Positions 1 through 55,284 of a stretch of DNA of 55,284 bases are shown here, piece after piece; within the stretch, counting starts at the first letter, position 1, and each line of letters opens with the position of its first letter. The translations under genes were made by a program, and so were the position numbers. This stretch comes from a virus (taxonomy: Duplodnaviria > Caudoviricetes). The stretch lies in IMG/VR virus record IMGVR_UViG_3300037440_000124, positions 1 through 55,284 of that record; one strand, written 5' to 3'. The notes below the pieces were generated by a model. That model saw only the letters and a list, made by a program, of their open reading frames with translations. It was not told where the DNA came from and searched no databases.

Positions 1-62
1 CAGCTTCGCACACCGCTGCGCCTGCGGTGAGTTGTTTACCAGCGCGAAATCTACGGCGAACA
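1..62. repeat. Terminal 62-bp direct repeat (identical to 55223-55284); circular assembly overlap
   Basis: Exact identity of the first and last 62 nt; the tail-tip ORF reads in frame across the junction. Confidence 0.95.
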
Positions 63-1305
63 CCTTCGCCGAACCGGCATTGGCAGTCGGTAACCTGACC
101 GGCGGATAGTCGACCACAGCCCCGCTATCGGTCGAGGACGCATACACTCCTTGTGCAGTATCGACCCGTGCCGACTCTCCCTTATGCACAATGTGCCGCA
201 ACGGGCCGATGAAATGCTTATCTTCGAGATGTAGGGTAGGCGCCCGGTACGCCCCGGCAAAGAACCGCCACTTGCCGTCCGCGAAGGTAATGTCGCCGGC
301 CATCGCCACCTCGAAGTGGCGCAGGTTCGGCCCAGGGTCCTGACGGGGATCTATGAAACCATTGACCGTATAGCGCTTCTGCGTACCGCTAGCCGCAAGG
401 TCAACGTCTTCGTCGCAGACATTCGCCTCAGCGATGACATTGGCCCAGTCCAGCCGATCATCGTCGACCCCCATTCCGGCGATGCGAATGATGGTGCTGA
501 TCGGAGATCCGTACTTGTATTTCACCCCCCTGAGATAATCAGCACCACACAGGACAGTGTTATCGCTCCATTCCCATGTGTCCTGATTCAACAGGCTATG
601 CGTGCCGCTGCCGCCGTTGGTCGAGTCCTTTCGCGGGTCATACACCTCTCGTCCACGGCACTTGAAGCGCATCTGCGGAACAGTGTTCAGGTCCTCCTCG
701 TCAAAGCTCAGCTTGACGATGGCATACGGCAGACCACGAAGCCGGTGATCGTCAGTCCAGTCTGCGAACGTGGCGACTAAAGTGGCATCAGCCAACTGGT
801 CGTAACTGCCGAGCAGGAAACGGACGTTGATCAGTCCGACCCATTTAGACGGACTGGTGACGTTGCCGCTACCATCCAGCGTGACGGTCTCGCCGTCGAA
901 CTCTATTGCCTGTACCGAATTGATCGGATGTCCGGCCAACACGATTACCAGGTACAGGTCTTTATTGTCGGTGCCGGTGGTGTTTCTGTATCTCAGAGTG
1001 CCGGCAGTCCACGCCTCTCCGTAGAGTATCTTCCGCGGCGCGACCGGATCGCCGTTCAACTGCAGCTCGCGACCGAACTCGTCCGACAGCGACGGTATCT
1101 TCGGCTTGAGCAGGCTGGAAAGGCCATACAAACCAGCCGCGTACAGGCCACCCGCAATGGCCCCGGCCGCGATCGCTCCGATCCCGAGGGAACTGCCTAT
1201 GCCACCGACAATGGCGCCGAACAAGCCGGTGCCAACCCCGAACGTAGCTATCCCTATCGCGCCGAGAATGACCCCGCCGATGATGGCTCCAACAGCCTTG
1301 CCCAT
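1..1305 (-). CDS. Tail tip / host-specificity protein (J-like), N-terminal part; continues across the origin into 55222..54014 (~837 aa total)
   Basis: ATG at 1305 gives MGKAVGAIIGG...ELQLNGDPVAPRKILYGEAWTAG (hydrophobic Gly-rich N-terminus plus P-x-x-x-x-YG motif typical of tail tip proteins). Frame is congruent with ORF 54014..55099 after removing the overlap. Follows minor tail genes. Confidence 0.8.
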   Translation of the reverse strand, partial: MGKAVGAIIGGVILGAIGIATFGVGTGLFGAIVGGIGSSLGIGAIAAGAIAGGLYAAGLYGLSSLLKPKIPSLSDEFGRELQLNGDPVAPRKILYGEAWTAGTLRYRNTTGTDNKDLYLVIVLAGHPINSVQAIEFDGETVTLDGSGNVTSPSKWVGLINVRFLLGSYDQLADATLVATFADWTDDHRLRGLPYAIVKLSFDEEDLNTVPQMRFKCRGREVYDPRKDSTNGGSGTHSLLNQDTWEWSDNTVLCGADYLRGVKYKYGSPISTIIRIAGMGVDDDRLDWANVIAEANVCDEDVDLAASGTQKRYTVNGFIDPRQDPGPNLRHFEVAMAGDITFADGKWRFFAGAYRAPTLHLEDKHFIGPLRHIVHKGESARVDTAQGVYASSTDSGAVVDYPPVRLPTANAGSAKVFAVDFALVNNSPQAQRCAKL

Positions 1306-1306
1306 G

Positions 1307-1693
1307 TCAGACCTTGAAGCACCATCGTTGCGCGAGCGTCGGCTGGTAGGTAAGGCCACCGTCCGTGACAAAGGCCGTGTTCTGTCCGAGACAGATCCCG
1401 ACCGACATCTCAGGCTCGGTCTGCACCACCAGGTCACCGCGCTTCGCCAACGCCAACGGCACAGGCTTGCCGAACGTAGTCAGCAGGTAGTGGTAAAAGC
1501 TGCGGTGGGATGTCTCTGCAAACTTGGCCTTGGCCTCGTCGATGTTCAGGCCACGGTAATCCGTGAGATAGTCGACCTCGGTCATGGCCTGCACACAGTC
1601 GGCAGCGAAGGTCAGGCAGTAGTAACTGCTATCGAAGCCCTGTGCGTCGCGGATCGTTTTCGCCAGACGCTCCGGCCAGTCTCTGCGCCTCAT
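1307..1693 (-). CDS. Tail assembly protein, NlpC/P60-like (DUF6950-like)
   Basis: MRRRDWPERL...YCLTFAADCVQAMT...AKRGDLV...GICLG pattern; ATG overlaps the upstream stop; lies just before the tail tip gene. Confidence 0.7.
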   Translation of the reverse strand: MRRRDWPERLAKTIRDAQGFDSSYYCLTFAADCVQAMTEVDYLTDYRGLNIDEAKAKFAETSHRSFYHYLLTTFGKPVPLALAKRGDLVVQTEPEMSVGICLGQNTAFVTDGGLTYQPTLAQRWCFKV

Positions 1694-2298
1694 TTCTTTG
1701 TACCAGGTCCAGGACGACCACCGCCGCTTCGAACAAGCGTGCCTTTGCGGCCCCAAAGGATCTGCTCGTCCATGCGTGCCGCGAACTCGCAGCCCTTATC
1801 CCCTGGGAATAGTTCCTTCTGGTGAACGTCCGACAACTGGTACCACAACGGCTGAGCAAGCCGTGACAGTTCAGACGCGAGTCGCACCTTGATCGCACCA
1901 CTGTCTCCTGCGTCGAGAATTTCAACCTCGTCGACGAAGCCAGGGAATATCTCGTGAGCCTCGGTAACTGTCCCGTCAGCAGCCATCAAGGCAAGGTAGA
2001 TCGACGCATCGGCACCGCGCGGGTCCGTGGTTACAACCTCGTTCCGCAGATCGTCGTTGAGATAGTCCAGAGTGAGCTCGACGCCGATGTCGTTCTTCGT
2101 CAGGCTATCTGCAATTTTGTCGATATGTCCAAGAGAACCGCTACCGATCCACGTCTCCCCGTTCCAACTGATCGTACCGACCCCGGACCACGTATAGAGC
2201 GGATCACCAGGCCAGTCGATGAACAGCAGGAACGCGAGCGATACCGTGTCCGAACTAAGCGCTGTTTCCAGCGCGGTCGGAAAGGCTCGCTCACTCAT
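1690..2298 (-). CDS. Minor tail / baseplate hub protein
   Basis: WSGVGTISWNGETWIGSGSLG and HQKELFPGDKGCEF motifs typical of siphophage minor tail proteins; synteny. Confidence 0.7.
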   Translation of the reverse strand: MSERAFPTALETALSSDTVSLAFLLFIDWPGDPLYTWSGVGTISWNGETWIGSGSLGHIDKIADSLTKNDIGVELTLDYLNDDLRNEVVTTDPRGADASIYLALMAADGTVTEAHEIFPGFVDEVEILDAGDSGAIKVRLASELSRLAQPLWYQLSDVHQKELFPGDKGCEFAARMDEQILWGRKGTLVRSGGGRPGPGTKK

Positions 2299-2890
2299 GG
2301 ACCAGAGCTTCCTGAAACGGTATGGTGAAGGTCGTCAGTCGCCGGAAGTCAGTATCCTGGCTCGGCATCATCATCAGTTCGCACAGCAACACCGGGGACG
2401 AGAGGTCGACCGGGTCGTTATCGGCAGGAGATACCCTGAGCGTAGGCTCGAAGAACACCGTGATTTCACCGGCACCGTTACTGGTCGCATTCGCCGTGAC
2501 CCGCTTGAACTCGTCTCGAACCTGGAACCATTCGCCGGCTTGCAGGATCAAGGTGGAAGGAGTGAACCCGTCAATCAGTAACGACTTGCCGGACTGGCCG
2601 GCCCCCTTTACCAGGCCGATGGATTCGCCGGATGCAGCCCCGCTGTAGTTCGGGTGCAGCATGGTGAAACGGCCGTACACCCCGACTTTCATCAGAAAAT
2701 TCATCGCCGTGAGCGCTTGCGGGTTTTTCAATGGCCGAGTCGTGACAAACCCAGCCCACCGATCACCTATCCCGCCAGCTACAGCAATGGTCTGCCTCTG
2801 CCGGGTGAACGAACTCTGGAAAGTCGCTTTGTTCTGATCCAGCTCAAGCCTGTATTGGCTGATGCTTACGGTCGGGAATGCTTCAGTCAC
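2291..2890 (-). CDS. Distal tail (Dit-like) minor tail protein
   Basis: Immediately downstream of the tape measure gene; GAGQSGKSL..DG..LQAGEWFQ..FEPTLR pattern; paralog at 24940..25638. Confidence 0.65.
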   Translation of the reverse strand: MTEAFPTVSISQYRLELDQNKATFQSSFTRQRQTIAVAGGIGDRWAGFVTTRPLKNPQALTAMNFLMKVGVYGRFTMLHPNYSGAASGESIGLVKGAGQSGKSLLIDGFTPSTLILQAGEWFQVRDEFKRVTANATSNGAGEITVFFEPTLRVSPADNDPVDLSSPVLLCELMMMPSQDTDFRRLTTFTIPFQEALVHE

Positions 2891-4872
2891 CGGCGCCCAC
2901 CGAAGCTTTTCTCAACGTCCTGTCTGGCCTTGGAAGCGGCCAGTTGTGTCACCGCTGCTAACTGCGCCTGCCACTGCGGAGGCAGACCTACCTGAACGTT
3001 AAACGTCTGCTGAATGACCGCACCACCAGCACCGTTCGGTACGATGTGACCTGACGAGCGCGGGACGAAAATCTCCTCATCAGGACGCACTAAGTACGGG
3101 GTTCCCGCTGTGACTGGACCTCCAGAATGCCTCGTCTCTGGCTTGAACAGTCCGCCAAAGAAGTTCAGGAACGGCTCTGTTATCAGCTTACGGATAGCGA
3201 GTCGCAGCAGATCCTTGTAAAGGCCGCGTAGAACGTCGGACAGCTTGTTACCCTCGACAATTGCATCCTCGAATGCGCTGGTAAACGTCAGTCCAAGATC
3301 GCGTGCTGCTTCTTCGGCCTTGCTGGCTTCTTCGTTCTTTGCCTCGTAAGCATCAGCCAGAGAACGAAGCTCCCTGCCGATCATCTCGTTGACCTTGGCC
3401 TCTTCTCGCCCGGCCTCAATCAGTCGTTCACGCAGTATCAGCGCACTTTGAACGGCTCGGTCGAATTCCTCACGAGGCGTACGATTACGTTCGATAAGCT
3501 GGTTGTAGCGCTCCATATCTGCCAGAAGAGGGTTAATCTTCTGAACGGATATTTCTATTTCTTCCAGCCCTGCGCTCAATGTGTCTTTTATGGAATCGCT
3601 GATGCGCTGGAATTCTTCCGGGCTTAGGTCGCTTTTGTATTTATTGAGTTCAGCGCGAAGTGCTGCCGCTTTTTGTTCAGCGGTTGCGAAGTTGTCTATA
3701 AACTTCTGGAAGCTCTCCTTGTGAGATTCGAAAAGAGTGTCAAGCTCGGAATTCGTCCTGTCGAAACTGCCGAAAACCTCGGCGGGATCACGACGTTCCG
3801 GCTCGCCGAGTCCAAACGACTGTTCCTGAAGTCGCTGGAACTTCGAAAGCTCGGCTTGCACTTCTGCAATGCGCGCCCGTATCTCGTCTGGATTCTCACC
3901 GAACAGCCATCCGCCAAACCCGCCTAGCTTGCTTTCTCGATGAGCAAGACGGGTCTGTAGCTGTTCCAACTCATCCCTGGCTTTAACAATCTCCTTTTCG
4001 AACGGGAATGGGTTGGCACCAAAGAAGGCAGCACCGAACGCCTGTGCAACAGCGGTTCCGCCCTTCGCCAGTGCGGTCAGATTGTCCAGCAACCCGCTTT
4101 CGGCAATAGCAACCTTCAGTTCGAAGATTGCTGTCGAAAATCGGTTGATCGATGCCTGCGCATCGTTAGCTGCTGCCGCGACCTCTGGACCGAAGGTCTT
4201 TGTCAGTTCCTTCGCCAGTGCCGGCAAAAGGTCCTCGGCCGTAAGTTCTCCGGCCTTGAGCATCTTGTCTAGTTCGGCGGTAGTGACGCCGATGGACCGT
4301 GCCGCAATCTGGAACGCACCAGGAAGGCGCTCGCCCAACTGGCCTCGAAGCTCCTCGGCCGAGACCTTGCCCTTCGAGATGATCTGCTCAATCGCAGTCA
4401 GGGCACCGCCTGTCTGTTCAGCAGTAAGACCGAGAACCCGTGCCGCCTGGCTGACACCGACGAAGATATCGCGGGATGCCTCACCAGCCAGAGTCGTTCC
4501 CTTAGCCGCAGCCGCGAGCTTCGCGTATGACCCAGCGGTACTTTCCAGGCTAAGCCCGAGGTCGTCCGCAGTCTTGCGAACGAACGCCATTTCGCGTTCA
4601 GATCCGACAGCACTACCGGTCGCAACCTTAAGCGCCCGTTCGAACTGCTGCATCTTGATCGCAGCGTCCGTCACAGATCCCACAAAGCGAGCAATCTCCC
4701 GAACACCAAGACCTATGCCAAACGCAGCAAAACCGGCCTTGATTAGCCCCAGCGACTTCTTGTTCTGCTTCTCGAACTTCTGCAGCTTCTTCTGTGCGCC
4801 CTCCAGTTCTCTCTGGTACTTGGCCGATTGCGCTTCTAGTAAAACTACATACCGAGAGAGAACGCTAGCCAC
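2887..4872 (-). CDS. Tail tape measure protein
   Basis: 661 aa, helical and Ala-rich, with QIISKGKVSAEELRGQLGERLPGA (tape-measure N-terminal domain) and C-terminal HSGGPV..G.PYLV. Confidence 0.93.
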   Translation of the reverse strand: MASVLSRYVVLLEAQSAKYQRELEGAQKKLQKFEKQNKKSLGLIKAGFAAFGIGLGVREIARFVGSVTDAAIKMQQFERALKVATGSAVGSEREMAFVRKTADDLGLSLESTAGSYAKLAAAAKGTTLAGEASRDIFVGVSQAARVLGLTAEQTGGALTAIEQIISKGKVSAEELRGQLGERLPGAFQIAARSIGVTTAELDKMLKAGELTAEDLLPALAKELTKTFGPEVAAAANDAQASINRFSTAIFELKVAIAESGLLDNLTALAKGGTAVAQAFGAAFFGANPFPFEKEIVKARDELEQLQTRLAHRESKLGGFGGWLFGENPDEIRARIAEVQAELSKFQRLQEQSFGLGEPERRDPAEVFGSFDRTNSELDTLFESHKESFQKFIDNFATAEQKAAALRAELNKYKSDLSPEEFQRISDSIKDTLSAGLEEIEISVQKINPLLADMERYNQLIERNRTPREEFDRAVQSALILRERLIEAGREEAKVNEMIGRELRSLADAYEAKNEEASKAEEAARDLGLTFTSAFEDAIVEGNKLSDVLRGLYKDLLRLAIRKLITEPFLNFFGGLFKPETRHSGGPVTAGTPYLVRPDEEIFVPRSSGHIVPNGAGGAVIQQTFNVQVGLPPQWQAQLAAVTQLAASKARQDVEKSFGGRR

Positions 4873-5521
4873 TGGATTTCTCTATAAATGCTTTTGCAAT
4901 ATCCAAATACACTTCCTCGCCCCATTCGCTTAGGCCCATATTCAGAGCCCAACAAATCATTCGGCAGTTGTCTGGTGTGTAGCCTTTCGATGAATCAATG
5001 CGATCAATTGACGGGGAATAAGGACCACATCGACCAATAAAGGTCTCGCTGTTGAATCTAATACCAGTGGCCTCGCACACGCCGGTCGCTAATCGCTTAA
5101 GAACCCACTCCCGAGTTAAAGTAAATTCGATCCCCTTTTTATTCGCCCTTTCCCTAGCGCCTCTCCACAACTGAAACTCAGGATGTCGCTGCCTCCATCG
5201 TTTTCCCTTCTCCTTGGATGACAGCGGGCTATTAACCTTGTGCCGCGCCTCACGCTCTTTCATCTTCAACTGGAAGAACGGGTCTCCTGATCGTGCTTTG
5301 CGATAGTCAGATTGATACTTCCGATATCGATCACGGAACTCAGGGTCGTTGTTATATCTATTGCAAGTTCTTTCTTTCTGGCTTGTGCGGACGCACTCTT
5401 TGCAGGCGTTTGACCTTCTTCCGTTTCTGCGCCAGTAGTAATCCGTCCAGATGTCCTTCTCTGTCCCACACTTGCTGCATTCCGCGTTTTGGGTAAAGTC
5501 GATTGCGAGGTTCTCAGCCAT
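4865..5521 (-). CDS. Putative HNH-type homing endonuclease
   Basis: CxxC..CKEC zinc motif plus CEATG..PSIDRIDSSKGYTPDNCRMIC; AT-richer insert between the chaperone and tape measure genes. Confidence 0.7.
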   Translation of the reverse strand: MAENLAIDFTQNAECSKCGTEKDIWTDYYWRRNGRRSNACKECVRTSQKERTCNRYNNDPEFRDRYRKYQSDYRKARSGDPFFQLKMKEREARHKVNSPLSSKEKGKRWRQRHPEFQLWRGARERANKKGIEFTLTREWVLKRLATGVCEATGIRFNSETFIGRCGPYSPSIDRIDSSKGYTPDNCRMICWALNMGLSEWGEEVYLDIAKAFIEKSSG

Positions 5522-5840
5522 TGGTTTTCTTCAACACTCGCAGGTTCGCCAGCAATTCCTGATCAGCACGTTTCTGTGCAGTCACAGAATCTCGGTAAAA
5601 GAAGTCAGACATTCGCATCGGCTGGCTCCTCTTCGGATCACGGAAAGCATTGCCGAACATCGTCGCCAACAGCGCTGCGTGCCAGTTGTCGCGCCATGCG
5701 CCCCAAGGCTCTATACGCTCGTACTCCATCCACTCGGAAAAGATCGACGCAGGAAGAGCCTCGACCTCGCGTGGATCCCACCCTAGTTGAGTGGCGAGAC
5801 GGTAGAGGAATCTTCGCTCGGGACGCTCTCGGAGTTTTTT
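5514..5840 (-). CDS. Tail assembly chaperone GT extension (-1 frameshift product; DUF4035-like)
   Basis: The -1 frame is open from the slippery site: KKLRERPERRFLYRLATQLGW...SEWMEYERIEPWGAWRDNWHAALLA. Confidence 0.8.
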   Translation of the reverse strand, partial: KKLRERPERRFLYRLATQLGWDPREVEALPASIFSEWMEYERIEPWGAWRDNWHAALLATMFGNAFRDPKRSQPMRMSDFFYRDSVTAQKRADQELLANLRVLKKTNG

Positions 5841-6133
5841 GAGTCTTCGATCCCCGATAGCTTGTAGATGGCATTCGCAATTTCAGTGGCTGCCTTCAAT
5901 GGCAGATTCAGAGACAAGTCCTCCGTGGTCTCATCTCTCCACTCTGGAACCCCGTACTTGCAGACGATGAAATGACCATCGAAGTTGAGTGGCTCATCCT
6001 CGCCGTGATCGCCTTTGATAGATCGCCAATATTCCAAAAGCGCAATCTGATCCTTTGCACACAGCTCAGAAATCTCCAGATCGCGGTCAAGCGACTCGAT
6101 ACGAACAGTCGCTGTTTTCAGAAGTGATTTCAT
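5783..6133 (-). CDS. Tail assembly chaperone G
   Basis: Lies between tail tube and tape measure genes; ATG overlaps the tube stop (TGATG); carries the slippery site. Confidence 0.8.
   Translation of the reverse strand: MKSLLKTATVRIESLDRDLEISELCAKDQIALLEYWRSIKGDHGEDEPLNFDGHFIVCKYGVPEWRDETTEDLSLNLPLKAATEIANAIYKLSGIEDSKNSESVPSEDSSTVSPLN
5834..5840 (-). promoter_or_regulatory. -1 programmed ribosomal frameshift slippery heptamer A AAA AAC
   Basis: X XXY YYZ heptamer in the G reading frame near its 3' end; a -1 shift enters the GT frame. Confidence 0.8.
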
Positions 6134-6552
6134 CAGGTTATGTCGCCAGAGATTTTCACCGTGAACGCAATCGTGTTCTGCTCGGTCGGAGAAGGAGTGA
6201 CCACCCACCCGAGCGGGACGCCCTGGAAGTTGAAGAACTCGTTCGGCGAAGAACCGACATATGCAATCTGAAATGCTCTATTGACCTGAGCATCCACCGC
6301 AGCAATCATCGCTGTCTGATTGGTTGCGCCTGGAATGTAGTTACACTCGATCGTGACTTCCTGACCGTCAGAAAGTCCGGCGATGTATTCCATCGTCCCA
6401 ACATCAGAATCGAAGTTGGTAACATCCACCAGGTTGTTAGTCTTGCCAAGGCCGGATATGGAGAACACTTCCTCCAGATCGGCATATACGATCGGCGATG
6501 CCGTCGACCCGAGCCGGAACTTCCATCGGCCAATATTTGCTAGCGTTGTCAT
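6133..6552 (-). CDS. Major tail tube protein
   Basis: 139 aa with VDVTNFDS..EYIAGLSDGQEVTIECNYIPG and C-terminal FTVKISG, typical of siphophage tail tube proteins. Confidence 0.88.
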   Translation of the reverse strand: MTTLANIGRWKFRLGSTASPIVYADLEEVFSISGLGKTNNLVDVTNFDSDVGTMEYIAGLSDGQEVTIECNYIPGATNQTAMIAAVDAQVNRAFQIAYVGSSPNEFFNFQGVPLGWVVTPSPTEQNTIAFTVKISGDIT

Positions 6553-6570
6553 TCAAAATCCTCCGGGCAT

Positions 6571-6594
6571 AAAAAAACCGGCACATGGCCGGCT
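6571..6594 (-). terminator. Rho-independent terminator-like hairpin
   Basis: Minus strand AGCCGGC-CATGT-GCCGGTT followed by a T-run. Confidence 0.6.
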
Positions 6595-6618
6595 CGGTGT
6601 TGCGGTGCTATTTAGACT

Positions 6619-7011
6619 TCAGTAATAGGCGACAAAGAATTGCAATGACACGCGATATAGCTTCGTGTCTGTCTCGAAGAATTCGAGCTTCCGTTCCAAT
6701 CTGATCTGGTCCACCTGATCACGAGGACTCAAGGTGCCGAAAGCTCCGGTATGACCGGCGAGTGAAGATTCCACGGCGTCAGCTATCTCGTGTGCACCCC
6801 CATGAACCAGAGACCAGCAATCGACCTCGTACAGGGCTGTTTTCAGCGAACTCACTGCATCGAATAGTTGCTGGCGCTCATCCGACTGCAGTCTGTAGCT
6901 GATAGACGGAAACGTGGCGTTTTGCGGAACCCAGTGCGGGTATATCGCGCCCACGAGAGCGTCCACCCCTGCATCTGCTGCGAGGTGCGAGTAAAACGAC
7001 TCGATGAACAT
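6619..7011 (-). CDS. Tail terminator / completion protein (DUF3168-like)
   Basis: IYPHWVPQNATFPSISY..YEVDCWS..A..IADAV; synteny. Confidence 0.8.
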   Translation of the reverse strand: MFIESFYSHLAADAGVDALVGAIYPHWVPQNATFPSISYRLQSDERQQLFDAVSSLKTALYEVDCWSLVHGGAHEIADAVESSLAGHTGAFGTLSPRDQVDQIRLERKLEFFETDTKLYRVSLQFFVAYY

Positions 7012-7469
7012 CAGGACTTGGCGGCTTTATCGATCAGGCGTTTCAACTGCGTGCGAAACCTTGCATCCACGTCAGGAATAGAAGCAGCAAAGGCCGGCTC
7101 AAACCACGGACGCGGCGGATTGCGTGACGTACCGAACTCGTAGAAGTTAATCGCATAGAACGCTTCCTTGCGCGGTGCCAACATCACAATGACCGTCCGC
7201 TTATCCCGACTCAACAGGGATTTGCGCGAGATGTTGCGGCTCGCATAACCAGGCGTTCTGAGATTCCCCTTGTACGTCTTGACCGGGTACGGGTCTTTCA
7301 ATCTTCCGTCATACGTATACGGAGGATTGCCAACAGGTGCCGCTGCTTGTGTCGCTTTGAGTGCCGGCAGCATCGACGTCATGGCGGCTGATCGCAGCGC
7401 CTTACCTCCAGCAGCAGCGGTCATCTTGCGCAGCTTCTGATCAAGTTCTTTGTAACCGATGGTCGGCAT
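7011..7469 (-). CDS. HK97 gp10-like tail completion protein
   Basis: FYEFGTSRNPPRPWFEPAF motif; start chosen at the ATG overlapping the upstream stop. Confidence 0.85.
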   Translation of the reverse strand: MPTIGYKELDQKLRKMTAAAGGKALRSAAMTSMLPALKATQAAAPVGNPPYTYDGRLKDPYPVKTYKGNLRTPGYASRNISRKSLLSRDKRTVIVMLAPRKEAFYAINFYEFGTSRNPPRPWFEPAFAASIPDVDARFRTQLKRLIDKAAKS

Positions 7470-7780
7470 CAGGCCACATGCTCCACGCACATCAGTTTCA
7501 GGTACCTGTCGCGTTCCTCGAGATTCAGCACAGACCGGATATTGAACGTCCGCGTCGAATAGACGACTCGGTCGCGCGGGGCCACGGTCACCCCATGCCG
7601 CAGTACGATCTCGTGCGTGACCTCTGCTTTCTCGCCGCTGGCGTTGAAATACTCACGCCCTGAAATAGGACGAATGGACGCCCATGGTGTTGACGTTTCG
7701 GTCCATGTCTCTACCAACTGTCCAGTAGAATCTTGAGCACTGCCTATTCGCTCAATAGAAACCTTCTTGTCCAGATTCAT
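7469..7780 (-). CDS. Head closure / head-tail adaptor (SPP1 gp16-like)
   Basis: WASIRPISGREYF..THEIVLRH..RVVY..FNIRSV motif. Confidence 0.88.
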   Translation of the reverse strand: MNLDKKVSIERIGSAQDSTGQLVETWTETSTPWASIRPISGREYFNASGEKAEVTHEIVLRHGVTVAPRDRVVYSTRTFNIRSVLNLEERDRYLKLMCVEHVA

Positions 7781-7783
7781 TGG

Positions 7784-8383
7784 CTAGAAACACCGCCATG
7801 CGCTGATCAACTTGTCCCGAAAATCCACATCGAAACCGGTCTTCGTGACCAACAGGCCGTTCAGTTCCATGGCCTCAAACACCGAAGCCGTGATGGCCCG
7901 CCTTATGTCGGCCGGAACCGTGGTGTGGTTGGTCCACCCAGCGGTGAACGTAATCACCACCGGGGCTATGACATCGGCATCCACGGACGGCCAAGAGCTG
8001 CCGCGGTTCGGCATCAGACGCCCTGCATGGCCCCGCAGGTCTTCCTGATAATCTGTTCCGGCAGGTGAAGACGTAGGACCGGTCAAGGTCGTCACAGCCC
8101 CGCCGGATGAATACGCGACACTAGCGACCGACTGCGCCTTACCGCGCGGCAGGTTTATGATCTGGTCGCTGATGCGAGGAAAGTCAGACAAAATCCATCT
8201 GTGCTCCCTGGCGATGATTGCCCGGTGCATGACACCTTCAGCCCAGCTAACCGCATCCGGGATGTACTGCTCCATGAGCACGTCATCCAGACTGTCGCTT
8301 GATATGCGAAGGTCAGACTTCAGTAGTTCCAGGTCGATCGGCAGGGACGCTGGCTCATCGATATCGATAGTGATTGATTTCAC
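7784..8383 (-). CDS. Head-tail connector protein (gp6/gp15-like)
   Basis: PIDLELLKSDLRI..DD..ITFTAGW..VPADIRRAI motif. Confidence 0.85.
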   Translation of the reverse strand: MKSITIDIDEPASLPIDLELLKSDLRISSDSLDDVLMEQYIPDAVSWAEGVMHRAIIAREHRWILSDFPRISDQIINLPRGKAQSVASVAYSSGGAVTTLTGPTSSPAGTDYQEDLRGHAGRLMPNRGSSWPSVDADVIAPVVITFTAGWTNHTTVPADIRRAITASVFEAMELNGLLVTKTGFDVDFRDKLISAWRCF

Positions 8384-8399
8384 GATTCACCATAAGTCA

Positions 8400-9092
8400 T
8401 TAAAACAGGTGCCCGACAGGTCTGCCGGCGCGAATCTCTTCCCAGTTCCACTGAGTCCACGCCAGCAAGTGCGCCCATTCCTCGCGGTCTTCGATTCCAT
8501 ACGCCATGCAGCCCTCGTCGTGAACTTCTACCGGCCGCCCACGAATGACCGCCTCCACCGCGACCGACGAGTTCAGGACGTGAAACTTGGCGTCCGTCCA
8601 GTCCGTCTTCACCGGCAACGCAGTCGGATTCGTGCCGGCTGGATGTGGCCGAAAATGAGTCGCTTCGGTGACCGTGGCATACCATTCATCAAGCCGACTC
8701 CAATGTGGACTGTACGGCTCGGTCTGGCCGCACAGGACGATATGCTGATAGCCCATGAGTGGCGGCCAAAGCTCCCTGCCAAGCGCCTCCCAGCGGCTCT
8801 CGTCGGCCCACGGCGGAACACGGTGGTCACCCCTGCGCCCGTGTCCGTTCCACACCAACTGGACGAAATCCGGATCGCCGACGCTGGCCCGATCCACCAA
8901 CAACCAGTCACCTTCGTCGCTTTCGATAGACCGCCAGAAGGTGGTGCCGAACAGTATCGACACATCAGCGATGCGCGTCCGGCTCTCTGTGATATCGTGC
9001 TCTATGCCAAGAGCCTTTAAGCCTTGCGAGAAATCGCCTATCCGCTTCGCCTGCCAAGGGACCGCCTGGTTGTAGTGGACTGCTAGGCCCAT
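8400..9092 (-). CDS. Putative glycosyltransferase (capsule-synthesis KpsC/S-like C-terminus)
   Basis: FRPHP and NSSVAVEAVIRGRPV motifs; within the sugar-modification cluster. Confidence 0.5.
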   Translation of the reverse strand: MGLAVHYNQAVPWQAKRIGDFSQGLKALGIEHDITESRTRIADVSILFGTTFWRSIESDEGDWLLVDRASVGDPDFVQLVWNGHGRRGDHRVPPWADESRWEALGRELWPPLMGYQHIVLCGQTEPYSPHWSRLDEWYATVTEATHFRPHPAGTNPTALPVKTDWTDAKFHVLNSSVAVEAVIRGRPVEVHDEGCMAYGIEDREEWAHLLAWTQWNWEEIRAGRPVGHLF

Positions 9093-9703
9093 CCCGATAC
9101 CTGATGCGGTTTCGGGTTGCCGTGATGCACGGTAATCGGCGCAGAACCCAATCCCCTCATGCGGTGATATTTGAAGGAATCTATATACTCGTCCGGGAAA
9201 AGCCTGATCCCGTCAGGCCATAGCAACTGCGTGATTATTCCTTGATCCCCATGTGTGGTTGCAATCAAATCTTCAGCGCCAGACATATCCTTTTTGCCGC
9301 TCCAGTACATAACTGAGCTATTGATGGTCTGCTCTCTACCGTTATTCATCATAGGGCCGGCAAATCCCGGCTTACGGATCGTAGACGATTGCACAACAGG
9401 GTACGAAAAGTCGTTTCTGGCCCAGAGCTTATTCGGGTCAGTACGTCCCAGGACGACCAGAGGATCGATGTTGCCAGTGATGTTTAGATCAAGGTCGAGA
9501 TACAACACCTCACCGTCGAACATCTCAAGCAAGTGCAGCTTATTGAACCATCCGACTCTACCTTCTGGAAGTTCCTTCTCCGTGATCTCTACGAATTTGC
9601 ACGGCATCGTCAGATGTTCTGAAACCATGTGAAACATTCTGACAACGTACTTGGATCCAATCCCAAGATAGTTTTGCCAATTCAAACAGACTACATTCAG
9701 CAT
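9083..9703 (-). CDS. Glycosyltransferase (GT8-like, GT-A fold)
   Basis: GWFNKL..LYLDLD (DxD)..NSSVMYW..GDQ..HGNPKPH motifs. Confidence 0.78.
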   Translation of the reverse strand: MLNVVCLNWQNYLGIGSKYVVRMFHMVSEHLTMPCKFVEITEKELPEGRVGWFNKLHLLEMFDGEVLYLDLDLNITGNIDPLVVLGRTDPNKLWARNDFSYPVVQSSTIRKPGFAGPMMNNGREQTINSSVMYWSGKKDMSGAEDLIATTHGDQGIITQLLWPDGIRLFPDEYIDSFKYHRMRGLGSAPITVHHGNPKPHQVSGWA

Positions 9704-9709
9704 GGCTCT

Positions 9710-10297
9710 TCAGCGAAGGTTCCTGTAGATCGGCGCAATCGGCATCTGAAATGGTAAATCCTTCACTCGTTTCGCGCGGAAAAACCACATGCGCCTGGGA
9801 GCAATCCCGGACATATACAGGCGTTCGCAGTCCAGGCCGTTCAATTCTGCAAGCTCGCGATAGAACCGATCGTCGGGATAATGCAATCCGTGCCAAGTCC
9901 AATCACCTGGGGCCGGCGTAGTACTGATCAGCACACTGCCGACGTGCATTGCCTCCAGAATGTTCCTCCAGCACGGCTCCTGCGTGTCGACGTGCTCGCT
10001 GGTGCCGATATTCGACACCATGTCGAACGTTCCAAAACCCAGCGGCTTACGCAGATCCTTGACCAGAGAGCCGTGCTGACCGTTCCAGTCAACGCTGACG
10101 TGCCTGAATCCATTCTTCTCGAAGAAGCTTTTGTACGTATACGGTGCGTTGATCTTACAGCCAAGCTCCAGCATCGACTCGCCCTGCAATGGCTGGTACA
10201 GCTCCCACTCAGCCAGTCGATTGTGGAAAGGCCCTAAATCAGATTGACCAGATTGCAAGTTTGCAGCCATCTGCTCCGCCATCGTTGACGCTCTCAA
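9710..10297 (-). CDS. Class I SAM-dependent methyltransferase
   Basis: MLELGC..SVD..DL..FDMV..GTSEHV motifs; start uncertain. Confidence 0.72.
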   Translation of the reverse strand: MRASTMAEQMAANLQSGQSDLGPFHNRLAEWELYQPLQGESMLELGCKINAPYTYKSFFEKNGFRHVSVDWNGQHGSLVKDLRKPLGFGTFDMVSNIGTSEHVDTQEPCWRNILEAMHVGSVLISTTPAPGDWTWHGLHYPDDRFYRELAELNGLDCERLYMSGIAPRRMWFFRAKRVKDLPFQMPIAPIYRNLR

Positions 10298-10760
10298 TGT
10301 AATCCCAGAGGTACGCGCGGAGATCCAGACGGGTGAATTCCTTGTTGCCGTCGTACCAGTCGAACTGTGTTGCTATCAGGTACCTCGACGATTTCCTGAA
10401 TAGCGCAAGCGCCGCCTCAATGCGCGGCGCATCAAGATGATTCAGTACGTGCCTGCACAACAGACCATCTGCTAGCGGCATGGCCTCGTTGGTAATATCG
10501 AGTTTGGTCACTGTTTCTGCTCTAGGAACCAGGTCGAACGGTCGATATTCGACATCCCACTTGATCTGTCGAATCCAGTTCATATCGCCAGCACCGGCGT
10601 CGTTAAGCGTCATAATTCCGTATCGCTTCACAACAGATGGAAGCCATCGGCGAATATTATCTGTGCTTCTCAGCGTTGAACCGTTACCGCAGATTGTTTC
10701 AGGTTTCCCTCCCCTCCAGCCTTTAGCCATGCGCTTAAGCATGGCTTCGTCAGACAACAT
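10239..10760 (-). CDS. Class I SAM-dependent methyltransferase-like protein
   Basis: CGNGST..LNDAGAGDMNW..DIT..LLCRHVLNHL motifs. Confidence 0.68.
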   Translation of the reverse strand: MLSDEAMLKRMAKGWRGGKPETICGNGSTLRSTDNIRRWLPSVVKRYGIMTLNDAGAGDMNWIRQIKWDVEYRPFDLVPRAETVTKLDITNEAMPLADGLLCRHVLNHLDAPRIEAALALFRKSSRYLIATQFDWYDGNKEFTRLDLRAYLWDYIESVNDGGADGCKLAIWSI

Positions 10761-11373
10761 CGGATATGTCCATCGACGGAATCACACCTTCAAGCGCGGA
10801 ATGCGGTGTCACACAAATCAATTCGACCAATCCCTGCTCATGTATCGACCGGTACAGTTCCACCAGTCCGATGTGTACGCCATGCCGTACTTGCACGCTG
10901 GGCCAATGTGCCATTTGTGGCGGATATTCGCCGAAAAAATGACGCGGCGTTGATCCAATTTGTCTAGACCGACCGTCGTAGTCAGATGCGAATTTCAGGT
11001 CGTAGCCCAACAGGAGAATGCTTTTTGCACCTGCTCGATATGCCATCGACACCAGCGAAAAACCTGATCCAAATCCGTGGTGAATCACGTCCGGGTCAGT
11101 CGACAGCCCCTTGGCATTCCGCTCAGCAATCCAGTTAATCCCGAATTCATCAGCCGCCTGTCTGTTAGTCGTCCACTTCTCTGCCGGCAAATCCTTAACT
11201 TGCGTCCAATAATGTGACCACCAGGAATAATTACATCCATATAACAGCGCTGCATCGGGTACCAGTTGAAAAGCGTTATTACACGCGAACAACAAAAAGC
11301 CGCGACTACGCGCGGCATCGATTTGTGCAACGGTCAGTGACGGACCAGTCGCAACACAACAGATAGTGATCAT
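10750..11373 (-). CDS. MptE/MAF-like, GT29-like fold protein
   Basis: VATGPSL..CNNA..SGFSLVSMAY..GAKSILLLGYD..HFFG motifs; paralog of 13485..14168. Confidence 0.6.
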   Translation of the reverse strand: MITICCVATGPSLTVAQIDAARSRGFLLFACNNAFQLVPDAALLYGCNYSWWSHYWTQVKDLPAEKWTTNRQAADEFGINWIAERNAKGLSTDPDVIHHGFGSGFSLVSMAYRAGAKSILLLGYDLKFASDYDGRSRQIGSTPRHFFGEYPPQMAHWPSVQVRHGVHIGLVELYRSIHEQGLVELICVTPHSALEGVIPSMDISDVV

Positions 11374-11555
11374 TCGTCCGGCGGCTTGCCGAGCTTGTTT
11401 ACCATGTAAAACAATTTGATAGCGCCTCTGGGAATCGAGCGTTCACCCGATTCCCAGCGCGCCCACGTTCTCGGAGTAACCTCCACCTGCCTGGCAGCAT
11501 CAGCAAGTGACAGGTTAAGCTCATAACGTAACTTTTTGAGTTCTTCGCCTTTCAT
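11370..11555 (-). CDS. Small XRE-type HTH regulator, similar to the Aca2 N-terminal HTH
   Basis: MKGEELKKLRYELNLSLADAARQVEVTPRTWARWESGERSIP; last gene of the Cas7-like cassette. Confidence 0.8.
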   Translation of the reverse strand: MKGEELKKLRYELNLSLADAARQVEVTPRTWARWESGERSIPRGAIKLFYMVNKLGKPPDE

Positions 11556-11965
11556 ACCTGCCAGACACTACCTAACCCCAACGACCCCGACTGACCCCGC
11601 CTGAACTGACCATGACACATCTTGTCTGCCGCGCCTTAGAGCACCCGACCTAACCTCACAGCGCCTTGCCAGACCGCGCCAAACCTAACCAAATCTGCCG
11701 CAAACTTACCGGACCTAACCGCTCCTAACCATTCCATACACCACCAAGCCGTGCCGGACCGCATCTGCCCCACCAGCACACATCAGACCTCGCCCGTCCA
11801 AAGATCACCCCACCAGATCAAACCATGTCTGCCGCACCGAACCCCTACGGAACGTACCCAACATTACCATCCATACCTCGACACGTCTGCCAAGTCTTAC
11901 CGCACCTAACCGTGCCTTTCCCAGCCACGCCTTGCCGGGCCTGACCATGCCATCCCATGTCTGCC
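11556..11965 (-). ncRNA. Non-coding guide-like array: six units of alternating GGY/NN (5-nt period) bounded by GGCAGAY motifs
   Basis: Boundary motifs begin (minus strand) at 11965, 11891, 11833, 11769, 11699, 11630 and 11562; by hand count 44 of 70 spacer triplets are exactly GGY; 11-14 variable dinucleotides per unit. Confidence 0.85.
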
Positions 11966-11968
11966 TTG

Positions 11969-12436
11969 TCATGCAGCCTTGCGTTTCTTTCGCGAAGCTG
12001 AATTCCGAACTTGACGTATCGCCAGAATAACCGGCTTTGCCATTTGCAAATGAGCGTATCTAGACTCAAGGCGACTGATAAGATCAAGAAACCGACCTTC
12101 GGCTGCCGTAACCTCGTCCTCGGTTGCCTTGAATAACGGCACGTACCTGCCGCGATCTGCCGATTGGATAAAGGCGTTGACCTCGATCACTTCGTTTTGC
12201 GCGTCTACAATCTCGACGTGCAATGATTGAACCATGACACGCGCCTGCACCATTCGAAACTGGTGCGCGGCCTCCGTGTCACTCCACTCGAAGATCGCGT
12301 GAGCCGGTGATCGAATCTTTCGCGCCTCTTTGATAATCCGCTCTGCGGACATATCCGGCAGTGACTCAAGCCATTCGCCGATAGCCTGAGCGTCGCCATT
12401 GAGGTGTCTGCGCCACTTATAGATTCGATTTTTCAA
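11969..12436 (-). CDS. Accessory protein of the Cas7-like cassette (conserved phage hypothetical)
   Basis: AERIIKEAR..SPAHAIFEWSDTEAAHQFR..QAR motif; TTG start with AGGGAGG RBS overlapping the upstream stop. Confidence 0.7.
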   Translation of the reverse strand: MKNRIYKWRRHLNGDAQAIGEWLESLPDMSAERIIKEARKIRSPAHAIFEWSDTEAAHQFRMVQARVMVQSLHVEIVDAQNEVIEVNAFIQSADRGRYVPLFKATEDEVTAAEGRFLDLISRLESRYAHLQMAKPVILAIRQVRNSASRKKRKAA

Positions 12437-13074
12437 GTGGCCTTCCTCCCTTTCTTCGGATTCTTGACGCACCACATCCCAAAGTCACCACCGAATGACT
12501 TGCGACCGAACGGACGAAGTTCGTCAACACCGATCTGTGTTCCGGCTCTCGCCAACAAATTCGCAACATCATTGGCGGATACAAGGTCAGCATCGAATTC
12601 AACTGCGATTTCGCAAGCCCAGGAATCGTATCTGGGACGATTCCTCAGATCCGTTACGCCAGACTCAAGCCTTACCGGACGGGTATCATGCACAGACTTA
12701 CCATGAATCCTTACCAGTGGCGTGCCATCCGTTACATCGAAGCCATCAGGCTTGATGAAGAATGCACCCTTGGCAACTGTCATCGGCAAGCCATCGACAT
12801 TCGAACAAGCACGAATCATCGCCGCTCGAATTGACAAGGCCGGAATACCTTCCCACTTCGCCGTGCTGATGTATTTCGCACCCAGATATTCTGCTTTGTA
12901 ATCCTTCGGTGCGCGCTTCTTCTTCGTTTTGCTCTCAGCCTGCTGCGTTTCCTCCATTTGCTTTCTGGATTTCTCAGAAAACTTATGAAGCATCAGCGGG
13001 CTAACGCCTTCCAGCCTGAGCTTGACTACCTGAAAGTTAGGCGGCTGGATTTCAATACGGGTTTTCTTAATCAT
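12433..13074 (-). CDS. Stand-alone Cas7/RAMP-like RNA-binding protein
   Basis: N-terminal beta strand LRLEGVSPLMLH; GIPALSIRAAM (cf. RAMP IPgSSlKGalR); C-terminal Gly-rich loop IGVDELRP..GGDFG; ATG at 13074 with GGAG RBS. Confidence 0.75.
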   Translation of the reverse strand: MIKKTRIEIQPPNFQVVKLRLEGVSPLMLHKFSEKSRKQMEETQQAESKTKKKRAPKDYKAEYLGAKYISTAKWEGIPALSIRAAMIRACSNVDGLPMTVAKGAFFIKPDGFDVTDGTPLVRIHGKSVHDTRPVRLESGVTDLRNRPRYDSWACEIAVEFDADLVSANDVANLLARAGTQIGVDELRPFGRKSFGGDFGMWCVKNPKKGRKAT

Positions 13075-13121
13075 CGGTCGATCTCCATACGCCACGACCC
13101 TACGCCATGGCTTCAACCCTA

Positions 13122-13150
13122 ACTATGACCAATGGTCAGAGCATAGTCAA
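13122..13150 (-). promoter_or_regulatory. Sigma70-like promoter with overlapping palindromic operator
   Basis: TTGACT-17 nt-CATAGT; inverted repeat TGACCA-A-TGGTCA at 13126-13138 and ACTATG..CATAGT at 13122-13147. Confidence 0.65.
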
Positions 13151-13156
13151 TATCTT

Positions 13157-13360
13157 TCACACAAATTCAGGCGGCTTCGGATACGGCTCGCGCAACTGAT
13201 AGGCTCGTCGCACCTTCAGATGCCAGTCACGCACCGCGGCGTCAATCTCCTCACCTTTCTTGGCGCACGGCTCGCACAGACCGCCACTAAAATGCGCCTC
13301 CTGAGACTCGATGGCTTTTTTCTGAGTCCCGCAACGATCGCAAACGTAAATAATAGCCAT
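13157..13360 (-). CDS. Small hypothetical zinc-binding protein
   Basis: CDRC and CEPC pairs; AGAGGA RBS. Confidence 0.55.
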   Translation of the reverse strand: MAIIYVCDRCGTQKKAIESQEAHFSGGLCEPCAKKGEEIDAAVRDWHLKVRRAYQLREPYPKPPEFV

Positions 13361-13372
13361 TGATAATCCTCT

Positions 13373-13564
13373 TTATCGCTTTCGTGCGGTCTTTTTCTTT
13401 ACCCCTTTCAGGGACAGAACCGGGAGACCCTTGTCCGCGTATCCCTCTCTGAGTGCCTTGCGGGCCATGCTTTCGGAAATCTGCTCAGGCACCTTGTACC
13501 TGCCCTTCGACAGAAAACCGCCCTGTATTGGCCAGTCTTGTGTCAGTTTTATGGTGTAACTCAT
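13373..13564 (-). CDS. Small basic hypothetical protein
   Basis: GAGGAG RBS before the ATG at 13564; overlaps the upstream gene. Confidence 0.45.
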   Translation of the reverse strand: MSYTIKLTQDWPIQGGFLSKGRYKVPEQISESMARKALREGYADKGLPVLSLKGVKKKTARKR

Positions 13565-14168
13565 GTTGCTCCTCGAGTGCCTGTTCAAAGGTCATCTTTG
13601 GAAAGCACTGCAACGCGCTGACAGGTGTGGCATTCACGATCCTGATATGCGCCGGCAGCTTTTTCGCCGCCACGTCAAAGTGCTTTGCAAATTCAGTGTA
13701 ACGAGTACCTGATTCTAATTCCCTCGGATACTCACCGAAGAAATGCGATTTCCCGCCGGTCTTCTGCATGTCGAAGCCGATCAGGATGATGTGCTCACAG
13801 CCGAACAGGATCGCCAGGTTGATCGCCTGAAATCCCGAGTTGCTGCCGTAGTTGATAACCGATGGATCAAGTGAAAACGTGGAACCATGAGCGCCTTGCA
13901 CACAATGCACTTTCCACTTCTCGTGTGCCTCTGTCTTGTCGTTCGATGAATATCTTCGACCTTCGTGGGTGCTCCACTTCTCACCATCGAACGCTCCATC
14001 GTGATACTTCCACCATCTCGGCTCACAGCCATACAGAACGTCCGCCCATGGGATCAAGCGATAGGCATCCTGTACAACAATGATCGGATGATGACGAACC
14101 GGTACCAAAGAAGGCCCCGGCGCGGCCACGATACATGACCGCCACCGGGGAGAAACAACCTCAAGCAC
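13485..14168 (-). CDS. MptE/MAF-like, GT29-like fold protein (paralog of 10750..11373)
   Basis: VAAPGPSL..NSGFQAINLAILFGCEHIILIGFD..HFFG..NATP.SAL. Confidence 0.6.
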   Translation of the reverse strand: MLEVVSPRWRSCIVAAPGPSLVPVRHHPIIVVQDAYRLIPWADVLYGCEPRWWKYHDGAFDGEKWSTHEGRRYSSNDKTEAHEKWKVHCVQGAHGSTFSLDPSVINYGSNSGFQAINLAILFGCEHIILIGFDMQKTGGKSHFFGEYPRELESGTRYTEFAKHFDVAAKKLPAHIRIVNATPVSALQCFPKMTFEQALEEQHELHHKTDTRLANTGRFSVEGQVQGA

Positions 14169-14171
14169 CGA

Positions 14172-15443
14172 TCAAGTATCGGCGAGTTTCAGTAGCTTCA
14201 AACTGTCATTATTAAGAACAGTTCCGCCGTAGCGCCGACGCACATAGAAGCGAACGTAACCAGGATTGGTCACGGACTCGCTCTGTATCATCAGTTCCGT
14301 ACGGCTGGTCAGCAGGTAAGCCCGTGCAAAATCACCGAAGGCAATAGCAAAGCCATCGCCCGTGGTGGGATTGCTCAGGTTCTCCCAGGTGAATACCTCG
14401 TAGCCCAACAGACGGTCAGGCTGGCCGACCTGCAGACTCGGTTGCCAGAGATACTGGCCGTTCGTGTCTTTCAGCTTCCGCATGAAGCCCTGCGTCACCG
14501 TGTTCATTGCGAACTTGGCGTTGCTTCGATAACGCGGGTTCAACGCATACACCAGGTCGATGACGTTATCCGCATTGATTGCCTGCGGAGAACTGGTGAC
14601 CGCGATGTACTCGTAAGCATCAGCATCACGAAGCGGAGATGCATGGTCATCGGTTGATACAGGCGCAGTATCGGTCATACCAGTCGGCTTGTCGGAACCG
14701 TCGCCGCTGTAGATCGCCAACGCCAGAGCATTCGACATGCCCTCCGAGATGTCGTTGACCAGCCAGTCCGATACATTGAACTGGATATCCTGGATCGACC
14801 ATTCGGAAACCTGCGGGTACGCATAAAGCTCGCCCCAGGTCGGCTTACGGCTCCTCAGGTTCGGCGTTCCGGTTGCAGACCTGGTACCGGCTTCCGCCAC
14901 CCACCCCGACGTTCCGCCATGAATCGACACCAGCTCCTGATAGTCGCTCGTGCCAACGCGAATGTTCTTCACGTTGTTCACGACCTGCGACAACTTCAGA
15001 AGCAGAGCATCGACCGAGGCACCGATTTCCTTCGGCAGGGCAAAACCACCGCCAGGGTTGCTTCCGATGGTCACGTCTTTCTGTGACAGATCGCGCAACT
15101 TGCCATTGATGGTGCTGTCCTGGAACCCGACACGCAGTCCCTTGAAGAACATGTCGTTGTATTCCTTACGAGCGATCTCCTCCGGTGTTCCGCGCGGACG
15201 GTCGGCAAGCGCTTCCAGCATCTCGATGCGCGCCTGTTTCTTCGCCTCTTCGGCCTCCATGGCCTTAAGCTTCGCCTGGGACGAGTCCAGATCCTTGCTG
15301 ATCTTCGTCAGCTTCTGCTCGAGTTCCTGAGTAAGGGTCTGATTGCCCTTCTCCATGGCCTCAAGGCGTTCGTCGTTGGTCTTCTGAAACTCGGTAACCG
15401 TCTCACCGAGCTTCTGCATCTCCTCTACAATGGGATTTCCCAT
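14172..15443 (-). CDS. Major capsid protein, HK97 family
   Basis: Coiled-coil delta domain; GGFALP, GDGSDKPTG, LKDTNGQYLWQP, LLGYEV, FGDF motifs. Confidence 0.96.
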   Translation of the reverse strand: MGNPIVEEMQKLGETVTEFQKTNDERLEAMEKGNQTLTQELEQKLTKISKDLDSSQAKLKAMEAEEAKKQARIEMLEALADRPRGTPEEIARKEYNDMFFKGLRVGFQDSTINGKLRDLSQKDVTIGSNPGGGFALPKEIGASVDALLLKLSQVVNNVKNIRVGTSDYQELVSIHGGTSGWVAEAGTRSATGTPNLRSRKPTWGELYAYPQVSEWSIQDIQFNVSDWLVNDISEGMSNALALAIYSGDGSDKPTGMTDTAPVSTDDHASPLRDADAYEYIAVTSSPQAINADNVIDLVYALNPRYRSNAKFAMNTVTQGFMRKLKDTNGQYLWQPSLQVGQPDRLLGYEVFTWENLSNPTTGDGFAIAFGDFARAYLLTSRTELMIQSESVTNPGYVRFYVRRRYGGTVLNNDSLKLLKLADT

Positions 15444-16125
15444 TTCGTTGTCTCCTGAGTTGAGAACGTATCAATGCGGCGGTCGCAACGTCATTAAGTT
15501 GCTTGGCCGCTTCCAGCAGATCGTCATCAACCTCGCGTTGATCGGAGTCCAACCTCGCGCCGGAGCCCAACAGATCATGCACAATATCTTTCGCAGCTTT
15601 TTGCGAGCAACCTACCTCGCGTAGGTGCTTTTCCAGATCCCTAGCCCCGGCAAACTGCGACTTCACGCCTGCAATAACTGCCGCAGGGTTCATCGCGAAA
15701 TTCACCGGAGATACTTCGTACAATTCGATTTCTTTCAGCAGGCGATTGCCTCTTTTGTCGTAATCAACCTCCACCGGTATATAACCGATGGACATGGTGT
15801 CGATGGCTCGCATCTTTGCCAGTGTGCGAACGTCCCTGCCCATTTGTGTGTCTGCAAGTTTGCCCTTCATGTAAAGTCCATTATCGTCTTCGCCGAATTT
15901 TTCCCACGCCCCTATCGGAAGATCGAGAGAACGGTGGTTCCACAGCATCTTAGGCCGTGTCCCGTTCTTCTCATGCTCGGCTATGGACTTGGCAAACGCG
16001 CCAGGAATTACAATATCGGCACCGAGATCGACGTTTCCGAAAACGGACCCGTACCCTTCGATTTCGCCACCATTCGCGGCCTTGATCTCGAACGGGACTG
16101 CCAGGTACTTAATGCCATCGCTCAT
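15403..16125 (-). CDS. Prohead maturation protease (HK97 gp4 / U35-S78)
   Basis: EGYGSVFGNVD..GAF..MLWNH..PIG..SIGY..LYEVSPVNFAMNP; GGAGAG RBS before 16125. Confidence 0.93.
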   Translation of the reverse strand: MSDGIKYLAVPFEIKAANGGEIEGYGSVFGNVDLGADIVIPGAFAKSIAEHEKNGTRPKMLWNHRSLDLPIGAWEKFGEDDNGLYMKGKLADTQMGRDVRTLAKMRAIDTMSIGYIPVEVDYDKRGNRLLKEIELYEVSPVNFAMNPAAVIAGVKSQFAGARDLEKHLREVGCSQKAAKDIVHDLLGSGARLDSDQREVDDDLLEAAKQLNDVATAALIRSQLRRQRNGKSHCRGDAEAR

Positions 16126-16219
16126 GTGTCTCTCCGTTCGTCCTTTGGTCGCCTGAATCATCGACCGGAGCTTTTCCTGCCATTGCGCAGGTAGTCCGGC
16201 ACTGACCCGATAAGTAAAC

Positions 16220-17452
16220 TCAACGGTTTCCACCAGGCACCCCATCTGTCACTGGCTTTTTAACCGGCTCCTCGCCTGGTTTAGCCATGTTCAACGGCCT
16301 GATGTAGTCCTCGCCGCCGTCTTCCTTTGAAATTGGATTTCGGTTGGTCTGTTCGCGCCATTCGTTTGCGTTGATGACCCCAGCATCGCGCTCGATCTTC
16401 AGCGCTTCGCTGCGGGTCTTGATGTCGGCCCTTTGAACTGCATCCAGGTTGAAGCGGATGATCACGCCACCCCTGCGGTCGTCATCAGTCAACAGATCTC
16501 GCTCCATTGCGGACTCGAATCGTTTGGCAATCGGCATGATCACGTTGATAGTGAAGTCCGTGTCCTGCTGTTCCACGTTGTTGAACGTGCCACGCTCCAG
16601 ATCGCCAACAAGATGCGGTGGAACCCCAAGGGCACCTGCGATCACGGTGCGGATAAATCTGCGCGTCTCGATGAATTGCGCTTTGTCGTTCTCTATGGTG
16701 ATCGTGTCGTAGTCCATGCCTTTGGGCAGCATCCCGGCAGACAGCTTTTTCTTACCGGCAAACTCCTGCTGAAATTCGCTTAGAAACTTTTCCTTCTCTT
16801 CTTTGGTATTGAAATCCTTGAATCCTTCCATGAGCTTGAAAAGCACCATGGGCAAGGCACCATTGCCGAAAAATGCGGCTCCGAACTGCTCTGCTGCTAT
16901 CTCCAGAGCAATGGATTCCGCTATGTCCTCGACTGGAGAGTCGCCCTTGTAGAAATTCCGCGCGCCTAGCCGCACGTAGTGCATCTTGGAGAACGGGATA
17001 TCTGTGGAGTCGAAGCGAAACGTCACGCGCCACTGCTCGTCTTGCTTGACCTCAACACGACCGGCTTGGAGCGGGATCAGTTCACGAATGGGGCCAGTTG
17101 AACCGCGGCCTATGTTTGCGTGAAAACGGCCATGACGGATCAAACTGGACACCGCGTCCCCGATATACTCCTCCCTTGTTTGCCACGAGTTCGGCCTGTT
17201 CAAAAGCCTTGCTACCGGGTGACCTGGCAGTTCCTCCTTAGTCGCTCGACCGTTGCTCTCGGCCTTTTGCAGAACGTGCAACGGAGAGATCAAAAGCCGG
17301 TTCTGCACCGCCGTTACAATCGCGTGAACGGTCGGCGACCTCATGCAATTCTCGGGCGTAACCGAGATGCCGGAGGTGGTCATCGCCATCATGGCGATGT
17401 TCCGCAGCATGGTGTCCAGGCTTACGTCCTTCTTCTCCCAGGGCCACCTCAT
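16220..17452 (-). CDS. Portal protein, HK97 family
   Basis: HPVARLLNRPN, QFIETRRF..IA..GVPPHL, TFNNVEQQ, NEWR motifs. Confidence 0.95.
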   Translation of the reverse strand: MRWPWEKKDVSLDTMLRNIAMMAMTTSGISVTPENCMRSPTVHAIVTAVQNRLLISPLHVLQKAESNGRATKEELPGHPVARLLNRPNSWQTREEYIGDAVSSLIRHGRFHANIGRGSTGPIRELIPLQAGRVEVKQDEQWRVTFRFDSTDIPFSKMHYVRLGARNFYKGDSPVEDIAESIALEIAAEQFGAAFFGNGALPMVLFKLMEGFKDFNTKEEKEKFLSEFQQEFAGKKKLSAGMLPKGMDYDTITIENDKAQFIETRRFIRTVIAGALGVPPHLVGDLERGTFNNVEQQDTDFTINVIMPIAKRFESAMERDLLTDDDRRGGVIIRFNLDAVQRADIKTRSEALKIERDAGVINANEWREQTNRNPISKEDGGEDYIRPLNMAKPGEEPVKKPVTDGVPGGNR

Positions 17453-18960
17453 AGCGCGACGAACCCGCCGGACACGGCCTGTTCAGGAACCTCTATCGGA
17501 TGGTTCATGCACATCGCCAATGCAACCATCCCATCGATACGTCCAGTGCTCTTCGCCTTGTTCAGTTTGCGATTTCCAGCAGGATCCGTGTCTGCGATCG
17601 CATTCGCAGCGCACATCTTCAACACCGGGTTATCGCCGTGGCGAACCATTCCATTCATCAATTCGCTCTCCAGCGCATCTATGGCAGGCGACATGTCCTT
17701 AAACCCCTGTCCAAATGGAATCAGGGGCAGCTCCACGCCCAAGCGAGTCAATTCAGCCTTCAGGACATCGATCCGCCATCGGTCAAAGGCGATGCTCTGT
17801 ACGTCGTAGTCGTCGCACAGCTCGCACAACCGGATCGCCACCGTTTCGTAGTTGACCGACGCCCCAGGGGTAGCCGTGATATATCCCTGCTGCACCCAAA
17901 GGTCGTAAGGCACGCGGTCACGCATCGATCGGTCGACCAAACCGTCCAGCGGTACGAAAAACTCGGCCCTGACGTGATGGACGCCGTCCAGTTCAGCCTC
18001 GTACACCAATGCGGTCAGATCGTGACGGGCAGACAGGTCCAGCCCGATACGTACCGGGCCGGCCAGAAAAGCGTGTTCCGACGGCTGATCGCTGTTCATC
18101 TTCCAAATAGCCGCGGGAATCAGCGGGCTCAACTGATTCACTCTCTGGTTCAGCACCAGATTTCGATAAGCAGACTCCCGCGCCGGCATTCTGCGAGCCG
18201 CTTCCGACTGTTCCTTTACCTCCCGCTCGTTCAGGAAATCGCCGAGAGCCGGATTAGCAGCCTTCATTGCCTTGCGTGAAAACGGGTCAATCTCTTCTGG
18301 CGCAGACCACATGAACAGCTTGGTTCGTGGGTCGTGTCCTGCGGCTGCGTCATCGATCAGAATAGACAGCAGGTCGCCGTCAGTCGGCGCCTGCGTGCTG
18401 ATCACGATCGAAAGCGGGTCCTCCTGGGCACCGGCCGCGGTCTCGAGTGCATCGTAAAGGGCACTCCGCGGACCCTTGACCTGCCCGAGCTCGTCATGGA
18501 CCACGAACACCGGAGACAAGCCGTAAGCGGTAGACGCCTCCGCAGAAAGCGCCCGGTACAGGGTGCCAAGCTCCTCGCAATACAACTGCTTCGCGTTGTC
18601 CCTGACACCAACCACAGCAAACAGGTCCGGTGACATACGGACAATCTTCGCCGCCAGAGCAAACAGGATGCCAGCCTGGTCACGCGACTGCGCCGCACTG
18701 AACAACTGGCTATTTTGCTTTGCCTCCGGCCCACACAAATGCAGCAACAGCAAAAAGCCAGCTAATGTGGTTTTGGCGTTTTTCCGGCCATACGACACGA
18801 TCGCCCTTCGGGTCGGACTGTCGTATATGCCACGTATGATCTTGCGCTGCCATGGCCTCAGCCTGACCGGCTGGCCTACAAACTTTCCTTCCGGGATCCG
18901 GCAGTAAGTTTCAATCCACCGGACATTTCTGGCTCCCCGGCTTAACCCCCGCTTTGCCAC
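17449..18960 (-). CDS. terL: Terminase large subunit
   Basis: Walker A GRKNAKT, Walker B VVHDE, ISTQ, nuclease GLDLS and RIDGMVA. Confidence 0.96.
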   Translation of the reverse strand: MAKRGLSRGARNVRWIETYCRIPEGKFVGQPVRLRPWQRKIIRGIYDSPTRRAIVSYGRKNAKTTLAGFLLLLHLCGPEAKQNSQLFSAAQSRDQAGILFALAAKIVRMSPDLFAVVGVRDNAKQLYCEELGTLYRALSAEASTAYGLSPVFVVHDELGQVKGPRSALYDALETAAGAQEDPLSIVISTQAPTDGDLLSILIDDAAAGHDPRTKLFMWSAPEEIDPFSRKAMKAANPALGDFLNEREVKEQSEAARRMPARESAYRNLVLNQRVNQLSPLIPAAIWKMNSDQPSEHAFLAGPVRIGLDLSARHDLTALVYEAELDGVHHVRAEFFVPLDGLVDRSMRDRVPYDLWVQQGYITATPGASVNYETVAIRLCELCDDYDVQSIAFDRWRIDVLKAELTRLGVELPLIPFGQGFKDMSPAIDALESELMNGMVRHGDNPVLKMCAANAIADTDPAGNRKLNKAKSTGRIDGMVALAMCMNHPIEVPEQAVSGGFVAL

Positions 18961-19373
18961 GGCCTCTGCGCCGGTGTCTTTTTAGCCGCAGTGTTCGCCT
19001 TCGCTGGCTCATAACGGGCCTGTTGTGTCAATCGCATCTTCATCGCGAGCTGCGTCATGCGACCCTGACACTTATCCCGAATCGCACTCAGTTCCTTGTA
19101 CCGTCTCAGACCATCGTCCGTCTTAAGCCACTCAGGATCGAATACAGAAACCTCGTCAGCCATCAGATCCACGCTCGTTTTCAGCCGGCAATACTCAACC
19201 AGCAACGGAATCGAGCCCGCGTCCCACCATTCAGGTGGTTTTGTCGACGTAATCGAACGCCAGAGCGACGATTCCATGTCACTTAAGCCAACAGGCGGCA
19301 CCGGCCTGCGGTCCGCAATCTCGGACACCACGGCCAATGACGCGGCTGATTTCCTGCCTCGTTGTGTCTTCAT
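18942..19373 (-). CDS. terS: Terminase small subunit
   Basis: Directly upstream of terL; P..LS..E..LW..LLVEYC..LAMKMRLT.QAR pattern. Confidence 0.8.
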   Translation of the reverse strand: MKTQRGRKSAASLAVVSEIADRRPVPPVGLSDMESSLWRSITSTKPPEWWDAGSIPLLVEYCRLKTSVDLMADEVSVFDPEWLKTDDGLRRYKELSAIRDKCQGRMTQLAMKMRLTQQARYEPAKANTAAKKTPAQRPWQSGG

Positions 19374-19457
19374 TTGTCGTGAAATAGCCCTAAAAAAGGT
19401 CAGCGGCGGTTTCCGAAACGAGAGTCTGCAGCGTCGACCCCGCCCCTCCCTTGTGTT
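19374..19457. other. Putative cos / packaging initiation region
   Basis: Intergenic between the HNH gene and terS, with a G-rich GGGAGGGGCGGGGTC tract on the minus strand; inferred from HK97-like gene order. Confidence 0.4.
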
Positions 19458-19847
19458 CTATGTTGACCAGTGATGCTTAGGGTCGAGAGGCACACCATCG
19501 AGATCACACCCGCGTAGGTGGCCAGTCTTCTCCTGTGCCTGTTTGACTGCGTTGTGGCATGTGTCGCACAGGCTCTGCAGTTCGTTGTTCCAGAAGGCCA
19601 CAGGATCGCCTTTGTGTGGCTCGATATGGTCAGCTACCGTCGCCCTGGTCATGTGGCCCGTGCTGGCACACAGCCTGCAGAACGGCTCTATTTCCAACTG
19701 TGCCGCTCTTTTCTTCCCCCACCTGCGTCCGTACAGCGTCGGACTGGAGCGTGTATCGTTCGAGTACCTCTGTGATTGCATTGGTTTCATTGTCCTGGAA
19801 CAGCCGCTCGATAGTGATCCTTGCTGGCTCAAAGGCTTGCATGTCAA
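19458..19847 (-). CDS. HNH endonuclease, terminase-associated (HK97 gp74-like)
   Basis: PFCRLC..ATVADHIEPHKGD..NELQSLCDTCHN; start uncertain. Confidence 0.88.
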   Translation of the reverse strand: MTCKPLSQQGSLSSGCSRTMKPMQSQRYSNDTRSSPTLYGRRWGKKRAAQLEIEPFCRLCASTGHMTRATVADHIEPHKGDPVAFWNNELQSLCDTCHNAVKQAQEKTGHLRGCDLDGVPLDPKHHWST

Positions 19848-19925
19848 TGCGTATAGACCGGACCATGGTCACTGGTATGCCAAGGGCCGCGCATATCTCG
19901 CGTGCCAGGTCGTTACTGGCAACGG

Positions 19926-20276
19926 TCATATCATGTTGGCCTTGAACGTGTAGTACCCATGCAGCACGTTGCTCTTGTTGCCTGACAAGTCCTCTACCTG
20001 AGCCTGAAACTGGTATGTGCCCAGCAAGCCCTCGGTATCTGCATTGGTCACGGTGATGGTGAACTTACCGGTCAGGGGTGTGCTTTCAGCCGCTACTGCC
20101 GTGACGGGCGATGATTCCGTACTCAGAACATCGGTGCCACCAGGACGCCTGGCCATGACAAAGCGGAACGTCATGCCGGTGATATCGACTGCTACCGAGT
20201 CCTCGGTGACGGTGAACTCCCATTCGTGGTCGTTACCGGCAAAAAAATGGCCACTGACCGGGCCTGATAGCTCCAT
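19926..20276 (-). CDS. Hypothetical virion protein (BppU N-terminal-like Ig fold)
   Basis: F.V....VDITG..TGKFTI....DT..L.GTYQFQ pattern. Confidence 0.45.
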   Translation of the reverse strand: MELSGPVSGHFFAGNDHEWEFTVTEDSVAVDITGMTFRFVMARRPGGTDVLSTESSPVTAVAAESTPLTGKFTITVTNADTEGLLGTYQFQAQVEDLSGNKSNVLHGYYTFKANMI

Positions 20277-20572
20277 CAGCCGGGTACCTTGCCATTGAAT
20301 ACAGCCGTTCCATCTCTGGACCGCTGAGCCTGTAGCTCGTCAAGGTTGGCATCCGTGAGGTCAGCGACTACCGTAAACATCCTGCTTTCATCGCCGGCAG
20401 CACGTTTTGCCAACTTGCCTGAGTAACGCAGAAATGCTGACAGTTTCAGTGCAACAGCGTATTCCATGCGAACGCACTTGGTACCGATGGTCATGACCAC
20501 AATAGTCCCTTCAACGCGCACTCCGTACGGCGTTTTGCACAGAATCTTCTCGCCTATCTCTTTGGACTGCAT
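20276..20572 (-). CDS. Hypothetical protein
   Basis: Tightly packed ORF in the operon. Confidence 0.5.
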   Translation of the reverse strand: MQSKEIGEKILCKTPYGVRVEGTIVVMTIGTKCVRMEYAVALKLSAFLRYSGKLAKRAAGDESRMFTVVADLTDANLDELQAQRSRDGTAVFNGKVPG

Positions 20573-20576
20573 GAAT

Positions 20577-21023
20577 CTATGCGAGCGTCCAAGCTAGCGC
20601 GCCGATAGCGAACTGAGGATTTACCCCGTCGTTGATCACAAGGTCTGCGTTCAGATCGGCGTGTAATCGCAACACGTCTCCGGTAGCGATAAAGCCATGT
20701 CCGAGATGTACGACCGTGTCAGGGCCGCCAGCTGTCATTTCTCCGAACTGGATCAATGCAGCGTTGTCGGCCGTGTCGCCGCTGACGGTCCAACCGGCCG
20801 AACTTCTGGCCTGCAGCGGCCGCGCGTAGCCGGTGTAGGCCACCTCGTCCGCCGTCAGCAAAGTATCGGCGTCGATGTACGCAACAGTCGCCAAAGCAAG
20901 TTGAGTGCTACCTGGGTCAGCCGTTGCTGGCAATCCGGTGGCATCACCGATATTGGCAATGGCGGTGTTGTTAAAGAGCAATTCGAGCAATGCGGTTTCG
21001 AAGGAATCTACGGCAGACATCAA
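20577..21023 (-). CDS. Hypothetical virion structural protein
   Basis: FETALLELLFNN..EVAYTGYAR..NAALIQF..QFAIGAL pattern. Confidence 0.55.
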   Translation of the reverse strand: MMSAVDSFETALLELLFNNTAIANIGDATGLPATADPGSTQLALATVAYIDADTLLTADEVAYTGYARPLQARSSAGWTVSGDTADNAALIQFGEMTAGGPDTVVHLGHGFIATGDVLRLHADLNADLVINDGVNPQFAIGALAWTLA

Positions 21024-21031
21024 TATTTCTC

Positions 21032-22834
21032 CTAGTTTACTGTCGCGCTTTTAACCGATGAACTCAGCGTCGCGCGCCTTGACGATGCACTGAGACTTGC
21101 GTTCAGGTGCGTCTCGCTAACCGATGCAACCGTTCCGAATACTCGTATCCCATTGGCATCGACCAGAGCCGCTGACGATCCCCATGCGATACCAGCAGAT
21201 GACACGATCGAACCAATGGCACGGAGTACGCCGACTCCGGTAATTGCCAGTGATTCTTGAGCTAGCAGTACACCGATGGCATCAAGGTCCGCGACAGACC
21301 CGAATGTCGTGACTCCGGCAGCTTGCAGGTCCGCTGACAATGCGAGGTTGGCGGAACTACCCCAGGTCAGCGCGCCGAGGCCAGCGAGAACACCGATTGC
21401 GTCAAGATCGGCAGACCCTGTAATCGATAGCTGTGCAGCGGCAGTTAGTTCGTTCGATCCTGCATCGACCAGATCTGCCGTACTGGACCACGCGAGAACG
21501 CCCGCAGCAGCCAGAGAACCGGCAGCAGACAGGTCGGCATCTTCAGTGAAGCCCAGCGATGCTGACGCGGACAAAGCACCGGTAGCGTCAAGATCGGCAA
21601 CAGCGCCGAAGGCTTGCGCGCCCGTCGATGCCAGCGCACCAACCGCATCCAGATCGGCAGAAGACGAGAACGAAACCGACCCGATAGCAGCCAGTTCATT
21701 CGAGCCAGCATCAACCAGTTCAGCACTGGAGGCCCACGACAGCGCACCGATGGCCGCCAGAGATCCTGTTGCATCAAGATCGGCGCTCGATGCGAACTGG
21801 ACCGTAGCCGAAACAACCAGACTGCCCGTGGCATCCAGATCAGCCGACGAGGCAACCACCAATGCCCCGACCGACGCGAGTACACCGGCCCCATCCAGAG
21901 CCGCGCTACCTGCAAAGCTGACAGCAGCAGACGCATCGAGCGTGCCGGTAGCCGCCAGATCTGCGTTGTCCGCAAATACAACCTGTGCGGCAGCCTGTAG
22001 CGTTCCGACCGCATCGAGATCGGCAGAACCGGCAAATGAGACGGCTCCAACAGCGGCTATATCGCTACCGACAACGCCTTCGAGATCTGCCGAGGTTGTG
22101 AACGAAAGCGCATCAGACGCTGCCAATGACCCAATCGCATCAAGGTCAGCACTATCAGTGAACGCTTGAGCGCCTACCGATACCAGAGTACCGGTAGCAT
22201 TGAGATCGGCAGACGACCCGAATGTCTGTGCACCGGTGGCGTCGATATCGTTTACAACGCCACCAATGTCCCCGCCTTCCCAGCTATCAAAGCGGTTGTT
22301 CGTACCAACACTTCCCAGGCCGTATATGCCCACATCGCCGGTTGTGAGCGTGGCGTCTGTCGTGTTGATTCGCTCGAAATCGGTCCCGGTCCGATCTGAA
22401 CCGAACCTGAGCTCGGTCCCTTCCGCTTCCATGCGGATCATGTCGCCATCTACCAGTAGCGCCCAATTGGTCGCGTTCGAGGCGATCAGCGCAAATCCGG
22501 TCGGAGGGCCGGACGTGTTGTACTCCATCAACGTCCAGTTGGAATCGAACTGGCGCGATGTGCCGATATAGCAGGCGTTTCCGGCTGCCGCCATACGAAC
22601 GACTACACCCGACAGGCCCTGCGTCTGCCCTCCTGAGATGGCCTGCGAGTATTGATCGTCAGCGAACGTTTCGGTGATTCGCCGTATGGCCGCTTGAGAA
22701 CCTGCGCTGGTAGGATGCGCATCTCCTGCGGTAACGGACATCGGATTGAAGTTGCCCGGCCCCTGCTCCCAATCCCCGCCGATTGAGGTAAACGCATCGC
22801 TGGCGACCGGCGATAAGCTCTCGCCGTATGCCAT
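21032..22834 (-). CDS. Ala/Gly/Ser-rich repeat (fibre-like) protein with N-terminal beta-rich domain
   Basis: About 17 tandem ~21-aa repeats (GAxxFxxSADLDAxGxL). Confidence 0.7.
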   Translation of the reverse strand: MAYGESLSPVASDAFTSIGGDWEQGPGNFNPMSVTAGDAHPTSAGSQAAIRRITETFADDQYSQAISGGQTQGLSGVVVRMAAAGNACYIGTSRQFDSNWTLMEYNTSGPPTGFALIASNATNWALLVDGDMIRMEAEGTELRFGSDRTGTDFERINTTDATLTTGDVGIYGLGSVGTNNRFDSWEGGDIGGVVNDIDATGAQTFGSSADLNATGTLVSVGAQAFTDSADLDAIGSLAASDALSFTTSADLEGVVGSDIAAVGAVSFAGSADLDAVGTLQAAAQVVFADNADLAATGTLDASAAVSFAGSAALDGAGVLASVGALVVASSADLDATGSLVVSATVQFASSADLDATGSLAAIGALSWASSAELVDAGSNELAAIGSVSFSSSADLDAVGALASTGAQAFGAVADLDATGALSASASLGFTEDADLSAAGSLAAAGVLAWSSTADLVDAGSNELTAAAQLSITGSADLDAIGVLAGLGALTWGSSANLALSADLQAAGVTTFGSVADLDAIGVLLAQESLAITGVGVLRAIGSIVSSAGIAWGSSAALVDANGIRVFGTVASVSETHLNASLSASSRRATLSSSVKSATVN

Positions 22835-23433
22835 CAGACTTCAATCCCGCACAGCATGAAGCGTCGGTTCTGCATACCTTCGCCGAGCACTTTCAGCACA
22901 TCACGGAGCGGCGATGTAGCCGTAAGCCCGGGGTTCTCTATGCCGAACTCTCGAGCGACGTCTAGCAGCTCATCCTGCGCAGCCCTCGGCAAATTCGACC
23001 ATTGCGTGGCAAGGGTTATGCCATGTCGCGCAGCTCGCTGCCTGAATCCCTCCCCGAATTTACCCTCAAGGCGCTGCGAGATCAGAAACATACCGATCAG
23101 GCCGCGAATCACTTGCCGGCGTGTCTCTCCGATCTGAATCCAAAGGGCCGGAATGCCCCTGTTCTCCAACCAATCGCGAACCGTGTTGCGCTGCCCGCCG
23201 TTTATTGTGCTATCGATTGTTTGTGCTGTAGCGAGAGAGATGGCGTCAGCCTGACTCCGCACAAAGTCAAGATACGCCTGCGTTGCTTCGATCATCACGA
23301 CCGCATGGTCTACCCTGGATAACCTAATCGTGCCCTGGCGGATTATCTGTGGATCGATAACATACTTGGCCCGAATCGGATCTTCAGGCGTGCCCGTTCC
23401 CTCCATCGGGAGTAAAAATAGCTCGACAGCCAT
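22834..23433 (-). CDS. Hypothetical protein
   Basis: 199-aa ORF coupled to its neighbours. Confidence 0.6.
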   Translation of the reverse strand: MAVELFLLPMEGTGTPEDPIRAKYVIDPQIIRQGTIRLSRVDHAVVMIEATQAYLDFVRSQADAISLATAQTIDSTINGGQRNTVRDWLENRGIPALWIQIGETRRQVIRGLIGMFLISQRLEGKFGEGFRQRAARHGITLATQWSNLPRAAQDELLDVAREFGIENPGLTATSPLRDVLKVLGEGMQNRRFMLCGIEV

Positions 23434-23439
23434 GCGCGA

Positions 23440-24930
23440 TCACTGACAACCGGTTTGCACCGTTCCGGTCACTCCGCCCTGCCTGTTGACACAGGTCGGC
23501 GCTGAGATGGTGTTGTCCCGCACCGTGATGTTGCCCGTGTTGCGCAGTTCGATGCCAACGGCCAGAGCGGTGATGTTATTGCCCTCTATCAGATGACCCG
23601 ACGCGCCGGAAGACACTATCCCGCGCGTAGCATCCAGAATGACGTTGTCGAGAATCTTTGCGTCGAAGGCATCATCGTGGATGATGAACGCCTCTCCGGG
23701 GCTTGATGCGGTCGGGCGGAATCCTTCCATCTTCACTCCGGAAACCACCACGTCTCGCGAGTCCTTCACATCAATGCCGTTCTCGCGGTTGTGGTGCATG
23801 TAGCCGCCGCCGATGTAAACGTTACTCGCAGCACCACGACTGGCATCGCCAACCTGAACTGAATCACCGCTTACATCGTAGATCTCGGCGTCGAGAATCC
23901 AGACATTAGGACCGAATGTTTTTATTCCGTGATAGTCCTGTTCCTGTGCATCGATGCGACGATCACCAAAGCCGTGAATGCTGCCGCGCAGCCAGACGTT
24001 ATTACTGCCAAGCCCTACCGCAGCGTCATGACCTGCATCGAAATTCGCGTCACTGCCGAATACTTCCATGTCTCGGACGGTACAGAACTGACAGGACGTT
24101 GTTCCCTCACCAAAGCTCAATGCCGGGCCATCGGTGTTCGGATAATCGACAAAGCCGCCCTGCACAATGACGTAGCTACCGCTGATCGTGAGGCCACCAT
24201 TGCGACTAAGACCGGTTGCGTCCACGAAATACGGGTCCGACGCCGTTCCCTGACCCGAGATCGTTGCTGTGTTTCCAGTAACAACCAAATCAACTGGGTA
24301 ATTGGCATACACGTCATAGCCGAAATACGCGCTCGGATCGGGAATGCCGCGGTATGCAGAAGGCTCGCCGGGATCTGGATCGGGACCTGGTTCCGGATCG
24401 GGATCAGGACCGGGATCAGGACCTGGGTCCGGATCGGGACCTGGCTCGGGTTCCGGCTCGGGCTCTGGGCCGGGTTCCGGTTCGCCGCCGACCTCATAGA
24501 TCCAGAATCCGGCAGGCCCTTGGCGCTCGCTATGAGTGTCGGTCCAGCACGCCTGTGGCTGCCGGTCTGCGCACTCGAAATTGCCGCTACCGAATGGCTC
24601 GCAGCCATCGAAACATGCGGGATCTGGTTCAGGCTCGGGCTCCGGGTCAGGATCTGGAACAGCACCGGCTTCGCTACAAGCCCATTCGAAGACCTCGCCC
24701 CCGATGTCAGCAGAGCACGTACCTGCGAGTTCGGTAATGCGCGTGCCGTCTGCTCCGTCAGCTCCTTGAGGGCCGACCGAACCATTCAAACCCTGCGGAC
24801 CGGAAGGCCCCTGATCGCCCTGCGGACCAGGCGCACCCTCAATCTCGGCCAGTTCTTCTGGTGTAAACGTGATTTCGGCACCGAAACACAAGGCCGGCAA
24901 CAGCAAACCAACAAGAAACAGGTTCTTCAA
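23440..24930 (-). CDS. Signal-peptide protein with collagen-like segment, Pro/Glu/Asp linker and right-handed beta-helix (pectin-lyase-like) domain
   Basis: MKNLFLVGLLLPALCFG; ten Gly-X-Y triplets; PEPEP/PDPDP linkers; GDSVQVG..ENGIDVKDS..IEGNNI beta-helix repeats. Confidence 0.72.
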   Translation of the reverse strand: MKNLFLVGLLLPALCFGAEITFTPEELAEIEGAPGPQGDQGPSGPQGLNGSVGPQGADGADGTRITELAGTCSADIGGEVFEWACSEAGAVPDPDPEPEPEPDPACFDGCEPFGSGNFECADRQPQACWTDTHSERQGPAGFWIYEVGGEPEPGPEPEPEPEPGPDPDPGPDPGPDPDPEPGPDPDPGEPSAYRGIPDPSAYFGYDVYANYPVDLVVTGNTATISGQGTASDPYFVDATGLSRNGGLTISGSYVIVQGGFVDYPNTDGPALSFGEGTTSCQFCTVRDMEVFGSDANFDAGHDAAVGLGSNNVWLRGSIHGFGDRRIDAQEQDYHGIKTFGPNVWILDAEIYDVSGDSVQVGDASRGAASNVYIGGGYMHHNRENGIDVKDSRDVVVSGVKMEGFRPTASSPGEAFIIHDDAFDAKILDNVILDATRGIVSSGASGHLIEGNNITALAVGIELRNTGNITVRDNTISAPTCVNRQGGVTGTVQTGCQ

Positions 24931-24939
24931 AGTAATCTC

Positions 24940-25638
24940 CTAGTCACTGATCAGAGCTTCCTGAAATGCAATCGTGAACGCCATCATTCTCAGCGAGTCG
25001 GTTTCCTCTCCAGGAATGGTGGTCAGTTCGGCCGTCAATAGCGGGTTGTTCAGGATCACGTCATCACCGTCTCCGGGAGATACCCGTATCGGTGGCTTGA
25101 AATTCAAAGTGACTGCGCCTGTACCATCTGTGGTCGCATCTGCGGTCATGCGCTTCAGTTCGTTGCCGATCTGGAACCACTCACCTTCAAACAGAATCGT
25201 GGTATCCGCAGTGAATCCATCGACGGCAAGTTGTGAGCCTTTCTGGCTGGCACCATTGACAAACCCGTCGCTCTCTACGCTCGCCGGTCCGGTGTAGTCC
25301 GGGTGCGTGATGGTGAACAGGCCATGCAAGCCCGTCACTACCATGAAGTTCATGAATAGCCGCACGTTCGCCTGGGACAGAATCGGCGTGGTAAGAAGAC
25401 CTTCCCACCTATCCGAGGTACCGTTCGACAGCGAGGTGATCTGCCGACGCCGCGTAAATACGCTCTCGGTGATCGACTTGTTTTCGTTCAGGTCAATGCG
25501 GAAACTACGTATAGGCACATTCGGGAACGTCTGTGCCCCGATATCTGCCTCGCCTGTCTGCGCTACCTTCCCGGAGAAATCGCCATACGGCAGAGATGGC
25601 GTGCCCGATGGGCCGTGCCGTGTGACGCCCTCTGCCAT
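24940..25638 (-). CDS. Second Dit-like minor tail protein (paralog of 2291..2890)
   Basis: Collinear similarity, e.g. DRWEGLLTT/DRWAGFVTT and EGEWFQIGNELKR/AGEWFQVRDEFKR, both ending FQEAL. Confidence 0.7.
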   Translation of the reverse strand: MAEGVTRHGPSGTPSLPYGDFSGKVAQTGEADIGAQTFPNVPIRSFRIDLNENKSITESVFTRRRQITSLSNGTSDRWEGLLTTPILSQANVRLFMNFMVVTGLHGLFTITHPDYTGPASVESDGFVNGASQKGSQLAVDGFTADTTILFEGEWFQIGNELKRMTADATTDGTGAVTLNFKPPIRVSPGDGDDVILNNPLLTAELTTIPGEETDSLRMMAFTIAFQEALISD

Positions 25639-25639
25639 C

Positions 25640-26830
25640 TCAGATTATTTTACAAAGGTCCCCGTTACCCGGAGCCGTGGTCAATGCTTCGAACGTAACG
25701 GTTCCATTGGTAGATGCGTAATCGGTAATTGGAGATGCTTCCCCGTCTGCATTCCCGCTCAGCCAGATGATGACCCGGCCGATCAACTGATCGGCCCCAT
25801 AACCGGTCAGGTTCGTCGTCGCAACCGTCGTAGACAGAGTGCCTGTCTCTGCCTGACACGAGATGATGCCAGACGCCATCAGAGCAATGTTGGTCTGCAG
25901 CGTAGTGCCTGTGTCCTCAAGGATCGCCGCTATCTCTGTATCTAGGTAGTCGTCGATCGCGTTGATCTTGCTGTCGAGCGTGGTCGCCGTATCGACCAGA
26001 ATCGAGTCGACGTTGGTGTCGATGACCCCGATCTCTGTGTCGATGGTCGTGATCGTGCCGGGGATGGTGGTCCCGGTATCAAGCAAGATAGCGGTGACGT
26101 CAGCCCCGACCGCGTCCTCGACCTCGCTCTCGACCTCGGCATCCCATGTGGCATTCCACGGAACTGTTGTGAGACCTGCGCCGGCCGTGCCGATCTCGGC
26201 GGTGTCTGCCAAGACGTTTGCTATGTCCGTCGCAATATCGGTATCGGTAGCAGTTCCGATCTGCCCGGTCTCGACCGCTATGCCATCGACTACCGTATCG
26301 ACGGTGTCGACCTTGGCCTCGACCGCATCTACGTTCGCCTCAGTTGCGGTGCCAAAATTGGTCAGGGCGGTGGTAGAGGCAGACGTGATATCGGCACTCG
26401 TACCCAACGCAAGGACTTGTGCGTGCCAGTCCATGATCGCGTCGGTGGTGGCGTCGTAGAATCGAATAGACCATTCGCTTGCACCGGAGACCGCAAACAC
26501 CTCGTCCCGGATGTGCAGCTTTACGCATCGAATCGCTTGAGCTTCGACCTCAATGGCGCTTGTTGCGGGTGCACCCCAGGCAGGAGGGGTGCCGTCGTAA
26601 TCGTCAATGTTGCCTGCGGTATAGGTGAATTCCGTGTCGACCCCGTCGCCCTGTGCGCTGATGACGATAGTCAGGTTCGTGGTGTCGAAATCGAGCGCGA
26701 AGAACTGAATGCCGTCCGCTGCCGGCACGCAGATATCGCCGAGCGTGACACTGGTCGCGCCGTTCGCGCGATAGAACGTCTCAGCGTTCAGCAATCCAGG
26801 AAGCAACAGTAAAAGGGCCAGCTTACGCAC
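25640..26830 (-). CDS. Signal-peptide protein with acidic coiled-coil repeats (fibre-like)
   Basis: MRKLALLLLLPGLLNA; repeats such as VDTVDTVVD, AILLDTGTT and AILEDTGTT. Confidence 0.65.
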   Translation of the reverse strand: MRKLALLLLLPGLLNAETFYRANGATSVTLGDICVPAADGIQFFALDFDTTNLTIVISAQGDGVDTEFTYTAGNIDDYDGTPPAWGAPATSAIEVEAQAIRCVKLHIRDEVFAVSGASEWSIRFYDATTDAIMDWHAQVLALGTSADITSASTTALTNFGTATEANVDAVEAKVDTVDTVVDGIAVETGQIGTATDTDIATDIANVLADTAEIGTAGAGLTTVPWNATWDAEVESEVEDAVGADVTAILLDTGTTIPGTITTIDTEIGVIDTNVDSILVDTATTLDSKINAIDDYLDTEIAAILEDTGTTLQTNIALMASGIISCQAETGTLSTTVATTNLTGYGADQLIGRVIIWLSGNADGEASPITDYASTNGTVTFEALTTAPGNGDLCKII

Positions 26831-27585
26831 TACATGCGCCTCCTTCGTAAGACTGCGGCGCTTGGCGCGGCCCCAGCGGCAGCGGCCACGCTCATGTAGA
26901 GCGCCGCGTGTTCGTCGGTCTCACTGATGGTGACCGTGACCGCTTCCGGCAAATCACCGGATATGACATTGAAAGAAAAATCCTCAGTGCTGCCGCCAGC
27001 GCCTCCACCAGTATTGCTTTCGAATATCTCGGCCCATGCCGCATCGTTAGAGGCCGTGGCGTTCGAGCTAACCATGTTGGTGCAGATAAACCCGAGATTT
27101 CCGGAAGCACCAAGCTCTGAAAAAACAGCAGTAGTAGACGCTGCTGCATCGTCAACATCCTCGTCGAGCTCAGTCATAGACGCAGCACAACTGGTCTGAT
27201 CGACATCAGACAGAGCATGCGTCGTCATCCATATGGCGTTGTGAATACTGTCAAACGTAAACACCAGGTCTGCTGTCGTGACCGTTGGGGACAGCAGGCA
27301 AAAGGCCGCCACACCGGCATCCGCGCCATTACCGCTAAGTGTCGTTATGCCTACCTGAGTCAGGGTCTCGCTGGTATTCCATGTTGCGGCAGGGTTGGTA
27401 AGGTTACCGCCAGTACCAGCGCACACAAGCAACGCATCCGTGCCAGCGGGAAGAACGATTGCCGAATCGGTGAGACTATCTTCCAAGCCAGTAGTCGTGT
27501 TGACAACGACTTCGCTGCTCTCGATGACGACCTGAGAAAATGCTGGCAATGGCAGCAAGCACAGGACTAATAGTTGCTTCAACAT
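26830..27585 (-). CDS. Signal-peptide hypothetical protein
   Basis: MLKQLLVLCLLPLPAFS; C-terminal RRRRM. Confidence 0.6.
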   Translation of the reverse strand: MLKQLLVLCLLPLPAFSQVVIESSEVVVNTTTGLEDSLTDSAIVLPAGTDALLVCAGTGGNLTNPAATWNTSETLTQVGITTLSGNGADAGVAAFCLLSPTVTTADLVFTFDSIHNAIWMTTHALSDVDQTSCAASMTELDEDVDDAAASTTAVFSELGASGNLGFICTNMVSSNATASNDAAWAEIFESNTGGGAGGSTEDFSFNVISGDLPEAVTVTISETDEHAALYMSVAAAAGAAPSAAVLRRRRM

Positions 27586-30215
27586 CCGGTCGACCCTGCC
27601 GTCGACACGGCGCAATGCGTGGCCCTTGAGTATTCCAGCAACTGTTCTACCGTGACCGTCGATTCGGGTGGCAATGCTGGCTTACCTGTTCCGCAACTGT
27701 CCTCTATGAACGGATCGCACGGGCCATTGTTCGCAACACTCGGATAGCCGATGTCGGAGGCCGGTCCAATACTTGCGCCAATCGGTGTCGCACTGTCGTA
27801 GCGGTTCGCGAGCTGATCGCAAATATCCTGGTAAACCGAAAGACGACCAGCAGATGGGCGTGGCCCTGACTGCGCACAAGCCAGCTCGACGGCAAATGCT
27901 CTTTCTCCCGCATCACCAGCACCAATCGGAGTAGAGACGTAGCCGGTCGCCTGCGCGCCACTTATCGCGGTTCCAACAAACGTGACATCCCCGCCGGAGT
28001 TATCCGCCGTAAGGCCAGCCTGTGTTGAGTCGTCCCAACCGAGAGCGCGGTTGCCTACCCGCGCAATAGTCACCGGATCAGAGATTGTGTCCGTGCTCAA
28101 CGGAATGCGCATCGGCAGTCCAGACACCCCGTTGGCACCTGAAATGAACAGGTTGTCCAGCAGATTTATTACAATGCCTGGCTCGCTTATGTTGTTTATC
28201 TGCAGCCAGTTATTCGTGCCGTTGTAGCAAACGTTATTCGAAAACGTGCCGCTCATTTCCTCCCACTTCGGACATCTACCTTGAAAATGCGCTGCAACAT
28301 TGCGCGCAACTGTCGCGCCCTGACTGCTGCCATCCAGGTACCCGAAAAAGTAGATCTCGGGGTTCTCGCCGCTTCCTGGTACATCGGTCGGGTATATGGT
28401 CATACCCTGGACGTACGACACGTTGTCTGCGTTCTTCCAGATATTCGCCCCGCTGTCGAGATTGAACACTGAGCCGTAATTCAAATTAACGACACTGTCT
28501 GTGCTGTCGTTATTGGCTCCGGTCTGAAGACATGCAGACAATGCCTCGACATCGGAATCGGCAAAGCAACTGTAGTGCATCCACAACTGACGATTAGCAC
28601 CGCTTTGCGTGACCTTCAAACCGCGCATGTGCATACCAGGATTCGGAGCTACCTGCATCAACACGATAAGGTTCGAGCAGCTCACACCCTTAAAACTGTT
28701 CATCGCGTATGTCACCCAACCTGAAATGGTGGGCATGACCGCGCGTAGATTCCCGGTGCAATTACTGACCGCCGCATCGAACGAACCGGCGCCGCTCGTA
28801 TTGCGGTTGGTGATGAAGCGATATTCGATATCCGGGTCGGTATCGAGAAACGAATCCCAGTCCGCACCGTGCACACAAAAGCCCGTCAGGATGGAGTCAC
28901 ATACCCCCATCGAAGTCCATGCCGCGCCGGCTGCATCCTGATCCAGAATCGTGACGGTGGCGGTTGCGTCGTCCAGGTTGTCGCTGGCGCAAGTGTCTTT
29001 GGTCAGAACCGCCGTGAACTGCTTATTGCCCTGTGCCGTGCCATTCCTGTCAATGATCGTGACGTTGAACGTCTTGTCACCGATCTCGGAATCTGTCCAG
29101 CTCAGCGTACCGCTGGTGTCGGTATAATCGGTTCCGGCAAGTGCCGAACCGTCGTTGACCACGTAGTCCAGAGAACAAGCGCCGTTGCCGTCTCCAGTAC
29201 GACTGACCGTCAGCGTAACCGGCGTCGATTCCTCACTGATCTGGTACGCAGTCGGATTGAATCCCACATCGCCCGGTGTGTGCGTCACCGAGGCCGTGCT
29301 GACCGTTACCTGGTCGTACGTGGTGGTTGCGTTTTTGGCGATGGCCCCTGTCTGAGACGGGGACGTGGCCAGCAGCACATAGCCGGTCCACGCATTGAAA
29401 AACTGGTGAACCTCCGTGTACGTGCCGGTCGAGCAGTCGGCGGCGGACGCTTTTATCAGCAACTTAGTGCTTGGTATATCGTCGTCACGCTCGATTCTGA
29501 AGCAGACCGGAAGAGTTACATCAACGCCATCGAAATATGCTGTCGAGGTTGCACCGTCCGTTGCCGACCGACAGTCCACCAGCGTTCCGTTATGAGCGAA
29601 CACCGCCAACATGCAATGCGCGGAACCTGAGCCAAGCGACTCACGGATCATGATCCCGCCCTTGGACAGCACCACTTCCTGAGAGGCAGTGACGATCTCA
29701 GCCGTCAGCGTGAAATCGCCGGTCGCCGGTACCGTGTAGTAATAGGCGGCAAACGAATCGTCTGTGCTGTATATCTCTCCGCCGTTTGCACCGACCGTGA
29801 AAATCGGGTCCGTGTACGACAGCACACTCGAGGCGAGCGCGTGAACGGAACCGTCAATCTGGACCTCAGCCCAGCCGGCCGGTGGCGCTCCCGGCTCTCC
29901 CGGGTCTGGTTCGCCAACGTCAGGAATGAACGGGAACATTTGCGCCCGTGCATCGCCGCTGATGCTGATGCCGATGCGGTAACTGACGACTACTTCATAC
30001 TGAGCGTCTGGATCGTCTCGACCGGCCGCGTTCAGGCAATCGGCGATCGCGTTCTTTTCAAGCGTGCTGGCCCTACCAACAGCAACATCTACACCGTCCA
30101 CCACCTTGACACATTGGTGTACCGCAGCCCCTCCTATGCGTGGGAAGTTCACTTCCGCATGAATCGGCACCACGAACGGGAACAGCAGGACGGCGAGGAG
30201 TAGGCGCTTTAACAT
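27579..30215 (-). CDS. Large signal-peptide protein: lectin-like (DUF1349-like) + Calx-beta + pectate-lyase-like beta-helix
   Basis: MLKRLLLAVLLFPFVVPIHA; GDFTLTAEI..KGGIMIRESL; VTLTVSRTG..DGSALAGTDY..SGTLSW (Calx-beta); TNRNTSGAGSF..QVAPNPG (PL1-like). Confidence 0.72.
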   Translation of the reverse strand: MLKRLLLAVLLFPFVVPIHAEVNFPRIGGAAVHQCVKVVDGVDVAVGRASTLEKNAIADCLNAAGRDDPDAQYEVVVSYRIGISISGDARAQMFPFIPDVGEPDPGEPGAPPAGWAEVQIDGSVHALASSVLSYTDPIFTVGANGGEIYSTDDSFAAYYYTVPATGDFTLTAEIVTASQEVVLSKGGIMIRESLGSGSAHCMLAVFAHNGTLVDCRSATDGATSTAYFDGVDVTLPVCFRIERDDDIPSTKLLIKASAADCSTGTYTEVHQFFNAWTGYVLLATSPSQTGAIAKNATTTYDQVTVSTASVTHTPGDVGFNPTAYQISEESTPVTLTVSRTGDGNGACSLDYVVNDGSALAGTDYTDTSGTLSWTDSEIGDKTFNVTIIDRNGTAQGNKQFTAVLTKDTCASDNLDDATATVTILDQDAAGAAWTSMGVCDSILTGFCVHGADWDSFLDTDPDIEYRFITNRNTSGAGSFDAAVSNCTGNLRAVMPTISGWVTYAMNSFKGVSCSNLIVLMQVAPNPGMHMRGLKVTQSGANRQLWMHYSCFADSDVEALSACLQTGANNDSTDSVVNLNYGSVFNLDSGANIWKNADNVSYVQGMTIYPTDVPGSGENPEIYFFGYLDGSSQGATVARNVAAHFQGRCPKWEEMSGTFSNNVCYNGTNNWLQINNISEPGIVINLLDNLFISGANGVSGLPMRIPLSTDTISDPVTIARVGNRALGWDDSTQAGLTADNSGGDVTFVGTAISGAQATGYVSTPIGAGDAGERAFAVELACAQSGPRPSAGRLSVYQDICDQLANRYDSATPIGASIGPASDIGYPSVANNGPCDPFIEDSCGTGKPALPPESTVTVEQLLEYSRATHCAVSTAGSTGC

Positions 30216-30229
30216 GATTCCTTCGGGCG

Positions 30230-30255
30230 AAAAAAAACCCGCGCAAGGCGGGCTT
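30230..30255 (-). terminator. Rho-independent terminator-like hairpin
   Basis: AAGCCCGC-CTTGC-GCGGGTTTTTTTT on the minus strand. Confidence 0.65.
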
Positions 30256-30276
30256 CAAATGGTTTGCCGGTTTTGG

Positions 30277-30513
30277 TCAGTCTTCTAGAACGTACCGATC
30301 GATCAGCGCTTCATAGACCTCAGCACTGCCACCCGCGTCTTTATACCGCCAGTAACGTGCATCCCATTCGTCAGGCGACAGGTCTGATTCGTGCTCCGGC
30401 ATGGTGTGCTCGATCCACTTGCGACGCAGGCAGTCGCGCGCCGCCAACGCAGACTGAACCACAAGCCCGCGCACGACCTGCCCGGCCGTCATCTTCGGTA
30501 GAAGGACGTTCAT
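30277..30513 (-). CDS. Hypothetical protein
   Basis: 78-aa ORF in the late-strand orientation. Confidence 0.4.
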   Translation of the reverse strand: MNVLLPKMTAGQVVRGLVVQSALAARDCLRRKWIEHTMPEHESDLSPDEWDARYWRYKDAGGSAEVYEALIDRYVLED

Positions 30514-31306
30514 AAGGCACCTAACGGGATGATCCGCTGCTCGGTCGCAGGCGGTGTTTTCAGGGTTTCGACAACGTCCACAGGAAGCAGGCTAGCCAGT
30601 AACAGCGCCAGCATGATCAGGACGGGGAAAAGGAAATTCCCGAACCGAAACGGTTTTCGGGATAACATCGTTTTAGCCATCTCGCACCCTCCAACGGTGT
30701 GGGTTGGTCAGAGACCTCCGGCGGCATTGGCGTGCCGCCGGGGTCTCGCTTGTCTTTCAGGTCAAATCTACCACTCTCAGGAACGCCTGTCGCGTACTAC
30801 CGCACACCCGAAAATGTGACGCGCATCACTCTTTTCCTGGCGGCACAGCCATCGGTTTCGAATTCGACAACAGCCAATCCAGATCTTCATCTATCTTGCG
30901 GAAGATCTGGTTCTCACGGCGGATTGATTCCCGTATGACAAAGAACCGAACCAGCGCAAAGGTCAGCCCAAAGCCGACAGCAAACAGTGCAACCAATACC
31001 AGCGCTTCAGTCACCTGACCACTCCAGCCATTTACCGGCGCAATAGACCTCCAGAACACCCCCAAAAGGTATCCGGTACAGCGTCCCGCATCGGTAGAAA
31101 TAGCATGTCATGTTGGCGCACCATAAGCGCCATTATCGCCTATCCTCCAGCCAAACTCTAGGCGGCAACCGGTCACGTCCCTTCAGCATCAAAGCCCAGC
31201 GTAACCGCCAGTCATCCCGGTGCCGCTTGCCCGGTAGATACTCCCTTCCCATTGGCTTTCGTTTGCGTTTGTTACTGGAGCCGAAATTGTGATTCCGTGC
31301 CATCGG

Positions 31307-31333
31307 AAAAAGCGCCCGCCCCGAAAGGCGGGC
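31307..31333 (-). terminator. Terminator-like hairpin downstream of the Q/GIY-YIG genes
   Basis: GCCCGCC-6 nt-GGCGGGC followed by a T-run on the minus strand. Confidence 0.55.
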
Positions 31334-31452
31334 TTAGCTTGGGGCCGGCCGTGGACGCCATACAGAATAAAGCCCCGGTTGGGGCTGCCCAGTGCTGCCT
31401 ACAGGCGCGATGCTGGGCCTTGATACCGGTAAGGACCGGTGGAAATGATAGT

Positions 31453-31950
31453 TTACGCGCGCGCTGGACGCGGAGCGTCTTTTAAGAAATCAGCGTAAGC
31501 CTTGCCGCGCCTCTTGATCTTGAGAATTGCATATCTCTGTCGCATCTGAGAAGCCTTAATTAAGGCTTGTGCAGACAACTGCGTCCACCTCAATGGCCAG
31601 CCCTTCTGAGCAAAACGCTCAAAAACCAACTTCCAGATGGCATTGAAAACGGCTTTATCCTCAGCGTTGAGAATCAGCCATTCCCCTACCGCTCGCCAAT
31701 CCTTGTAAGCATCCAGAAGCTCGCTCTCGAGGCGGTAAGCTTCCTTTCTGCTACGCAGCTCCACAACAGCAAAACGCTTCGGCGTCACGGCACAATTTGC
31801 CTTGATCTGCGCGAACCTTTCGAGTGGACTTATTGAAACTCCGATCTTGACGTAGATCGGTCCGCCAGAATCCTGGCAGAGTAGAAGATAAACGTAGTGG
31901 CCTCTTATTTGGCCATCATCTTTGTAAAAAGTAGACCGGAAACCTGACAT
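31453..31950 (-). CDS. GIY-YIG / T5orf172-like protein
   Basis: YVYLL..YVKIGVS..PLERF..E..L..GEW motifs. Confidence 0.7.
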   Translation of the reverse strand: MSGFRSTFYKDDGQIRGHYVYLLLCQDSGGPIYVKIGVSISPLERFAQIKANCAVTPKRFAVVELRSRKEAYRLESELLDAYKDWRAVGEWLILNAEDKAVFNAIWKLVFERFAQKGWPLRWTQLSAQALIKASQMRQRYAILKIKRRGKAYADFLKDAPRPARA

Positions 31951-32010
31951 TAAAGGTCACTATCCCACTTCAATCCAGATTACCCCTCTTTGGTCGGACT
32001 TGTCAATAAC

Positions 32011-32565
32011 TTACGCCGGCAACCTGTCAGCCAGATAATGCCATCCCGCCTGCACTCGGGTAAAATACGTCGATGCTGGAATCCCCAAGATATTCGCCCT
32101 TGCCTTGTGCGGCATGTCCCTACAAAGCTCGTCTCTGATAACCGCGATGTGGTATGCCTCAAAGGAAGTTTTAATTTCTGTCGGCATTTTATCAACGATT
32201 CCCTGCACTAGCTCAGCATCCTTCTCAATCTGATTGTAATCCATATGGGTCGATGGTCGAAAGCCGCGTATCGCCGCAACGCCATCAACCCCGAAACGCA
32301 TCAGACGCCAAAGAAGACTTATCGAAGACCATGCAGACATGCGCACAGGCATATATGTTCTGGCGAAGCGCCAAACGCGAATATAGTCATCCACCACCGA
32401 ATCAGACACCCGCAGCGCAGCACCCATCAACGCAGCCATGTCGAATTCGCCGACCAGTCCGGGTGCAACAAGTACATCTCCAGGGTGCGATACCGGACCG
32501 GCCGACGAAAGGTCATGTGTGATCGCCTGTACGAGAATCGTCTTCTGGATCGTGCCACTTGGCAC
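32011..32565 (-). CDS. Late antiterminator Q-like protein
   Basis: C-terminal HTH KARANILGIPASTYFTRV; position upstream of the late genes; true start may be 32439. Confidence 0.55.
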   Translation of the reverse strand: MPSGTIQKTILVQAITHDLSSAGPVSHPGDVLVAPGLVGEFDMAALMGAALRVSDSVVDDYIRVWRFARTYMPVRMSAWSSISLLWRLMRFGVDGVAAIRGFRPSTHMDYNQIEKDAELVQGIVDKMPTEIKTSFEAYHIAVIRDELCRDMPHKARANILGIPASTYFTRVQAGWHYLADRLPA

Positions 32566-32869
32566 TCAACGGGAAGCAATTCGGATCTTGCTCGGAAGCG
32601 ACACGGCGCGCATCCTCTGCGGATTCGGCGCAGATCATTCGCTTCTCTTGCCTGCCGACCACAACCGTTACCTCGAACATGGTTCTTGTACTCATGTCAG
32701 GCTCGCTCCATGTATGCTTTCAGGCGCTCGGCTGCTTCCTTGCAGAAGCGCGCGGCCTCTACGTCCCCGGTCGCCAGTGCCGTGAATAGCAGGGCTGTGG
32801 CAATGTCCTGATCGCTCCAAGTCTTGAGCAGTTCAGGCGTTATTTCTTCTCGTTTTTCGTCCGCCATAG

Positions 32870-33169
32870 TCAATCCCTCAGTTCAAAGAAACCAGGAAAC
32901 TGCTTGCCGTGCTCTTCCATGAAAAATCGCGCAAGGCCCGGTGTAAAGTGGTCATTGATTTTCCAGGTGGTCTCGGTGTCCCGAAGGTCCGACTCCCACC
33001 TTAGCGTCTCAATGATGGTTCGAGCAGAATAGTGCCTGCGCCCTCGCCTCGCCATTTCCAACGCCTTTCGCTCAAACTCACGGTATACGTGCCAGTTGTC
33101 CTCAAGCCAGTACCAGAAGCGATCTGGGTACTTCAGTTTGTCGGGGAGGCTTAGAGCGAGCTGGTTCAT
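32870..33169 (-). CDS. Conserved phage hypothetical protein
   Basis: NWHVYREF..YSARTIIETLRW..KIND..FFELR pattern. Confidence 0.6.
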   Translation of the reverse strand: MNQLALSLPDKLKYPDRFWYWLEDNWHVYREFERKALEMARRGRRHYSARTIIETLRWESDLRDTETTWKINDHFTPGLARFFMEEHGKQFPGFFELRD

Positions 33170-33441
33170 GAGTTCGCGTAAGCTCCAGTTACCAGTCGTA
33201 TCGCCTCATCGACAGATCGAACGACGCGAACCTGGCCGCGCCATGATTCGATGAATTCCTTCTGTGCCGAAGTCAGTCTGTTACGGCCTAACGGGTTCTT
33301 AATTTCCAGCATATAGTTGTGGCAGCGATACCCGCAAAGAACGTCCACCGGGTAACCGATGACAACCACGTCGCAGCCGATCTTTTCCAGAGCCTTTATG
33401 ATTGCCCTTTGGTTCGCGTCGACTTTTGCTGCGCGTCTCAT
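33166..33441 (-). CDS. VRR-NUC / Holliday-junction resolvase-like nuclease
   Basis: RAAKVDANQ..PVDVL.G...LEIK..LT.AQKEF..W (PD-(D/E)XK). Confidence 0.75.
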   Translation of the reverse strand: MRRAAKVDANQRAIIKALEKIGCDVVVIGYPVDVLCGYRCHNYMLEIKNPLGRNRLTSAQKEFIESWRGQVRVVRSVDEAIRLVTGAYANS

Positions 33442-34079
33442 GGCCGAGTAGCCTTCATGCGCTGACATGACTTGCACCGATCAAAGGTCCCCTCGTGCCA
33501 TAGTGCGTTGAAGCCGTTTCCGTGGTGATAAATCTCCCGTTCAAGTTTCCCGCAAGCCGACCGAACAGTGTTTGTTAGCTGGCGACGAACCATGTAGTGC
33601 GACTTCCAGCAATTCGGCGGAATACCCCATCCTTCGCGGAATTTCGGGAAGTCGATCTTTTGCATGGTGACGGCCATCACAGTTGCTCGCTGTTGATCCA
33701 ATCACGCAGCGCCCGCATCTGATCCTTGCTGAAATCAATCCGGTTATCCCCATCCTCCGTCCACATCCAGTAAAATGCCTTATCGTAGTCCGGCGCCATG
33801 ATCTCAATATCTTCGAAACTGTTGCCTCCTTTCAGTTCGTGCAATTGAACGCTCATGCCCTGGCGCCCCAGCCCTTGATTGGCACACGCACCACGTCAGT
33901 CGGCCACTTCGGCTTCACCGACGACGGCGGTTCAATCAGCATCTCCCCTCCCAGACCCGCCTTGTACCGCTCCAGCAAAAGCCGCGGAGTCAGACGGTAG
34001 CCGCGAGTTCGCTGGACATAGCGCGCTACCTGAGTGAAGGACATCTCGATGCCGTTGATCTCTACGTAGATCTGGAAGG

Positions 34080-34385
34080 TCATCGGTTCACGGCCTTGAG
34101 CCTATTCAGTTCGGCCCACGCCTTGGCTGCATCGGCTTTGCGCTGTTCCTCGCTGACCTCCTCCGGCATCCGTCGCTTACGTACCGGCACGATCTTTCCC
34201 CACTCGACTCCGCTCCTGATCCAGTTGCGGAATACCCGCTGCCACTCGGTACGCTTTCGCTGGAACTCGTAATCCTTCATGGCGTCGACCTGGTCCTCGA
34301 TCTGGGCCTCTGTGAGTCCCTTACTGCGGGCAAATTTCATGCTCTTTTCGTCGGGCTCAAAATCTTCTGGGCAAAACCAAGTCAT
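34080..34385 (-). CDS. Small DnaT-like / replication-initiator C-terminal domain protein
   Basis: PEDFEPD..KDY..EWQRVFRNWIR motif. Confidence 0.5.
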   Translation of the reverse strand: MTWFCPEDFEPDEKSMKFARSKGLTEAQIEDQVDAMKDYEFQRKRTEWQRVFRNWIRSGVEWGKIVPVRKRRMPEEVSEEQRKADAAKAWAELNRLKAVNR

Positions 34386-35168
34386 CGTGGATGTCCGTGC
34401 CATGTCTCGCACACATGGCCAGGATGAAGTGGGCCACCGCAGGATGTGCAAGTCACGAAAGCATTTGCTCCGGTCGCGTTGCACCCAACCGCTACGGCTT
34501 CGTCAGTGTATTTTTCCGTCTCAAACTCGAACCCGCCCATGCGGTGCGTAGCAAGCATCGCGGCGTTGTCGCTAAACCATTTCTCGTATTTCTCGATCTC
34601 ATCCGCAGCCAGCTTGTCCTCGAGCTCCCCATGTCTGGCGTACTGAGCCAGCAACCACTTCACTAAATCGCTCACCGTCATTTCCCCTTTTCTGGCATAC
34701 CACCGGGCCTTTGGCCTGATCGGAGCCCTACAGCACTCCGTGTTCACAGCCTCGGCTTCGCCTTTGTCCTGACCGGATAACAGCCTTATGGCCACCAGGA
34801 TCAGCGGTCGGCCCGTGGGACCTCCCCTGGATTTGTACTGCTACTGCAATCTTTCCCGCCCGGCGCGAAGTTGCACGCGCTCGGCACACGGTGTAGGATT
34901 TGCCCTGAAACTCTCGATTTGCAATCCCGATTCAGGGCCCCCACCCGTGGGGGCTTTGTTTTTTGTATCTCGAAAAGTCACGCCCCCGGCCCGTACATAA
35001 CTTCCTCGAGATCCACGACCGTCTCCCGCAGCACCGCCCGAATGGCCGCGACCGATACGTCGTAGTCCCCGGCAATGTCCGCAATATCCTCACCGGCTTT
35101 GGCACGGTCGCGAATGGCATCCTTGATGCGATGATTCGCGTCGGCATGGCCACGTAAGAAGTCTTGCG

Positions 35169-35495
35169 TCATACGGAAACGTCTTGCCAAACTAGAACCG
35201 GCTTACCAAGTTTCATCTCGTCGGTTTTGTGATGTGCCTTGATGTGCAGATGGCGAGACTCGAATTTCCTGGCGATCTGAAGGAATTCACGAGCGAACTG
35301 CGGCGCGTCGAATTTCTCGCTGAGCTGGATGGTGTGATCAGAATTCATGATCAAGTCGGTACGTGCATTGACACGTTCCAACCATTCTTGCTCTGCTACG
35401 AATTTTCCTTTCCTATCAATCTCGCGATCGATCTGCCTCTTTGCCATTTCAAAGGCACGATGCCTGGTCATTCCGAAAACTGCGTAGGTACTCAT
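35169..35495 (-). CDS. Hypothetical protein
   Basis: 108-aa ORF with GGAGG RBS. Confidence 0.55.
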   Translation of the reverse strand: MSTYAVFGMTRHRAFEMAKRQIDREIDRKGKFVAEQEWLERVNARTDLIMNSDHTIQLSEKFDAPQFAREFLQIARKFESRHLHIKAHHKTDEMKLGKPVLVWQDVSV

Positions 35496-35600
35496 TGATT
35501 CCTCCGGTTCACAACAACGTCCCGAAAAAAACGACCGCCGCCAATGCCGCCAGAATCAGAATGGCATTCATGATGGTCTTGGCGCGGGGAGAGACGCGGC

Positions 35601-36137
35601 TCATGCGGGGCGCTCGACGTGCTTCCACTTCTTGCCGGTAAGTATGTCGCTCACGTGCTGCTGACAGACCAACACTAGGTGGCCAGCTATTTTCCGCTGA
35701 CTACACCCGCTGCGGTGCAGGTCGAAGATACGCTCAACATCTGTGACATTTAGCTTAGATTGACCATTCCTCTCTCCACGAGCTTTTGTGCCGTGAATCT
35801 CACTGTCTTTGGCATTCGCTTGTCGCGTATCCCACCGTAGATTATTTAATTGATTGTTTGCAGGATTGCGGTCAGGAAAGTGACACGCTTCCATCTCATC
35901 GGGTCTCGGGCCAACAAAGGCTTCGAGGACGAGATGGTGTACATAGCGGTTACGCGGAACACCATTGTGAAGGACAACGAGAAGATGGCCGCGTTTGTTT
36001 CTCTTACCCGGCCTGAGCATGCAACCTTTGATTCGGTTTCCCCACGAGTTCTTGCGATCTAGACTACGCACGCGCCCGTGGTCGGAGACCTCGTAGATGC
36101 CCTCGTAGCCCACAACCGGCTTCCAGCGCTCGGTCAT
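35601..36137 (-). CDS. NUMOD4-HNH homing endonuclease
   Basis: ERWKPVVGYEGIYEVSDHGRVRS (NUMOD4); VHHLVLEAFVGP..CH..N..NNLRW (HNH). Confidence 0.9.
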   Translation of the reverse strand: MTERWKPVVGYEGIYEVSDHGRVRSLDRKNSWGNRIKGCMLRPGKRNKRGHLLVVLHNGVPRNRYVHHLVLEAFVGPRPDEMEACHFPDRNPANNQLNNLRWDTRQANAKDSEIHGTKARGERNGQSKLNVTDVERIFDLHRSGCSQRKIAGHLVLVCQQHVSDILTGKKWKHVERPA

Positions 36138-36388
36138 TGCAACAACGGAAATAAGAACGGCCCGACAGGATTTCTCCCATCAGGCCGCCGCGCCGGAGCC
36201 GATGCTTGGGGGCTGGCTCGGCTCTGGACTGATTTGCTCGATGCAGAAGGGGACTGCGTTAGTCGTGCAAGAAACTGGAAAGGTTTAGAAAAAGACCTTA
36301 GATTACATGTACTTAGTATACATTCAACGCACCTCGGCACATTGAAGCTTCTGATATACTGATCGAAACAAAAAGGCTTGGGGGCCTC

Positions 36389-36772
36389 ATGAGAGCATTT
36401 CACCCGCGCCGGGAGCATCCTGCTCTGTACGGCGTCAGCGCCGAACGTATTTCCAAGTGGTGCGGCTGTCATCTGACGACCGCGAGAAGATGGCGGCGCG
36501 GCGAAGAACCGCCTAAATCCGCCTTGATCCTGATCGAGCTGATGAACACCGGCGACTTGGGCCTGATCAATCCGGCATGGGACGGCTGGATCCTGAAAGG
36601 CAAATCCCTGATCGCACCGCACGGTGAAATCTTTTCCAGGGGTGACGTCCTGTCGCTTAGGTTTCTGGCGCAGCAGGTGGCGCATCTGATGAGCGAGGCT
36701 CGTTTGCCACGTCAAAGTGACTGGATAAACGGACGCTGGGAGGTTGCTCCCGAGATCGCCATTGCCAACTGA
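36389..36772 (+). CDS. Phage HTH regulatory protein (DUF3653-like)
   Basis: TTARRW..GDLG....WDGW....LIAPHGE; opposite strand to its neighbours. Confidence 0.6.
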   Translation: MRAFHPRREHPALYGVSAERISKWCGCHLTTARRWRRGEEPPKSALILIELMNTGDLGLINPAWDGWILKGKSLIAPHGEIFSRGDVLSLRFLAQQVAHLMSEARLPRQSDWINGRWEVAPEIAIAN

Positions 36773-36911
36773 AATTGTAATGCCGTTCTCCCCGGTGCCG
36801 CCGCGCCGATCCTGTCAGGACAGATCAACGCGACGGACTTCCGTTTTTGGTACTCCCGACAGCCTCTCCTGACCGATATCTGCTGCGGTTTCCTCTCTCT
36901 GGTATCCGTCA

Positions 36912-37094
36912 AACTGTTTTAAGGATCGGGCCGGGCGCTACTTCCGGCTCTGGCTAAGGGTTACTTCCCGACGATAGTTGCCACACCGTCATCGGCAGTT
37001 GCCGTCATCGTTAGGGGGCCTAAGTCCCTACCCGCATCCGCTGCACTTGTTCCCTGCGTGTCTGCTTTCCACGCCGCCGATCCTCAAAACAGTT
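36912..37094 (-). ncRNA. Structured phage ncRNA (tRNA-like / C4-like), copy 1
   Basis: 18-bp closing stem with one G.U pair on the minus strand, enclosing CGGCGTGGAAAGCAGACACGC and AGCCGGAAGTAGCGCCCGGC arms. Confidence 0.6.
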
Positions 37095-37243
37095 GTTTAG
37101 TTAAATCGTTTTCGTCTTAAGTCAAATAAGCGGTTGAAAAAAAACGGGAACCTGTTCCCGAAATGCTATTTTCTATTGACGCGCCCTACCCTGCCGTTTC
37201 ACGCTTTGCCATCCCAGAAAACAAAAATACTCACGGGGATGAT

Positions 37244-37453
37244 TCATGCCGAATGCGACGCGCCCTGCCCGTTCAATTCCGAACTGAGATAGTCGTGAAC
37301 CTTCTGGACTTTCGTGGCCCCGGAGTCTTCGAACTTTCCCTGCGCGAATTTCGCCAGCCACCAGTAGTTGACGCCAGCGGCCTCGCTGATCTTCCGCAAC
37401 GATTGCTTGCGCGTTCTGAGCATTGCTTGAGTGCGTACGATTAGATCGGCCAT
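37244..37453 (-). CDS. Cro-like HTH protein
   Basis: SLRKISEAAGVNYWWLAKFAQG; divergent from the repressor. Confidence 0.75.
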   Translation of the reverse strand: MADLIVRTQAMLRTRKQSLRKISEAAGVNYWWLAKFAQGKFEDSGATKVQKVHDYLSSELNGQGASHSA

Positions 37454-37463
37454 GCGGTCATTC

Positions 37464-37535
37464 GAGCACAACTGTACTCAGACGTCAAGCACCACTATGC
37501 TCAGGCGCTCGCCTAGTATGAGTAGGACGGTACTT
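37464..37535. promoter_or_regulatory. Three operator-like palindromes (RAGYA-N6-TRCTY) in the cro/cI divergent region
   Basis: 37464-37479, 37487-37502 and 37520-37535; minus-strand TTGACG at 37483-37488. Confidence 0.6.
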
Positions 37536-37901
37536 ACTCATGCGGGAGAGAAGGTTTTGGTCAAGGGAACTGATACCAAGTCGGTGGTAGCACGGAATTT
37601 GCGAGCTCTGATGGACGAGAAGGAATGGAGCGAGCGTCGCCTTGCGGCCAAATCCGGCGTGGCCCAGAAGACCATCAACAAAATTCTTAACCTGGAATCG
37701 GCGCCAACGTCTGACACGATAGACAAACTGGCCGCCGCTTTCGGGCTTGCGGCGTGGCAATTGACACTACCGATCCCGCCGGAGCAAATCAGCGACTCCG
37801 GGTCATTCAGCGCCCTCCTACACCACTACATCGCCGCCTCGCCAGACAGCCGCGCCGAGATCTCGCGCGTCGCCGAGCGGGAAGCCAAGCACCGCAAGTA
37901 A
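37518..37901 (+). CDS. CI-like XRE repressor (no peptidase domain)
   Basis: VARNLRALM..WSERRLAAKSGVAQKTINKI..PTSDTIDKLAAAFG; start uncertain. Confidence 0.82.
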   Translation: MSRTVLTHAGEKVLVKGTDTKSVVARNLRALMDEKEWSERRLAAKSGVAQKTINKILNLESAPTSDTIDKLAAAFGLAAWQLTLPIPPEQISDSGSFSALLHHYIAASPDSRAEISRVAEREAKHRK

Positions 37902-37943
37902 CCGCCCTACCCGCCCCTGCCGGGGCTAAATATTTCTCCGAGT

Positions 37944-37992
37944 GAGTACTTTGGTACTTGACATTGTGCCCATGGCGAGTATTCTTGTGCTC
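37944..37992 (+). promoter_or_regulatory. Early promoter (TTGACA-16 nt-TATTCT) with two further operator palindromes
   Basis: GAGTA-CTTTGG-TACTT at 37944-37959 and GAGTA-TTCTTG-TGCTC at 37977-37992. Confidence 0.65.
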
Positions 37993-39103
37993 AGGCCAGC
38001 AGCCCAACAGGGTCAACAAATGAAACCCCAGCCCACCCCCACCCACAACCCCGTCACCTGCCCGAAGTGCGGCGCCCCGATCCCGGTTCGTAAACCTCGC
38101 GGGACGGTGTTCAAGATCCGGCGGGCTCGGGCACTGGCACGGCATAACTATGAGGCGCATCGATGAACGACAACACCCCGAAGCGGATAAGGACGCTGGC
38201 CGAACTGGATGGCCTGTCAATCAAGGATGCGGCGAGGATTCCTCACCCTGTCGATCTGGGCAAGTGGACCGGCCGTTATTGGATTGACGTAGACCTCGGT
38301 GTCTTTCGCGTCAAGGATGAATGGCGACGGGCGACGAGCGAGCATCAGTCATGACCTTCCAACATCCCCTCGCCATGATCGCCCTAAAGATCACCAGCGA
38401 CCGCAACGTCATCGACTTCACGCCGCACCTGCGCCGGAAGCGATTGGAGAATTCGCGGCTGGTACGGAAGTCGATCGATCAGATTATAGCGGAAGCGGAT
38501 GACGCGATGCTGGCATTGAGAGAACGCAATGACCGTCGGTGAATGGTTCGCCTTGCTCTGGTTGGCCATCGTTTTGCTAGTGATCGGCCCGCTGACTGCG
38601 GAGTTCATAGGCTGGTGTATCCGGCATTGGCGGACCGCGATTCGACATTTAAAGGAACAGAAATGAGCGATCAAATCGACACCGAAGAACTGAAACGAGA
38701 CGCGATGCAAAGTGCGCGCGGCCTGTCGCTGGTGTTCTGGCTGGCGGTGATCTGCTACGGGTCGATGTTTGGGATTATCGCGGCGAGGGTGTGGTGATGA
38801 ACGAAAAGACCTGTGACAAGCCAGCAACCCATCGCTTTACGTGGCCCGGAAATGACGAGAGTTTCATCTGCGAGGACCATCTGCCGAAGCTGAAGGCGGT
38901 AGCGCAGGCGCTCGGCTTGCACCTGCAGACCATTGCAGTGCCGGACGGAGACGAGCAGACATGCCGTCAGCGGGAGCCGAAATGAACGAACCAGACTTCA
39001 TCACCGGAATGATGCTCTTGATCGGCTATCTAGGGCTCGTCTGTGGGGCGCTAGGGCTAGGTGGATTAGTGCTCAAGTTCTTCCTAGGGCGGGACGTTTA
39101 ATT

Positions 39104-39565
39104 ATGCGTAAGTGCCGTCATGTGAAAGTTCGTGGTTGGGCAACAAGAATTATTGCAAACGGTAAGGACGTCCGGCCTCGCCTATACCACTGCTGGAAGA
39201 AGATGCGACAGCGTTGTCAAAACAAAAAGGACAAGGATTACGGTGATTACGGCGGCAGAGGGATTTCCACATGTGAGCAATGGAATACATACAGCACATT
39301 TAGGATATGGGCAGTGTCGAGTGGCTATCGTCAAGGATTAACCATTGACCGTATCGACAACAATGGTGACTACGAACCAGACAATTGCCGGTGGACTACA
39401 CGGATTGCGCAAGCACGCAACACAAGAACGAATATTCTGACAGCCGATATTGTGCGCGAGATTCGCGCTAGCAAAGAACCTCCAGTCTACTTCAAAAGAA
39501 AGTACGGGATACGTTCCAGCCATATCTGGAACGTTCGCCAACATCTTATTTGGAGGGATGTGTGA
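39104..39565 (+). CDS. HNH homing endonuclease
   Basis: LYHCWKKMRQRC..YGGRGI..LTIDRIDNNGDYEPDNCRW. Confidence 0.85.
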   Translation: MRKCRHVKVRGWATRIIANGKDVRPRLYHCWKKMRQRCQNKKDKDYGDYGGRGISTCEQWNTYSTFRIWAVSSGYRQGLTIDRIDNNGDYEPDNCRWTTRIAQARNTRTNILTADIVREIRASKEPPVYFKRKYGIRSSHIWNVRQHLIWRDV

Positions 39566-40517
39566 TGAACAATCGCATTCCTAATGAGCTAACTATCGGC
39601 GATGTGATTCGGTCTGCCAAATCGACAGAGCAGTACAGGGTAATTTGTTTCTCAGGCAATCCGCCCGTGATCCTCGCTCAGCTAGAACACACGCGAACCG
39701 GGAAAACGATGATTCGGACCACAACCCAGATCATGGCTGGCTGGCGCATGGTGAAGCAGACATGAACATCGTCGCCAACAAAACGCCTGTCGGCTGGCGC
39801 GCAATAGATCTTGACACGTTCGACGGTGCGCCGGAAAACCGCGACGAACTTATCGGTGGCGAGATCGGGCGAGGCGATACCGAACAGGAAAGCATCGATG
39901 ATCTTTGCGATCAGCTTGGACTGAACTACAGCATGAAGGCGGAGGACGCGGCATGAACAAGGCGGCTTTGATACTGACGCTTCTGGCTGGCTGCCAGATG
40001 GAAGGCAAAGTGTCCGGCGAAGCACTTAAACATGACTTCTCTTGCTTGGACAGTCGAGACGGTGAGCGCTTCGTTCTAATTGGAAGCACCACTAGGAATC
40101 CGAGAGCTGGCATCGGCACAGCATCCTGTGTCGACATGGACGATTCAACTGGCCAGACGTGGAGAATCTGTAGCGACTCCGAGGCGTGGCTAAAGTGTGA
40201 AGCGATTGAACGCGAGGACGCACCGTGACCATCAAATCCAGCGACCTGATAGACGTATACCTGCCCCTCGATACAAAGCAGCCGAACACATACGTCTGCC
40301 TTAATCCGAAGTGCGAGGCGATTTCGTGGGATTTCGAGATGAAGAGAGTTATTGAGCCACACGGGGAGACCACACTGGTTTGTCCAGTTTGCAACGGCAG
40401 CGAAATTGAATGACGTACCAAATGGAAAAGTTGAATGAATACTCAACCCATTAATGATTTTGAAGAAGCTGAAGAGGAGCTTAAACGACAGCAACAGAAC
40501 GAACAGGAACCGGAACA

Positions 40518-40991
40518 ATGGTGGACTTTACAAGATCAGGATCTTTACTGGATCAAATCAAATCTGAACTGAACTTTTTGGAGAATACGAAGATGTACGA
40601 AGATGATAACACAATCAGCCGCTTCAATGACGATGTTTCATTAGATGCAACAGTTCCAAGCACCAGCAAATATCTCGCAAAGGAAGATTGTGATCCTCCA
40701 TTGCTAGTAACTGTCGGCGGCATGACCCTCGACGAAATGGAAACGGACGGCCAGAAAGAACGAAAAGCGGTACTGCATTTTCAGGAAGCGGACATCAAAC
40801 CTATGATCCTGAACAACACTAACAAGGAACTGTTAAAGGTTGTTACAGGCGGACGCACAGTCGGAGAAATCCGAGGCAAGAAAATCGTAGTCTACAACGA
40901 CCCTACAGTAATGTTCGGCAAGAAAGCGGTCGGTGGCATCCGTATCCGCGCACCGAAGAACCAACAACCAATCGACGACGTACCGTACTAA
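40518..40991 (+). CDS. Conserved phage protein, possible ssDNA-binding/annealing partner of the exonuclease
   Basis: SKYLAKED..LNNTN..V.FG...VGGIRIR; acidic C-terminus DDVPY; coupled to the exonuclease gene. Confidence 0.5.
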   Translation: MVDFTRSGSLLDQIKSELNFLENTKMYEDDNTISRFNDDVSLDATVPSTSKYLAKEDCDPPLLVTVGGMTLDEMETDGQKERKAVLHFQEADIKPMILNNTNKELLKVVTGGRTVGEIRGKKIVVYNDPTVMFGKKAVGGIRIRAPKNQQPIDDVPY

Positions 40992-41653
40992 TGCCCTCTG
41001 GACGACCACAAGACGGATACCGGAACGCGCATGGAGAGCGCGTTCCCGGTACCACAACGATCATCGGACGTTTCAAAGAGTCCGGCGCCTTACTGCATTG
41101 GGCCTTCAATCAAGGCAAATCTGGTGCGAAAACTCTCTATGAGAAACGCGATCAGGCAGCCGAAGCAGGAACGCTCGCGCACGACATGGTATTTCAACAC
41201 CTTCACGGCGATCCGGTAACGATCCCGGATAACACGGACCTGACTATCGCCGGACAGGCACAAACCGCATTCAACGCTTATCTATCGTGGGCCTCAATGA
41301 CTAAGCTCGAAATTGTTGAACAGGAATTTCCTCTGGTATCAGAACAGCATCAGTTCGGCGGTACACCAGACGCTATCGGGCTGGTCAATGAAAAGCTTTC
41401 ACTGGTTGACTGGAAAACCTCTAACGGGGTCTACCAGGATTATCTGTTACAGCTCGCGGCCTACGACATCTTGATCAAAGAATGTCGCCCTGATCTTGTA
41501 TTGACCGGTGGCTATCACTTGTGCCGCTTTGCCAAGTCTTACGGAGACTTCGCCCACCATTACTGGCCCGAACTTGAGGACGCCAAAAAGATGTTCCTGA
41601 TGCTTCGTGAGTGTTACGACATCGACAAGATTCTCAAGAAGCGAGCCGCATGA
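40991..41653 (+). CDS. PD-(D/E)XK exonuclease (phage recombination)
   Basis: PGTTTI..GTLAH..E..GGTPD..VDWKTS..QLAAY motifs. Confidence 0.85.
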   Translation: MPSGRPQDGYRNAHGERVPGTTTIIGRFKESGALLHWAFNQGKSGAKTLYEKRDQAAEAGTLAHDMVFQHLHGDPVTIPDNTDLTIAGQAQTAFNAYLSWASMTKLEIVEQEFPLVSEQHQFGGTPDAIGLVNEKLSLVDWKTSNGVYQDYLLQLAAYDILIKECRPDLVLTGGYHLCRFAKSYGDFAHHYWPELEDAKKMFLMLRECYDIDKILKKRAA

Positions 41654-42111
41654 GCCGAGAAAAGTTCATGCTCCGCGTCCAGAAAGGATCACTGATCCCG
41701 GCAGACGGATCTACGCAGCAGCGAATGCGCGAGAAAGGCTATGTGCTGGACGACGTGCTGGCCGCGACGCTGACGAAGCCGCGGAACCCAGCATTCAACA
41801 GACTGGTCCATGCCTTCGGCCAGATCGTCTCGGAGAACATCGAAGCCTTCGAAGGACTGGATGCGCACAAAGTACTTAAGCGGCTGCAAATAGAAGCCAA
41901 CATCGGCTGCGATGAAGTGCCGTTGAACTTCCCAGGAATCGGACCATGCACCTACCGGGTACCTCGGTCGCTGTCGTTCGTCAGCATGGACGATGGAGAG
42001 TTTAAGGAAGTGTTCCAGGCCATGTGTACGCACGTTGCCAAGACGTATTGGCAGGACCTGACCGCGGAGCAGATCGAGGAAATGGCGCAGATCATGGCGG
42101 ATGCGGTATGA
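41650..42111 (+). CDS. Hypothetical protein (DUF1367/NinB-like)
   Basis: KPRNPAFNR..PRSLSF.SMD..EF pattern. Confidence 0.55.
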   Translation: MSREKFMLRVQKGSLIPADGSTQQRMREKGYVLDDVLAATLTKPRNPAFNRLVHAFGQIVSENIEAFEGLDAHKVLKRLQIEANIGCDEVPLNFPGIGPCTYRVPRSLSFVSMDDGEFKEVFQAMCTHVAKTYWQDLTAEQIEEMAQIMADAV

Positions 42112-42416
42112 ATCTTCGAGCACATGCACGTGGCAAGCCATGCATGATACGTGTGCCAATGTACTGTAACGGCAACCCGGAGACTACGGTCCTCGCCCAC
42201 GACAACACACCCGGAACTTCCGGCATGGGCATGAAATGCCATGACGTACAGGCGGCCTGGTCCTGTTCTACCTGCCACGACGTCATCGACGGCCGTATCA
42301 AGACGCACTACACCAAGACGGAACGTCGGGTCATGTTCCTCGAGGGGATGGTCCGCACTCAGTACGCGCTGATCCGGGAAGGGATTTTGCAGATAGCCAG
42401 AAAGGCAGTCGCGTGA
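42108..42416 (+). CDS. DUF1364 (YbcO-like) nuclease-domain protein
   Basis: ARGKPCMIRVP..CNGNPETTVLAH..GMGMK..AWSCSTCHDVIDGR. Confidence 0.85.
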   Translation: MNLRAHARGKPCMIRVPMYCNGNPETTVLAHDNTPGTSGMGMKCHDVQAAWSCSTCHDVIDGRIKTHYTKTERRVMFLEGMVRTQYALIREGILQIARKAVA

Positions 42417-43256
42417 ACAGTTCTTTTAATACCCTCACCGAAATTTAGGAAGTGACCGAAATGATTATAACCACCAACACCGACATAACCGCTGTCGAAT
42501 CTGGATGCGGTCACGTCATCTACATGAGCGACGACTTGATTCGACAGCGGCGGCGCGATCACCAGACGTTCTACTGCACCGTCTGCGGGAGCCATCGGCA
42601 CTGGCCGCAAAAATCTGACCTTGAAGAACTGCGCGGCCAGCTCGCCACAACAAAGGACATGCTCGACACTGCGCGCGCCGACCGGGATGCGAAGGAACGC
42701 CAGAGACGCGCTGAGAAAGCCGCTAAGAAAGGCGATGGCCGAACAGTGGGGATCACTTCCACTGATCCATACACGGAGTTAACGAATGGCTATCAGGTTG
42801 AGGAAGGTCGAGGGAACGTTGATCGCGCTGTGCGCGGCAGAAACGGACCCGATGGCCGGTGACGTGTACTTGGACGATGGCCAGCACTACGCCCTTTCCG
42901 CGAAGTTCTGGCGCGACTACAAGGGCCAGACCATCGACTTCAGCAACGAGGAAGATGACCGGCTGGCCGAGACGCAAAAGCTACGAGATGCCGCTGAGGT
43001 CGCGCGGCAATGGCAAGCAGAACAGGCAGGGACCAATGACGACAGAAACAGTTGACGAATACTTGGAGCGCAATCTTGCGGTCTGCTCATCTCTCGGGAT
43101 CGAGGCTGCGGCACGGGTCGCGTTGGAGCGGCTTCACCAGATGAAGCGCCCGCCGAAATGGCTGATCGAGAAGTTTGAGGCCATCCACGAGCGGGAGGCA
43201 AAGGTTCGGCCTCACCTGGTTGAGCATCGGCGCGAAGTATCACCGTACAAGTAAGT

Positions 43257-43622
43257 CTAGCGATGTTTCTCCAGCCATTCCTCAAGGTGCGCAAATTTGA
43301 CTGCCCCAGGCTCGACCAGATCACCACTAGCGAACTGCCGGACCCAGTTGTAGTGAACGCCCAGGTCTTGGGAGATTTGTTTTTGCTGCCCGATCCTAGA
43401 CGCAACATCCCGGCGAGCACGCTCAATCCTTTTCTCGATATCTGTTTTGACCGTCTTTTTTGGCTTTGGCATGGGTTTCTCAAATTGGCTATCTATCCAC
43501 TGAATGTCATCAATGGTGAGTGCAAACCACTCCCCTCGAACGTGCCTGTAGGCTATGCGCGCTTCCGCAATATCAGAATAACCTATTTTGTAGAACTCGC
43601 CGGCCTTTAAAACGTAAATCAT
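43257..43622 (-). CDS. Fusion of a truncated GIY-YIG/T5orf172 remnant and a Cro-like HTH
   Basis: IYVLK..YKIGYS..ARI directly joined to RGEWF; C-terminal ISQDLGVHYNWVRQFASG..EPG resembles the Cro at 37244. Confidence 0.55.
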   Translation of the reverse strand: MIYVLKAGEFYKIGYSDIAEARIAYRHVRGEWFALTIDDIQWIDSQFEKPMPKPKKTVKTDIEKRIERARRDVASRIGQQKQISQDLGVHYNWVRQFASGDLVEPGAVKFAHLEEWLEKHR

Positions 43623-43624
43623 GC

Positions 43625-43654
43625 TTGACACCAGTATACTAGCAATGCTAATAT
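43625..43654 (+). promoter_or_regulatory. Sigma70-like promoter with palindrome
   Basis: TTGACA (43625-43630), TGn-TAATAT (43646-43654), palindrome TAGCAATGCTA (43640-43650). Confidence 0.55.
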
Positions 43655-46600
43655 AATAGCATGAACAAGGAGGATATAGCAATGGCCGAAATTCAGAGTG
43701 ATCTACTCCAGCGGGCAGAGCGTGCGGCTGTCCTTTACTTGACAGATACACGACGCACTCCTGGCGGGGTAGATAAGACGAAGTCAAGGGCCGAGAAGTC
43801 TCGCGAGTCCGCAATGCTTGCTATGTGGACTGAGGCGGTCTGGATCGCCAATGGCAGAAAGCACACGCCGGACTATTGGCGCACGCGAATTGTCAAGAGG
43901 GCGCAAAGCAATGCTGTGTCTTGAATGCGACTACGCGCCAATCAGCAAGCCAGATCCCAGGGTTCCGCCGCTGGACACAGGCGATTGCCTTTGCCAAGGC
44001 TGTTTTGAGATGGCCGTTGAGCAACTGAGGGACGAGGCGCTAGAGACCGTCGAATATTGCGATGAGTTACTGCCCCATACAGAAAGGTGACGAAATGGCT
44101 ATGAAATCGCAGAAGAAAACTTTCGAGGATTACTACGACCATTCTCTGAAATCCTATATCCCCGGTCTGGAGCCGTGGCAAGCATCTGCGGTTAAGGAGG
44201 TGGCTAGATCAGCCTTTTGCCATGGCATTCGGTATCAGAAAGATAAAGGAACAGGTCCAGATGGCGACGCGCACAGTTAAAGAGAAGCGACATTGGCTTT
44301 GCCGGATTGGTTTGCACTCATGGTTCGGTTGGTATGACCGCGGATTAACGGGGAGAACTTGTCGGCGATGCCAAAAACAAGAAACCTTTGCGGTAAGGTG
44401 ACGATGCAAACCGAGACTGACAACGAACGAATAATTCGCATCTGCGGCAAGCAAAACATGATCGAAGTTGCCGAGGAACTGGAGTCTCTACGAGCCCATA
44501 ACAAGCTGATGCAGGACGCAATCAGGCTTGCGGAGCGCCAGCTTTGCGAGGTCGAGCTGTGTGCTGGAACGCGACGAATACTACTTGGCAGCCTGAAACG
44601 GAAACAGTTCAATGACAACACGAACTGAATTTGGTCGGAGCTATTGGCTAAGAAACCCTGCCAAAGCAGCCATCAAGATTGAGTGGCTAGCCGAGTACGT
44701 CCGCAAGTTGGAGGCGGTCTACGATGCGGCGTGCGGCCTTCGCGTCCATCCCGTGCCAGTGGAGGCTGGGCCAGAGGTTAATGCTGTCGCAGACGCTATT
44801 GAGGAAGCGGTAGACGCGATAGTCATGGAAGAACGAACGGCAGCAATGACGCACGATGAATACTTGCGTCAGCCTCACCTTGACCCAAATACGGGCGACA
44901 TACCGCTGCCGAACGGATGCACTCTATTTTGGAAGAACGGCGAGCAGGGCCGCGAGTACCACAGCGACGAGATTGGCGGCGGCGTGTTGGTTTGGCATAC
45001 GGCGTTGGTCGATGACGCGACGCTGCTGGCCGCGCTGACTCAAGAGGCATCCTTGCGCAAGGCTGAACGAGAACGGTCCGGGACCAATGACAACAGTTGA
45101 CGAGGAAATCGCCCGAGAACTGGCGAACAACCCCGAAGCCCTGCGCGCCATGCTTCGGAATATGGCCGTGGATGCAGTCAGGTGGCGTGAGGCACTGGAG
45201 GAATGCGAGCGGCTGGCACGGACCGGGGTCGCTGGCTACGAGGAAGATATGCCTCGGACTCTAAGTTTCATCGAGCAGACCGCGCGACAAGCACTCCACA
45301 AGTAAATCAGGAGCGAACAATGGCGACACCGGAAGAAGCGAGGGCTTGCAACCACGTCTGGGTATCGAACAGTGGTCAGGGCGGCGAACCTGAGTTCCGT
45401 CTGAACCGGCACATGTCGGATAAGCCGCTTATGCACGTCCGATGCTCGGAGTGCGGCTGCCGGACTTGGCTCACGCGCGAGCAGTGGGACGCAACCCCGG
45501 AAGATTCCGGGTCCAGTTAGGAGACGCAATGTTTATTCGCCGACTCCAGAACAGTCCGATCACCCGCTGGCTGTGGCAGATGTACCAGCACGACGAAACC
45601 GGTCGCGTGGTCCTGCGTCCGCTGTGGAATCCGCCAGGTCGCCGCTGGCAGCGGGTCCGGTGGCGCAATTGAATGCAGCCGTGGAATCTCGCTTGTTAGC
45701 GGGTAGGTCACGGCATAGCTCGGCTGAAAAACTGCCGAGGGTGCGAGGCCGGCTACACGCCTACGTGGGGCGCGACGCACAACCTATGACTGACTGTTGA
45801 GGGCACTGAATATGGGAACGGCTGCGGATGATCTTAGAGAGCGTGAGGAAAGCGAGTACGAGGACCATGTGCTCGGCTTCTGCAGGGTGTGGAACTACTG
45901 CCAGTATTGCGATAGGGAACGCGAAGAACAGGAGTGGCAATGGCGGCTGGACCATCGAACAGATCGCGAGACTTGAGAGGACTGGTTATGGACTGGGTAT
46001 CAGCGAACGAGCGGCTTCCCGACATCGAGGGCGAGTACTTGGTCGCGTTTCGCGTCCACGGTGGGTGGCAATACATGCTGGACGAATTGTGCGGCGGGGA
46101 CGATGAAACGCCGTCCGTGTGGATGAGCGACGGACCGACCGCGCCGAAGGTCGAAATGTGGCTGGACTTCCCGCGCGTTGGCGAGTGACACCGAATGAGG
46201 CAGTGATGATTGATCTTCGAAAGCTTGCCCGAATAGCCCGCAGCTCAGAGTTGCACGACTTGAAGGTTGGGCTGACGCCAGACGAGGTGGACAGCATCGC
46301 CGACGAGATCGAGAGCCTGCGGGCAGCGCTAAAGCCGTTCGTGGACGCCTACGCGCGCTCCGGCCGCAGTGCAGTCTACGCATCGGCCTTCCTGCACCCA
46401 GATGCGTGGGAACCGGCGGCACAGGCACTCCAGACAAAGGGCAGCGACCCGAAAGAAGGATTCCACCGCGATGCCTGCGACCCTTACCGGGACTATCTGG
46501 ACGAGACGGGAAAGATCCCGGAGCAAACCATCGATTTCCAGGAAGATACTGAGTCGGTAACTGTAAGACTTGCCGATGGTCCGAGCGACCTGGAACTTGG

Positions 46601-47323
46601 CGATTTCGATGTGACCGTAAAGGACACGTCACCAGAGAAGGCATTTCACAACCCAGTCAAAGATAACAACTATGATTATTGTGAGAAATGCGGAGAGTTC
46701 TGCTCAGAACACTACGAACTTTGTATTTGTTGTAAGCAACCTGCACTGACGGAGAAGGACAGTGGATAGATTCCGACGAGAAACGTCAACATCACAAATT
46801 GATCTTGAAGCCAGCTTTTGTATTGATTTCAGCGGCCTCCTTTTCGGCGAATCAGGCGGTCACGATTCGGAAGGGAAAACGAATCTTGGCAAGGCATCCG
46901 TCCTCGATGTCGATTGCACACTAGAAATCTACAACACAGTTGTCGAGTGCTATAGGACATCCCTTCGGGATCTTCTGCTAAGCACTATCGATGAATCTCA
47001 TCAATTCTACGCAGGGGAAATCGACAAAGTCGAGGCTCTGTTTGCCAGATCTCGGAGAGCCGCAGACGAACTGCGAGAAATTGCTGACGCCATAGAATTA
47101 GAAGTCAGCAATCGTGAGCGTCGGTAATAATCAGGAGAAATGATAATGGAACAGTACAACCAAGCGGTTAGAGTTGGAAAACGAGGATCTGCGCAAAAAG
47201 CTGGAGCGTGAGGAACGTGAGTTTCAAAGCCTCGCCAGCGGGAATAGAGCTGCCCGTAGAAGGGCCGCTGCGCTGGCTCGCAAAGCCAAGAAACGTCAGG
47301 AAGTTTAGTGACGAGAGTAGTCC

Positions 47324-47590
47324 ATGAAACTATCAGGCAATCGGTGCCGTTGTGGTGGTTGCAACAGGTACTTCAACTCCACCAGCGCCTTCGACCGACA
47401 CCGCTCCGGCAAGCCAGCCGAGCGGGTCTGTCTGGACCCGGAAAGCCTCGGAATGGTCCAAAATGCCGGGTCGTTCTGGATTACCGCTCCCCTAGCCACG
47501 GTTCCGGCGTTTCTTGCCCGGACGGCACGCGAGAAACGAACGATCTTTGAAATCCAGGACTCTGCTATGCCTGAACTGGAACGTGCCTAG
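47324..47590 (+). CDS. FDXHR-type zinc-binding phage protein
   Basis: CRCGGCNRYFNSTSAFDRHR. Confidence 0.65.
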   Translation: MKLSGNRCRCGGCNRYFNSTSAFDRHRSGKPAERVCLDPESLGMVQNAGSFWITAPLATVPAFLARTAREKRTIFEIQDSAMPELERA

Positions 47591-47808
47591 AATGGCCCTT
47601 ATTTGCCAGAGAACCCCATGATCCGAATAATCGAACTGACGCCGCGCGATGATGACACGGTAGAGATCATGTACACCTGCCCGACAAAGCATGGAACCCG
47701 TTGGGGCCGGTCAACATTCAGCCAGCACCTGCCGATCAAGTATATGCTGGAACTGATTCAGGCTGAAGCGGATACAGGGGCCGAGTTTGATCTGGCGAAC
47801 AAACCATG

Positions 47809-48102
47809 CTAACACCCCGCCTTCGCCTTCAACTCCCGCCGCGCCTCAGTTCCACAAAGATAGTGATTAGGAATTTCGGTACACAGGATGACAAACTCCC
47901 GGTCGAGGGCCTGACAGAGCCAGCCCGGGGAACCGCTGCTGGCAGCCTGATTCACCAGATCGAAAATACGGTCGACGCGCAGTTCGGACTTCAGTTCACT
48001 GACCGTGCTGGCCGGGGCATAGCGAATATCGGCGCCGATTGCGGCCCCGCCAATGACCCCGATGGCGGTAACGTATTTGGCGGCTGTAAGTAGATCGATC
48101 AT
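47809..48102 (-). CDS. Hypothetical membrane-anchored protein
   Basis: N-terminal hydrophobic segment; last gene of the late strand. Confidence 0.5.
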   Translation of the reverse strand: MIDLLTAAKYVTAIGVIGGAAIGADIRYAPASTVSELKSELRVDRIFDLVNQAASSGSPGWLCQALDREFVILCTEIPNHYLCGTEARRELKAKAGC

Positions 48103-48115
48103 GTATAATCCTGAT

Positions 48116-48345
48116 TGACGGTGCGGCGTGGAAAGCATCAGGGCAGGACGGACCGAAGCGGGCAACAAAATCCGCCTAGCGCCTACCACCACCTAATGTA
48201 ACGCAGACACGCATCTCGCTAAGTAGACCGTGGCGTGGGCTGGGGGAACCTTCAACGGCCGCCCTCACTGAGGTTCGACTCCTCTCGGAACGAACGGCGA
48301 GAAACCGAAGGCCAAGGAAGCCGGAATAGCGCCCGGCCACCGTCA
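48116..48345 (+). ncRNA. Structured phage ncRNA, copy 2 (expanded)
   Basis: Closing stem TGACGGTG/CACCGTCA; CGGCGTGGAAAGC...GCAGACACGC and AGCCGGAATAGCGCCCGGC as in copy 1; TATAAT at 48104-48109. Confidence 0.6.
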
Positions 48346-48600
48346 TTATTCCAGCACCCTAACCGCCTCCAACCTCCCGTTGACCGTCTCGAGTGCCGCC
48401 CTGTCGATGCTCCACAGGTGTATTGCCTGACCATACGTCAGCCCTTCCGGAATTTCGGCAGGCGCTTCCGTAACCAGCAGATCGGCGGGGACAGGTATCC
48501 TTTCAAACCGGACAACCTCGACAGGGACGGGGACCTCGACGAGCGTTTCATGAGCGCAGGCCCCAGAAAGGATTGGTATAATAAGCAATAGACATTTCAT
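48346..48600 (-). CDS. o-spanin (Rz1-like lipoprotein)
   Basis: Lipobox LSGAC; Pro-rich VPVPV..PVPADLL; C-terminal NGRLEAVR. Confidence 0.75.
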   Translation of the reverse strand: MKCLLLIIPILSGACAHETLVEVPVPVEVVRFERIPVPADLLVTEAPAEIPEGLTYGQAIHLWSIDRAALETVNGRLEAVRVLE

Positions 48601-49174
48601 GGAACATCCAATGATTTGTGATGCCTGCAAAAAAGAATCGCCTCGATTGATCAATGAGAGTCTGTGCCGCGCGTGCAATTTACGCTTGTCTCGAAAAGGC
48701 ACTACCGATTACGCTAGGTTTGGATCTCCTATCGGAGGTATCACAGTCGAAAGACGTTTCTTTGATAAAGTCAAGAAAACCGACAATTGCTGGATATGGA
48801 CTGCTTCCGTCAATAAGCAGGGGTACGGCGCATTATCTATTGGTAAAAAACAGATCAGGGCCCACCGAGTGTCATACATGTTATTCAAAGGACAAATCCC
48901 GGATGGGATGCATGTATGTCATTCTTGCGACAATCCATCGTGTGTCAATCCAGATCATCTATGGATTGGCACTCCCAAGGATAATGCCAAAGATTGTTTG
49001 ATGAAAAATCGCTTCCCGATTGGCCAAAGAGCCGGGCGCGCAAAGCTAACAGAACATGAAGTGATTATGATAAGGCGCGCTACCATAGTCGGTAAAGCAA
49101 TAGCGAAAAAGTACAACATAAGCTTAGAACAGGTGTACAACATACGGCAGCGTCGTAGCTGGAAACACGTCTAG
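48599..49174 (+). CDS. HNH homing endonuclease inserted between the spanin genes
   Basis: CWIWT..GYG..RAHRVSY..VCHSCDNPSCVNPDHL..GT..DN. Confidence 0.9.
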   Translation: MEHPMICDACKKESPRLINESLCRACNLRLSRKGTTDYARFGSPIGGITVERRFFDKVKKTDNCWIWTASVNKQGYGALSIGKKQIRAHRVSYMLFKGQIPDGMHVCHSCDNPSCVNPDHLWIGTPKDNAKDCLMKNRFPIGQRAGRAKLTEHEVIMIRRATIVGKAIAKKYNISLEQVYNIRQRRSWKHV

Positions 49175-49560
49175 TTTCTCAAGCTGTCTATAACATTAAT
49201 CGGAATTGTCATTTCTAAGCACCTGTCCGAACTGGCCGAATCCCGGATTACCGTTTTTACTCGCTCTGGCCTGGATTCGGCCGCCAGGCGCGCACGGTCT
49301 GCGATTTCCCGCGCGTTCCGTTCCGAGGTGATCTGGGCTTCCTTCTGGGCCAGACGGGCCTCAAATGCCGCTTGTGAGACCTCACGGGCGACCTTCTGGG
49401 CTTGGGCCGCAGACGCCTGTACCGCGGTATTGCACGCCTCCCGCTGGCTGGCAAGGTCCTCTTTGACGTTGATCCATGCCCAAAACAACAAAGCGGCTAA
49501 CAAGTAGCCGCCGATGGTTGCCCAAGCGTGGAAGGACCTAAGTATCGCTAGCGTCGGCAT
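49171..49560 (-). CDS. i-spanin (Rz-like)
   Basis: N-terminal TM helix, coiled coil, C-terminal Cys; in the lysis module. Confidence 0.7.
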   Translation of the reverse strand: MPTLAILRSFHAWATIGGYLLAALLFWAWINVKEDLASQREACNTAVQASAAQAQKVAREVSQAAFEARLAQKEAQITSERNAREIADRARLAAESRPERVKTVIRDSASSDRCLEMTIPINVIDSLRN

Positions 49561-49745
49561 GGGCCAAAGTATCCAGCCACCTGATCCGCTTGGCGACCTC
49601 CTTCCCGATCTGCTTCGAGTTCAGGTCGTCCGGTGGCGTGTACGTGATCTGCATTTCGTCGGTGCTTTCTGTCGCGGTCAGGACGCCGCCACCGGTTCCC
49701 TTGGAGCTGATGATAATCGTGATATGACTCACGTTTTTCTCCTTG

Positions 49746-50036
49746 TCAGTGATCCGAAACCGGGATGCCCCGGCGGACCAATTCTACCTTCATATCGGAT
49801 ACCCGTTCCTGCAGGACACGGGACTCTCGCTCAGACAGGGCCAGTTGCCCGTTCAGGTCATCAAATCGTTGCAGGGTAATGATCACCGTCATGATGGACA
49901 CCGCCAAGGCGATCCCGGCCAGAAGGCTGGTGAGCATTAACCATGGGATGAGCCTACTTGTCTCGACGATCGTCGCGTGCGCGATCCCGCTCCCTCTCGA
50001 CTGCGGTGAGACGTCGGTCGATGTCTGTGTGCTCAT
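49746..50036 (-). CDS. Single-TM coiled-coil protein (lysis module)
   Basis: Hydrophobic helix followed by a coiled coil. Confidence 0.5.
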   Translation of the reverse strand: MSTQTSTDVSPQSRGSGIAHATIVETSRLIPWLMLTSLLAGIALAVSIMTVIITLQRFDDLNGQLALSERESRVLQERVSDMKVELVRRGIPVSDH

Positions 50037-50220
50037 AATTCGATGCCTGAATGTGAAGGCTCTGGATCGTGTTTGCTTGTTGTAATTCGTCTTTCATTCC
50101 GAACACGAGAACGACCAAGCCGATAATCCCCGCTACTGCCAACGGAGCGCAGATGGCAAGTATCCACTGGAGGATGACATTCACTCTGCCATTGTCGACA
50201 ATCGTCTGTCCGCTCGCCAT
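49954..50220 (-). CDS. Single-TM coiled-coil protein (lysis module)
   Basis: Hydrophobic helix followed by DRRLTAVE. Confidence 0.5.
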   Translation of the reverse strand: MASGQTIVDNGRVNVILQWILAICAPLAVAGIIGLVVLVFGMKDELQQANTIQSLHIQASNYEHTDIDRRLTAVERERDRARDDRRDK

Positions 50221-50248
50221 CCGTTAGCCTCGAAAGGGAAATGATTCC

Positions 50249-50443
50249 CTAAGCTGCGTCGTCAGGGTTTTTGTTAGCCAGCTTTTTGTCTAACACGTCT
50301 TGCGTACCAAACACGCCCAGCAGCAGAGTCGCGAACATAGTGTACTCGCCAAGATCGGTACCGTCCCTGATAAATGCCAGTGCCGTACCTGCGCCCCACA
50401 ACAAAATAGACAGAGCGAACTTTTTACGGAACATTTCCCTCAT
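50249..50443 (-). CDS. Putative holin (2 TM)
   Basis: Two hydrophobic helices, charged C-terminus, M-R-E-M dual-start-like N-terminus; downstream of the endolysin. Confidence 0.5.
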   Translation of the reverse strand: MREMFRKKFALSILLWGAGTALAFIRDGTDLGEYTMFATLLLGVFGTQDVLDKKLANKNPDDAA

Positions 50444-50468
50444 TTCAAATTCTCCTGAAACGTGGACT

Positions 50469-50780
50469 TCATTTCTCGAACTTGCCCTTGACGATCTCAT
50501 AAACACGCTGAATCTCGTGATCGCGAAAGTCGTGCCACCGATCACGCAGCTTCCCTACTTCCTGATGTACCTCAGCGATGCGGCTTTCGTGGTTCGCCAT
50601 CTGGTGCAATTCTCGCGCGTGGCTGTCCAGTCGCTTCTCGACTACGGCACGCCATTCCTTACGGGCCTCTTCTCGCTCGTCGTACTTAGACTGGAATCTC
50701 TCGAACCTCAGCCACGACGCGACCAGTCCGGCAATACCGCCGACGACCAGCGCGACGAAGATCTGAATTGCGATATCCAC
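50469..50780 (-). CDS. Single-TM coiled-coil protein (holin/antiholin-like)
   Basis: N-terminal TM followed by a coiled coil; adjacent to the endolysin. Confidence 0.45.
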   Translation of the reverse strand: MDIAIQIFVALVVGGIAGLVASWLRFERFQSKYDEREEARKEWRAVVEKRLDSHARELHQMANHESRIAEVHQEVGKLRDRWHDFRDHEIQRVYEIVKGKFEK

Positions 50781-50787
50781 ATTTACG

Positions 50788-51132
50788 CTACTTCCTGCCG
50801 TCGAAACTTATGGAGTAGTGATTACCATCCGGCCTGGAGAAATCACCACCCCATGCGCAATCCTCGTGAAGTGATTTCCAGAACTCCCCGAACGGTCGAT
50901 GGTCTTCCGACTCAGTCAGGAAAACCCCATCCTTGAACAGGTTCAGGTCCGCGGCCAGCTTATCCAGGTGCAGCGAGTTTGAAATGCCAGCACCTGATGC
51001 GGCATTCGCTTCGGCTTGTGCTTTAGTCCGAAGCACCTCCCCCATTCTCACCTTGTAGCCACGGCCATAGATGAACAGGATCAGCTCGGCCAGCAGGTAG
51101 GTGAACAGCTCTTGCCTTTCTCCCAAGCTCAT
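50788..51132 (-). CDS. Endolysin, peptidase M15 family
   Basis: SLHLDKLAADL, WGGDF and DGNHYS zinc-peptidase motifs. Confidence 0.9.
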   Translation of the reverse strand: MSLGERQELFTYLLAELILFIYGRGYKVRMGEVLRTKAQAEANAASGAGISNSLHLDKLAADLNLFKDGVFLTESEDHRPFGEFWKSLHEDCAWGGDFSRPDGNHYSISFDGRK

Positions 51133-52907
51133 CTGACCAACACCCTCGCGCGTCCATCTGGATCAACGCCGACAATAACCCCGAGTGCCTGTCGTTCTTC
51201 TTTACGCGAAAGGTCATCTCCGGATATGGCAACAGCTGAGATTCGACTTTTGTAGTTTATGGGAACGAGGTATTTCCCGATGTCGTCAGAAGACGCCTTG
51301 ACGTTTGCCGGGACTTGTCCGCACAAAGCCATGCGATCCCACTTGACGCGCTCCTGCTCTATTGCTACATCGAATGCGTCTTTTGCCTGACTCCACGCCG
51401 CGTGCTCGCTCTCCCATGCTGCGTGCTTCTCCTGATGCTTCAGAAGACGTCCAGCCTTTCCGGTGCGCGGCTGCCGAGGCTCTCTTGGCTTATCTCCAGG
51501 AACCGCTACACCGTAGGCAGATGCAATATTGTCTGCCGATCCCCATCGGTCGTTGCCGACAAGGTTTGGACTGGTGCTCTTGATCAGGAACGGACCGATT
51601 ACATCGTCGAATACGTCAGTGAGCAGTCCGTCTGCAGCTAGTCCAAGGATGTCGCCCTTGGTCGCTATCAGCCCAGGTTTGACCTGAAAGTATTCAGCGT
51701 AGTCAGCGCCCGCTGCATTGATGGTGCCGCCGGCGTTGATAGACCGACCGGTGGTAACCATCGTTCCGACCTTGGCGCAGGCATTAGCTACGTTAGGGTC
51801 AAAGGCACCGGCACCACGGGAGTATATGACAGTTGATATTGCACCAGAGATACGACTGGAGCAGCGTAAAATTTCCTCACCACCACCCGCCGAATCCGCT
51901 TGGCCGCTGATCTCGGTATATGCGCGAATGTTTAGCTTGTTGGAATCCCCTGTCCCCGGAAAATCGGCCCGCATAAGCGGTTCTTCTGTCTCGTCGTTTT
52001 GTAGGACGAACTTGTCATCGTCTCCGTCTGTGTCCGTAGCACCGGCGCCGTGTCCGATCATTACACATCGTTCACCGATGACGTGCTCTGCTCCGGCCCT
52101 CTCACCAAGATAAACGTTATTGTCCCCCTCCTGGTGCCATACGCCAGCATGGCGACCAAGAGCGGTGTTACTGTTCCCGAATACGTTATCTCTTAACGTC
52201 TCGTATCCGCACCCGGTGTTTGCATCGCATTCGTAAGCCAGCCCGATTGCTCTATATCCTATGGCGGTGTTGTGAACTCCCTTGATCAGCTCTACCAGAC
52301 TGTCTCGGCCAACTCCTACGTTTCGCTCGACGTCTGTGATGCCTGTAGCTGCTGTTACCGCCGCAATAGAATCTTTAACACCTGCGTTTCGCGTCTCTAT
52401 ACCGAATACGTCCCATGCGCCGTCTGTCGGCAACACCGGCCACCAGAAGTCGTGGAACATCCCGGCAAGGTTAGCCGGGTCTTGTCCAAGCCATTGCATT
52501 GACAGCGTACCAATCGCCGTATTGCGACTGGAAAATCTGGCCCAGCGCATTGCGCCCTGACCGATTGCCTCGGTACGTTCCGCGAAATCAGGCTGAGTTA
52601 GAGCAAGCGAACCAACGACTGTGTTGCGGACAAAATCCGCGTCAAATTGCGTATACGTACCTGGCCCAAATATCGCATTCCCATGACCCGAACCAGCCGG
52701 GAATGATGTATATAGCCAATCATTTCCGAATGTATTCGGAGGTGAGAAAAACATCGAAGATGAATTTACGCTTACTGTCTGATAATGCGATTCCAGAATG
52801 TCCCCAACTGTCGTGCGCCGCGAATTTCCGGCCTGCACGATCTCCACCGACTCCGTACGATCCAGGGCGCCGGCGGACGTGAGCTCGCTGATCTTCCTTA
52901 GTGCCAC
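51129..52907 (-). CDS. Tail fibre/spike with C-terminal Peptidase G2-like intramolecular chaperone
   Basis: NTAIG/NTALG beta-roll repeats; GADYAEYF motif; C-terminal WDRMALCGQVP..RARVLVR. Confidence 0.8.
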   Translation of the reverse strand: MALRKISELTSAGALDRTESVEIVQAGNSRRTTVGDILESHYQTVSVNSSSMFFSPPNTFGNDWLYTSFPAGSGHGNAIFGPGTYTQFDADFVRNTVVGSLALTQPDFAERTEAIGQGAMRWARFSSRNTAIGTLSMQWLGQDPANLAGMFHDFWWPVLPTDGAWDVFGIETRNAGVKDSIAAVTAATGITDVERNVGVGRDSLVELIKGVHNTAIGYRAIGLAYECDANTGCGYETLRDNVFGNSNTALGRHAGVWHQEGDNNVYLGERAGAEHVIGERCVMIGHGAGATDTDGDDDKFVLQNDETEEPLMRADFPGTGDSNKLNIRAYTEISGQADSAGGGEEILRCSSRISGAISTVIYSRGAGAFDPNVANACAKVGTMVTTGRSINAGGTINAAGADYAEYFQVKPGLIATKGDILGLAADGLLTDVFDDVIGPFLIKSTSPNLVGNDRWGSADNIASAYGVAVPGDKPREPRQPRTGKAGRLLKHQEKHAAWESEHAAWSQAKDAFDVAIEQERVKWDRMALCGQVPANVKASSDDIGKYLVPINYKSRISAVAISGDDLSRKEERQALGVIVGVDPDGRARVLVR

Positions 52908-52910
52908 AAA

Positions 52911-53078
52911 TTACTCCAACACCCTGCTGTCACCGTCCTCTGTGATGCGCAAATCGGACTCCTCCGTGATGCGCAAGATGATCGCGGTACGTCTTTGCGA
53001 AACCAAAACGTTGCCGTCCAGGGTCACCATCAGCAAATTGCCTGCGGTAATGACCCTTAAGTCATCTGAATCCGGCAT
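52911..53078 (-). CDS. Small 55-aa protein with repeated RITE(E/D) motifs (tail-fibre associated)
   Basis: MPDSDDLRV...LRITEESDLRITEDGDSRVLE; below the ORF-track length cutoff. Confidence 0.55.
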   Translation of the reverse strand: MPDSDDLRVITAGNLLMVTLDGNVLVSQRRTAIILRITEESDLRITEDGDSRVLE

Positions 53079-53213
53079 TGGTAGCTCTTATGTGAAATAG
53101 GTCCGCGACAGTGCTGGCCTGGTTGGCTATACTGACCCCGGAAATAACGAAGCCCGGAGCCGTTAGAGCGGCAACCGGGCTTCTCCCCACACCGCTTCTA
53201 CTAGGAGAACGAT

Positions 53214-53606
53214 ATGGATAAAATCATAATAGCGCTTCTCGCTGCCCTTTTCTCTGGGTGTGCATCGATGTCACCGTCAGAGCGCGCATGGCAAACGCTA
53301 CATGTATTGGACGTTGCACAAACACTAAATACTGCTGGCAGTAACGACCCGTGCTGGCGAGAATACGGAATACCGACCAAATATTTGATCGGAGAAAAGC
53401 CCGACCCAGAAGCGGTGATTGCGTGGGGAGTAGGCTTATCAATACTTCACTACTACGCGGACAGATGGCTTGAACGATCAGATTTCTCAGGCGGCCTTAA
53501 GACCGCGATACGCTCAATAAACCTGACCGGCAAGGGCTTCACTGTCGTGAAGAATCACACCGAGGGTGCCAGACCATTCGGCGACAATGCGCGTTCATGT
53601 ATCTAG
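53214..53606 (+). CDS. Moron-type lipoprotein (possible superinfection exclusion)
   Basis: Lipobox FSGC; AGGAG RBS; upstream GCGACA-17 nt-TATACT; antisense to the tail genes. Confidence 0.65.
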   Translation: MDKIIIALLAALFSGCASMSPSERAWQTLHVLDVAQTLNTAGSNDPCWREYGIPTKYLIGEKPDPEAVIAWGVGLSILHYYADRWLERSDFSGGLKTAIRSINLTGKGFTVVKNHTEGARPFGDNARSCI

Positions 53607-54017
53607 GTCTTTGCGCAAGTCAGCAATCTCTTGCTCGATGTCTTTAAGTCTATTCCGCGCTTCCTCGTTACTTGGATCTATGGCCATCTCACGTTGCGGA
53701 CGAAGCTGATCGGATTCAAGTTCGGCGATTCGTGCTCGGGCTTCGCGGGACTTGCGCCGACGTCCGGCAACGTCCGGTTTCAGCGTCCAGCGCTTGCGGT
53801 CGTCGCTCCACTCGTGGTCGTCGTCGGGTTGCGGCGGTTGCCAGTCGATCACTTCTCCGGTCTCGACGTCGACGCGCTGCGACAGCTCGTCATAGCGGCC
53901 TTCTATCGTGGCGAATCCCTGCGGTGTATTCAGTTCAAGCCACTTTGCGGAACAGCTTATGGTGCGCCCAGTGAACATCCCGGTGTTCGGATCGTAAACG
54001 GAATAGTGGCGGTTCAT
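53595..54017 (-). CDS. Tail-fibre-assembly-like hypothetical protein
   Basis: PPQPDDDHEW....W followed by a coiled coil; downstream of the tail tip gene. Confidence 0.55.
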   Translation of the reverse strand: MNRHYSVYDPNTGMFTGRTISCSAKWLELNTPQGFATIEGRYDELSQRVDVETGEVIDWQPPQPDDDHEWSDDRKRWTLKPDVAGRRRKSREARARIAELESDQLRPQREMAIDPSNEEARNRLKDIEQEIADLRKDLDT

Positions 54018-55284
54018 TTCTTGATCACCTCCGCGCGCATGGTGATGTTTTTGAAAGTGACGGTCGGTGTGGCTTCGTCCGCCGCGATCCAGCCCAGGTC
54101 ATAGGTATACGAAGTGCCGGACGTCCGCGCGATCTCCGCAGTCAACGCCAGCCGCTCGCCGGGGGTGGCGGTCGCAACGATAGTGCGGCTTGAGTAGACA
54201 GTTACTTCGCCGGTGACCTGCAGGGAAACGGCAAGGTCCGCTGCCCCTATGCCCTTCCAGACGTCACAGGTAACAGTGAGCTGAACAACGTGGTCGACGT
54301 TGACCGACGGCACAGTGATGTCGATGGCCGTGCCCTGGAACCCGGTAGGCGTATGGCTTGCCAGCGTCTCGGAATACACCTCCGTCGCCGCCTCGTCCTC
54401 GATACGGTCGGTGTCGACTTGTCCACTCGCCTCGCCTATATCGATGTCTGCGTTCTTCGGGATGATGGTCATATACGCGCCGTCAGCCTGAAGTTTCGGT
54501 CCTGTACTGTCTCTGATTACAAACTCGAAATCAGCAATCACGGCATTTGCAGGGGCGGTCGCAATCACGCGCGACAACGCATAACTAATGCCAGTGATAA
54601 CGTCGCCATCTGGCGAACTGATCAGTGACCCGGCAGAGTCGCGAAACACGATCTGAACGTGAGTATTCGCGGAGCCAACTCCGTTACGTTGCACGAAGCC
54701 CTGCGCTAATAGCCGATCCCCCTCCTGAACCTGTATTCTGGCTTCATTCCTGATCCTGTAAACCCCGCTGTCAGCAGGGACGCCTTCCAGGTGATAGGTA
54801 CCAAAATGCGGCTCATTCGTTTCAACGCTCCAGACGTCTCCTCCTTGAACTTCTGTCCAACCGTCCAACGTGCCAGTTTCAAAGCTTGGATTTATTAAGT
54901 GAGATACCAAATCTTTCAGAGACATAACCAGAAATGGTACATTGGCCTGCACCAATTCTGGCGCTGCCGCAATTTCAGTTTCCTCGGCATTCCATGCGTA
55001 CAGGGATGCGGGACCGGCTTCTAACGTCAGGTCGACCGCAAGACCGACTTTATCTTCGCCGGTTTGTACTGGCGTCAACTGCACGTCGATGACGCGCATG
55101 GCCTGCGTCGTCAGACCGAATGCGGCATGGGTGACGTTGATGGTCTCGCCTGGTACCGCACGATAACCGTATAGCGACGTCGTACAGGTGATCTGCTTGC
55201 CGGCCGCCTCCTTCTCGAGCAGCAGCTTCGCACACCGCTGCGCCTGCGGTGAGTTGTTTACCAGCGCGAAATCTACGGCGAACA
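54014..55284 (-). CDS. Tail tip protein, C-terminal part (continuation of 1..1305), with carbohydrate-binding-like domain
   Basis: In frame with 1..1305; LINPSFETGTLDGW (CBM4/9-like). Confidence 0.78.
   Translation of the reverse strand, partial: FAVDFALVNNSPQAQRCAKLLLEKEAAGKQITCTTSLYGYRAVPGETINVTHAAFGLTTQAMRVIDVQLTPVQTGEDKVGLAVDLTLEAGPASLYAWNAEETEIAAAPELVQANVPFLVMSLKDLVSHLINPSFETGTLDGWTEVQGGDVWSVETNEPHFGTYHLEGVPADSGVYRIRNEARIQVQEGDRLLAQGFVQRNGVGSANTHVQIVFRDSAGSLISSPDGDVITGISYALSRVIATAPANAVIADFEFVIRDSTGPKLQADGAYMTIIPKNADIDIGEASGQVDTDRIEDEAATEVYSETLASHTPTGFQGTAIDITVPSVNVDHVVQLTVTCDVWKGIGAADLAVSLQVTGEVTVYSSRTIVATATPGERLALTAEIARTSGTSYTYDLGWIAADEATPTVTFKNITMRAEVIKK

What the first reader, a model, noticed from the sequence alone, without database searches (positions are those of the whole stretch)
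11563..11965. NN dinucleotides decode as codon positions 1+2 of conserved phage genes (wobble-skipping code)
Adding one free base after each NN allows these peptides (ambiguous residues chosen by me): U1 IIMHPKVWNTYAKL, U2 VEIMNWTPGSA, U3 IFLGDFRELVLG, U4 APTFGMIYAYPKA, U5 LYFALKAEYRANA, U6 NVIHHGHGSGYSL. Each resembles a motif in a late protein of this phage. Inference: the target is NN-x-NN-x in phase with codons, so third-position synonymous changes cannot escape and one guide could cover many phages. The guides have the same sense as the mRNA, so they would pair with the DNA template strand, implying DNA rather than mRNA targeting. Single matches are only modest statistically; the strength is that most units agree.
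Basis: partly seen in the sequence, partly recalled or inferred. Interest (0 to 1): 0.95.

Follow-up and report, generated by a model that had tools for sequence, protein, structure and literature searches.

The report
Phage VIPR wobble-skipping guide array

Summary
The array at 11563-11965 (minus strand) is real. It has six units of GGCA + 10-14 GGYNN pentamers, downstream of a Cas7-like RAMP gene and a partner gene and upstream of a small HTH gene. The module recurs in 12 of 15 viral and 16 of 24 metagenome loci of the protein's relatives.

It is a VIPR system (Vipr + vap + vrRNA; bioRxiv 10.64898/2026.04.26.720920, June 2026). That preprint already reports the 1-nt skip rule, wobble-position skipping and DNA targeting.

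I tested the code on this array.
- Units U2, U4 and U6, read as NN-x, have perfect or near-perfect in-frame sense matches in IMG/VR phage contigs: 22/22 in 13 contigs, 24/24 in 3, 24/26 in 3.
- The targets are HK97-type capsid genes and MptE-like genes.
- In a cross-validated control only gap 1 gave sites of at least 80%. Gaps 0, 2, 3, 4 and shuffles gave none or almost none.
- U1, U3 and U5 have no significant target.
- In the phage's own genome only U6 beats chance (20/26). No self site reaches 80%.
- Targeted sister phages lack the cassette.

Verdict: observation largely confirmed, interpretation supported, new member of a known kind. This scan has noted VIPR on other DNA many times (457 notes).

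The parts
12433..13074 (-). vipr gene: 213-aa stand-alone RAMP (Cas7-like) protein
   Evidence: There is no Pfam, NCBIfam or PADLOC hit. It matches phrog_4652. The AF2 model has pLDDT 80. All 7 Foldseek PDB hits with E<=1e-3 are Csm3/Cas7 chains of type III-A or type VII complexes, TM about 0.4. It has 238 homologues, with a conserved C-terminal Gly-rich loop, GGDFG. A profile of the family hits the 201-aa frame of the phiSUSP1 VIPR locus at E 3.8e-7.
11969..12436 (-). vap-like partner gene (155 aa from the TTG at 12436)
   Evidence: It lies directly after vipr in all 10 related loci aligned. It matches phrog_15946. The AF2 model has pLDDT 85, with no PDB fold match at E<=1e-3.
11892..11965 (-). 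vrRNA unit U1: GGCA + 14 pentamers; NN reads IIMHPKVWNTYAKL
   Evidence: Parse. No target was found. The core scan gave 22 hits with best extension 6/12. The own-genome best is 17/28, at chance.
11834..11891 (-). vrRNA unit U2: 11 repeats, one of them 4 nt (GGAT); NN reads VEI(I/M)N(C/W)TPGSA
   Evidence: The core scan gave 56 hits: 13 at 22/22, 8 at 21/22 and 14 at 20/22. All encode (V/I)EIINCTPGSA near the C-terminus of MptE-like proteins.
11770..11833 (-). vrRNA unit U3: 12 pentamers; NN reads IFLGDFRELVLG
   Evidence: The best outside match is 21/24, VLLGDFRELVIG, at the GDF motif of a protease-capsid fusion gene in L100/L123. This is not significant: about 1 such extension is expected among 48 core hits.
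11700..11769 (-). vrRNA unit U4: 12 guide pentamers + GTTTGC; NN reads APTFGMIYAYPK
   Evidence: It matches 24/24 in L068, L070, L076, L209 and L210, and 23/24 in L074. All sites are in frame in Phage_capsid genes.
11631..11699 (-). vrRNA unit U5: 13 pentamers; NN reads LYFALKAEYRANA
   Evidence: There is no significant target. The core scan gave 3 hits, best 21/26, in a terminase gene. At the homologous capsid site it scores 19/26 in L210 and 16/26 in the phage's own capsid.
11563..11630 (-). vrRNA unit U6: 13 repeats, one of them 4 nt (GGTC); NN reads NVIHHGHGSGYSL
   Evidence: It matches 24/26 in L132, L141 and L149, and 22/26 in L154. All sites are in frame in MptE-like genes.
11558..11562 (-). 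terminal GGCAG that closes the array, 2 nt before the ATG of the HTH gene
   Evidence: Read directly from the sequence. The same arrangement occurs in related loci.
11370..11555 (-). 61-aa HTH protein, the fourth constant part of the cassette
   Evidence: HTH_31 at E 6.5e-9, with a weak Aca2_YdiL hit. A homologous small HTH gene is visible in the ORF lists of 9 of the 14 related loci listed there. It lies after the array, or before it in L007.
10750..11373 (-). own 207-aa MptE-like gene, downstream neighbour of the cassette; holds the non-targeted homologues of the U6 and U2 sites
   Evidence: The U6 site is 11053-11091 (DVIHHGFGSGFSL, 20/26). The U2 site is 10795-10827 (VELICVTPHSA, 15/22). 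The protein is 71% identical to the targeted L132 protein.
14172..15443 (-). own HK97-type major capsid gene; holds the non-targeted homologues of the U4 and U5 sites
   Evidence: Phage_capsid at E 1.4e-55. The U4 site is 14811-14846 (KPTWGELYAYPQ, 17/24). The U5 site is 14517-14555 (16/26).

Best explanation
The locus 11370-13074 is a VIPR (Viral Interference Programmable Repeat) cassette. It consists of a small RAMP protein (Vipr), a partner protein (vap-like), six guide RNAs (vrRNAs) and an HTH regulator.

Mechanism as published for VIPR, inferred here:
- One Vipr protomer binds each pentamer of a guide, hides GGY and presents NN.
- The filament binds double-stranded DNA in which successive NN are read with one base skipped.
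- Binding represses transcription.

Shown here:
- The skipped base falls on the codon wobble position.
- U4 reads APTFGMIYAYPK of HK97-type capsid genes, in phage contigs and two alphaproteobacterial MAG contigs.
- U2 and U6 read two motifs of the MptE-like gene that lies just downstream of the cassette. They match the alleles carried by sister phages that lack the cassette.
- The phage's own alleles differ by amino-acid changes and stay below 80% match.

The cassette is most likely a weapon against co-infecting or resident rival phages. U1, U3 and U5 have no demonstrable target. They may be decayed, or aimed at phages not in the collections.
For: Grammar and periodicity.

Conservation of the module vipr-vap-array-HTH:
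- It is present in 12 of 15 viral loci (the 3 without one are the shortest loci held, 3.3-4.1 kb) and 16 of 24 metagenome loci.
- Unit lengths are quantised as 4+5n.
- In L007 an apparent terminator-like hairpin followed by a T run (read by eye, no terminator scan run) follows the array on the G-rich strand.

Protein:
- RAMP fold.
- Homology to the phiSUSP1 Vipr frame, which is flanked by 1+3 GGYNN tracts as the paper describes.

Targets at gap 1:
- U4: 3 of 17 core hits extend 8/8 and 1 extends 7/8. About 2.6e-4 perfect extensions are expected, my estimate at 0.25 per base.
- U4's full 24-base pattern has 2 exact hits in GTDB genomes, a Stappiaceae MAG and a Neomegalonema MAG, both in capsid genes.
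- U2: 13 of 56 core hits extend 6/6.
- U6: 3 of 22 core hits reach 24/26.

Controls and properties of the sites:
- The cross-validated control shows an excess only at gap 1.
- The skipped bases vary, the frame is NN = codon positions 1-2, and the sites are on the sense strand.
- NN composition over 1094 pentamers from 25 arrays tracks codon position 1-2 usage: r 0.78, against -0.52 and -0.19 for the other two phases.
- No self site reaches 80%.
- 0 of 99 target loci carry a Vipr homologue. In L141, L152 and L154 the two MptE-like genes abut, with no cassette between them.

Published mechanism:
- bioRxiv 10.64898/2026.04.26.720920: Results, Discussion and Methods sections 18, 20, 26, 27 read.
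- bioRxiv 10.64898/2026.04.26.720927 and 10.64898/2026.10.15.759431: abstracts only.
Against: - Three of six units (U1, U3, U5) have no target above chance, either in IMG/VR with one 8-NN core each or in the cross-validated set.
- Each unit was scanned with a single core.
- The many U2 hits are homologous genes, not independent events.
- 96 clean guides of relatives showed almost no excess against my 1.5-Mb locus pool: at least 90% match for 2 real against 0 shuffled at gap 1, but also 2 against 0 at gap 3.
- An earlier pooled test on about 188 kb showed no excess.
- The array lacks the roughly 40-nt 3' tail described for type II vrRNAs.
- The partner protein has no recognisable fold.
- There is nothing here on RNA expression, RNP formation or DNA binding. 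No RNA run holds the stretch.
- The match of the family profile to phiSUSP1 covers only 48 of 215 positions.
Confidence: 0.9

Rival explanations
1. The guides regulate the phage's own late genes (capsid, MptE-like) through partial matches. On this reading they act as a built-in timer, not as a weapon against other phages.
For: The best or near-best own-genome sites of U4, U5, U6 and U2 lie in the phage's own capsid and MptE-like genes, at the homologous motifs. U6's own site (20/26) beats 499 of 500 shuffles.
Against: The own sites reach only 62-77% (16/26, 15/22, 17/24, 20/26). Perfect matches exist in other phages. The paper reports that perturbing NN pairing abolishes silencing and that no self-targets of at least 80% occur in VIPR contigs.
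Confidence: 0.05
2. The RNA is a protein-wrapping scaffold. On this reading it works like the TRAP-binding RNA with triplets and 2-nt spacers, and the NN are meaningless spacers. This was my own first guess.
For: The 5-nt period has a constant triplet and a variable pair, and unit lengths are quantised.
Against: The NN strings of three units match coding sequences perfectly over 22-24 specified bases, and only at gap 1. In 3 orthologous unit pairs of L010/L011 the NN changed at 3 of 60 positions, against 9 of 30 for the Y position.
Confidence: 0.01
3. The guides act on RNA (mRNA or antisense transcripts) rather than on DNA.
For: Cas7-family backbones of type III systems target RNA. The fold matches are to Csm3.
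Against: At all sites of at least 90% (36, 6 and 3 for U2, U4, U6) the guide has the sense of the coding strand, so it cannot pair with the mRNA. dsDNA binding and silencing from either strand are shown for VIPR.
Confidence: 0.03
4. The matches are chance, produced by free choice of parse and ambiguous residues.
For: Matches of 80% to a 13-NN guide are expected hundreds of times in a collection of IMG/VR size (my estimate; see full report). The hits for U1, U3 and U5 are of that kind.
Against: The perfect extensions for U2, U4 and U6 exceed expectation by orders of magnitude. They fall in frame in homologous genes, and they are absent at other gaps and in shuffles.
Confidence: 0.01

Closest known systems
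VIPR systems, with the type II systems of Escherichia phage SUSP1 and a Pseudomonas fulva prophage as the experimental examples (bioRxiv 10.64898/2026.04.26.720920; structures in 10.64898/2026.04.26.720927; phage-satellite competition in 10.64898/2026.10.15.759431)
   Same: - A small stand-alone RAMP protein with a partner gene.
- Guide RNAs of 9-16 GGY/NN pentamers.
- Targets read with one base skipped, and that base is the codon wobble position.
- Targets lie in rival phages, with no self-targets of at least 80%.
- The family profile hits the phiSUSP1 Vipr frame.
   Different: - There is no roughly 40-nt 3' tail and no spacing between guides. Units abut and are punctuated by GGCA(G).
- A small HTH gene is a constant fourth part.
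- The partner protein has no recognisable fold.
- The targets are a capsid gene and an MptE-like gene rather than satellite genes or lysis-lysogeny regulators.
- All sites found are on the sense strand.
- The Vipr protein was too distant for tblastn to list SUSP1: the 36 records were Mycobacterium 28, Gordonia 5, Pseudomonas 2 and Cyanophage 1.
'Staggered' vrRNA arrays mentioned in the same preprint (legend of fig. S18: neighbouring vrRNAs overlap by 1 nt, so the end of one is the start of the next)
   Same: Units follow each other without spacer. The G of GGCAG doubles as the first G of the next pentamer, which makes the punctuation 4 nt long and unit lengths 4+5n.
   Different: I saw only the legend. 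The figure and data S4 are not held, so I cannot say whether this clade or its type number is the one shown.
Class 1 CRISPR-Cas backbones (Csm3/Cas7 of type III, type VII and type IV)
   Same: They share the RAMP fold, and one protomer binds each short stretch of guide RNA.
   Different: The period here is 5 nt, not 6. Here 2 of every 5 guide bases pair, against 5 of 6 in CRISPR backbones. Pfam and PHROGs named no cas genes among the ten ORFs around the cassette. PADLOC and NCBIfam gave no cas hit for the three cassette proteins. There are no CRISPR repeats.

Membership tests
VIPR | Vipr protein: a small stand-alone RAMP (single RRM core, glycine-rich loop, thumb) outside any CRISPR-Cas locus | tested here: met
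   The AF2 model has pLDDT 80. All 7 of 7 Foldseek PDB hits with E<=1e-3 are Csm3/Cas7 chains. The GGDFG loop is conserved. No cas or defence family was hit. I did not inspect the thumb residue by residue.
VIPR | Homology to an experimentally studied Vipr (phage SUSP1) | tested here: met
   Profile A1 against KT454805.2 gives E 3.8e-7 over profile positions 144-191, in a 201-aa open frame. Four GGYNN tracts, 1 upstream and 3 downstream, lie on the same strand. The match is partial.
VIPR | Adjacent vrRNA made of tandem GGY/NN (YNNGG) pentamers, 9-16 per guide | tested here: met
   There are six units of 11-14 repeats. The same grammar occurs in 12 of 15 viral and 16 of 24 metagenome loci.
VIPR | vap accessory gene in the operon | tested here: inconclusive
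   A conserved 155-aa partner gene follows vipr. I could not assign it to vap1-6 because supplements and figures are not held, and it has no fold match.
VIPR | Natural targets follow the 1-nt skip rule, with the skipped base on the codon wobble position | tested here: met
   Met for 3 of 6 guides. No target was found for the other 3.
VIPR | No self-target with at least 80% NN match | tested here: met
   The best own-genome scores are 17/28, 16/22, 16/24, 17/24, 16/26 and 20/26, so the maximum is 77%.
VIPR | vrRNAs are expressed, co-purify with Vipr, and the RNP binds dsDNA and represses transcription | not testable with these tools
   No RNA run holds the stretch. Binding needs bench work.
VIPR type II (SUSP1 clade) | Each vrRNA ends in a conserved structured 3' tail of about 40 nt | tested here: not met
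   Units abut with only GGCA(G) between them. The phiSUSP1 tracts end in a shared extension. So this is not type II. It is possibly the 'staggered' architecture.
CRISPR-Cas | CRISPR repeat-spacer array plus cas genes (adaptation and effector modules) | tested here: not met
   There are no repeats of CRISPR type. Pfam and PHROGs named no cas family among the ten ORFs around the cassette, and PADLOC and NCBIfam gave none for the three cassette proteins.

The most novel reading that the evidence does not exclude
The cassette behaves as a selfish, linkage-protecting element.
- It sits between two MptE-like genes. Two of its guides (U2, U6) silence the cassette-free allele of its own downstream neighbour in sister phages. 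Others aim at rival capsid genes.
- The carrier's own alleles are protected by amino-acid replacements at exactly the guide sites. At the U6 site these are N to D, H to F and Y to F. At the U2 site they are I to L, N to C, C to V and G to H.
- If so, in mixed infections VIPR would favour its own linkage block, as homing endonucleases do through marker exclusion. It would also force non-synonymous change in structural and glycosylation genes.
- The tail-less, GGCA-punctuated array with an HTH gene would then be a distinct VIPR type aimed at morphogenesis genes.
Probability: 0.35. Interest if true: 0.55.

Novelty: new member of a known kind. Interest (0 to 1): 0.3.

Why it matters
The 'wobble-skipping' code itself is no longer new. 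It was published as VIPR in 2026, with biochemistry, structures and phage assays.

This window adds independent evidence, from sequence alone, that the rule holds in a distant, uncultivated clade with a different array layout.
- Only gap 1 works.
- Matches are in frame and the skipped base varies.
- One guide covers 31 distinct target sequences.

It also gives a concrete natural-target picture for that clade. The guides aim at capsid and MptE-like genes of sister phages that lack the cassette, including the allele of the gene next to the insertion site. The carrier escapes its own guides by amino-acid changes. This bears on how VIPR cassettes spread and on how they shape phage structural-gene evolution. 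Similar neighbour-allele targeting was noted by this scan on other DNA (e1-6100478, e1-6059674; I did not check those).

Tried and rejected
- TRAP-like scaffold idea (my first reading). Dropped after the perfect gapped matches.
- Rfam. No family in 10500-13000 except two sub-threshold chance hits.
- blastn of 11300-12500 against phages. No match.
- Single-protein scan of viral contigs. Nothing found. An alignment was needed.
- Genome-contig scan with the Vipr alignment. 88 pattern hits, none confirmed.
- Own-genome and small pooled tests. No excess at any gap. Taken alone these would have wrongly refuted the code, because the targets are simply not in these sequences.
- Relatives' guides against my locus pool. 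Essentially null.
- Class-level genome search with the full U2 pattern at up to 2 mismatches. 1 of 401 genomes matched, against 0 for the reversed-pattern control. This is too weak to serve as a control.
- Handles search in the two MAGs. One 3-mismatch hit.
- U5's 21/26 hit in a terminase gene (L041/L043) and U3's 21/24 hit in a capsid fusion gene. Judged not significant.
- Link of the L010 protein to the paper's seed accessions. The L010 protein is UniRef100_A0A0F9TP30, not one of the five seeds named.
- RNA evidence. No RNA holder was listed, and read laying was not used.
- Tools not used: complex prediction, the search of protein representatives and the protein-atlas search.
- The supplements of the three preprints (tables, data S3/S4, figures) could not be seen. 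They may already list this clade, its type and its targets.

Full report
WHAT IS THERE

The window is a complete 55,284-bp IMG/VR virus record with terminal repeats. Between 11556 and 11965 lies a C-rich, non-coding tract (C 175, A 101, T 64, G 63 of 403). It has a strong 5-nt period: autocorrelation of C is 0.35, 0.37 and 0.32 at lags 5, 10 and 15.

All neighbouring genes are on the minus strand. Read on that strand, the tract is six units. Each is GGCA followed by 11-14 pentamers of the form GGYNN, and a last GGCAG lies 2 nt before the ATG of a 61-aa HTH gene.

Its example pattern is exactly the NN string of the unit at 11631-11699. All six decoded peptides are reproduced. Four read in strict register, and two (U2, U6) need one repeat of 4 nt.

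THE MODULE IS CONSERVED

Upstream lie a 213-aa protein (12433-13074) and a 155-aa partner (11969-12436). Neither has a Pfam, NCBIfam or PADLOC family.

The 213-aa protein has 238 homologues. With an alignment of 24 of them I fetched 15 viral loci and 24 metagenome loci.
- A G-rich 5-nt periodic array lies downstream in 12 of 15 viral loci. The 3 without one are the shortest loci held (3.3-4.1 kb).
- It lies downstream in 16 of 24 metagenome loci. The 8 without it are short contigs, and 4 of the 24 repeat viral loci.
- The grammar is the same everywhere: GGCA(G) plus n pentamers, with unit lengths 44, 49, 54, 59, 64 and 69.
- The order protein-partner-array-HTH is kept. Only L007 has the HTH gene before the array. 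An apparent terminator-like hairpin followed by a T run (read by eye, no terminator scan run) lies after it, which fixes the transcribed strand.
- The cassette sits in different contexts: after capsid, portal, terminase or helicase genes.
- No relative was confirmed in GTDB species genomes.

THE PROTEIN

An AF2 model (pLDDT 80) finds only Csm3/Cas7 chains among its 7 PDB matches with E<=1e-3, at TM about 0.4. The partner's model (pLDDT 85) matches nothing.

IT IS ALREADY IN PRINT

A full-text search led to bioRxiv 10.64898/2026.04.26.720920. I read Results, Discussion and Methods sections 18, 20, 26 and 27.

VIPR systems consist of a Vipr RAMP protein, a vap gene and vrRNAs of 9-16 GGY/NN pentamers. 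According to the preprint:
- the NN specify a dsDNA target with one base skipped;
- the skipped base generally falls on the codon wobble position;
- targets lie in competing phages;
- no self-target reaches 80%;
- seven types exist, among them 'staggered' arrays whose guides overlap by 1 nt.

Two further preprints give the cryo-EM mechanism and phage-satellite competition. In the mechanism, each protomer sequesters GGY and presents NN, forming an R-loop triplex. I read only their abstracts.

A profile of my family hits the phiSUSP1 genome at E 3.8e-7, in a 201-aa frame flanked by 1+3 GGYNN tracts. This matches the published locus description.

DOES THE CODE HOLD FOR THIS ARRAY?

(a) Own genome. 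With the array masked and 500 shuffles per unit, only U6 stands out: 20/26 at 11053-11091, reached by 1 of 500 shuffles. The others are at chance (earlier versions).

(b) IMG/VR. I scanned one core of 8 consecutive NN at gap 1 per unit, then scored the rest of the guide at each hit.
- Core hits: U5 3, U1 22, U4 17, U3 48, U6 22, U2 56.
- U4: 3 hits extend 8/8 and one extends 7/8. The other 13 extend at most 3/8.
- U2: 13 hits are 22/22, 8 are 21/22 and 14 are 20/22.
- U6: 3 hits are 24/26.
- U1, U3 and U5: best 22/28, 21/24 and 21/26, with extensions as expected by chance.
- My estimate at 0.25 per base: an 80% match to a 13-NN guide is expected hundreds of times in a collection of about 1e11 positions. 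So only near-perfect matches count.

(c) GTDB genomes. U4's full 24-base pattern has 2 exact hits.

(d) Cross-validated control. Each unit was scored on loci fetched with other units' cores (2.2-3.1 Mb, both strands).
- Sites of at least 80% at gap 1: U2 5, U4 3, U6 3.
- At gaps 0, 2, 3 and 4: 0 for every unit.
- 40 shuffles per unit: mean 0-0.03.
- U1, U3 and U5: 0 throughout.

(e) Properties of the sites of at least 90% (36, 6 and 3 for U2, U4, U6).
- NN falls on codon positions 1-2 of long open frames.
- The guide has the sense of the coding strand.
- The skipped base varies at 11 of 11, 10 of 12 and 10 of 13 positions.
- U2 covers 31 distinct sequences.

(f) Composition. Over 1094 clean pentamers from 25 arrays, NN composition follows codon position 1-2 usage of the window's genes (r 0.78). 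The other phases give -0.52 and -0.19, and the reverse complements give -0.05, 0.44 and -0.44. The residual beyond base composition is not significant (r 0.41, p 0.11).

WHAT IS TARGETED

U4 reads APTFGMIYAYPK in Phage_capsid genes that are 33-37% identical to the phage's own capsid. Two of these genes are in Stappiaceae and Neomegalonema MAGs, which hints at an alphaproteobacterial host range.

U6 (NVIHHGHGSGYSL) and U2 (VEIINCTPGSA) read two motifs about 264 nt apart in MptE-like genes. The L132 target protein is 71% identical to the window's own 207-aa MptE-like protein, whose gene lies directly after the cassette.

The own alleles read KPTWGELYAYPQ (17/24), DVIHHGFGSGFSL (20/26) and VELICVTPHSA (15/22). 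They differ by amino-acid changes, not only at the wobble position.

None of 99 target loci has a Vipr homologue. In L141, L152 and L154 the two MptE-like genes abut where the window carries the cassette. So the guides hit cassette-free sister phages.

WHAT IS NOT SUPPORTED

U1, U3 and U5 have no significant target. U3 and U5 look like capsid motifs: the GDF motif, and a motif at the site of the window's own LVYALNPRYRSNA. But their scores (21/24, and 19/26 outside the genome) are within chance for the space searched.

'Each resembles a motif of this phage' is therefore only partly true. The resemblance is to homologous sites that the guides do not match well.

DIFFERENCES FROM THE PUBLISHED TYPE II

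- There is no 3' tail.
- The units abut and are punctuated by GGCA.
- The HTH gene is constant.
- The partner protein is of unknown fold.
- The targets are morphogenesis genes.

Whether this is one of the seven published types cannot be told without the supplements.

CAVEATS

- I used one core per unit.
- The targets are homologous to each other, so hit counts are not independent events.
- There are no RNA or binding data.
- Relatives' guides showed no clear excess in my small pools.

VERDICT

This is a genuine VIPR locus. This scan has noted VIPR on other DNA before: 457 notes in at least 368 genomes.

Noticed in passing
window 8400-14168: A cluster of glycosyltransferase-, methyltransferase- and two MptE-like (phrog_4603) genes lies between the capsid gene and the rest of the morphogenesis genes. 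The VIPR cassette (11370 to about 13480) is inserted between the two MptE-like genes. In sister contigs these two genes abut.
   Followed up: partly
25 arrays (window and L002-L038): Over 1094 GGYNN pentamers, N4 is G 35, A 30, T 18, C 17 % and N5 is T 29, A 29, G 21, C 21 %. NN usage correlates with codon position 1-2 usage (r 0.78). This is a composition signature that guides derive from, or are kept matched to, coding sequence.
   Followed up: yes
L010 2969-3850 against L011 4149-5070: Two related arrays of about 17 units share units by descent, with whole pentamers or whole units gained and lost. In 3 same-length unit pairs the mismatches by pentamer position were 3/30, 3/30, 9/30, 3/30 and 0/30. 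The Y position changes fastest and the NN slowest. The numbers are small.
   Followed up: partly
window 11556-11562 and related loci (e.g. L020, L021, L023): The last GGCAG of the array lies 2-3 nt before the ATG of the HTH gene. The unit heads in the window (GGCAGACATGG) resemble that start region. This may mean that unit duplication included the HTH start, or that processing and translation start are coupled.
   Followed up: no
L100 6083-7813 and L123 5846-7576: A 577-aa fusion of a prohead protease (Peptidase_S78) and a major capsid protein (Phage_capsid) in two IMG/VR contigs. It carries VLLGDFRELVIG, the closest match to U3 at 21/24.
   Followed up: partly
GenBank phages: tblastn finds 29-39% identical homologues of the Vipr protein, all annotated as hypothetical, in 36 records: 28 Mycobacterium, 5 Gordonia and 2 Pseudomonas phage records, plus Cyanophage Cy-LDV1. 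I did not check whether they have GGYNN arrays.
   Followed up: no
L017 1290-1900: The closest relative of the window's Vipr (83% identity) has an array of about 10 units with quite different NN strings. One of them matches 22/24 to a site in my target-locus pool, reading SAAAGEALVPEI. I did not check which gene holds that site.
   Followed up: no
window 13157-13360: A small minus-strand ORF (67 aa) lies between the upstream MptE-like gene and vipr, inside the inserted segment. I did not analyse it.
   Followed up: no

What the first reader, a model, noticed from the sequence alone, without database searches (positions are those of the whole stretch)
11563..11630. Unit 6 nearly matches the gene immediately downstream of the cassette
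U6 (AA GT AT CA CA GG CA GG TC GG TA AG CT) aligns to own codons GAC GTG ATT CAC CAC GGA TTT GGA TCA GGT TTT TCG CTG (11053-11091, DVIHHGFGSGFSL). 9/13 dinucleotides and 20/26 nt are identical, using a parse with one 2-nt GG spacer. This is the best internal evidence for the gapped code. It points to a close relative's allele of the flanking gene, possibly favouring spread of the cassette against cassette-free relatives (homing-like behaviour; speculative).
Basis: partly seen in the sequence, partly recalled or inferred. Interest (0 to 1): 0.85.

Follow-up and report, generated by a model that had tools for sequence, protein, structure and literature searches.

The report
VIPR guide aimed at relatives' gene
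Unit 6 is a guide RNA of a phage VIPR system, a CRISPR-like system first described in 2026, and it spells two letters of every codon of a conserved motif in rival phages' copy of the neighbouring gene, while the phage's own copy is mismatched.

Summary
U6 (11563-11630, minus strand) matches own codons 11053-11091 at 9 of 13 dinucleotides and 20 of 26 bases. The next best place in the genome scores 6, and 1 of 500 order-shuffles reaches 9.

The "gapped code" is real but already in print. The cassette is a VIPR system (Vipr protein, Vap, GGY/NN vrRNA array). Three 2026 bioRxiv preprints describe its "1-nt skip rule", in which the skipped base is the codon wobble. Our Vipr profile's best PDB hit is the chain named "SUSP1 Vipr protein" (E 1.3e-5).

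- One metagenome contig carries a 13/13 allele, with the predicted AGY serine.
- Three IMG/VR relatives score 12/13.
- U2 hits the same gene 11/11 in three relatives.
- U4 hits a distant capsid gene 13/13 in three contigs.
- None of 34 relatives' loci carries the cassette.

The phage's own allele stays below the published 80% threshold. It has Phe where 118 of 120 homologs have His.

The "homing-like" idea is untested, and no nuclease was found. This scan has met VIPR before on at least eight other genomes. Verdict: a new member of a known kind, with a neat case of self/non-self discrimination.

The parts
12433..13074 (-). vipr: 213-aa Cas7/RAMP-like protein, the guide-binding filament subunit
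   Evidence: phrog_4652, no Pfam hit. AF2 model pLDDT 78. All top Foldseek PDB hits are Csm3/Cas7 (E 1e-3 to 3e-2, TM 0.3-0.4). The profile's best PDB sequence hit is 36pp_D 'SUSP1 Vipr protein', E 1.3e-5. hhalign to phage SUSP1 ORF 28474-29061: probability 94.9%, E 4.6e-8 over 55 columns.
11969..12436 (-). vap: 155-aa accessory protein of unknown fold class. An alternative GTG start at 12475 gives 168 aa.
   Evidence: phrog_15946. A tblastn-detectable relative (E <= 1e-5) follows vipr in 13 of 14 related loci; the 14th locus ends inside vipr. No similarity to SUSP1 vap1. AF2 pLDDT 84, but no Foldseek PDB match with E < 0.9.
11563..11965 (-). vrRNA array of six abutting guides: U1 11892-11965, U2 11834-11891, U3 11770-11833, U4 11700-11769, U5 11631-11699, U6 11563-11630. 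Each is GGCA plus 11-14 pentads of (G-N-Y triplet + NN).
   Evidence: G autocorrelation 0.35 at lag 5. Unit layout. The same architecture follows the vap homolog in 11 related IMG/VR loci whose arrays were read out in pentads; 3 of the 14 loci end before it or showed no period-5 signal.
11563..11630 (-). U6, the guide in question (13 NN)
   Evidence: 13/13 NN in metagenome contig L082. 12/13 in L030, L036 and L060. 9/13 in the phage's own gene.
11370..11555 (-). 61-aa HTH (XRE-type) gene, the last gene of the cassette. Its ribosome site sits in a seventh GGCAG header (11558-11562).
   Evidence: Pfam HTH_31 E 6.5e-9; weak Aca2/YdiL-like hit. A homolog lies before, inside or after the array in 9 of 14 related loci.
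11053..11091 (-). Own near-target of U6 in the MptE-like gene (residues 95-107)
   Evidence: 9/13 NN and 20/26 bases, in frame. Own Phe101 stands where 118 of 120 homologs have His.
10795..10827 (-). Own near-target of U2 in the same gene (residues 183-193)
   Evidence: 7/11 NN, in frame. Relatives' alleles match 11/11 in L045, L055 and L056.
10750..11373 (-). mpte1: MptE-like / phrog_4603 ('alpha-2,3-sialyltransferase') gene flanking the cassette. It is the targeted gene family.
14808..14846 (-). Own near-target of U4 in the HK97-type major capsid gene (14172-15443)
   Evidence: 7/13 NN in the own gene, in frame. 13/13 at the homologous motif of capsid genes that are 33-36% identical, in L084, L085 and L086.
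13157..13360 (-). 67-aa Cys-rich ORF inside the inserted segment (13484 down to 11374). Role unknown.
   Evidence: only weak zinc-ribbon hits. In 27 of 31 relatives the two mpte genes abut, so all DNA between them here is an insertion.

Best explanation
The 410-nt tract is the guide array of a phage-borne VIPR system. It is transcribed with vipr and vap from the minus strand.

Proposed mechanism, by analogy with phage SUSP1: the RNA is cut at, or overlaps by one base at, each GGCA|G boundary into six vrRNAs. One Vipr protomer binds each pentad, buries the G-G-Y triplet and presents the two NN bases. The filament pairs those NN with double-stranded DNA and skips every third target base. In a coding sequence the skipped base is the wobble position.

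U6 and U2 are aimed at two highly conserved motifs of the MptE-like gene that sits next to the cassette, in the form carried by cassette-free relatives. U4 is aimed at a conserved capsid motif of a more distant phage lineage. Binding inside a rival's late operon would block its transcription during co-infection or in a resident prophage.

The carrier phage is spared because its own alleles differ at 4 of 13 (U6), 4 of 11 (U2) and 6 of 13 (U4) dinucleotides. For U6 and U2 all but one of these differences are amino-acid changes (the exception is the synonymous TCG-for-AGY serine under U6), and some fall at residues that are near-invariant in the family.

Shown here: the architecture, homology to Vipr, the code, the targets, the own-allele mismatches, and the absence of the cassette in targeted relatives.

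Inferred from the preprints on SUSP1 and not tested for this clade: filament formation, DNA binding, silencing, and vrRNA processing.
For: Family:
- The Vipr profile hits PDB 'SUSP1 Vipr protein' at E 1.3e-5.
- hhalign to the SUSP1 ORF gives 94.9% probability.
- Foldseek returns only Csm3/Cas7 chains at the top.
- 11-14 GGY/NN pentads per unit, within the published 9-16.

Code:
- Only a target period of 3 gives the U6 outlier.
- At the amino-acid level U2, U4, U5 and U6 score z 3.2-5.6, with 0 of 100 shuffles as high.
- Between two related arrays, NN positions changed at 3 of 63 sites against 15 of 99 in the 'constant' triplets (Fisher p 0.043, three unit pairs).

Targets:
- U6 13/13 in L082 and 12/13 in 3 of 52 loci.
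- U2 11/11 in 3 of 52 loci.
- U4 13/13 in 3 IMG/VR contigs, inside capsid genes.
- All hits are in frame with the wobble base skipped.

Self-avoidance:
- The best own-genome scores are 9/13, 7/11, 7/13, 7/13, 6/12 and 6/14. All are under the published 80%.
- Own Phe101 against His in 118 of 120 homologs.

Cassette-free targets: 0 of 34 loci hold vipr, vap or the HTH gene.

A hairpin plus T-run directly after the array in L006 and L007 fits sense-strand transcription (read from the printed sequence).
Against: - No RNA data exist for this phage, so expression and the processing sites of the guides are unknown.
- This clade has no conserved 3' tail or pseudoknot, which the characterised type II vrRNAs have.
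- Its Vap is unrelated to SUSP1 vap1, so the mechanism is carried over from a different VIPR type.
- By the per-base score of the second preprint (threshold 0.8) the own U6 site scores 20/26 = 0.77, only just below. Some self-binding cannot be excluded.
- Own rare residues are not significantly enriched in the two guide footprints: 2 of 14 conserved columns inside against 2 of 67 outside, Fisher p 0.14.
- U1, U3 and U5 have no target at or above 80% in anything searched.
- Why a probably non-essential glycosyltransferase-like gene would be a useful target is unexplained, unless silencing is polar on downstream late genes.
Confidence: 0.85

Rival explanations
1. Drive-like ('homing-like') unit. 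The cassette and the adjacent guide-resistant mpte1 allele spread together. In mixed infections the guides silence cassette-free genomes at the neighbouring gene. Recombinants that pick up the resistant allele also inherit the tightly linked cassette. This extends the best explanation rather than replacing it.
For: - Two of the six guides hit the gene whose start codon overlaps the end of the cassette.
- Targeted relatives lack the cassette, and in 27 of 31 the two flanking genes abut.
- Nucleotide identity to contig L082 rises from 0.52 beside the cassette to 0.78 at the far end of mpte1 and about 0.86 in the next genes. This is a single comparison.
- The cassette sits at the same capsid-mpte2 | mpte1 junction in the distant loci L006 and L007, whose capsid proteins are 41-42% identical.
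Against: - No nuclease or recombinase domain in Vipr, Vap or the HTH protein.
- Characterised VIPRs repress transcription and do not cut.
- U4's exact targets lie in capsid genes only 33-36% identical. That is too distant for homologous exchange, so at least part of the arsenal is plain interference.
- The divergence gradient rests on one 2.9-kb contig and could be an ordinary mosaic boundary.
Confidence: 0.15
2. Self-regulation. U6 and U2 bind the phage's own mpte1 weakly and tune the timing or level of its own late-operon transcription.
For: The own site scores 20/26 = 0.77 per base, close to the 0.8 cut-off used in print. The guides and the site lie in the same operon.
Against: Perfect and near-perfect sites exist in relatives, while the own allele is the outlier of the family. 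The preprint found no self hits at or above 80% NN for the guide sets it checked against their own contigs (P. fulva clade, types III and V). Disrupting NN pairing abolished silencing in the published assay.
Confidence: 0.06
3. Relic of guide genesis. Guides are somehow copied from neighbouring DNA, and U6 is a decayed copy of an ancestral own allele with no present target.
For: The guide and the matched gene are adjacent. How new vrRNAs arise is not stated in the preprint sections that I read.
Against: U6 is not decayed: it matches living alleles 13/13 and 12/13. U4 matches a distant capsid lineage 13/13. NN positions are the better-conserved part of related arrays.
Confidence: 0.04
4. Chance resemblance, or a TRAP-like protein-binding RNA in which the NN bases are meaningless spacers.
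For: The own-genome match alone is only about p 0.05 after correction for 24 tests. A triplet + 2-nt-spacer layout also occurs in TRAP binding sites (recalled, not tested).
Against: A 26-base exact gapped match at the homologous codons of a homologous gene. Independent exact matches for U2 and U4. NN positions are more conserved than the triplets.
Confidence: 0.01

Closest known systems
VIPR systems, reference type II of Escherichia phage SUSP1 and a Pseudomonas fulva prophage (bioRxiv 10.64898/2026.04.26.720920, .720927 and 10.64898/2026.10.15.759431). I read the Results, the Discussion and methods sections 20 and 27 of the first; the abstract and section 6 of the second; the abstract and sections 8 and 17 of the third.
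   Same: - Small RAMP-like Vipr protein with an adjacent vap gene.
- Guides built of GGY/NN pentads (11-14 here, 9-16 published).
- 1-nt skip rule with the skip on the codon wobble.
- Phage-borne, with targets in other phages.
- No self hit at or above 80% NN.
   Different: - No conserved 3' tail or pseudoknot.
- Guides of 58-74 nt abut at a 4-nt GGCA, against about 100 nt in SUSP1.
- Vap is unrelated to vap1.
- Vipr is alignable to the SUSP1 protein only over about 55 C-terminal columns.
- An HTH gene travels with the array.
- Targets are late genes (an MptE-like gene and the capsid gene) of relatives, not satellite recombinases or lysis-lysogeny regulators.
VIPR 'staggered arrays' (legend of fig. 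S18 of 10.64898/2026.04.26.720920; legend only, figure not held)
   Same: Guides follow one another without spacers, and the end of one marks the start of the next. Here every unit length is 4 mod 5 (74, 64, 69) or off by an internal indel, so the pentad frame slips by one base at each GGCA.
   Different: I could not see the figure or the type tables (supplements closed). The assignment to this architecture and to a numbered type is unconfirmed.
Class 1 CRISPR-Cas backbones (Cas7/Csm3 filaments on crRNA)
   Same: RAMP fold: all top Foldseek hits are Csm3/Cas7. One protomer per fixed number of guide bases, with periodic base flipping.
   Different: 5-nt period with only 2 pairing bases, against 6-nt period with 5. 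No repeat-spacer array. No cas1, cas2, cas5, cas6 or cas8, and no nuclease.
Homing endonucleases and 'marker exclusion' in T-even phages (recalled, not searched)
   Same: A mobile cassette whose activity is directed at the cassette-free allele of the neighbouring gene, while its own flank is resistant.
   Different: No endonuclease here. The action is presumably silencing, not cleavage, so repair-driven copying is not expected.

Membership tests
VIPR | Vipr: a small RAMP-like protein homologous to the published Vipr | tested here: met
   The profile of 24 homologs has PDB 36pp_D 'SUSP1 Vipr protein' as best hit, E 1.3e-5. hhalign to SUSP1 ORF 28474-29061 gives 94.9% probability, E 4.6e-8. I chose that ORF as vipr by its size and its position between two GGT-NN tracts. 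Foldseek top hits are Csm3/Cas7. A conserved Gly-rich C-terminal loop is present.
VIPR | vrRNA made of 9-16 tandem YNNGG (GGY/NN) pentads | tested here: met
   Six units of 11-14 pentads, with lag-5 G autocorrelation 0.35.
VIPR | NN specify a target by the 1-nt skip rule, with natural targets at or above 80% NN | tested here: met
   U6 13/13 and 12/13, U2 11/11, U4 13/13. Target periods 2, 4 and 6 give nothing for U6. U1, U3 and U5 have no target found.
VIPR | No self-target at or above 80% NN | tested here: met
   The best own-genome score is 9/13 = 69%. By per-base score it is 0.77.
VIPR | Accessory vap gene next to vipr | tested here: inconclusive
   A conserved 155-170-aa gene follows vipr (tblastn match in 13 of 14 loci). 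It matches neither SUSP1 vap1 nor any PDB fold. I could not compare it with vap2-6 because the supplements are closed.
VIPR type II (SUSP1 clade) | Conserved 3' tail with a pseudoknot after the repeat tract, and vap1 | tested here: not met
   Units abut with only GGCA between them. Vap is unrelated to vap1. So this is VIPR, but not type II.
VIPR | vrRNAs are expressed, bound by Vipr, and repress the target | not testable with these tools
   Needs small-RNA sequencing, pull-down and reporter assays.
CRISPR-Cas | Repeat-spacer array plus cas1/cas2 or a multi-subunit effector | tested here: not met
   No CRISPR repeats, no Rfam hit, and no other cas-like gene within 9000-14500.
Homing endonuclease cassette | A site-specific DNA endonuclease domain | tested here: not met
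   No Pfam, PHROG or PADLOC nuclease hit in the cassette proteins. No fold match for Vap.

The most novel reading that the evidence does not exclude
The VIPR cassette and the guide-resistant allele of the gene it abuts form one linked selfish unit. By silencing the cassette-free version of its own neighbour in co-infecting relatives, the cassette ensures that the only escaping recombinants are those that also inherit the cassette. This would be an RNA-guided, cleavage-free analogue of homing or marker exclusion. It would explain the divergence gradient toward the cassette and its recurrence at the same capsid-mpte2 | mpte1 junction in distant phages.
Probability: 0.15. Interest if true: 0.7.

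Novelty: new member of a known kind. Interest (0 to 1): 0.45.

Why it matters
The result independently replicates the VIPR 1-nt skip code on an uncultivated sediment phage from a clade far from the experimental models.

It also gives a clean natural example of how a VIPR-armed phage tells self from non-self. Its guides spell the family-consensus motifs of two late genes, and its own copies carry amino-acid changes at those motifs. One of these replaces a His found in 118 of 120 homologs.

The words 'capsid', 'allele' and 'homing' do not occur in the main text of the first preprint, and 'homing' does not occur in the third. I did not search the structural preprint for these words. Late structural or glycosylation genes as targets, and the linkage between cassette and resistant flank, therefore seem not to be discussed in the two texts searched. 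The supplementary target tables, which I could not open, may list such cases.

If the linkage idea holds, VIPR cassettes would be a new kind of drive element in phage populations.

Tried and rejected
- TRAP-like or other protein-binding repeat RNA with meaningless spacers: rejected.
- G-quadruplex or rut-site readings: dropped once the code was confirmed.
- Rfam: no family.
- blastn of 10700-12500 against the phage collection: no match.
- Single-protein locus searches with Vipr and Vap in viral contigs: nothing. The alignment-based search worked.
- Nucleotide-level self-scan of five other VIPR-bearing genomes: 1 of 44 units at p <= 0.05, so near-self matches are not general at that level. That run mis-parsed U6.
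- Amino-acid-level scan: 9 of 45 units had 0 of 100 shuffles as high. One of the nine (G003 unit 3) was an artefact that fell inside another array.
- Local 740-kb database with arrays masked: only 3 of 85 units reach 80% NN. For 11 of the 85 units (short ones of 8-9 NN among them) the best of 30 shuffles also reached 80%.
- Enrichment of own rare residues in guide footprints: not significant, p 0.14.
- U4 and U5 against the 120 nearest capsid homologs: best 9/12 and 9/13 compatible, no full match. U4's exact targets turned out to lie in a more distant capsid lineage.
- Exact-pattern scans with no hit: U6 in viral contigs, U3 and U5 in viral contigs, U5 and U1 in genome contigs.
- Vap: no Pfam, PADLOC or PDB-fold assignment.
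- Sequencing runs: no RNA holder listed.
- Complex prediction, the protein-atlas search and the RNA-model tools were not used.
- The promoter-like site at 13122-13150 is one of 2 found against 2.0 expected, so it is not evidence.
- The supplements of the three preprints (type tables, target lists data S3/S4) were closed. They may already list this clade or late-gene targets.

Full report
**What is there.** The window is a complete 55,284-base IMG/VR phage genome with terminal repeats. Between ORF 11969-12475 and a small HTH gene (11370-11555), all on the minus strand, lies a 410-nt non-coding tract. On that strand the tract is G-rich (A 67, C 65, G 179, T 102) and strongly periodic, with G autocorrelation 0.35 at lag 5 and 0.38 at lag 10. 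It divides into six units that begin with GGCAGA, at 11965, 11891, 11833, 11769, 11699 and 11630. Their lengths are 74, 58, 64, 70, 69 and 68 nt. A Viterbi parse reads each unit as GGCA followed by 11-14 pentads of a G-N-Y triplet plus two variable bases, NN.

**Checking the observation.** I slid the 13 NN of U6 along both strands, comparing each NN with positions 1-2 of successive triplets.
- The best place is 11053-11091 (minus strand): 9 of 13 NN and 20 of 26 bases. The next best place scores 6.
- Of 500 shuffles of NN order, 1 reached 9. In a second run 0 of 200 did.
- With target periods of 2, 4 or 6, U6 shows nothing unusual.
- The site is in frame with ORF 10750-11373. That ORF's ATG overlaps the stop of the HTH gene.

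After allowing for 24 unit-by-period tests, though, it is only moderately significant on its own.

**The cassette.**
- The gene upstream (12433-13074, phrog_4652, no Pfam hit) folds with pLDDT 78. Its top Foldseek PDB matches are exclusively Csm3/Cas7 chains of type III, type VII and Cas7-11 complexes, though weakly (E 1e-3 to 3e-2, TM 0.3-0.4).
- The family is large: 231 proteins in one search and 2,755 clusters at 50% identity with E <= 1e-3.
- Of 14 IMG/VR loci encoding relatives 53-65% identical, 13 show a tblastn match to the 155-170-aa partner gene. For 11 I read out a period-5 G array headed by GGCAG. The other three end before it or showed no period-5 signal.
- An HTH homolog lies before, inside or after the array in 9 of the 14.

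**It is a known kind.** A literature search found three 2026 bioRxiv preprints on VIPR (Viral Interference Programmable Repeat) systems.
- A VIPR system has a Vipr RAMP protein, a vap gene, and vrRNAs of 9-16 GGY/NN pentads. The NN bases pair with double-stranded DNA under a "1-nt skip rule", and the skipped base generally falls on the codon wobble position.
- Natural targets were called at >= 80% NN match. No self hit passed that threshold in the guide sets checked against their own contigs.
- Characterised type II systems repress transcription of competing phages and satellites.
- Cryo-EM shows one Vipr protomer per pentad. The protomer sequesters GGY and presents NN.

Membership was tested directly. 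The profile of our Vipr alignment has the PDB chain 36pp_D, "SUSP1 Vipr protein", as its best hit (E 1.3e-5). hhalign to the SUSP1 ORF 28474-29061 gives 94.9% probability over 55 columns.

This clade is not type II. Its guides lack a 3' tail and abut at GGCA, and its Vap is unrelated to SUSP1 vap1 and to any PDB fold. The abutting units fit the "staggered arrays" named in a figure legend. I could not see the figure or the type tables.

**Where U6 really points.**
- Among the 120 proteins returned for ORF 10750-11373 (the phage's own protein among them), 14 read NVIHHGHGSGYSL and 5 read KVIHHGHGSGYSL at the aligned site. The own Phe at column 7 is unique: 118 of 120 have His.
- At the DNA level, among 52 IMG/VR loci with a homolog, U6 matches 12/13 in three, 11/13 in four and 10/13 in six. 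The own allele matches 9/13.
- An exact-pattern scan of metagenome contigs found one 13/13 match, L082. It lies at the homologous codons of a 72%-identical homolog and uses the predicted AGY serine. The next gene in L082 is 89% identical to the window's, so this is a close relative.

**The other guides.**
It matches 11/11 in three relatives, whose peptide VEIINCTPGSA is the commonest variant at that site (13 of the 120 proteins).
- U4 matches the own capsid gene 7/13. Its first 12 NN match exactly at the homologous motif of capsid genes 33-36% identical, in three IMG/VR contigs. With the parser's reading of the last NN the match is 13/13.
- U1, U3 and U5 have no target at or above 80% in anything searched.

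**Cassette-free targets.** None of the 34 loci whose homolog is at least 50% identical has a vipr, vap or HTH match (tblastn, E <= 1e-5). Of these, 31 have at least 1,500 nt upstream.
- In 27 of the 31, the paralog mpte2 abuts mpte1 (gap <= 60 nt).
- In the other 4, 439-1,139 nt of other DNA lie between them.
- L082 holds two unrelated ORFs there.

So the 2.1 kb from 13484 down to 11374 in the window is an insertion between two genes that are normally adjacent. The same junction carries a VIPR cassette in the distant loci L006 and L007.

**Limits and counter-evidence.**
- Own rare residues are not significantly concentrated in the two guide footprints (p 0.14).
- By the per-base score of the third preprint the own U6 site reaches 0.77, against a 0.8 cut-off.
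- Near-self matches were not general in five other VIPR genomes at the nucleotide level (1 of 44 units at p <= 0.05). At the amino-acid level several units resemble genes beside their own cassette, for example a unit of G005 against the gene just downstream (z 5.8).
- The rise in identity to L082 from 0.52 beside the cassette to about 0.86 two genes away is a single comparison.
- No nuclease was found, so homing in the strict sense has no support.
- A linked "weapon plus resistant flank" reading remains possible but untested.

**Verdict.** The system is a new member of the already published VIPR family. This scan has recognised VIPR on at least eight other genomes before.

Noticed in passing
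window 8400-14168: Two paralogous MptE-like genes (phrog_4603, 'alpha-2,3-sialyltransferase'), two probable methyltransferase-like ORFs and a further ORF sit between the capsid gene and the rest of the late operon. This may be a virion glycosylation module. Its function is untested.
   Followed up: partly
window 9934-11373 against L082: Nucleotide identity to the close relative L082 climbs from 0.52 next to the cassette to 0.78 at the 3' end of mpte1 and 0.78-0.88 (mostly about 0.86) in the downstream genes. This is a divergence gradient pointing at the insertion site.
   Followed up: partly
G003 2935-3875 and G004 15278-16255 (loci L010, L011): Two related phages share several guides in the same order. 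In three same-length unit pairs the NN bases changed at 3 of 63 sites and the 'constant' triplets at 15 of 99. Other units differ entirely, as in CRISPR arrays with shared and private spacers.
   Followed up: partly
L005 (G005) about 4779; L011 (G004) about 5615: A G005 guide resembles a motif (GEIWLYD...) of the gene just after its own cassette, at 7/11 NN (z 5.8). The last guide of G003 resembles the start of the gene after the array in G004 (z 7.8). Guides aimed at neighbours' alleles may be common in this clade.
   Followed up: partly
L006 3651 against L034 4204: A guide of another VIPR phage matches the C-terminal capsid motif of a cassette-free phage at 9 of 10 NN.
   Followed up: no
phage records: Vipr homologs (29-39% identical) sit unannotated ('hypothetical protein') in 27 Mycobacterium phage records, 2 Gordonia phage records and Cyanophage Cy-LDV1.
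   Followed up: no
L073 and L074, about 6940-8730: A 68%-identical HTH homolog, a weak Vipr-like match (22%) and a period-5 C signal lie near a distant mpte-like gene. This may be another VIPR cassette on the opposite strand.
   Followed up: no
window 11558-11562 and equivalent sites in L002, L009: The HTH gene's ribosome site and start codon are built into a further GGCAG header (GGCAGGTATG...), as if the gene began where a seventh guide would.
   Followed up: no
window 13157-13360: A 67-aa Cys-rich ORF lies inside the inserted segment upstream of vipr. It has only weak zinc-ribbon hits.
   Followed up: no

What the first reader, a model, noticed from the sequence alone, without database searches (positions are those of the whole stretch)
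11631..11833. Units 3, 4 and 5 spell conserved HK97-family capsid motifs
U5 LYFALKAEYRANA vs own capsid LVYALNPRYRSNA (14517-14555; 6/13 NN identical). U4 APTFGMIYAYPKA vs KPTWGELYAYPQV (14808-14846; 7/13 NN, 18/26 nt). U3 IFLGDFRELVLG vs IAFGDFARAYLL (14310-14345; 5/12 NN), which fits the general capsid xxxGDFxxxxxG motif. Many of the differences are conservative at the protein level, as expected if the targets are capsid genes of other phages.
Basis: partly seen in the sequence, partly recalled or inferred. Interest (0 to 1): 0.86.

Follow-up and report, generated by a model that had tools for sequence, protein, structure and literature searches.

The report
Phage VIPR guide RNAs aimed at capsid genes
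The odd five-base-periodic stretch is the guide-RNA array of a phage VIPR system (a CRISPR-like DNA silencer first described in 2026), and three of its guides do spell conserved capsid-protein motifs that match capsid genes of other phages but not the phage's own.

Summary
Window 11556-11968 (- strand) is a non-coding array of GGYNN pentamers, cut by a 4-nt GGCA into six units. A Cas7-like Vipr gene (12433-13074) lies upstream. This fits the VIPR systems of 2026 preprints, in which the NN of each pentamer pairs with target DNA while skipping every third base. This scan has found VIPR arrays before on other DNA.

- U4 matches 13/13 NN in five capsid genes: three viral contigs and two alphaproteobacterial MAG prophages. 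It reaches >=11/13 in 54 of 110 capsid loci.
- U5's 10-NN core hit 23 viral loci, all in capsid genes. The best match is 11/13.
- U3 is weaker. Its best matches (11/12 twice, 10/12 once) lie at the GDF motif of more distant PF05065 capsid genes, but the NN count alone is near chance.

The phage's own capsid matches only 42-54%, below the published 80% threshold. No single locus is hit by two units, so the guides point at several capsid lineages. This is a new member of a known kind, with a target class that the four papers' main texts do not name.

The parts
12433..13074 (-). vipr: 213-aa Cas7/RAMP-like guide-binding protein
   Evidence: The top PDB sequence hit is 36pp_D 'SUSP1 Vipr protein', E 0.017 for the single sequence. 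With a 40-sequence profile the E-value is 5.3e-6, and the next hit is at E 0.16. The AF2 model built on the alignment has pLDDT 85.1. Its best Foldseek PDB matches are Csm3/Cas7 subunits of type III and type VII CRISPR complexes, E 4e-5 to 1e-3.
11969..12475 (-). 168-aa accessory gene (vap-like candidate), function unknown
   Evidence: A homologue follows vipr in 13 of 14 related loci; the 14th locus is cut off. It matches phrog_15946, of unknown function. It has no PDB sequence hit. Its Atlas neighbours are viral hypothetical proteins.
11556..11968 (-). vrRNA array: six units of GGYNN pentamers separated by a 4-nt GGCA (staggered-type array)
   Evidence: Supported. In U1, U3, U4 and U5, 39 of 52 pentamers start with GG and 34 of 52 are GGY. 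Rfam gives no match. The same layout, vipr then an ~0.5-kb gene then a GG-period-5 array, is seen in 12 of 14 related loci by the scan: ten with a long array and two (L247, L259) with short tracts only; the other two loci end at or soon after vipr.
11892..11961 (-). U1, 14 pentamers; target unresolved
   Evidence: The best match in the 1-Mb locus set is 8/14, no better than shuffled order. It matches 6-7/14, in frame and about 51-56 codons upstream of the U3 site, in the three distant capsid genes. This is a lead only.
11834..11887 (-). U2, degenerate unit with one 4-nt step; matches the ..I.NCTPGSA motif of MptE-like genes
   Evidence: Eight NN match 8/8 in 5 loci. Of 15 hits with >=6/8, 14 lie in MptE-like ORFs. 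The phage's own two MptE-like genes match 4/7 at the homologous sites.
11770..11829 (-). U3, 12 pentamers, NN spell IFLGDFRELVLG
   Evidence: It matches 11/12 in L318 and L297 and 10/12 in L263, all PF05065 capsid ORFs, at the GDF site. Only 7 of its 12 pentamers keep GG. The own capsid matches 5/12.
11700..11765 (-). U4, 13 pentamers (one 1-nt bulge), NN spell APTFGMIYAYPKA
   Evidence: It matches 13/13 in the capsid genes of L124, L138, L194, L244 and L245. The own capsid matches 7/13.
11631..11695 (-). U5, 13 pentamers, NN spell LYFALKAEYRANA
   Evidence: It matches 11/13 in the L229 capsid and 10/13 in 22 further capsid loci. The own capsid matches 6/13.
11563..11626 (-). U6; its first 9 pentamers resemble the VIHHGHG motif of MptE-like gene 2
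   Evidence: It matches 7/9 in the MptE-like 2 gene of L001, the only hit with >=7/9 in the set searched. It matches 6/9 at the phage's own homologous site, 11066-11091. It is short, so the evidence is weak.
11370..11555 (-). 61-aa HTH protein directly after the array
   Evidence: Pfam HTH_31 at E 6.5e-9; Aca2_YdiL at 1.5e-4, below that family's cut-off. A homologue lies beside the array in 9 of 14 related loci.
14172..15443 (-). The phage's own major capsid gene (PF05065). The sites homologous to the guides are 14808-14846 (U4), 14517-14555 (U5) and 14310-14345 (U3)
   Evidence: Pfam Phage_capsid, E 1.4e-55. NN identity at the three sites is 54%, 46% and 42%. No position in the window reaches 80% for any unit.

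Best explanation
The region is the guide-RNA (vrRNA) array of a phage-borne VIPR system. The cassette, all on the - strand, reads vipr (12433-13074), a 168-aa accessory gene, the array (11556-11968) and a small HTH gene. It sits in the head-gene module.

Inferred steps, by analogy with the SUSP1 and P. fulva systems:
- The array is transcribed with its neighbours and cut at or near the GGCA marks into units of 12-14 pentamers.
- Vipr protomers polymerise on each unit, holding the GGY bases and presenting the NN dinucleotides.
- The NN pair with double-stranded DNA while skipping every third target base.
- Binding blocks transcription of the target.

Because the skipped base falls on the codon wobble position, a guide in effect reads a protein motif. 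U4, U5 and probably U3 read three conserved motifs of HK97-type (PF05065) major capsid proteins. They are therefore aimed at the capsid genes of competing phages or prophages, so that a rival in the same cell cannot build heads. The phage's own capsid differs at about half of the NN positions and so escapes.

What is shown here: the array anatomy, the Vipr homology and fold, the matches to foreign capsid genes, and the lack of self-matches. What is inferred: transcription, processing, binding and silencing.
For: Anatomy
- Period-5 GG signal.
- Units of 12-14 pentamers, against the published range of 9-16.
- GGCA punctuation shifts the register by one base, as in the 'staggered arrays' of that paper's fig. 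S18 legend.

Protein
- The only significant PDB sequence hit is the SUSP1 Vipr protein, E 5.3e-6.
- The fold is Cas7/Csm3-like.
- 238 homologues at E<=0.001 among 397 candidates.
- Synteny is conserved in related loci.
- The cassette is missing from the related contig L001, where a head-closure gene abuts MptE-like gene 2.

Targets under the published 1-nt-skip rule and 80% threshold
- U4 matches 13/13 in 5 of 5 capsid genes. Two of these came from a scan of genome contigs with 26 specified bases. By my arithmetic, about 3e-4 chance hits are expected in the 596 Gb stated by the tool.
- U4 reaches >=11/13 in 54 of 110 capsid loci.
- U5's core lies in capsid homologues in 23 of 23 matches, with a best of 11/13.
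- U3 matches 11/12 in two PF05065 capsids.
- Every capsid match is on the coding strand, with NN on codon positions 1-2.
- U5 was not used to select the U4-pattern loci, yet it reaches 9-10/13 at the homologous site in some of them.

Self-targeting: no position in the window reaches 80%; the maximum is 67%, for the 9-NN U6.

Target context: the L245 target sits in a complete head module of TerS, TerL, portal, protease, capsid and connectors.
Against: - There is no expression or processing data. No RNA run holds the locus.
- No single fetched locus is matched at >=80% by two units, so a concrete competitor phage is not identified.
- U5 has only one hit at >=80%, and its full 13-NN pattern found nothing in the metagenome collection.
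- U3's NN score is close to chance. Among 78 loci forced to match 9 NN, about 0.9 would reach 11/12 by chance (my arithmetic), and 2 did. Six ZipA genes also carry the core, three of them at 10/12.
- U3 keeps GG in only 7 of 12 pentamers.
- The shuffled-order control used a locus set that had itself been selected with U4/U5 patterns, so it is not independent.
- In related arrays only 1 of 45 decoded blocks reached 80% in my capsid-locus set, the same as shuffled blocks (1 of 45). Capsid targeting is therefore not shown to be general in this clade.
- Hosts of this phage and of most targets are unknown.
Confidence: 0.85

Rival explanations
1. The capsid resemblance is coincidence. Many decodings and genes could have been tried, and short degenerate NN strings will resemble something.
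For: Within the window, U3's capsid site is one of 59 equally good or better positions and U5's is one of 11. Shuffled-order strings reach 7-8 matches somewhere in 1 Mb.
Against: U4 matches 13/13 in five capsid genes, against about 3e-4 chance hits expected in the genome scan. U5's core lies in capsid genes in 23 of 23 matches. All matches are in frame on the coding strand. The decoding rule was published independently.
Confidence: 0.03
2. The guides act on the phage's own genes. Partial matches to its capsid and MptE-like genes would tune late-gene expression rather than attack rivals.
For: Each of U2-U6 has its homologous, partly matching site in the phage's own head module: 42-67% NN. The cassette sits inside that module.
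Against: The published systems showed no self-hits at >=80%, and perturbing NN pairing abolished silencing. Foreign genes match far better, at 85-100%, than the phage's own. Partial self-similarity is expected simply because the targets are homologues.
Confidence: 0.05
3. For U3 only: it is a decayed or differently aimed guide, for example against a bacterial zipA-like gene, and its GDF resemblance to capsids is incidental.
For: Six of 76 ORFs with its 9-NN core are ZipA_C proteins, three of them at 10/12 = 83%. Only 7 of its 12 pentamers keep GG. It reaches at most 6/12 in 110 capsid loci related to the phage's own capsid.
Against: The only two 11/12 matches, plus one 10/12 match, are PF05065 capsids. 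Their site lies 54 residues from the end of the Pfam domain, against 53 residues in the phage's own capsid. The neighbouring units U4 and U5 are capsid guides. A score of 10/12 is what chance gives among 78 forced hits: about 15 are expected by my arithmetic and 13 were seen.
Confidence: 0.25
4. The targets are not infecting phages but capsid-encoding satellites (capsid-forming PICI-like elements) or domesticated prophage remnants in the host chromosome.
For: The published SUSP1 VIPR targets a satellite. The two named U4 targets lie in bacterial MAG contigs, one of 946 kb. Only the head module of L245 was examined.
Against: Three further 13/13 targets and most of the other matches are on contigs filed as viral. 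L245 carries both terminase subunits, a portal, a protease and connectors, as a full prophage would. That satellites can carry the same genes is my recollection, not a call.
Confidence: 0.15

Closest known systems
VIPR systems (Vipr protein + vrRNA), type II of Escherichia phage SUSP1 and the P. fulva prophage. Sources: bioRxiv 10.64898/2026.04.26.720920 (Results, Discussion and three Methods sections read); 10.64898/2026.04.26.720927 (passages read)
   Same: A small Cas7-like protein sits next to non-coding GGY/NN pentamer repeats of 9-16 units. The NN match coding sequences under the 1-nt-skip rule, with the skip on the wobble base. Targets are other mobile elements. There is no self-match at >=80%.
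   Different: No 3' tail or pseudoknot separates the units. Units abut through a 4-nt GGCA. The Vipr is only distantly related to SUSP1 Vipr, with sequence similarity confined to about 50 C-terminal residues. The accessory genes are a 168-aa protein of unknown function and an HTH. The targets found here are major capsid and MptE-like structural-module genes rather than a satellite recombinase or prophage regulators.
Staggered vrRNA arrays (fig. S18 legend of 10.64898/2026.04.26.720920; legend read, figure not held)
   Same: [quoted passage not shown] Here a 4-nt GGCA shifts the register by one base between units.
   Different: Which VIPR type these arrays belong to, and where they are cut, could not be checked because figures and supplements are not available.
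Class 1 CRISPR Cas7 backbone filaments (type III Csm3/Cmr4, type VII)
   Same: The predicted fold of the 213-aa protein matches them best in the PDB library. The guide is held by a repeating RAMP filament with periodic unpaired bases.
   Different: There is no CRISPR repeat-spacer array, no other cas genes and no adaptation module in the window. The period is 5 nt with 2 pairing bases rather than 6 nt with 5.
Phage-encoded CRISPR arrays and mini-arrays aimed at rival elements, e.g. Vibrio phage ICP1 against PLE and archaeal virus mini-arrays (recalled, not checked here)
   Same: A virus carries programmable guides against a competitor.
   Different: A different effector family and a different pairing code. 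Contiguous spacers are defeated by synonymous changes, whereas NN-only reading is not.

Membership tests
VIPR system | Vipr protein: a small RAMP/Cas7-like protein related to described Viprs | tested here: met
   The profile of 40 homologues hits PDB 36pp 'SUSP1 Vipr protein' at E 5.3e-6, and the next hit is at E 0.16. The AF2 model has pLDDT 85.1. Foldseek's best matches are Csm3/Cas7 chains at E 4e-5. No Vipr chain appears among the Foldseek rows shown, although 36pp is in the sequence copy of the PDB.
VIPR system | vrRNA: tandem GGY/NN pentamers, 9-16 per guide, adjacent to vipr | tested here: met
   Units have 12-14 pentamers. In U1, U3, U4 and U5, 39 of 52 pentamers start with GG and 34 of 52 are GGY. 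The array starts 465 nt downstream of the vipr stop, on the same strand. U2 and U6 have register slips.
VIPR system | Natural targets at >=80% NN identity under the 1-nt-skip rule, with skips on wobble positions | tested here: met
   U4 100%, U5 85% and U3 92%, all in coding frames with NN on codon positions 1-2. The evidence for U3 is statistically weak.
VIPR system | No self-targeting at >=80% | tested here: met
   The maximum anywhere in the 55,284-bp genome, on both strands, is 43-67% per unit.
VIPR system | vap accessory gene (vap1-6) | tested here: inconclusive
   A conserved 168-aa gene follows vipr in 13 of 14 related loci, and an HTH gene lies beside the array in 9 of 14. Identity with any named vap could not be tested, because their sequences are in supplements that are closed.
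VIPR system | vrRNAs are expressed, processed and co-purify with Vipr; DNA binding silences transcription | not testable with these tools
   No RNA run is listed for the locus. These points need bench work.
VIPR type II (SUSP1-like) | Each vrRNA ends in a conserved structured 3' tail or pseudoknot | tested here: not met
   Units are separated only by GGCA. No conserved tail or inverted repeat was found in 11500-12050. The array therefore fits the staggered form and is not a type II member.
CRISPR-Cas | Repeat-spacer array with direct repeats of about 24-40 nt, plus cas genes | tested here: not met
   There are no such repeats and no Rfam CRISPR direct-repeat family.

The most novel reading that the evidence does not exclude
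The guides are not copies of one rival's sequence. They are motif-level, broad-spectrum guides. Because only codon positions 1-2 are read, each guide recognises a conserved capsid-protein motif across phage lineages that share only about 30-37% capsid identity or less. One array therefore covers several HK97 capsid lineages plus the neighbouring MptE-like genes. On this reading, the carrier's own capsid is kept immune by amino-acid substitutions at exactly these motif positions, so VIPR pressure would shape capsid motif evolution in both attacker and prey.
Probability: 0.35. Interest if true: 0.7.

Novelty: new member of a known kind. Interest (0 to 1): 0.5.

Why it matters
The work assigns a natural target class, major capsid genes at their most conserved motifs, to a VIPR array from an uncultured sediment phage. 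The main texts of the four papers that mention vrRNAs do not name capsid genes as VIPR targets:
- 'capsid' occurs 0 times in three of them.
- In the fourth it appears only in other senses.
Supplementary target tables could not be seen.

If the guides work as inferred, a phage can shut off head production of distantly related rivals with guides that synonymous mutation cannot evade. The locus also gives ready-made matched and mismatched natural site pairs (13/13 foreign against 7/13 own) for testing the mismatch tolerance of VIPR.

Tried and rejected
Readings considered before the VIPR lead and dropped
- Protein coding. A period of 5 is not compatible with a reading frame, and the six frames carry stops.
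- A binding platform for a TRAP-like ring protein, a Rho rut site on the + strand, G-quadruplex beads, and decoys for Chi or BREX sites. None explains the conserved GGY with variable NN, the adjacent Cas7-like gene, or the capsid matches.

Searches that found nothing or were uninformative
- Rfam gave no match.
- blastn of 11300-12500 against phage records gave no match.
- A search for related loci with the 168-aa protein gave no relatives.
- Single-sequence AF2 of Vipr was unusable, with pLDDT 39.
- A local HMM built from capsids related to the phage's own found none of the 76 ORFs carrying the U3 core. Pfam was needed instead.
- Two U3 patterns in viral contigs gave one non-capsid hit each.
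- The full 13-NN U5 pattern in metagenome contigs gave 0 hits.

Host assignment
- The closest capsids among isolated phages are only about 34% identical, with mixed hosts.
- Vipr is absent from the two MAGs that carry U4 targets.
- Vipr was found in 1 of 401 sampled genomes of their class, and that match is distant, E 2e-9.

Generalisation to related arrays
- 1 of 45 decoded blocks reached >=80% in my capsid-locus set, and 1 of 45 shuffled blocks did the same. This shows nothing either way.

Other
- The promoter and terminator scan was at chance level.
- No RNA holder was listed for the locus, and read laying was not used.
- Other window stretches flagged for CC period 5 (37165-38131) are ordinary coding or regulatory sequence.

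Full report
**What is at the coordinates**

The window is a complete 55,284-bp virus record. Nearly all head genes lie on the - strand.

Between the stop of a 168-aa ORF (11969-12475) and the start codon of a 61-aa HTH gene (11370-11555) lie 413 nt with no credible ORF. The + strand there is strongly C-rich, with GC skew of -0.41 to -0.56.

Read on the - strand, the stretch is a chain of GGNNN pentamers:
- There are 79 GG starts.
- Autocorrelation at lags 5, 10, 15, 20, 25 and 30 is 36, 39, 35, 32, 31 and 24, against 4-19 at all other lags (4-9 away from lags one base short of a multiple of 5).
- The pattern (GGNNN)9GG occurs 3 times in the window and 0 times in 100 shuffles.
- No other part of the genome has such a tract.
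- A 4-nt GGCA, followed here by GA(C/T), recurs every 58-74 nt and divides the tract into six units.
- Rfam has no match.

**Checking the observation**

They appear when each pentamer is read as GGx+NN and the NN is taken as codon positions 1-2. I reproduced all three strings:
- U3 (11829->11770) gives IFLGDFRELVLG.
- U4 (11765->11700, with one extra base before the last pentamer) gives APTFGMIYAYPKA.
- U5 (11695->11631) gives LYFALKAEYRANA.

The peptides of the phage's own capsid are at the stated coordinates in the 423-aa PF05065 protein encoded at 14172-15443. The counts are exact: 6/13, 7/13 with 18/26 nt, and 5/12.

**What the element is**

Many carry 300-1000-nt arrays of the same GGYNN type, often with GGCA punctuation.

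The scan's earlier notes pointed to VIPR systems, and I checked this in the papers. The first paper is bioRxiv 10.64898/2026.04.26.720920; I read its Results, Discussion and three Methods sections. It describes:
- a ~20-kDa Cas7-like Vipr protein;
- vrRNAs of 9-16 GGY/NN repeats;
- pairing of the NN with DNA while skipping one target base, which mostly falls on the wobble position;
- natural targets called at >=80% NN identity;
- no self-hits at that level;
- 'staggered arrays' in which one vrRNA ends where the next begins.

The structural paper, 10.64898/2026.04.26.720927 (passages read), shows filaments of 11-12 protomers and a gapped R-loop.

The protein was tested here. The ORF at 12433-13074 (213 aa) has the SUSP1 Vipr protein (PDB 36pp) as its best PDB sequence hit:
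- E 0.017 with the single sequence;
- E 5.3e-6 with a profile of 40 of its 238 homologues, the next hit being at E 0.16.

Its AF2 model built on that alignment has pLDDT 85.1. Its best structural matches are Csm3/Cas7 subunits.

Fourteen related viral loci show the same order: MptE-like gene, vipr, a homologue of the 168-aa gene, a GG-period-5 array and, in nine of them, the HTH gene.

A related contig without the cassette (L001) runs from its head-closure gene straight into MptE-like gene 2. The cassette is therefore an insertion in the head module.

The array lacks the 3' tails of type II systems, so I file it with the staggered form.

**Testing the interpretation inside the window**

- U4's capsid site (7/13) is the single best of about 110,490 positions.
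- U5's site is among 11 positions with >=6/13.
- U3's site is among 59 positions with >=5/12.

Taken alone, only U4 stands out.

**Testing it outside the window**

U4
- Its 8-NN core gave 99 viral loci.
- Its full 13-NN pattern gave 2 loci in 596 Gb of genome contigs, a Stappiaceae MAG and a Neomegalonema MAG. About 3e-4 hits are expected by chance (my arithmetic).
- Over these 101 loci, 88 core matches lie inside a homologue of the phage's own capsid and 13 do not. All 88 are on the coding strand.
- Five loci match 13/13, all in capsid genes that are 34-37% identical to the phage's own.
- Among 110 capsid loci, U4 scores 13, 12 and 11 in 5, 16 and 33 loci.

U5
- Its 10-NN core gave 23 viral loci, all 23 in capsid homologues.
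- The best overall is 11/13 (85%), in L229.
- In loci selected only by the U4 pattern, U5 still reaches 9-10/13 at the homologous site 291-321 nt downstream.

U3
- Two patterns of 18 specified bases each gave one viral hit, neither in a capsid gene. This also calibrates what chance gives in that collection.
- In the metagenome collection one of them gave 78 loci. The match lies in an ORF of >=30 aa in 74 of these; together with the two viral U3-pattern loci this makes the 76 ORFs scanned. Three are PF05065 capsids, six are ZipA, and the rest are unrelated families.
- The three capsids score 11/12, 11/12 and 10/12.
- Their site lies 54 residues before the end of the Pfam domain, against 53 residues in the phage's own capsid.
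- By NN count alone, about 0.9 hits at 11/12 are expected among 78 forced hits (my arithmetic). The support for U3 therefore rests on where the best hits lie, not on their number.

**One phage or several?**

No fetched locus has two of the three units at >=80%. The closest case is L188, with U4 at 11/13 and U5 at 10/13.

The best targets belong to different lineages:
- The U4 lineage is 34-37% identical to the phage's own capsid.
- The best U5 target is about 32% identical.
- The U3 lineage is not detected by blastp against the phage's own capsid at E<=1e-3.

The guides therefore address several capsid lineages, or else the true rival is not in the collections.

The L245 target lies in a complete head module. 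Capsids of the VIPR-carrying relatives match U4 at only 6-7/13.

**Self-immunity**

No position in the whole genome reaches 80% for any unit. The maxima are 43-67%.

**Other units**

- U2 matches 8/8 NN at the ..I.NCTPGSA motif of MptE-like genes in 5 loci. Of 15 hits with >=6/8, 14 are in such genes.
- U6 matches 7/9 at the VIHHGHG motif of MptE-like gene 2 in L001.
- U1 is unresolved.

At least four of the six units, and perhaps five, therefore read conserved motifs of the head-module genes of related phages.

**Limits**

- There are no expression data.
- The host is unknown.
- In related arrays only 1 of 45 decoded blocks hit my capsid set at >=80%, the same as shuffled blocks.
- Figures and supplements of the papers, including target tables and type assignments, could not be seen and may already list this clade or capsid targets.

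**Novelty and verdict**

The element is a further example of a known kind. VIPR has been in print since April 2026, and this scan has found it on other DNA.

What is new here is the decoded target set. The word 'capsid' is absent from the main texts of three of the four papers that mention vrRNAs, and in the fourth it is used only in other senses.

Its interpretation holds firmly for U4 and U5 and provisionally for U3.

Noticed in passing
window 11834-11887 (U2) and 11563-11626 (U6); own genes 13485-14168 and 10750-11373: Two further units of the array read motifs of the MptE-like (PHROG 'alpha-2,3-sialyltransferase') genes that flank the capsid module. U2 matches 8/8 NN at ..I.NCTPGSA in 5 loci. 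U6 matches 7/9 at VIHHGHG in L001. The phage's own copies match only 4/7 and 6/9.
   Followed up: partly
window 11892-11961 (U1); L318, L297, L263: U1's best match in the three distant PF05065 capsid genes (6-7/14, peptide AIMSP..W....L) lies in frame, 51-56 codons upstream of the U3 site. It may be a fourth capsid guide, but the score is no better than shuffled strings give.
   Followed up: partly
window 8400-14168: The capsid gene is followed by two MptE-like genes, a methyltransferase-like gene (10239-10760) and a glycosyltransferase-like gene (9083-9703). This is an unusual sugar- or modification-type gene set inside a head module. It is conserved in relatives (L001, L002, L249, L251, L252).
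   Followed up: no
Some have arrays of 0.8-1.6 kb with more than 100 pentamers and GGCA punctuation. Their neighbouring genes were not examined.
   Followed up: no
L251 3570-3800: One unit of a related VIPR array reads YIRRRVGGMV. It matches 9/10 NN at the conserved C-terminal YV.RR.GG motif of a capsid gene (L197). The other 44 decoded blocks from related arrays had no hit at >=80% in my locus set.
   Followed up: partly
L271, L312, L319 (and L276, L280, L316): U3's 9-NN core also occurs in six ZipA_C genes of metagenome contigs, three of them at 10/12 NN (peptide AKLGDFRDLVLG). This is probably chance at this database size, but it formally passes the 80% threshold.
   Followed up: partly
window 24371-24484: A tandem repeat with 12/18-nt units (GGATCGGGATCC-like, 9.5 copies) lies inside the 496-aa ORF 23440-24930. 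It is the only other GG-period signal in the genome and is not a pentamer array.
   Followed up: no
window 11771-11778 (- strand, end of U3): The last pentamers of U3 contain GCTGGTGG, which I recall as the E. coli Chi octamer. It is probably a by-product of the GGYNN composition.
   Followed up: no

Follow-up and report, generated by a model that had tools for sequence, protein, structure and literature searches.

The minus strand of a complete viral genome holds a gap of 413 nt, from the stop of the ORF at 11969-12475 to the start of the ORF at 11370-11555, that is 43% G and is written in pentamers of a constant GGY and a variable NN. What does such a sequence encode? A reading made from the letters alone (the sequence-only reading) had set this interleaving of scaffold and information apart from CRISPR repeat-spacer arrays. 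Based on an analysis of the whole 55,284-nt stretch of viral DNA (the window), we conclude that the gap very probably holds six tail-less, staggered vrRNAs of a phage VIPR system, and that a promoter-like site, vipr, a vap-like gene and the array constitute one module (Table 1).

VIPR (Viral Interference Programmable Repeat) is described in three 2026 bioRxiv preprints (10.64898/2026.04.26.720920, 10.64898/2026.04.26.720927, 10.64898/2026.10.15.759431). According to the text of the first, a VIPR locus encodes a minimal Cas7-like RAMP, called Vipr, with an RRM core, a glycine-rich loop and a thumb; beside it stands an accessory gene, vap. Its vrRNAs run to 9-16 YNNGG repeats each, with a constant GGY and a hypervariable NN (10.64898/2026.04.26.720920). 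The arrays occupy intergenic DNA flanking vipr and share its strand. One Vipr protomer is described per repeat, with GGY buried (10.64898/2026.04.26.720920, 10.64898/2026.04.26.720927), and NN is described as pairing with double-stranded DNA, one target base, in natural targets usually that at the codon wobble position, being skipped per repeat (10.64898/2026.04.26.720920). The same text reports that VIPR acts against competitors (phages, prophages and satellites) by silencing them, applies an 80% NN match as the cut-off for natural targets, and sorts VIPR into seven types (I-VII) with the accessory genes vap1-6 (10.64898/2026.04.26.720920). The interleaved GGY and NN of the sequence-only reading equal the vrRNA definition in that text (10.64898/2026.04.26.720920), and the grammar was rediscovered independently, from sequence alone. 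Because VIPR was described in 2026, the window locus reveals no new principle.

Period-5 grammar of the array

The six unit lengths first read from the sequence (74, 58, 64, 70, 69 and 68 nt) were reproduced exactly from the positions of GGCAG, which starts on the minus strand as GGCAGA at 11965, 11891, 11833, 11769, 11699 and 11630 and for the last time, as GGCAGG, at 11562. The earlier NN lists are identical to those of an independent parse (pentamer 9 of U6 was resolved separately), and our pentamer parse likewise places one 1-nt indel in each of U2, U4 and U6. For the constant triplet the pattern stood and the count did not: 44 of 70 exact GGY triplets had been given, and we find 45 among the 70 internal pentamers, with 25 deviating. 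Entropy over these 70 pentamers is 0.42, 1.04, 1.34, 1.98 and 1.97 bits at positions 1 to 5, i.e. the first three positions are under constraint and the last two come close to random. Counting the terminal G of GGCAG in both neighbors gives units of 75, 59, 65, 71, 70 and 69 nt, three of them exact multiples of five and three off by one. On this count, the pentamer register moves by one base at each boundary.

Table 1. Coordinates in the window of the array, its units, neighboring genes and self sites homologous to guide targets.
Feature	Position	Strand	Description
Array	11558-11965	minus	six abutting GGYNN units bounded by GGCAG; sequence parse
vrRNA unit U1	11887..11961	minus	75 nt; 14 NN: AT AT AT CA CC AA GT TG AA AC TA GC AA TT
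vrRNA unit U2	11829..11887	minus	59 nt, one GGY base missing; 11 NN: GT GA AT AT AA TG AC CC GG TC GC
vrRNA unit U3	11765..11829	minus	65 nt; 12 NN: AT TT CT GG GA TT CG GA CT GT CT GG
vrRNA unit U4	11695..11765	minus	71 nt, one extra GGY base; 13 NN: GC CC AC TT GG AT AT TA GC TA CC AA GC
vrRNA unit U5	11626..11695	minus	70 nt; 13 NN: TT TA TT GC CT AA GC GA TA CG GC AA GC
vrRNA unit U6	11558..11626	minus	69 nt, one GGY base missing; 13 NN: AA GT AT CA CA GG CA GG TC GG TA AG CT
vipr	12436-13074	minus	213-aa Cas7-like RAMP protein; open frame reaches 13116 (227 aa)
vap-like accessory gene	11972..12436	minus	155 aa; ORF lister starts at 12475 (168 aa)
Small HTH (Aca2/HTH_31-like) gene	11370..11555	minus	61 aa; Pfam HTH_31, E 6.5e-9
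Promoter-like site	13122..13150	minus	TTGACT, 17 nt, CATAGT; consensus scan, 9/12 matches; just upstream of vipr
Major capsid gene	14172-15443	minus	Pfam Phage_capsid, E 1.4e-55
Own capsid-gene site homologous to U4 target	14809..14846	minus	mismatched, 18/26 NN = 69%
Own MptE-like-gene site homologous to U6 target	11054..11091	minus	20/26 = 77%; best self match of any guide
Own U2-homologous sites	10796-10827 and 13615-13646		15/22 and 13/22

Autocorrelation at lag 5 had been suggested as a check, and the signal is strong. The G autocorrelation of the array is 0.35, 0.37, 0.32 and 0.34 at lags 5, 10, 15 and 20 and falls below zero at lags 2-3 and 7-8; the lag-5 value (0.347) compares with a mean of −0.001 (sd 0.048, maximum 0.15) in 2000 mononucleotide shuffles of the array region (z = 7.3). 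Across the whole 55-kb sequence, the six 400-nt segments with the highest lag-5 score all lie in the array. Ten GG at period 5 occur as a pattern three times in the window, each time inside the array, and in none of 100 dinucleotide-preserving shuffles. A second lag-5 peak at 35001-35500 (0.21-0.24) was rejected as ordinary coding sequence with no GG pentamers.

Tandem Repeats Finder returned only a 10-nt, 3-copy repeat from the array and no direct repeats of the CRISPR kind. RNA folding of the array is no better than that of shuffles (z −1.22; 13 of 100 shuffles fold equally well). Rfam over 10500-13000 gave a sub-threshold msiK match only, and neither megablast nor blastn found a match to 10700-13200 in the phage collection. 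Overlapping frames of 47-80 aa in the array were rejected as by-products of a G-rich period-5 sequence; coding is disfavored because of the one-base indels and the near-random positions 4-5.

Vipr, its neighbors and similar loci

Near the array lies a Cas7-like gene that the sequence-only reading does not contain. The AF2 model of its product, which we call Vipr, has a pLDDT of 91 and a pTM of 0.84, and in the PDB Foldseek ranks only Csm3/Cas7 chains at the top (E 9e-6, prob 1.00). VIA-align gave Z 11.2 to Csm3/Cas7 (rmsd 3.4-3.8 over ~152 residues), and each of the 50 entries listed is a CRISPR effector complex or one of its subunits of the Csm3/Cas7 type. Vipr belongs to PHROG phrog_4652 (function unknown), and a Pfam search of it gave no match. 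A profile of the window Vipr and its relatives matches agp039 of Escherichia phage SUSP1 with 151 bits (E 2e-48). We take agp039 to be the SUSP1 Vipr because 9 of 10 residue names in the text of the structure preprint match it (10.64898/2026.04.26.720927). The SUSP1 record carries on its minus strand one GGYNN array, followed by agp039 (195 aa), agp038 (146 aa) and three further arrays, an order that fits the description in the preprint text.

Vipr proteins share a C-terminal motif, AG...G.G(D/E).RP...G.F, in which G178, G182 and G199 are invariant. The structure preprint names H17, R138, D177, W178 and R179 as the SUSP1 residues reading G1, G2 and Y3 (10.64898/2026.04.26.720927). Three of these GGY contacts are kept in the window Vipr (H17, R138 and R179 as H30, R146 and R187). 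D177 is replaced by E185, with Glu also present in 25 of the 76 family members, and W178 by L186, the sole Leu at a position that is aromatic in 57 of the 76. SUSP1 K33 aligns to A46, in a variable segment. By this alignment, the window Vipr is a natural variant without the G2-stacking aromatic residue.

Between vipr and the array, on the same strand, lies the vap-like gene, so that the array is placed 480 nt downstream of vipr. Its product carries a conserved motif, SP(A/L)H..FEW.D..AA..FR..QAR, and falls into PHROG phrog_15946 (function unknown). Homologues adjoin vipr in 20 pattern-found loci and in a syntenic relative (L121), and seven close metagenomic homologues were found; viral_contigs gave no close relatives, and a metagenome scan with the Vap alignment returned one locus only, L121. 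The AF2 model has a pLDDT of 88. Foldseek found no convincing fold match for it (best E 0.56), a wide VIA structure search matched the C-terminal helical hairpin only (best Z 6.9), Pfam gave no meaningful match over 21 members, and profile comparison found no similarity to SUSP1 agp038 (vap1).

The viral record is a complete genome that carries terminal repeats. The minus-strand order runs from terminase-sized and portal-sized ORFs (called by size only) through a prohead protease, the major capsid gene, an MptE-like gene (phrog_4603) and a 67-aa ORF to vipr, the vap-like gene and the array, followed by the HTH gene, a second MptE-like gene and methyltransferase-like genes. Among ten neighboring genes scanned with PHROG and Pfam there is no cas1, cas2 or other cas gene; with no direct repeats, contiguous spacers or cas genes found, the contrast drawn earlier with CRISPR arrays holds. 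The promoter-like site is a weak candidate for the operon promoter: where 1.6 sites were expected in the region, the scan gave 2. In L121, vipr is preceded by a similar TTGACA ... CATAGT. The HTH gene was rejected as a component of the system; it has a homologue beside the array in L121 and L038 only, and elsewhere in L075.

A blind scan of viral_contigs (IMG/VR) with ten GG at period 5 yielded at least 118 loci, many of them long GGYNN arrays with various punctuation. Among the matches listed, 74 of 118 loci contain a Vipr (PHROG-4652) homologue (a single phmmer pass recovered 47, and one profile iteration raised this to 74, after which the search converged). All 74 vipr-bearing loci listed have at least one array on the vipr strand, and one extra array (L007) is on the opposite strand. 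The distance between array and vipr in the listed loci is mostly ~10-40 nt, upstream or downstream, or amounts to one small gene. This recurrence of vipr with same-strand arrays in 74 of 118 loci indicates that the array and the PHROG-4652 protein are a conserved module. The 44 listed loci without vipr include poly-G tracts or simple repeats (L010, L012, L039) as well as short contigs. GGCAG spacing equals 4 mod 5 (5n−1) in 51 of 83 spacings from 18 other vipr loci. ARAGORN found no tRNAs as punctuation in L043, and Rfam at gathering threshold found nothing in the arrays of L043, L004, L016 and L030. With vipr in 74 of the 118 loci listed, period-5 GG arrays offer a cheap, specific marker for VIPR loci in viral metagenomes.

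One syntenic relative, L121, was recovered with the same gene order and amino acid identities of 82% (Vipr), 62% (Vap) and 66% (HTH). It keeps GG, Y and GGCAG, the conserved delimiter, which is followed by A in the window and by T or A in L121. Its array has nine units, compared with six in the window, and no guide is shared between the two (best NN overlap 11/14, over a partial alignment, others 44-71%). A comparison with relatives had been proposed for the array, and the expected pattern of a conserved GGY scaffold with unit-wise replacement of NN is what this single, fairly distant comparison gives. The L121 guides match the window sequence at background only (best 16/22, 14/17 and 15/18). 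Separately, a second run yielded contigs that are ~87-96% identical over vipr, vap and the HTH gene and leave 11472-11957 uncovered. One low-depth contig of that run ends at 11958, and its 13-nt loose end holds different pentamers; we do not count it as evidence.

Guide matches in capsid and MptE-like genes

Using the published 1-nt-skip rule (NNxNNx), we searched viral_contigs (IMG/VR) and genome_contigs for exact guide patterns. U2 is matched at 22 of 22 positions in 13 viral contigs (11 distinct sequences, which differ at skip positions only). Read in frame, each of the 13 sites gives VEIINCTPGSA, and each lies in a homologue of the MptE-like genes of the window. The 11-NN pattern of U4 occurs in 3 viral contigs, and all three are 26/26 when the two flanking NN outside the pattern are included. 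The full 13-NN pattern occurs in two bacterial MAG contigs, titled Stappiaceae and Neomegalonema (alphaproteobacterial; prophage capsid genes). The five U4 sites are five distinct sequences, and each encodes APTFGMIYAYPKA, within a major capsid gene of the HK97 type. By our own arithmetic, 596 billion bases searched on both strands would contain ~3e-4 chance matches to 26 fixed bases.

Near-full patterns do not match freely, because exact searches with the remaining four guides gave zero matches: the 12-NN pattern of U1, the 11-NN pattern of U3 and the 12-NN pattern of U6 in viral_contigs, and the near-full pattern of U5 in both viral_contigs and genome_contigs. The reversed/shuffled-pattern control, the search tool's own one only, also gave 0 matches. 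Decoded as codons, U5 has its best self match, LVYALNPRYRSNA, in the phage's own capsid gene with a score of 42 vs a null maximum of 34 (30 shuffled-order controls, all below the real score), and U5 scores 19/26 at the homologous capsid site of another contig (L139). U6 matches the MptE-like gene of L121 at 22/26 (21/25 before the indel was assigned to a GGY triplet) and that of L124 at 21/26, with 20/26 at its own site; decoded as codons, its best self match is DVIHHGFGSGFSL (score 57 vs a null maximum of 44).

The matches of U2, U4 and U6 are in frame, with NN on codon positions 1-2, and the skipped base is the wobble position. Skips of 0, 2 and 3 nt on local data gave background or a trivial self match only. 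Judged by these matches, the genes addressed would be those for the major capsid protein (U4, probably U5) and the MptE-like protein (U2, U6) of other phages or prophages. The best self matches of U1 to U6 are 17/28, 16/22, 16/24, 18/26, 16/26 and 20/26, none reaching 80% NN. As the phage's own sites homologous to the targets score 59-77%, below the 80% cut-off of the preprint (10.64898/2026.04.26.720920), the array appears to be directed against related phages, in their capsid and MptE-like genes, and to spare self, and the own capsid-gene site is presumably spared by U4. Matches in the genes of other phages, together with mismatched own copies, suggest that the likely role of the array is the silencing of related phages competing in the same cell.

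Degenerate GGY, indels and the missing G2-stacking aromatic could also mark a decaying or inactive remnant, of VIPR descent and with its function lost. The 25 of 70 pentamers that are not exact GGY, the 1-nt indels of U2, U4 and U6, the change of W178 to L186 (unique in 76 members) and the four of six guides without an exact target would all fit such decay. The guides that do have exact targets, U2 and U4, however, themselves carry indels, which fall among the GGY bases and do not disturb the NN register, and the genome record is complete with terminal repeats; we consider loss of function improbable. Far less probable still is an RNA decoy or regulatory leader, in which TRAP-like binding of the G-rich transcript controls the HTH gene or titrates a host protein with no guiding to DNA. 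The period-5 triplet plus spacer does resemble TRAP sites, and the start codon of the HTH gene directly follows the last GGCAGG, at a junction, GGCAGGTATGAAAGGCGAAGAACTCAAAAA (30 nt), that is identical in L121. This reading nevertheless leaves unexplained both the near-maximal entropy of NN and the exact in-frame agreement of NN strings with capsid and MptE-like genes in other phages, and the HTH gene stands beside the array in two other loci only, compared with the Cas7-like gene in 74 of the 118 listed. An element acting as DNA, a G-rich tract forming two-tetrad G-quadruplexes or R-loops at an origin, pac site or recombination hotspot, is the least credible. A plus-strand GC skew of −0.46 to −0.50 over the array, a GG every 5 nt that could in principle form G-quadruplexes and the single GCTGGTGG, within U3, would fit it, but such an element would need no position-3 pyrimidine, no 5n−1 GGCAG punctuation and no linked RAMP gene, and would not carry NN strings matching genes of other phages codon by codon.

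Proposed mechanism and comparison with known systems

For the preferred reading, a VIPR guide array, a mechanism may be set out beyond what is observed (the grammar, the fold of Vipr and its homology to the SUSP1 protein, the linkage of array and vipr, and the exact matches of U2 and U4). Transcription of the array would accompany or follow that of vipr and vap, and processing at GGCAG, as we infer it for the window locus, would give six RNAs of ~59-75 nt. One Vipr protomer would assemble on each pentamer, with G1, G2 and Y3 buried and N4N5 presented. The 11-14 NN dinucleotides of a guide would then pair with double-stranded DNA read as NNxNNx..., every third base being skipped, and the resulting filament would block transcription of the bound gene. 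The system's role would likely be the silencing of related competing phages in the same cell. We infer that the one-base shift at every GGCAG may separate the guides where a structured tail is absent.

Two wider proposals are tentative and, to our mind, doubtful as they stand: that the GGCAG register shift is the punctuation of tail-less VIPR arrays in general, or that the guides are directed mainly against orthologues of the phage's own conserved genes. If the first is true, a Vipr filament on one unit would be out of phase with the GG of the next, and discrete guide complexes would form or be cut without a hairpin, ribozyme or tail. If the guides do address capsid and MptE-like orthologues, the array would be a kin-exclusion device that must co-evolve with its self-mismatches.

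VIPR is an RNA-guided DNA-recognition code outside CRISPR, and as such an important kind of system. The window locus adds to it the complete genome of an environmental phage whose array is tail-less and staggered, a less-studied architecture; two guides matched exactly by natural targets, which lie in structural and modification-type genes of other phages and prophages; and a natural Vipr variant missing the G2-stacking aromatic.

The closest known system is the type II VIPR of SUSP1, which likewise has vipr, a small accessory gene and a downstream array on one strand, a homologous Vipr, and GGY/NN pentamers with 11-14 repeats per guide. Its natural matches also obey the 1-nt skip with the wobble position skipped, lie in other mobile elements and include no self-target at or above 80%. 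The SUSP1 vrRNAs are separated by hairpins and have a structured pseudoknot tail, whereas the window units abut, end in GGCAG and shift by one base. SUSP1 has an array upstream of vipr and the window has none there, the accessory protein agp038 is unrelated by profile to the window vap-like protein, and D177/W178 of SUSP1 Vipr are Glu/Leu in the window. According to the preprint texts, SUSP1 VIPR targets the recombinase of a satellite (10.64898/2026.04.26.720920, 10.64898/2026.10.15.759431), whereas the window guides match capsid and MptE-like genes of related phages. Type II (the SUSP1 / P. fulva clade) is described in the preprint text as having an invariable structured 3' pseudoknot tail after each repeat tract (10.64898/2026.04.26.720920). 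Because the window units abut with GGCAG only and show no excess structure, we do not file the locus under type II. The array instead fits a tail-less "staggered" layout, its 5n−1 spacing matching, as judged from the legend text, the "staggered arrays ... 1 nt overlapping" of a supplementary figure of the preprint (10.64898/2026.04.26.720920).

The backbone of Class 1 CRISPR-Cas complexes shares the RAMP fold (Z 11.2 to Csm3) and, according to the preprint text, one protomer per fixed guide step, with a thumb that interrupts pairing periodically. The step is 6 nt with 5 pairing bases in Class 1 CRISPR-Cas, compared with 5 nt and 2 pairing bases in VIPR. CRISPR-Cas has contiguous spacers, direct repeats and cas1/cas2, whereas the phage-borne window locus has no contiguous spacers or direct repeats, and no cas gene among the neighbors annotated. 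The likeness to the TRAP-trp leader is a functional analogy only and consists of a constant triplet plus short spacer, a ~5-nt period and a protein oligomer. The trp leader RNA presents 11 GAG/UAG triplets with 2-3-nt spacers to TRAP, a protein ring of unrelated fold. The spacers bound by TRAP carry no information, whereas in the window array the spacers are the information.

Genes around the VIPR module and the array junction

The VIPR module lies shortly past the capsid gene and is flanked by two MptE-like paralogues and by methyltransferase-like genes (table). In other phages, guide units U2 and U6 find their matches in these same MptE-like genes, which bracket the module here and may act in virion or DNA modification.

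Genes flanking the VIPR module
Feature	Window position	Strand
MptE-like / phrog_4603 gene ("alpha-2,3-sialyltransferase" label), one of two paralogues	10750-11373	minus
MptE-like / phrog_4603 gene (same label), other paralogue	13485-14168	minus
Methyltransferase-like genes	9710-10760	

At window 11555-11562, the final GGCAGG of the array is immediately followed by the start codon (ATG) of a short, Aca2/HTH_31-like gene. This 30-nt junction is identical in a syntenic, 70%-identical relative (L121, 1840-1870), and it is thus better kept than the flanking coding DNA.

Sequence features of the window and a U2-like site

When the window is ranked by base autocorrelation at lag 5, second place goes to 35001-35500 (0.21-0.24), an ordinary coding sequence free of GG pentamers. 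Unit U3 contains one copy of GCTGGTGG, the E. coli Chi octamer (window 11780-11790, minus strand); given the G/T-rich sequence, this copy is probably incidental. An in-frame match to U2 (19/22 guide bases) was found at G001:C7:2196287-2196318 (L140), where it decodes to VEVIECAPGSA. The same MAG also carries an exact U4 capsid target on a different contig, and the two sites are separate and share no common prophage.

Separators between arrays at other vipr loci

At the vipr locus L043 (~6900-7250, minus strand), the elements between GGYNN arrays end in a canonical-looking T-arm and acceptor 3′ end (GGTTCGACTCC...CCCA). These elements yielded no ARAGORN tRNA call and no Rfam family, and they may be tRNA-like minihelices that act as processing punctuation, a feature not mentioned in the VIPR preprint text consulted. 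The arrays at three further loci (L004, L016 and L030) are separated by G+C-rich hairpins of 30-50 nt in place of GGCAG, and all Rfam families searched there, including hammerhead, scored below threshold.

Vipr homologues in cultured phages

A tblastn search of the phage collection recovered homologues of the window Vipr in 27 Mycobacterium phage records (e.g. Donkeykong, Brocalys and Quico), in 2 Gordonia phages and in Cyanophage Cy-LDV1 (38.6% identity), all unannotated beyond "hypothetical protein". VIPR is probably present in cultured phages of actinobacteria and cyanobacteria.

Follow-up and report, generated by a model that had tools for sequence, protein, structure and literature searches.

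VIPR (Viral Interference Programmable Repeat) systems were described in 2026 in bioRxiv preprints, the available text of which reports tests on a pair of closely related type II systems and sorts 667 systems into seven types (10.64898/2026.04.26.720920). For the SUSP1-type system the same text describes RNA-guided transcriptional silencing without a nuclease, shown experimentally (10.64898/2026.04.26.720920). Here we analysed a phage genome of 55,284 nucleotides (IMG/VR record IMGVR_UViG_3300037440_000124, taken as a whole and called the window below) with a locus that resembles the type II VIPR of Escherichia phage SUSP1 (KT454805; PDB 36pp). Both have a small stand-alone phage RAMP protein, with vipr, an accessory gene and an array on one strand, and both build their guides from pentamers of GG-pyrimidine and two variable bases (NN). 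An arginine in the thumb, an arginine in the G-loop and a histidine in beta1 are conserved between the two proteins, and the targets of both are read with a one-base skip that falls on the wobble position. The two loci differ in that the accessory protein here is unrelated to vap1 of SUSP1 and in that a conserved HTH gene lies past the end of the array. SUSP1 guides have a form of about 100 nt with a structured pseudoknot tail, whereas the guides here are 58-74 nt long, lack such a tail and abut at GGCAG junctions, where the register shifts by one base. Finally the SUSP1 target is the recombinase of a satellite, whereas the inferred targets here are capsid and PHROG-4603 genes of other phages.

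A closer likeness in guide architecture is found in the VIPR "staggered arrays with overlapping vrRNAs", which, in the available text, have units without spacer or tail and a shift of one base per junction as here; the legend of fig. S18 describes neighbouring vrRNAs that arise from positions overlapping by one nucleotide (10.64898/2026.04.26.720920). Further away are the Cas7 backbones and Csm3/Cmr4 of type III CRISPR systems, with which the protein shares an RRM core, a thumb hairpin and a Gly-rich loop. Unlike in Cas7 systems there is here no CRISPR array, no Cas10, Cas5, Cas6 or Cas11 partner and, in the genome, no other Cas family; each protomer corresponds to a repeat unit of 5 nt, as against 6 nt in the Cas7 backbone, and the inferred target is double-stranded DNA read with gaps. 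Type IV and dCas-style CRISPRi would be alike by function only, as RNA-guided repression of a competing mobile element without cutting, and differ in guide architecture, in recognition code and in that the present system is encoded by a phage.

The 213-aa ORF that the preliminary description had singled out as a Cas7/RAMP-like protein exists and lies on the minus strand (Table 1), while the plus strand across 12433-13074 is interrupted by stops. Its ATG is preceded by GGAG at 9 nt, and the locus is embedded in the structural module of the phage, among phage structural genes. Promoter-like sites in the region are not more numerous in a consensus scan than in shuffled sequences, so that position alone favours the site upstream of vipr listed in Table 1. 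The stretch is present in two DNA runs, both from sediment metagenomes and one of them perhaps where it came from, and no RNA run is listed as containing it.

Table 1. Features of the VIPR locus and homologous sites elsewhere in the window
Feature	Position	Strand	Basis or remark
vipr (213-aa stand-alone RAMP / Vipr protein)	12433..13074	minus	ORF and translation, PHROG 4652, Vipr homology, RAMP fold
Candidate vap (vipr accessory protein), 155 aa	11969..12436	minus	TTG start, predicted coupling to vipr
Array, six GGCAGA-delimited units of YNNGG pentamers	11965-11563	minus	
u1	11892..11965	minus	GGCAGA and 14 pentamers, 13 with GG end
u2	11834..11891	minus	11 NN dinucleotides; one repeat only 4 nt
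u3	11770..11833	minus	12 pentamers, several degenerate
u4	11700..11769	minus	13 NN dinucleotides; one repeat of 6 nt
u5	11631..11699	minus	13 pentamers
u6	11563..11630	minus	Degenerate, register shift
HTH (Xre-type) gene, 61 aa	11370..11555	minus	Pfam HTH_31, E 6.5e-9
Promoter-like site TTGACT-17-CATAGT, upstream of vipr	13122..13150	minus	Consensus scan
Own capsid-gene site homologous to u4 target (KPTWGELYAYPQ)	14811..14846	minus	17/24 NN bases, <80%
Own PHROG-4603 paralogue site homologous to u2 target (VELICVTPHSA)	10795..10827	minus	15/22 NN bases

The AlphaFold2 model of the 213-aa protein (pLDDT 94.6, pTM 0.88) shows, with high confidence, a minimal RAMP fold with RRM core, thumb and Gly-rich loop. 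All four motifs quoted in the preliminary description occur in the translation and fall in the model on the RAMP elements to which they had been assigned: LRLEGVSPL (residues 19-27) on the predicted beta1 strand (14-23), GIPALSIRAAM (76-86) on a predicted helix (79-92), DTRPVRLESGVTDLRNRP (130-147) on the predicted beta-hairpin of the thumb (127-135/141-149) and IGVDELRPFGRKSFGGDFG (181-199) on the Gly-rich loop (182-200) that comes after helix 167-181. A Foldseek search with the model gave 59 PDB matches at E ≤ 0.001, the top rows being all Csm, Cmr or type VII complexes and the best matches Csm3 chains (E 5.7e-6). With VIA-align the best match was to Csm3/Cas7 (Z 10.6, rmsd 4.0, 148 aligned residues, 7% identity); 23 chains reached a Z of at least 8 and rows 1-29 were all CRISPR RAMP entries. 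The RAMP assignment made from the letters alone was thereby borne out by both structure comparisons.

Sequence comparison links the protein to a characterised Vipr. The PDB chain 36pp_D, "SUSP1 Vipr protein", was matched by a profile of 86 family sequences with E 4.6e-9, by the single sequence with E 0.015 and in hhalign with 97% and E 9.3e-11. The similarity spans some 50-60 C-terminal residues (the C-terminal third) together with a weak match in beta1. In SUSP1 the GGY bases are contacted, according to the available text, by H17, R138, D177, W178 and R179 (10.64898/2026.04.26.720927), which align here with H30, R146, E185, L186 and R187, respectively. H30, R146 and R187 are kept and two of the five contact residues differ (D>E and W>L), the latter with loss of the stacking aromatic. 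In the family alignment R187 is invariant and R146 at least 90% conserved. By these alignments we judge the 213-aa protein to be a homologue of an experimentally characterised Vipr. The protein matches PHROG 4652 (E 8.6e-21), and homologues at E ≤ 0.001 comprised 238 of 397 candidates in a word-indexed search and 2756 cluster representatives in an exhaustive one, a conservation that is evidently far above chance. Pfam, NCBIfam and PADLOC assigned the Vipr protein to no family, even at E ≤ 1, and no relative of it was found in species-representative genomes (alignment A2 query).

The absence of other cas genes, claimed earlier, held as far as it was tested: the Pfam scan of 83 ORFs, PADLOC on the Vipr protein and a tandem-repeat scan gave no sign of them. 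The Pfam scan found no Cas family at E ≤ 1e-5 in the 83 ORFs of the 55-kb phage genome; this set omitted the vipr and accessory ORFs, which were scanned separately. The tandem-repeat scan detected neither CRISPR-like repeats nor a repeat-spacer array, and Rfam over 11000-13500 returned a single match, to msiK, at E 0.13 and under its threshold.

The gene that follows vipr, our candidate vap, begins with a TTG that shares bases with the stop codon of vipr (cTTGA) and has GGGAGG in front of it, an arrangement by which it is predicted to be translationally coupled to vipr. It stands after vipr in 10 related loci, and its close homologues are 152-155 aa long. We found no similarity to vap1 of SUSP1 and, in Pfam, no nuclease or helicase family; the PHROG match was to PHROG 15946 alone, of unknown function, and the Atlas neighbours were unnamed viral proteins. 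A profile search of the PDB gave coiled-coil noise only. The model of the protein has a pLDDT of 75 and no match in Foldseek at E ≤ 0.001, and its best VIA-align hit (Z 6.9) covers only a C-terminal helical hairpin and is non-specific.

A guide array, of which the preliminary description had named none in the window beyond the words "array RNA" in its suggested check, lies about 470 bases downstream of vipr and begins on the same strand four bases past the end of the 155-aa gene. Six GGCAGA junctions, spaced at 74, 58, 64, 70 and 69 nt, delimit its units, and u1 contains a run of 12 perfect pentamers. When both strands of the window were scanned for 60-nt frames with at least 7 of 12 GG in phase, 41 of the 44 frames found were minus-strand frames within 11673-11984. 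Another period-5 blip, at 38081-38091 (minus), reached 7/12 only and lies in G-rich sequence opposite a plus-strand ORF; it was taken as chance. Applied to 50 kb of SUSP1, the scan gave a signal at the published VIPR locus only. Compared with the arrays of its relatives, that of the window is the more degenerate: many pentamers end in GT or GA and not in GG, and u2, u4 and u6 have length irregularities of one base. Directly past its last GGCAGG begins the HTH gene, a homologue of which adjoins the array in related loci as well.

A period-5 array on the same strand is present downstream of vipr in 12 of 14 related loci, and on the opposite strand in none of the 14; in one of the two loci without array the sequence ends at vipr and in the other only about 500 bases follow it. 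In these loci 62 of 89 GGCAG-delimited units are 4 mod 5 in length. The 610 pentamers of such units have C or T at position 1 (97%) and G at positions 4 (95%) and 5 (80%), and are near-uniform at positions 2-3 in the clade logo. Cultured mycobacteriophages carry the same protein and array, part of the array being annotated there as a protein gene; in Mycobacterium smegmatis phages of the Donkeykong group this is gene 48.

To find what the guides could recognize we read them by the published one-base-skip rule, for which the published match cut-off is 80%, and searched for matches that were exact or had at most 3 mismatches. The rule is proven for type II only; here it is the matches themselves that justify applying it. 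For u4 the pattern specifies 22 bases, and it had 4 exact matches in IMG/VR and 2 in species-representative genomes, both alphaproteobacterial MAGs. With the 13th dinucleotide added, 5 loci agreed at 26/26 bases and 1 locus at 25/26. All u4 matches are in frame, on the sense strand, in the APTFGMIYAYPKA motif of major capsid genes. The u2 pattern had 13 exact matches, all in viral contigs and all in frame in the VEIINCTPGSA motif of a PHROG-4603-like gene, and the matched contigs include VIPR-less kin of the carrier phage. In both targets, 33 bp long for u2 and 39 bp for u4, the skipped base is the wobble position of the codon. We propose from these matches that u4 is probably directed at the major capsid gene in alphaproteobacterial phages and prophages and u2 at the PHROG-4603 gene. 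The matches of a given guide all lie in homologous genes, so that each guide amounts to roughly one independent event. The reversed u4 pattern had no match. At up to 3 mismatches u4 matched 1 of 401 genomes of the class, the one already known, and reversed controls none; shuffled NN orders reached at most 17-18/24 in the target loci. Genes for vipr, vap and the HTH protein were absent from the retrieved parts of all 19 target loci.

The two matched guides are 2 of the 6 in the array. Guide u1 had no target in viral contigs, in metagenome contigs or, at up to 3 mismatches, in 3 target-bearing genomes; u3 had none in viral contigs or 5 records and u5 none in viral contigs, metagenome contigs or 5 records. 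Unit u6 was scored against the retrieved loci only. Within the window and the related vipr-bearing loci no guide match rose above shuffled controls at skips of 0 to 3. When 56 clean guides from relatives, Cy-LDV1 and Ecliptus were compared with the retrieved sequences, 4 matches of at least 85% were obtained and 1 with reversed controls, a comparison that is uninformative. The carrier has homologous sites of its own for both targets (Table 1), which are diverged at the amino-acid level, and the best match anywhere in its genome is 16/22 for u2 and 18/26 for u4, both <80%. Its own capsid and PHROG-4603 sites are thus, as judged by this cut-off, not targets, which points to an absence of self-targeting.

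Directly seen in the analysis are the modelled fold of the protein, its homology with a Vipr of solved structure, the array with its code and the exact, code-conforming matches of u2 and u4, and the array downstream of vipr settles the function to our mind. We consider it very probable that the ORF encodes the Vipr protein of a VIPR system of the staggered-array kind which acts by silencing. A silencing role without nuclease had been suggested in the preliminary description, and the homology to SUSP1 Vipr, from a family with experimentally shown silencing, lends it support by analogy. The cassette on the minus strand runs from vipr through the coupled 155-aa accessory gene and the six guides to the HTH gene, and array RNAs would be produced and processed at the GGCAG junctions. 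By analogy with SUSP1 the Vipr protomers would then polymerise on each guide, one per pentamer, gripping the conserved GG-Y bases and leaving the two variable bases exposed. The exposed dinucleotides may pair with double-stranded DNA, skipping every third base of the target, and the bound filament may obstruct transcription. In this way the complex would bind and silence competitors in co-infection or in lysogens.

The silencing reading has to be weighed against the possibility that the VIPR system damages or destroys its target, with the 155-aa accessory protein or a host factor as effector. The accessory gene is conserved and coupled to vipr, its product has a model at pLDDT 75 with non-specific helical-hairpin matches only, and VIPR types III-V have predicted nucleases or helicases in the available text (10.64898/2026.04.26.720920). 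Yet no nuclease or helicase family of Pfam was found in the accessory protein, and its PHROG match is of unknown function. Moreover the nuclease-bearing types are, in the text available, tied to host defence islands (10.64898/2026.04.26.720920), whereas the present locus lies in a phage structural module. We regard target damage as unlikely.

We also think it very unlikely that the locus is what is left of a VIPR system in decay or already inactive, with an intact protein, an array that no longer yields functional guides and matches that date from past activity. Many pentamers do lack the second G, three units are irregular in length and three of the five searched guides are without a detectable target. 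But u2 and u4 are among the most irregular units and keep their NN register in full over 22 and 26 bases, which argues for selection on the code; vipr and vap are intact and coupled, and natural vrRNAs are often internally degenerate according to the available text (10.64898/2026.04.26.720920). The preliminary description had also raised an anti-CRISPR decoy. In that case a Cas7 mimic would poison the assembly of host Cascade or Csm or sequester host crRNA, and the GG-rich region would be incidental. Cas-derived inhibitors occur in phages and the fold is Cas7/Csm3-like. This proposal is nevertheless unsupported, as the protein is accompanied by a guide array of its own for which targets can be identified in rival phages, two guides matching rival phage genes exactly. 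The protein is homologous to a Vipr for which binding of its own guide RNAs has been shown, a code-conforming array stands beside the gene in those 12 of 14 related loci, and no host CRISPR repeat-like sequence is involved; the decoy seems to us extremely improbable.

Beyond the single locus, a wider proposal seems to us evenly balanced between being right and wrong: that the clade with PHROG 4652 proteins, in which GGCAG-delimited guides abut, the accessory protein has no recognisable fold and an HTH gene is linked to the locus, would form a VIPR subtype that silences late structural operons of co-infecting phages, including VIPR-less sisters, at protein-constrained motifs that have diverged in the carrier. 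Cultured phages of Mycobacterium, of Gordonia and of cyanobacteria would then also contain this subtype without its having been annotated, and its guides would tolerate units of 4 or 6 nt and YNNGN pentamers without loss of register.

Little has been documented of the staggered-array form, and the locus offers a well-delimited natural case of it, with two guide targets that can be named and in a phage genome that is complete at 55 kb. If the targets are as proposed, the published range of VIPR targets, a satellite recombinase and regulators of lysis and lysogeny, would come to include a major capsid gene and also a gene found in sister phages that lack VIPR. Irregular guides with a perfect target register bear on how strict the five-base repeat has to be, and hence on reprogramming, and the cultured mycobacteriophages with the same protein and array provide tractable hosts in which these ideas may be tested.

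The 213-amino-acid ORF put forward in the preliminary description is real, lying on the minus strand (stop codons interrupt the plus strand there), and the four sequence elements quoted for it are all present (residues 19-27, 76-86, 130-147 and 181-199). Pfam, NCBIfam and PADLOC assigned no family to the protein and its PHROGs match was family 4652, of unknown function (E 8.6e-21). In a word-indexed search 238 of the 397 candidates reached E <= 0.001, and none of the 120 relatives listed carried a Pfam domain; an exhaustive search returned 2756 representatives at E <= 0.001, of which 1451 pass E <= 1e-10 and 136 pass E <= 1e-30. Using an alignment of 86 sequences (A1) as input, AlphaFold2 produced a confident model (mean pLDDT 94.6, pTM 0.88). 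In it residues 14-23 form a strand, 79-92 and 167-181 are helical, 127-149 fold into a beta-hairpin, and 182-200 make up a long Gly-rich loop. A Foldseek search of the PDB with this model listed 59 matches (E <= 0.001), headed by chains of Csm3, Cmr and type VII Cas7 (best match 6xn3_F, E 5.7e-6, TM 0.40/0.41). Upon comparison with 48,161 representative chains by VIA-align, 23 chains reached Z >= 8 and rows 1-29 were CRISPR RAMP entries without exception, led by 9g9a_D (Z 10.6, rmsd 4.0, 148 aligned residues, 7% identity). Since RAMP chains top both lists, the RAMP fold proposed earlier is correct, the model and both structural searches agreeing on RRM/RAMP rather than another fold.

The sequence itself leads to a protein of phage SUSP1. 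Searched alone against PDB chains, it had one weak match, 36pp_D, "SUSP1 Vipr protein" (E 0.015), which the family profile matched at E 4.6e-9, and hhalign against the SUSP1 gene product reached a probability of 97% (E 9.3e-11) across 58 columns at the C-terminus only. Passages of three 2026 bioRxiv preprints (10.64898/2026.04.26.720920, 10.64898/2026.04.26.720927 and 10.64898/2026.10.15.759431) describe VIPR (Viral Interference Programmable Repeat) systems, carried mostly by phages and prophages, in which the minimal RAMP protein Vipr adjoins an accessory gene (vap) and RNAs of 9-16 YNNGG repeats. According to these descriptions Vipr forms a polymer along the RNA, one protomer to each repeat, hiding the GG-Y bases and presenting the variable NN dinucleotides, which pair with dsDNA with one target base skipped between dinucleotides; the demonstrated outcome is transcriptional repression. 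The GGY-holding residues described for SUSP1 Vipr, H17, R138, D177, W178 and R179 (10.64898/2026.04.26.720927), align with H30, R146, E185, L186 and R187 of the window protein. Within A1, R187 never varies and conservation of R146 is 90% or higher.

Coordinates of the VIPR locus and of other features in the window
Feature	Position	Strand	Remark
71-aa ORF	13373-13588	-	5' of vipr
67-aa ORF	13157-13360	-	5' of vipr
Promoter-like site	13150-13122	-	upstream of vipr; regional frequency of such sites not above shuffles
vipr	13074-12433	-	213 aa
Accessory gene (candidate vap)	12436-11969	-	155 aa
GGCAGA motifs (n = 6)	11965, 11891, 11833, 11769, 11699, 11630	-	spacing 74, 58, 64, 70 and 69 nt
Guide unit u2	11891-11834	-	contains 4-nt unit ATGG
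Guide unit u4	11769-11700	-	contains 6-nt unit TTGCGG
HTH gene	11555-11370	-	Xre-type, 61 aa
HNH homing-endonuclease-like gene	35601-36137	-	NUMOD4+HNH_3; not adjoining VIPR locus
YbcO-like nuclease gene	42024-42416	+	not adjoining VIPR locus
HNH homing-endonuclease-like gene	48599-49174	+	HNH_3; not adjoining VIPR locus

A GG-rich stretch begins 4 bases past the stop of the accessory gene, on the same strand, where each GGCAGA motif is followed by a run of NNNGG pentamers, the first unit holding 12 perfect pentamers in series. We scanned both strands by counting in-phase GG per 60-nt frame with a threshold of 7/12. Among the 44 frames that reached it, 41 lie at 11673-11984 (minus strand). The other three, at 38081-38091 (minus strand), fall within G-rich sequence facing a 74-aa ORF on the plus strand (37942-38166), and their 7/12 in-phase GG probably arose by chance rather than marking a solo guide. 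As a positive control, the same scan over 50 kb of SUSP1 marked only its VIPR locus (27614-27974 and 29160-29239), next to two genes at 28031-29061.

The array is conserved with the protein: a period-5 array lies 3' of vipr on the same strand in 12 of 14 related loci from IMG/VR (53-65% protein identity) and on the opposite strand in none, while the two loci without an array lack downstream room, one record stopping at vipr (L008) and the other about 500 bases beyond (L014). Splitting the window array, together with 11 arrays of 10 related loci, at GGCAG gave 89 units. In 62 of them the length is 4 mod 5, made up of whole pentamers and a junction of four bases, so that the register slips by one base per junction. 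Across the 610 pentamers in these units the first base is a pyrimidine (C or T) in 97%, the next two positions are near-uniform, and G stands at position 4 in 95% and at position 5 in 80%. Judged by composition, this is the published VIPR code. The abutting, register-shifted layout fits the staggered arrays described in the text and the legend of fig. S18 of one preprint (10.64898/2026.04.26.720920); a further preprint recovers VIPR arrays by periodicity. The array of one relative (L003, 4110-4750) is strongly degenerate, with many pentamers ending in GT or TT but with GGCAG junctions and flanking genes kept, and may be decaying or may follow a variant repeat consensus.

Matches to Vipr were found in 30 cultured-phage records (27 from Mycobacterium phages, 2 from Gordonia phages and 1 from a cyanophage), each carrying a hypothetical-protein annotation. 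Mycobacterium phage Donkeykong (NC_051648) has a clean GGC-NN pentamer array with GGCAGGC junctions at locus positions 2000-2345, directly upstream of its Vipr homologue (gene 49). As the array overlaps gene 48 ("hypothetical protein"), that annotation probably does not mark a protein gene. Period-5 GG arrays with GGCAGG junctions also occur in unannotated gaps right past the Vipr homologues of Cyanophage Cy-LDV1 (locus positions 3129-3315 and 3926-4059) and Gordonia phage Ecliptus (locus positions 3123-3339). The word "mycobacteriophage" is absent from the main text of the three 2026 VIPR preprints.

To find targets we scanned public collections for exact matches to the published form, dinucleotides separated by one wildcard, using five guides (u1-u5). 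The first 11 dinucleotides of u4 (22 specified bases) had four exact matches in IMG/VR, and the reversed pattern had none in the same collection; two further exact matches came from species-representative genomes, MAGs labelled Stappiaceae bacterium and Neomegalonema sp. All six lie in HK97-type major capsid genes, on the sense strand and in frame at the motif APTFGMIYAYPKA, with every skipped base at a wobble position. Including the 12th and 13th dinucleotides, the latter after a one-base insertion in the guide, 26/26 bases match in five loci and 25/26 in one. The 11 dinucleotides of u2, read through its four-base unit, had 13 exact matches in IMG/VR, all of which fall in frame on the motif VEIINCTPGSA, close to the 3' end of a PHROG family 4603 gene (annotated alpha-2,3-sialyltransferase, with a weak Pfam match to MptE-like). 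Despite the irregular units and several u2 and u4 pentamers ending in GT instead of GG, the NN register against the targets is perfect over 22 bases (u2) and 26 bases (u4).

Could such matches arise by chance? The matches of each guide are homologous genes, so that a guide amounts to roughly one independent event. Among 401 genomes from the class that includes the Stappiaceae MAG, u4 with up to three mismatches allowed matched that MAG alone, and reversed controls matched none; shuffled dinucleotide orders reached at best 17-18/24 in the target loci. Chance does not plausibly account for two of five searched guides each matching exactly and codon-phased at one conserved motif. No target was found for u1, u3 and u5 by exact or <= 3-mismatch searches, and the true competitors may be absent from the databases. 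The MAG matches suggest Alphaproteobacteria as hosts of the rivals and therefore, possibly, of this phage too.

The phage's own genome matches u2 and u4 less well. Its capsid protein is 35% identical to a target capsid and the site homologous to the u4 target, KPTWGELYAYPQ, matches at 17/24 bases; its two PHROG-4603 paralogues match u2 at 15/22 and 13/22, and the best matches anywhere in the genome (u2 16/22, u4 18/26) likewise fall below the 80% target-match cut-off of the preprint (10.64898/2026.04.26.720920). The vipr, accessory and HTH genes are encoded in none of the 19 target loci, in the parts fetched. Three u2 targets (L028, L033 and L035) are kin of the window phage, with portal proteins 57-58% and capsids 43-53% identical. 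In these kin the PHROG-4603 paralogues lie side by side (5762-6977 in L028), whereas in the window (10750-14168) they are parted by 2.1 kb, which holds the VIPR cassette (vipr, accessory gene, array and HTH gene) together with the two small ORFs. The VIPR cassette thus looks like an insertion between the paralogues, the likely insertion site, and one of its guides, u2, looks aimed at uninterrupted relatives. The viral record is complete at 55,284 bases, with direct terminal repeats. The 67-aa and 71-aa ORFs have no family match in Pfam or PHROGs and are missing between the PHROG-4603 gene and vipr in relative L001; the former carries a CxxC...CxxC pattern, zinc-ribbon-like by eye.

The accessory gene starts at a TTG overlapping the vipr stop (cTTGA), with GGGAGG ahead, and follows vipr in 10 aligned related loci, close homologues of its product having 152-155 aa. 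The protein has no Pfam family, matches just one PHROG, whose function is unknown, and shows no similarity to SUSP1 vap1 (hhalign 0.1%). Its model reaches middling confidence (pLDDT 75), structural matches are confined to the C-terminal helical hairpin, and its Atlas neighbours are viral proteins without names; it might provide an extra activity beyond guide-directed binding. The HTH gene (HTH_31, E 6.5e-9) starts directly past the final GGCAGG and in related loci adjoins the array, mostly after it (before it in L007). Terminator-like hairpins lie 3' of the arrays in L001 and L007, on the same strand.

Taken together the RAMP fold, the homology to SUSP1 Vipr, the array and the targets identify the locus as a VIPR system, bearing out the main reading of the preliminary description, a stand-alone Cas7/RAMP-like protein in a phage with no other cas genes. 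As the kind was already described in 2026, it is not a new class, and its action after binding would be that of type II VIPR systems. The value of the locus lies in its named natural targets, in staggered, irregular guides that retain register, and in the tie to cultured phages with the same protein and array.
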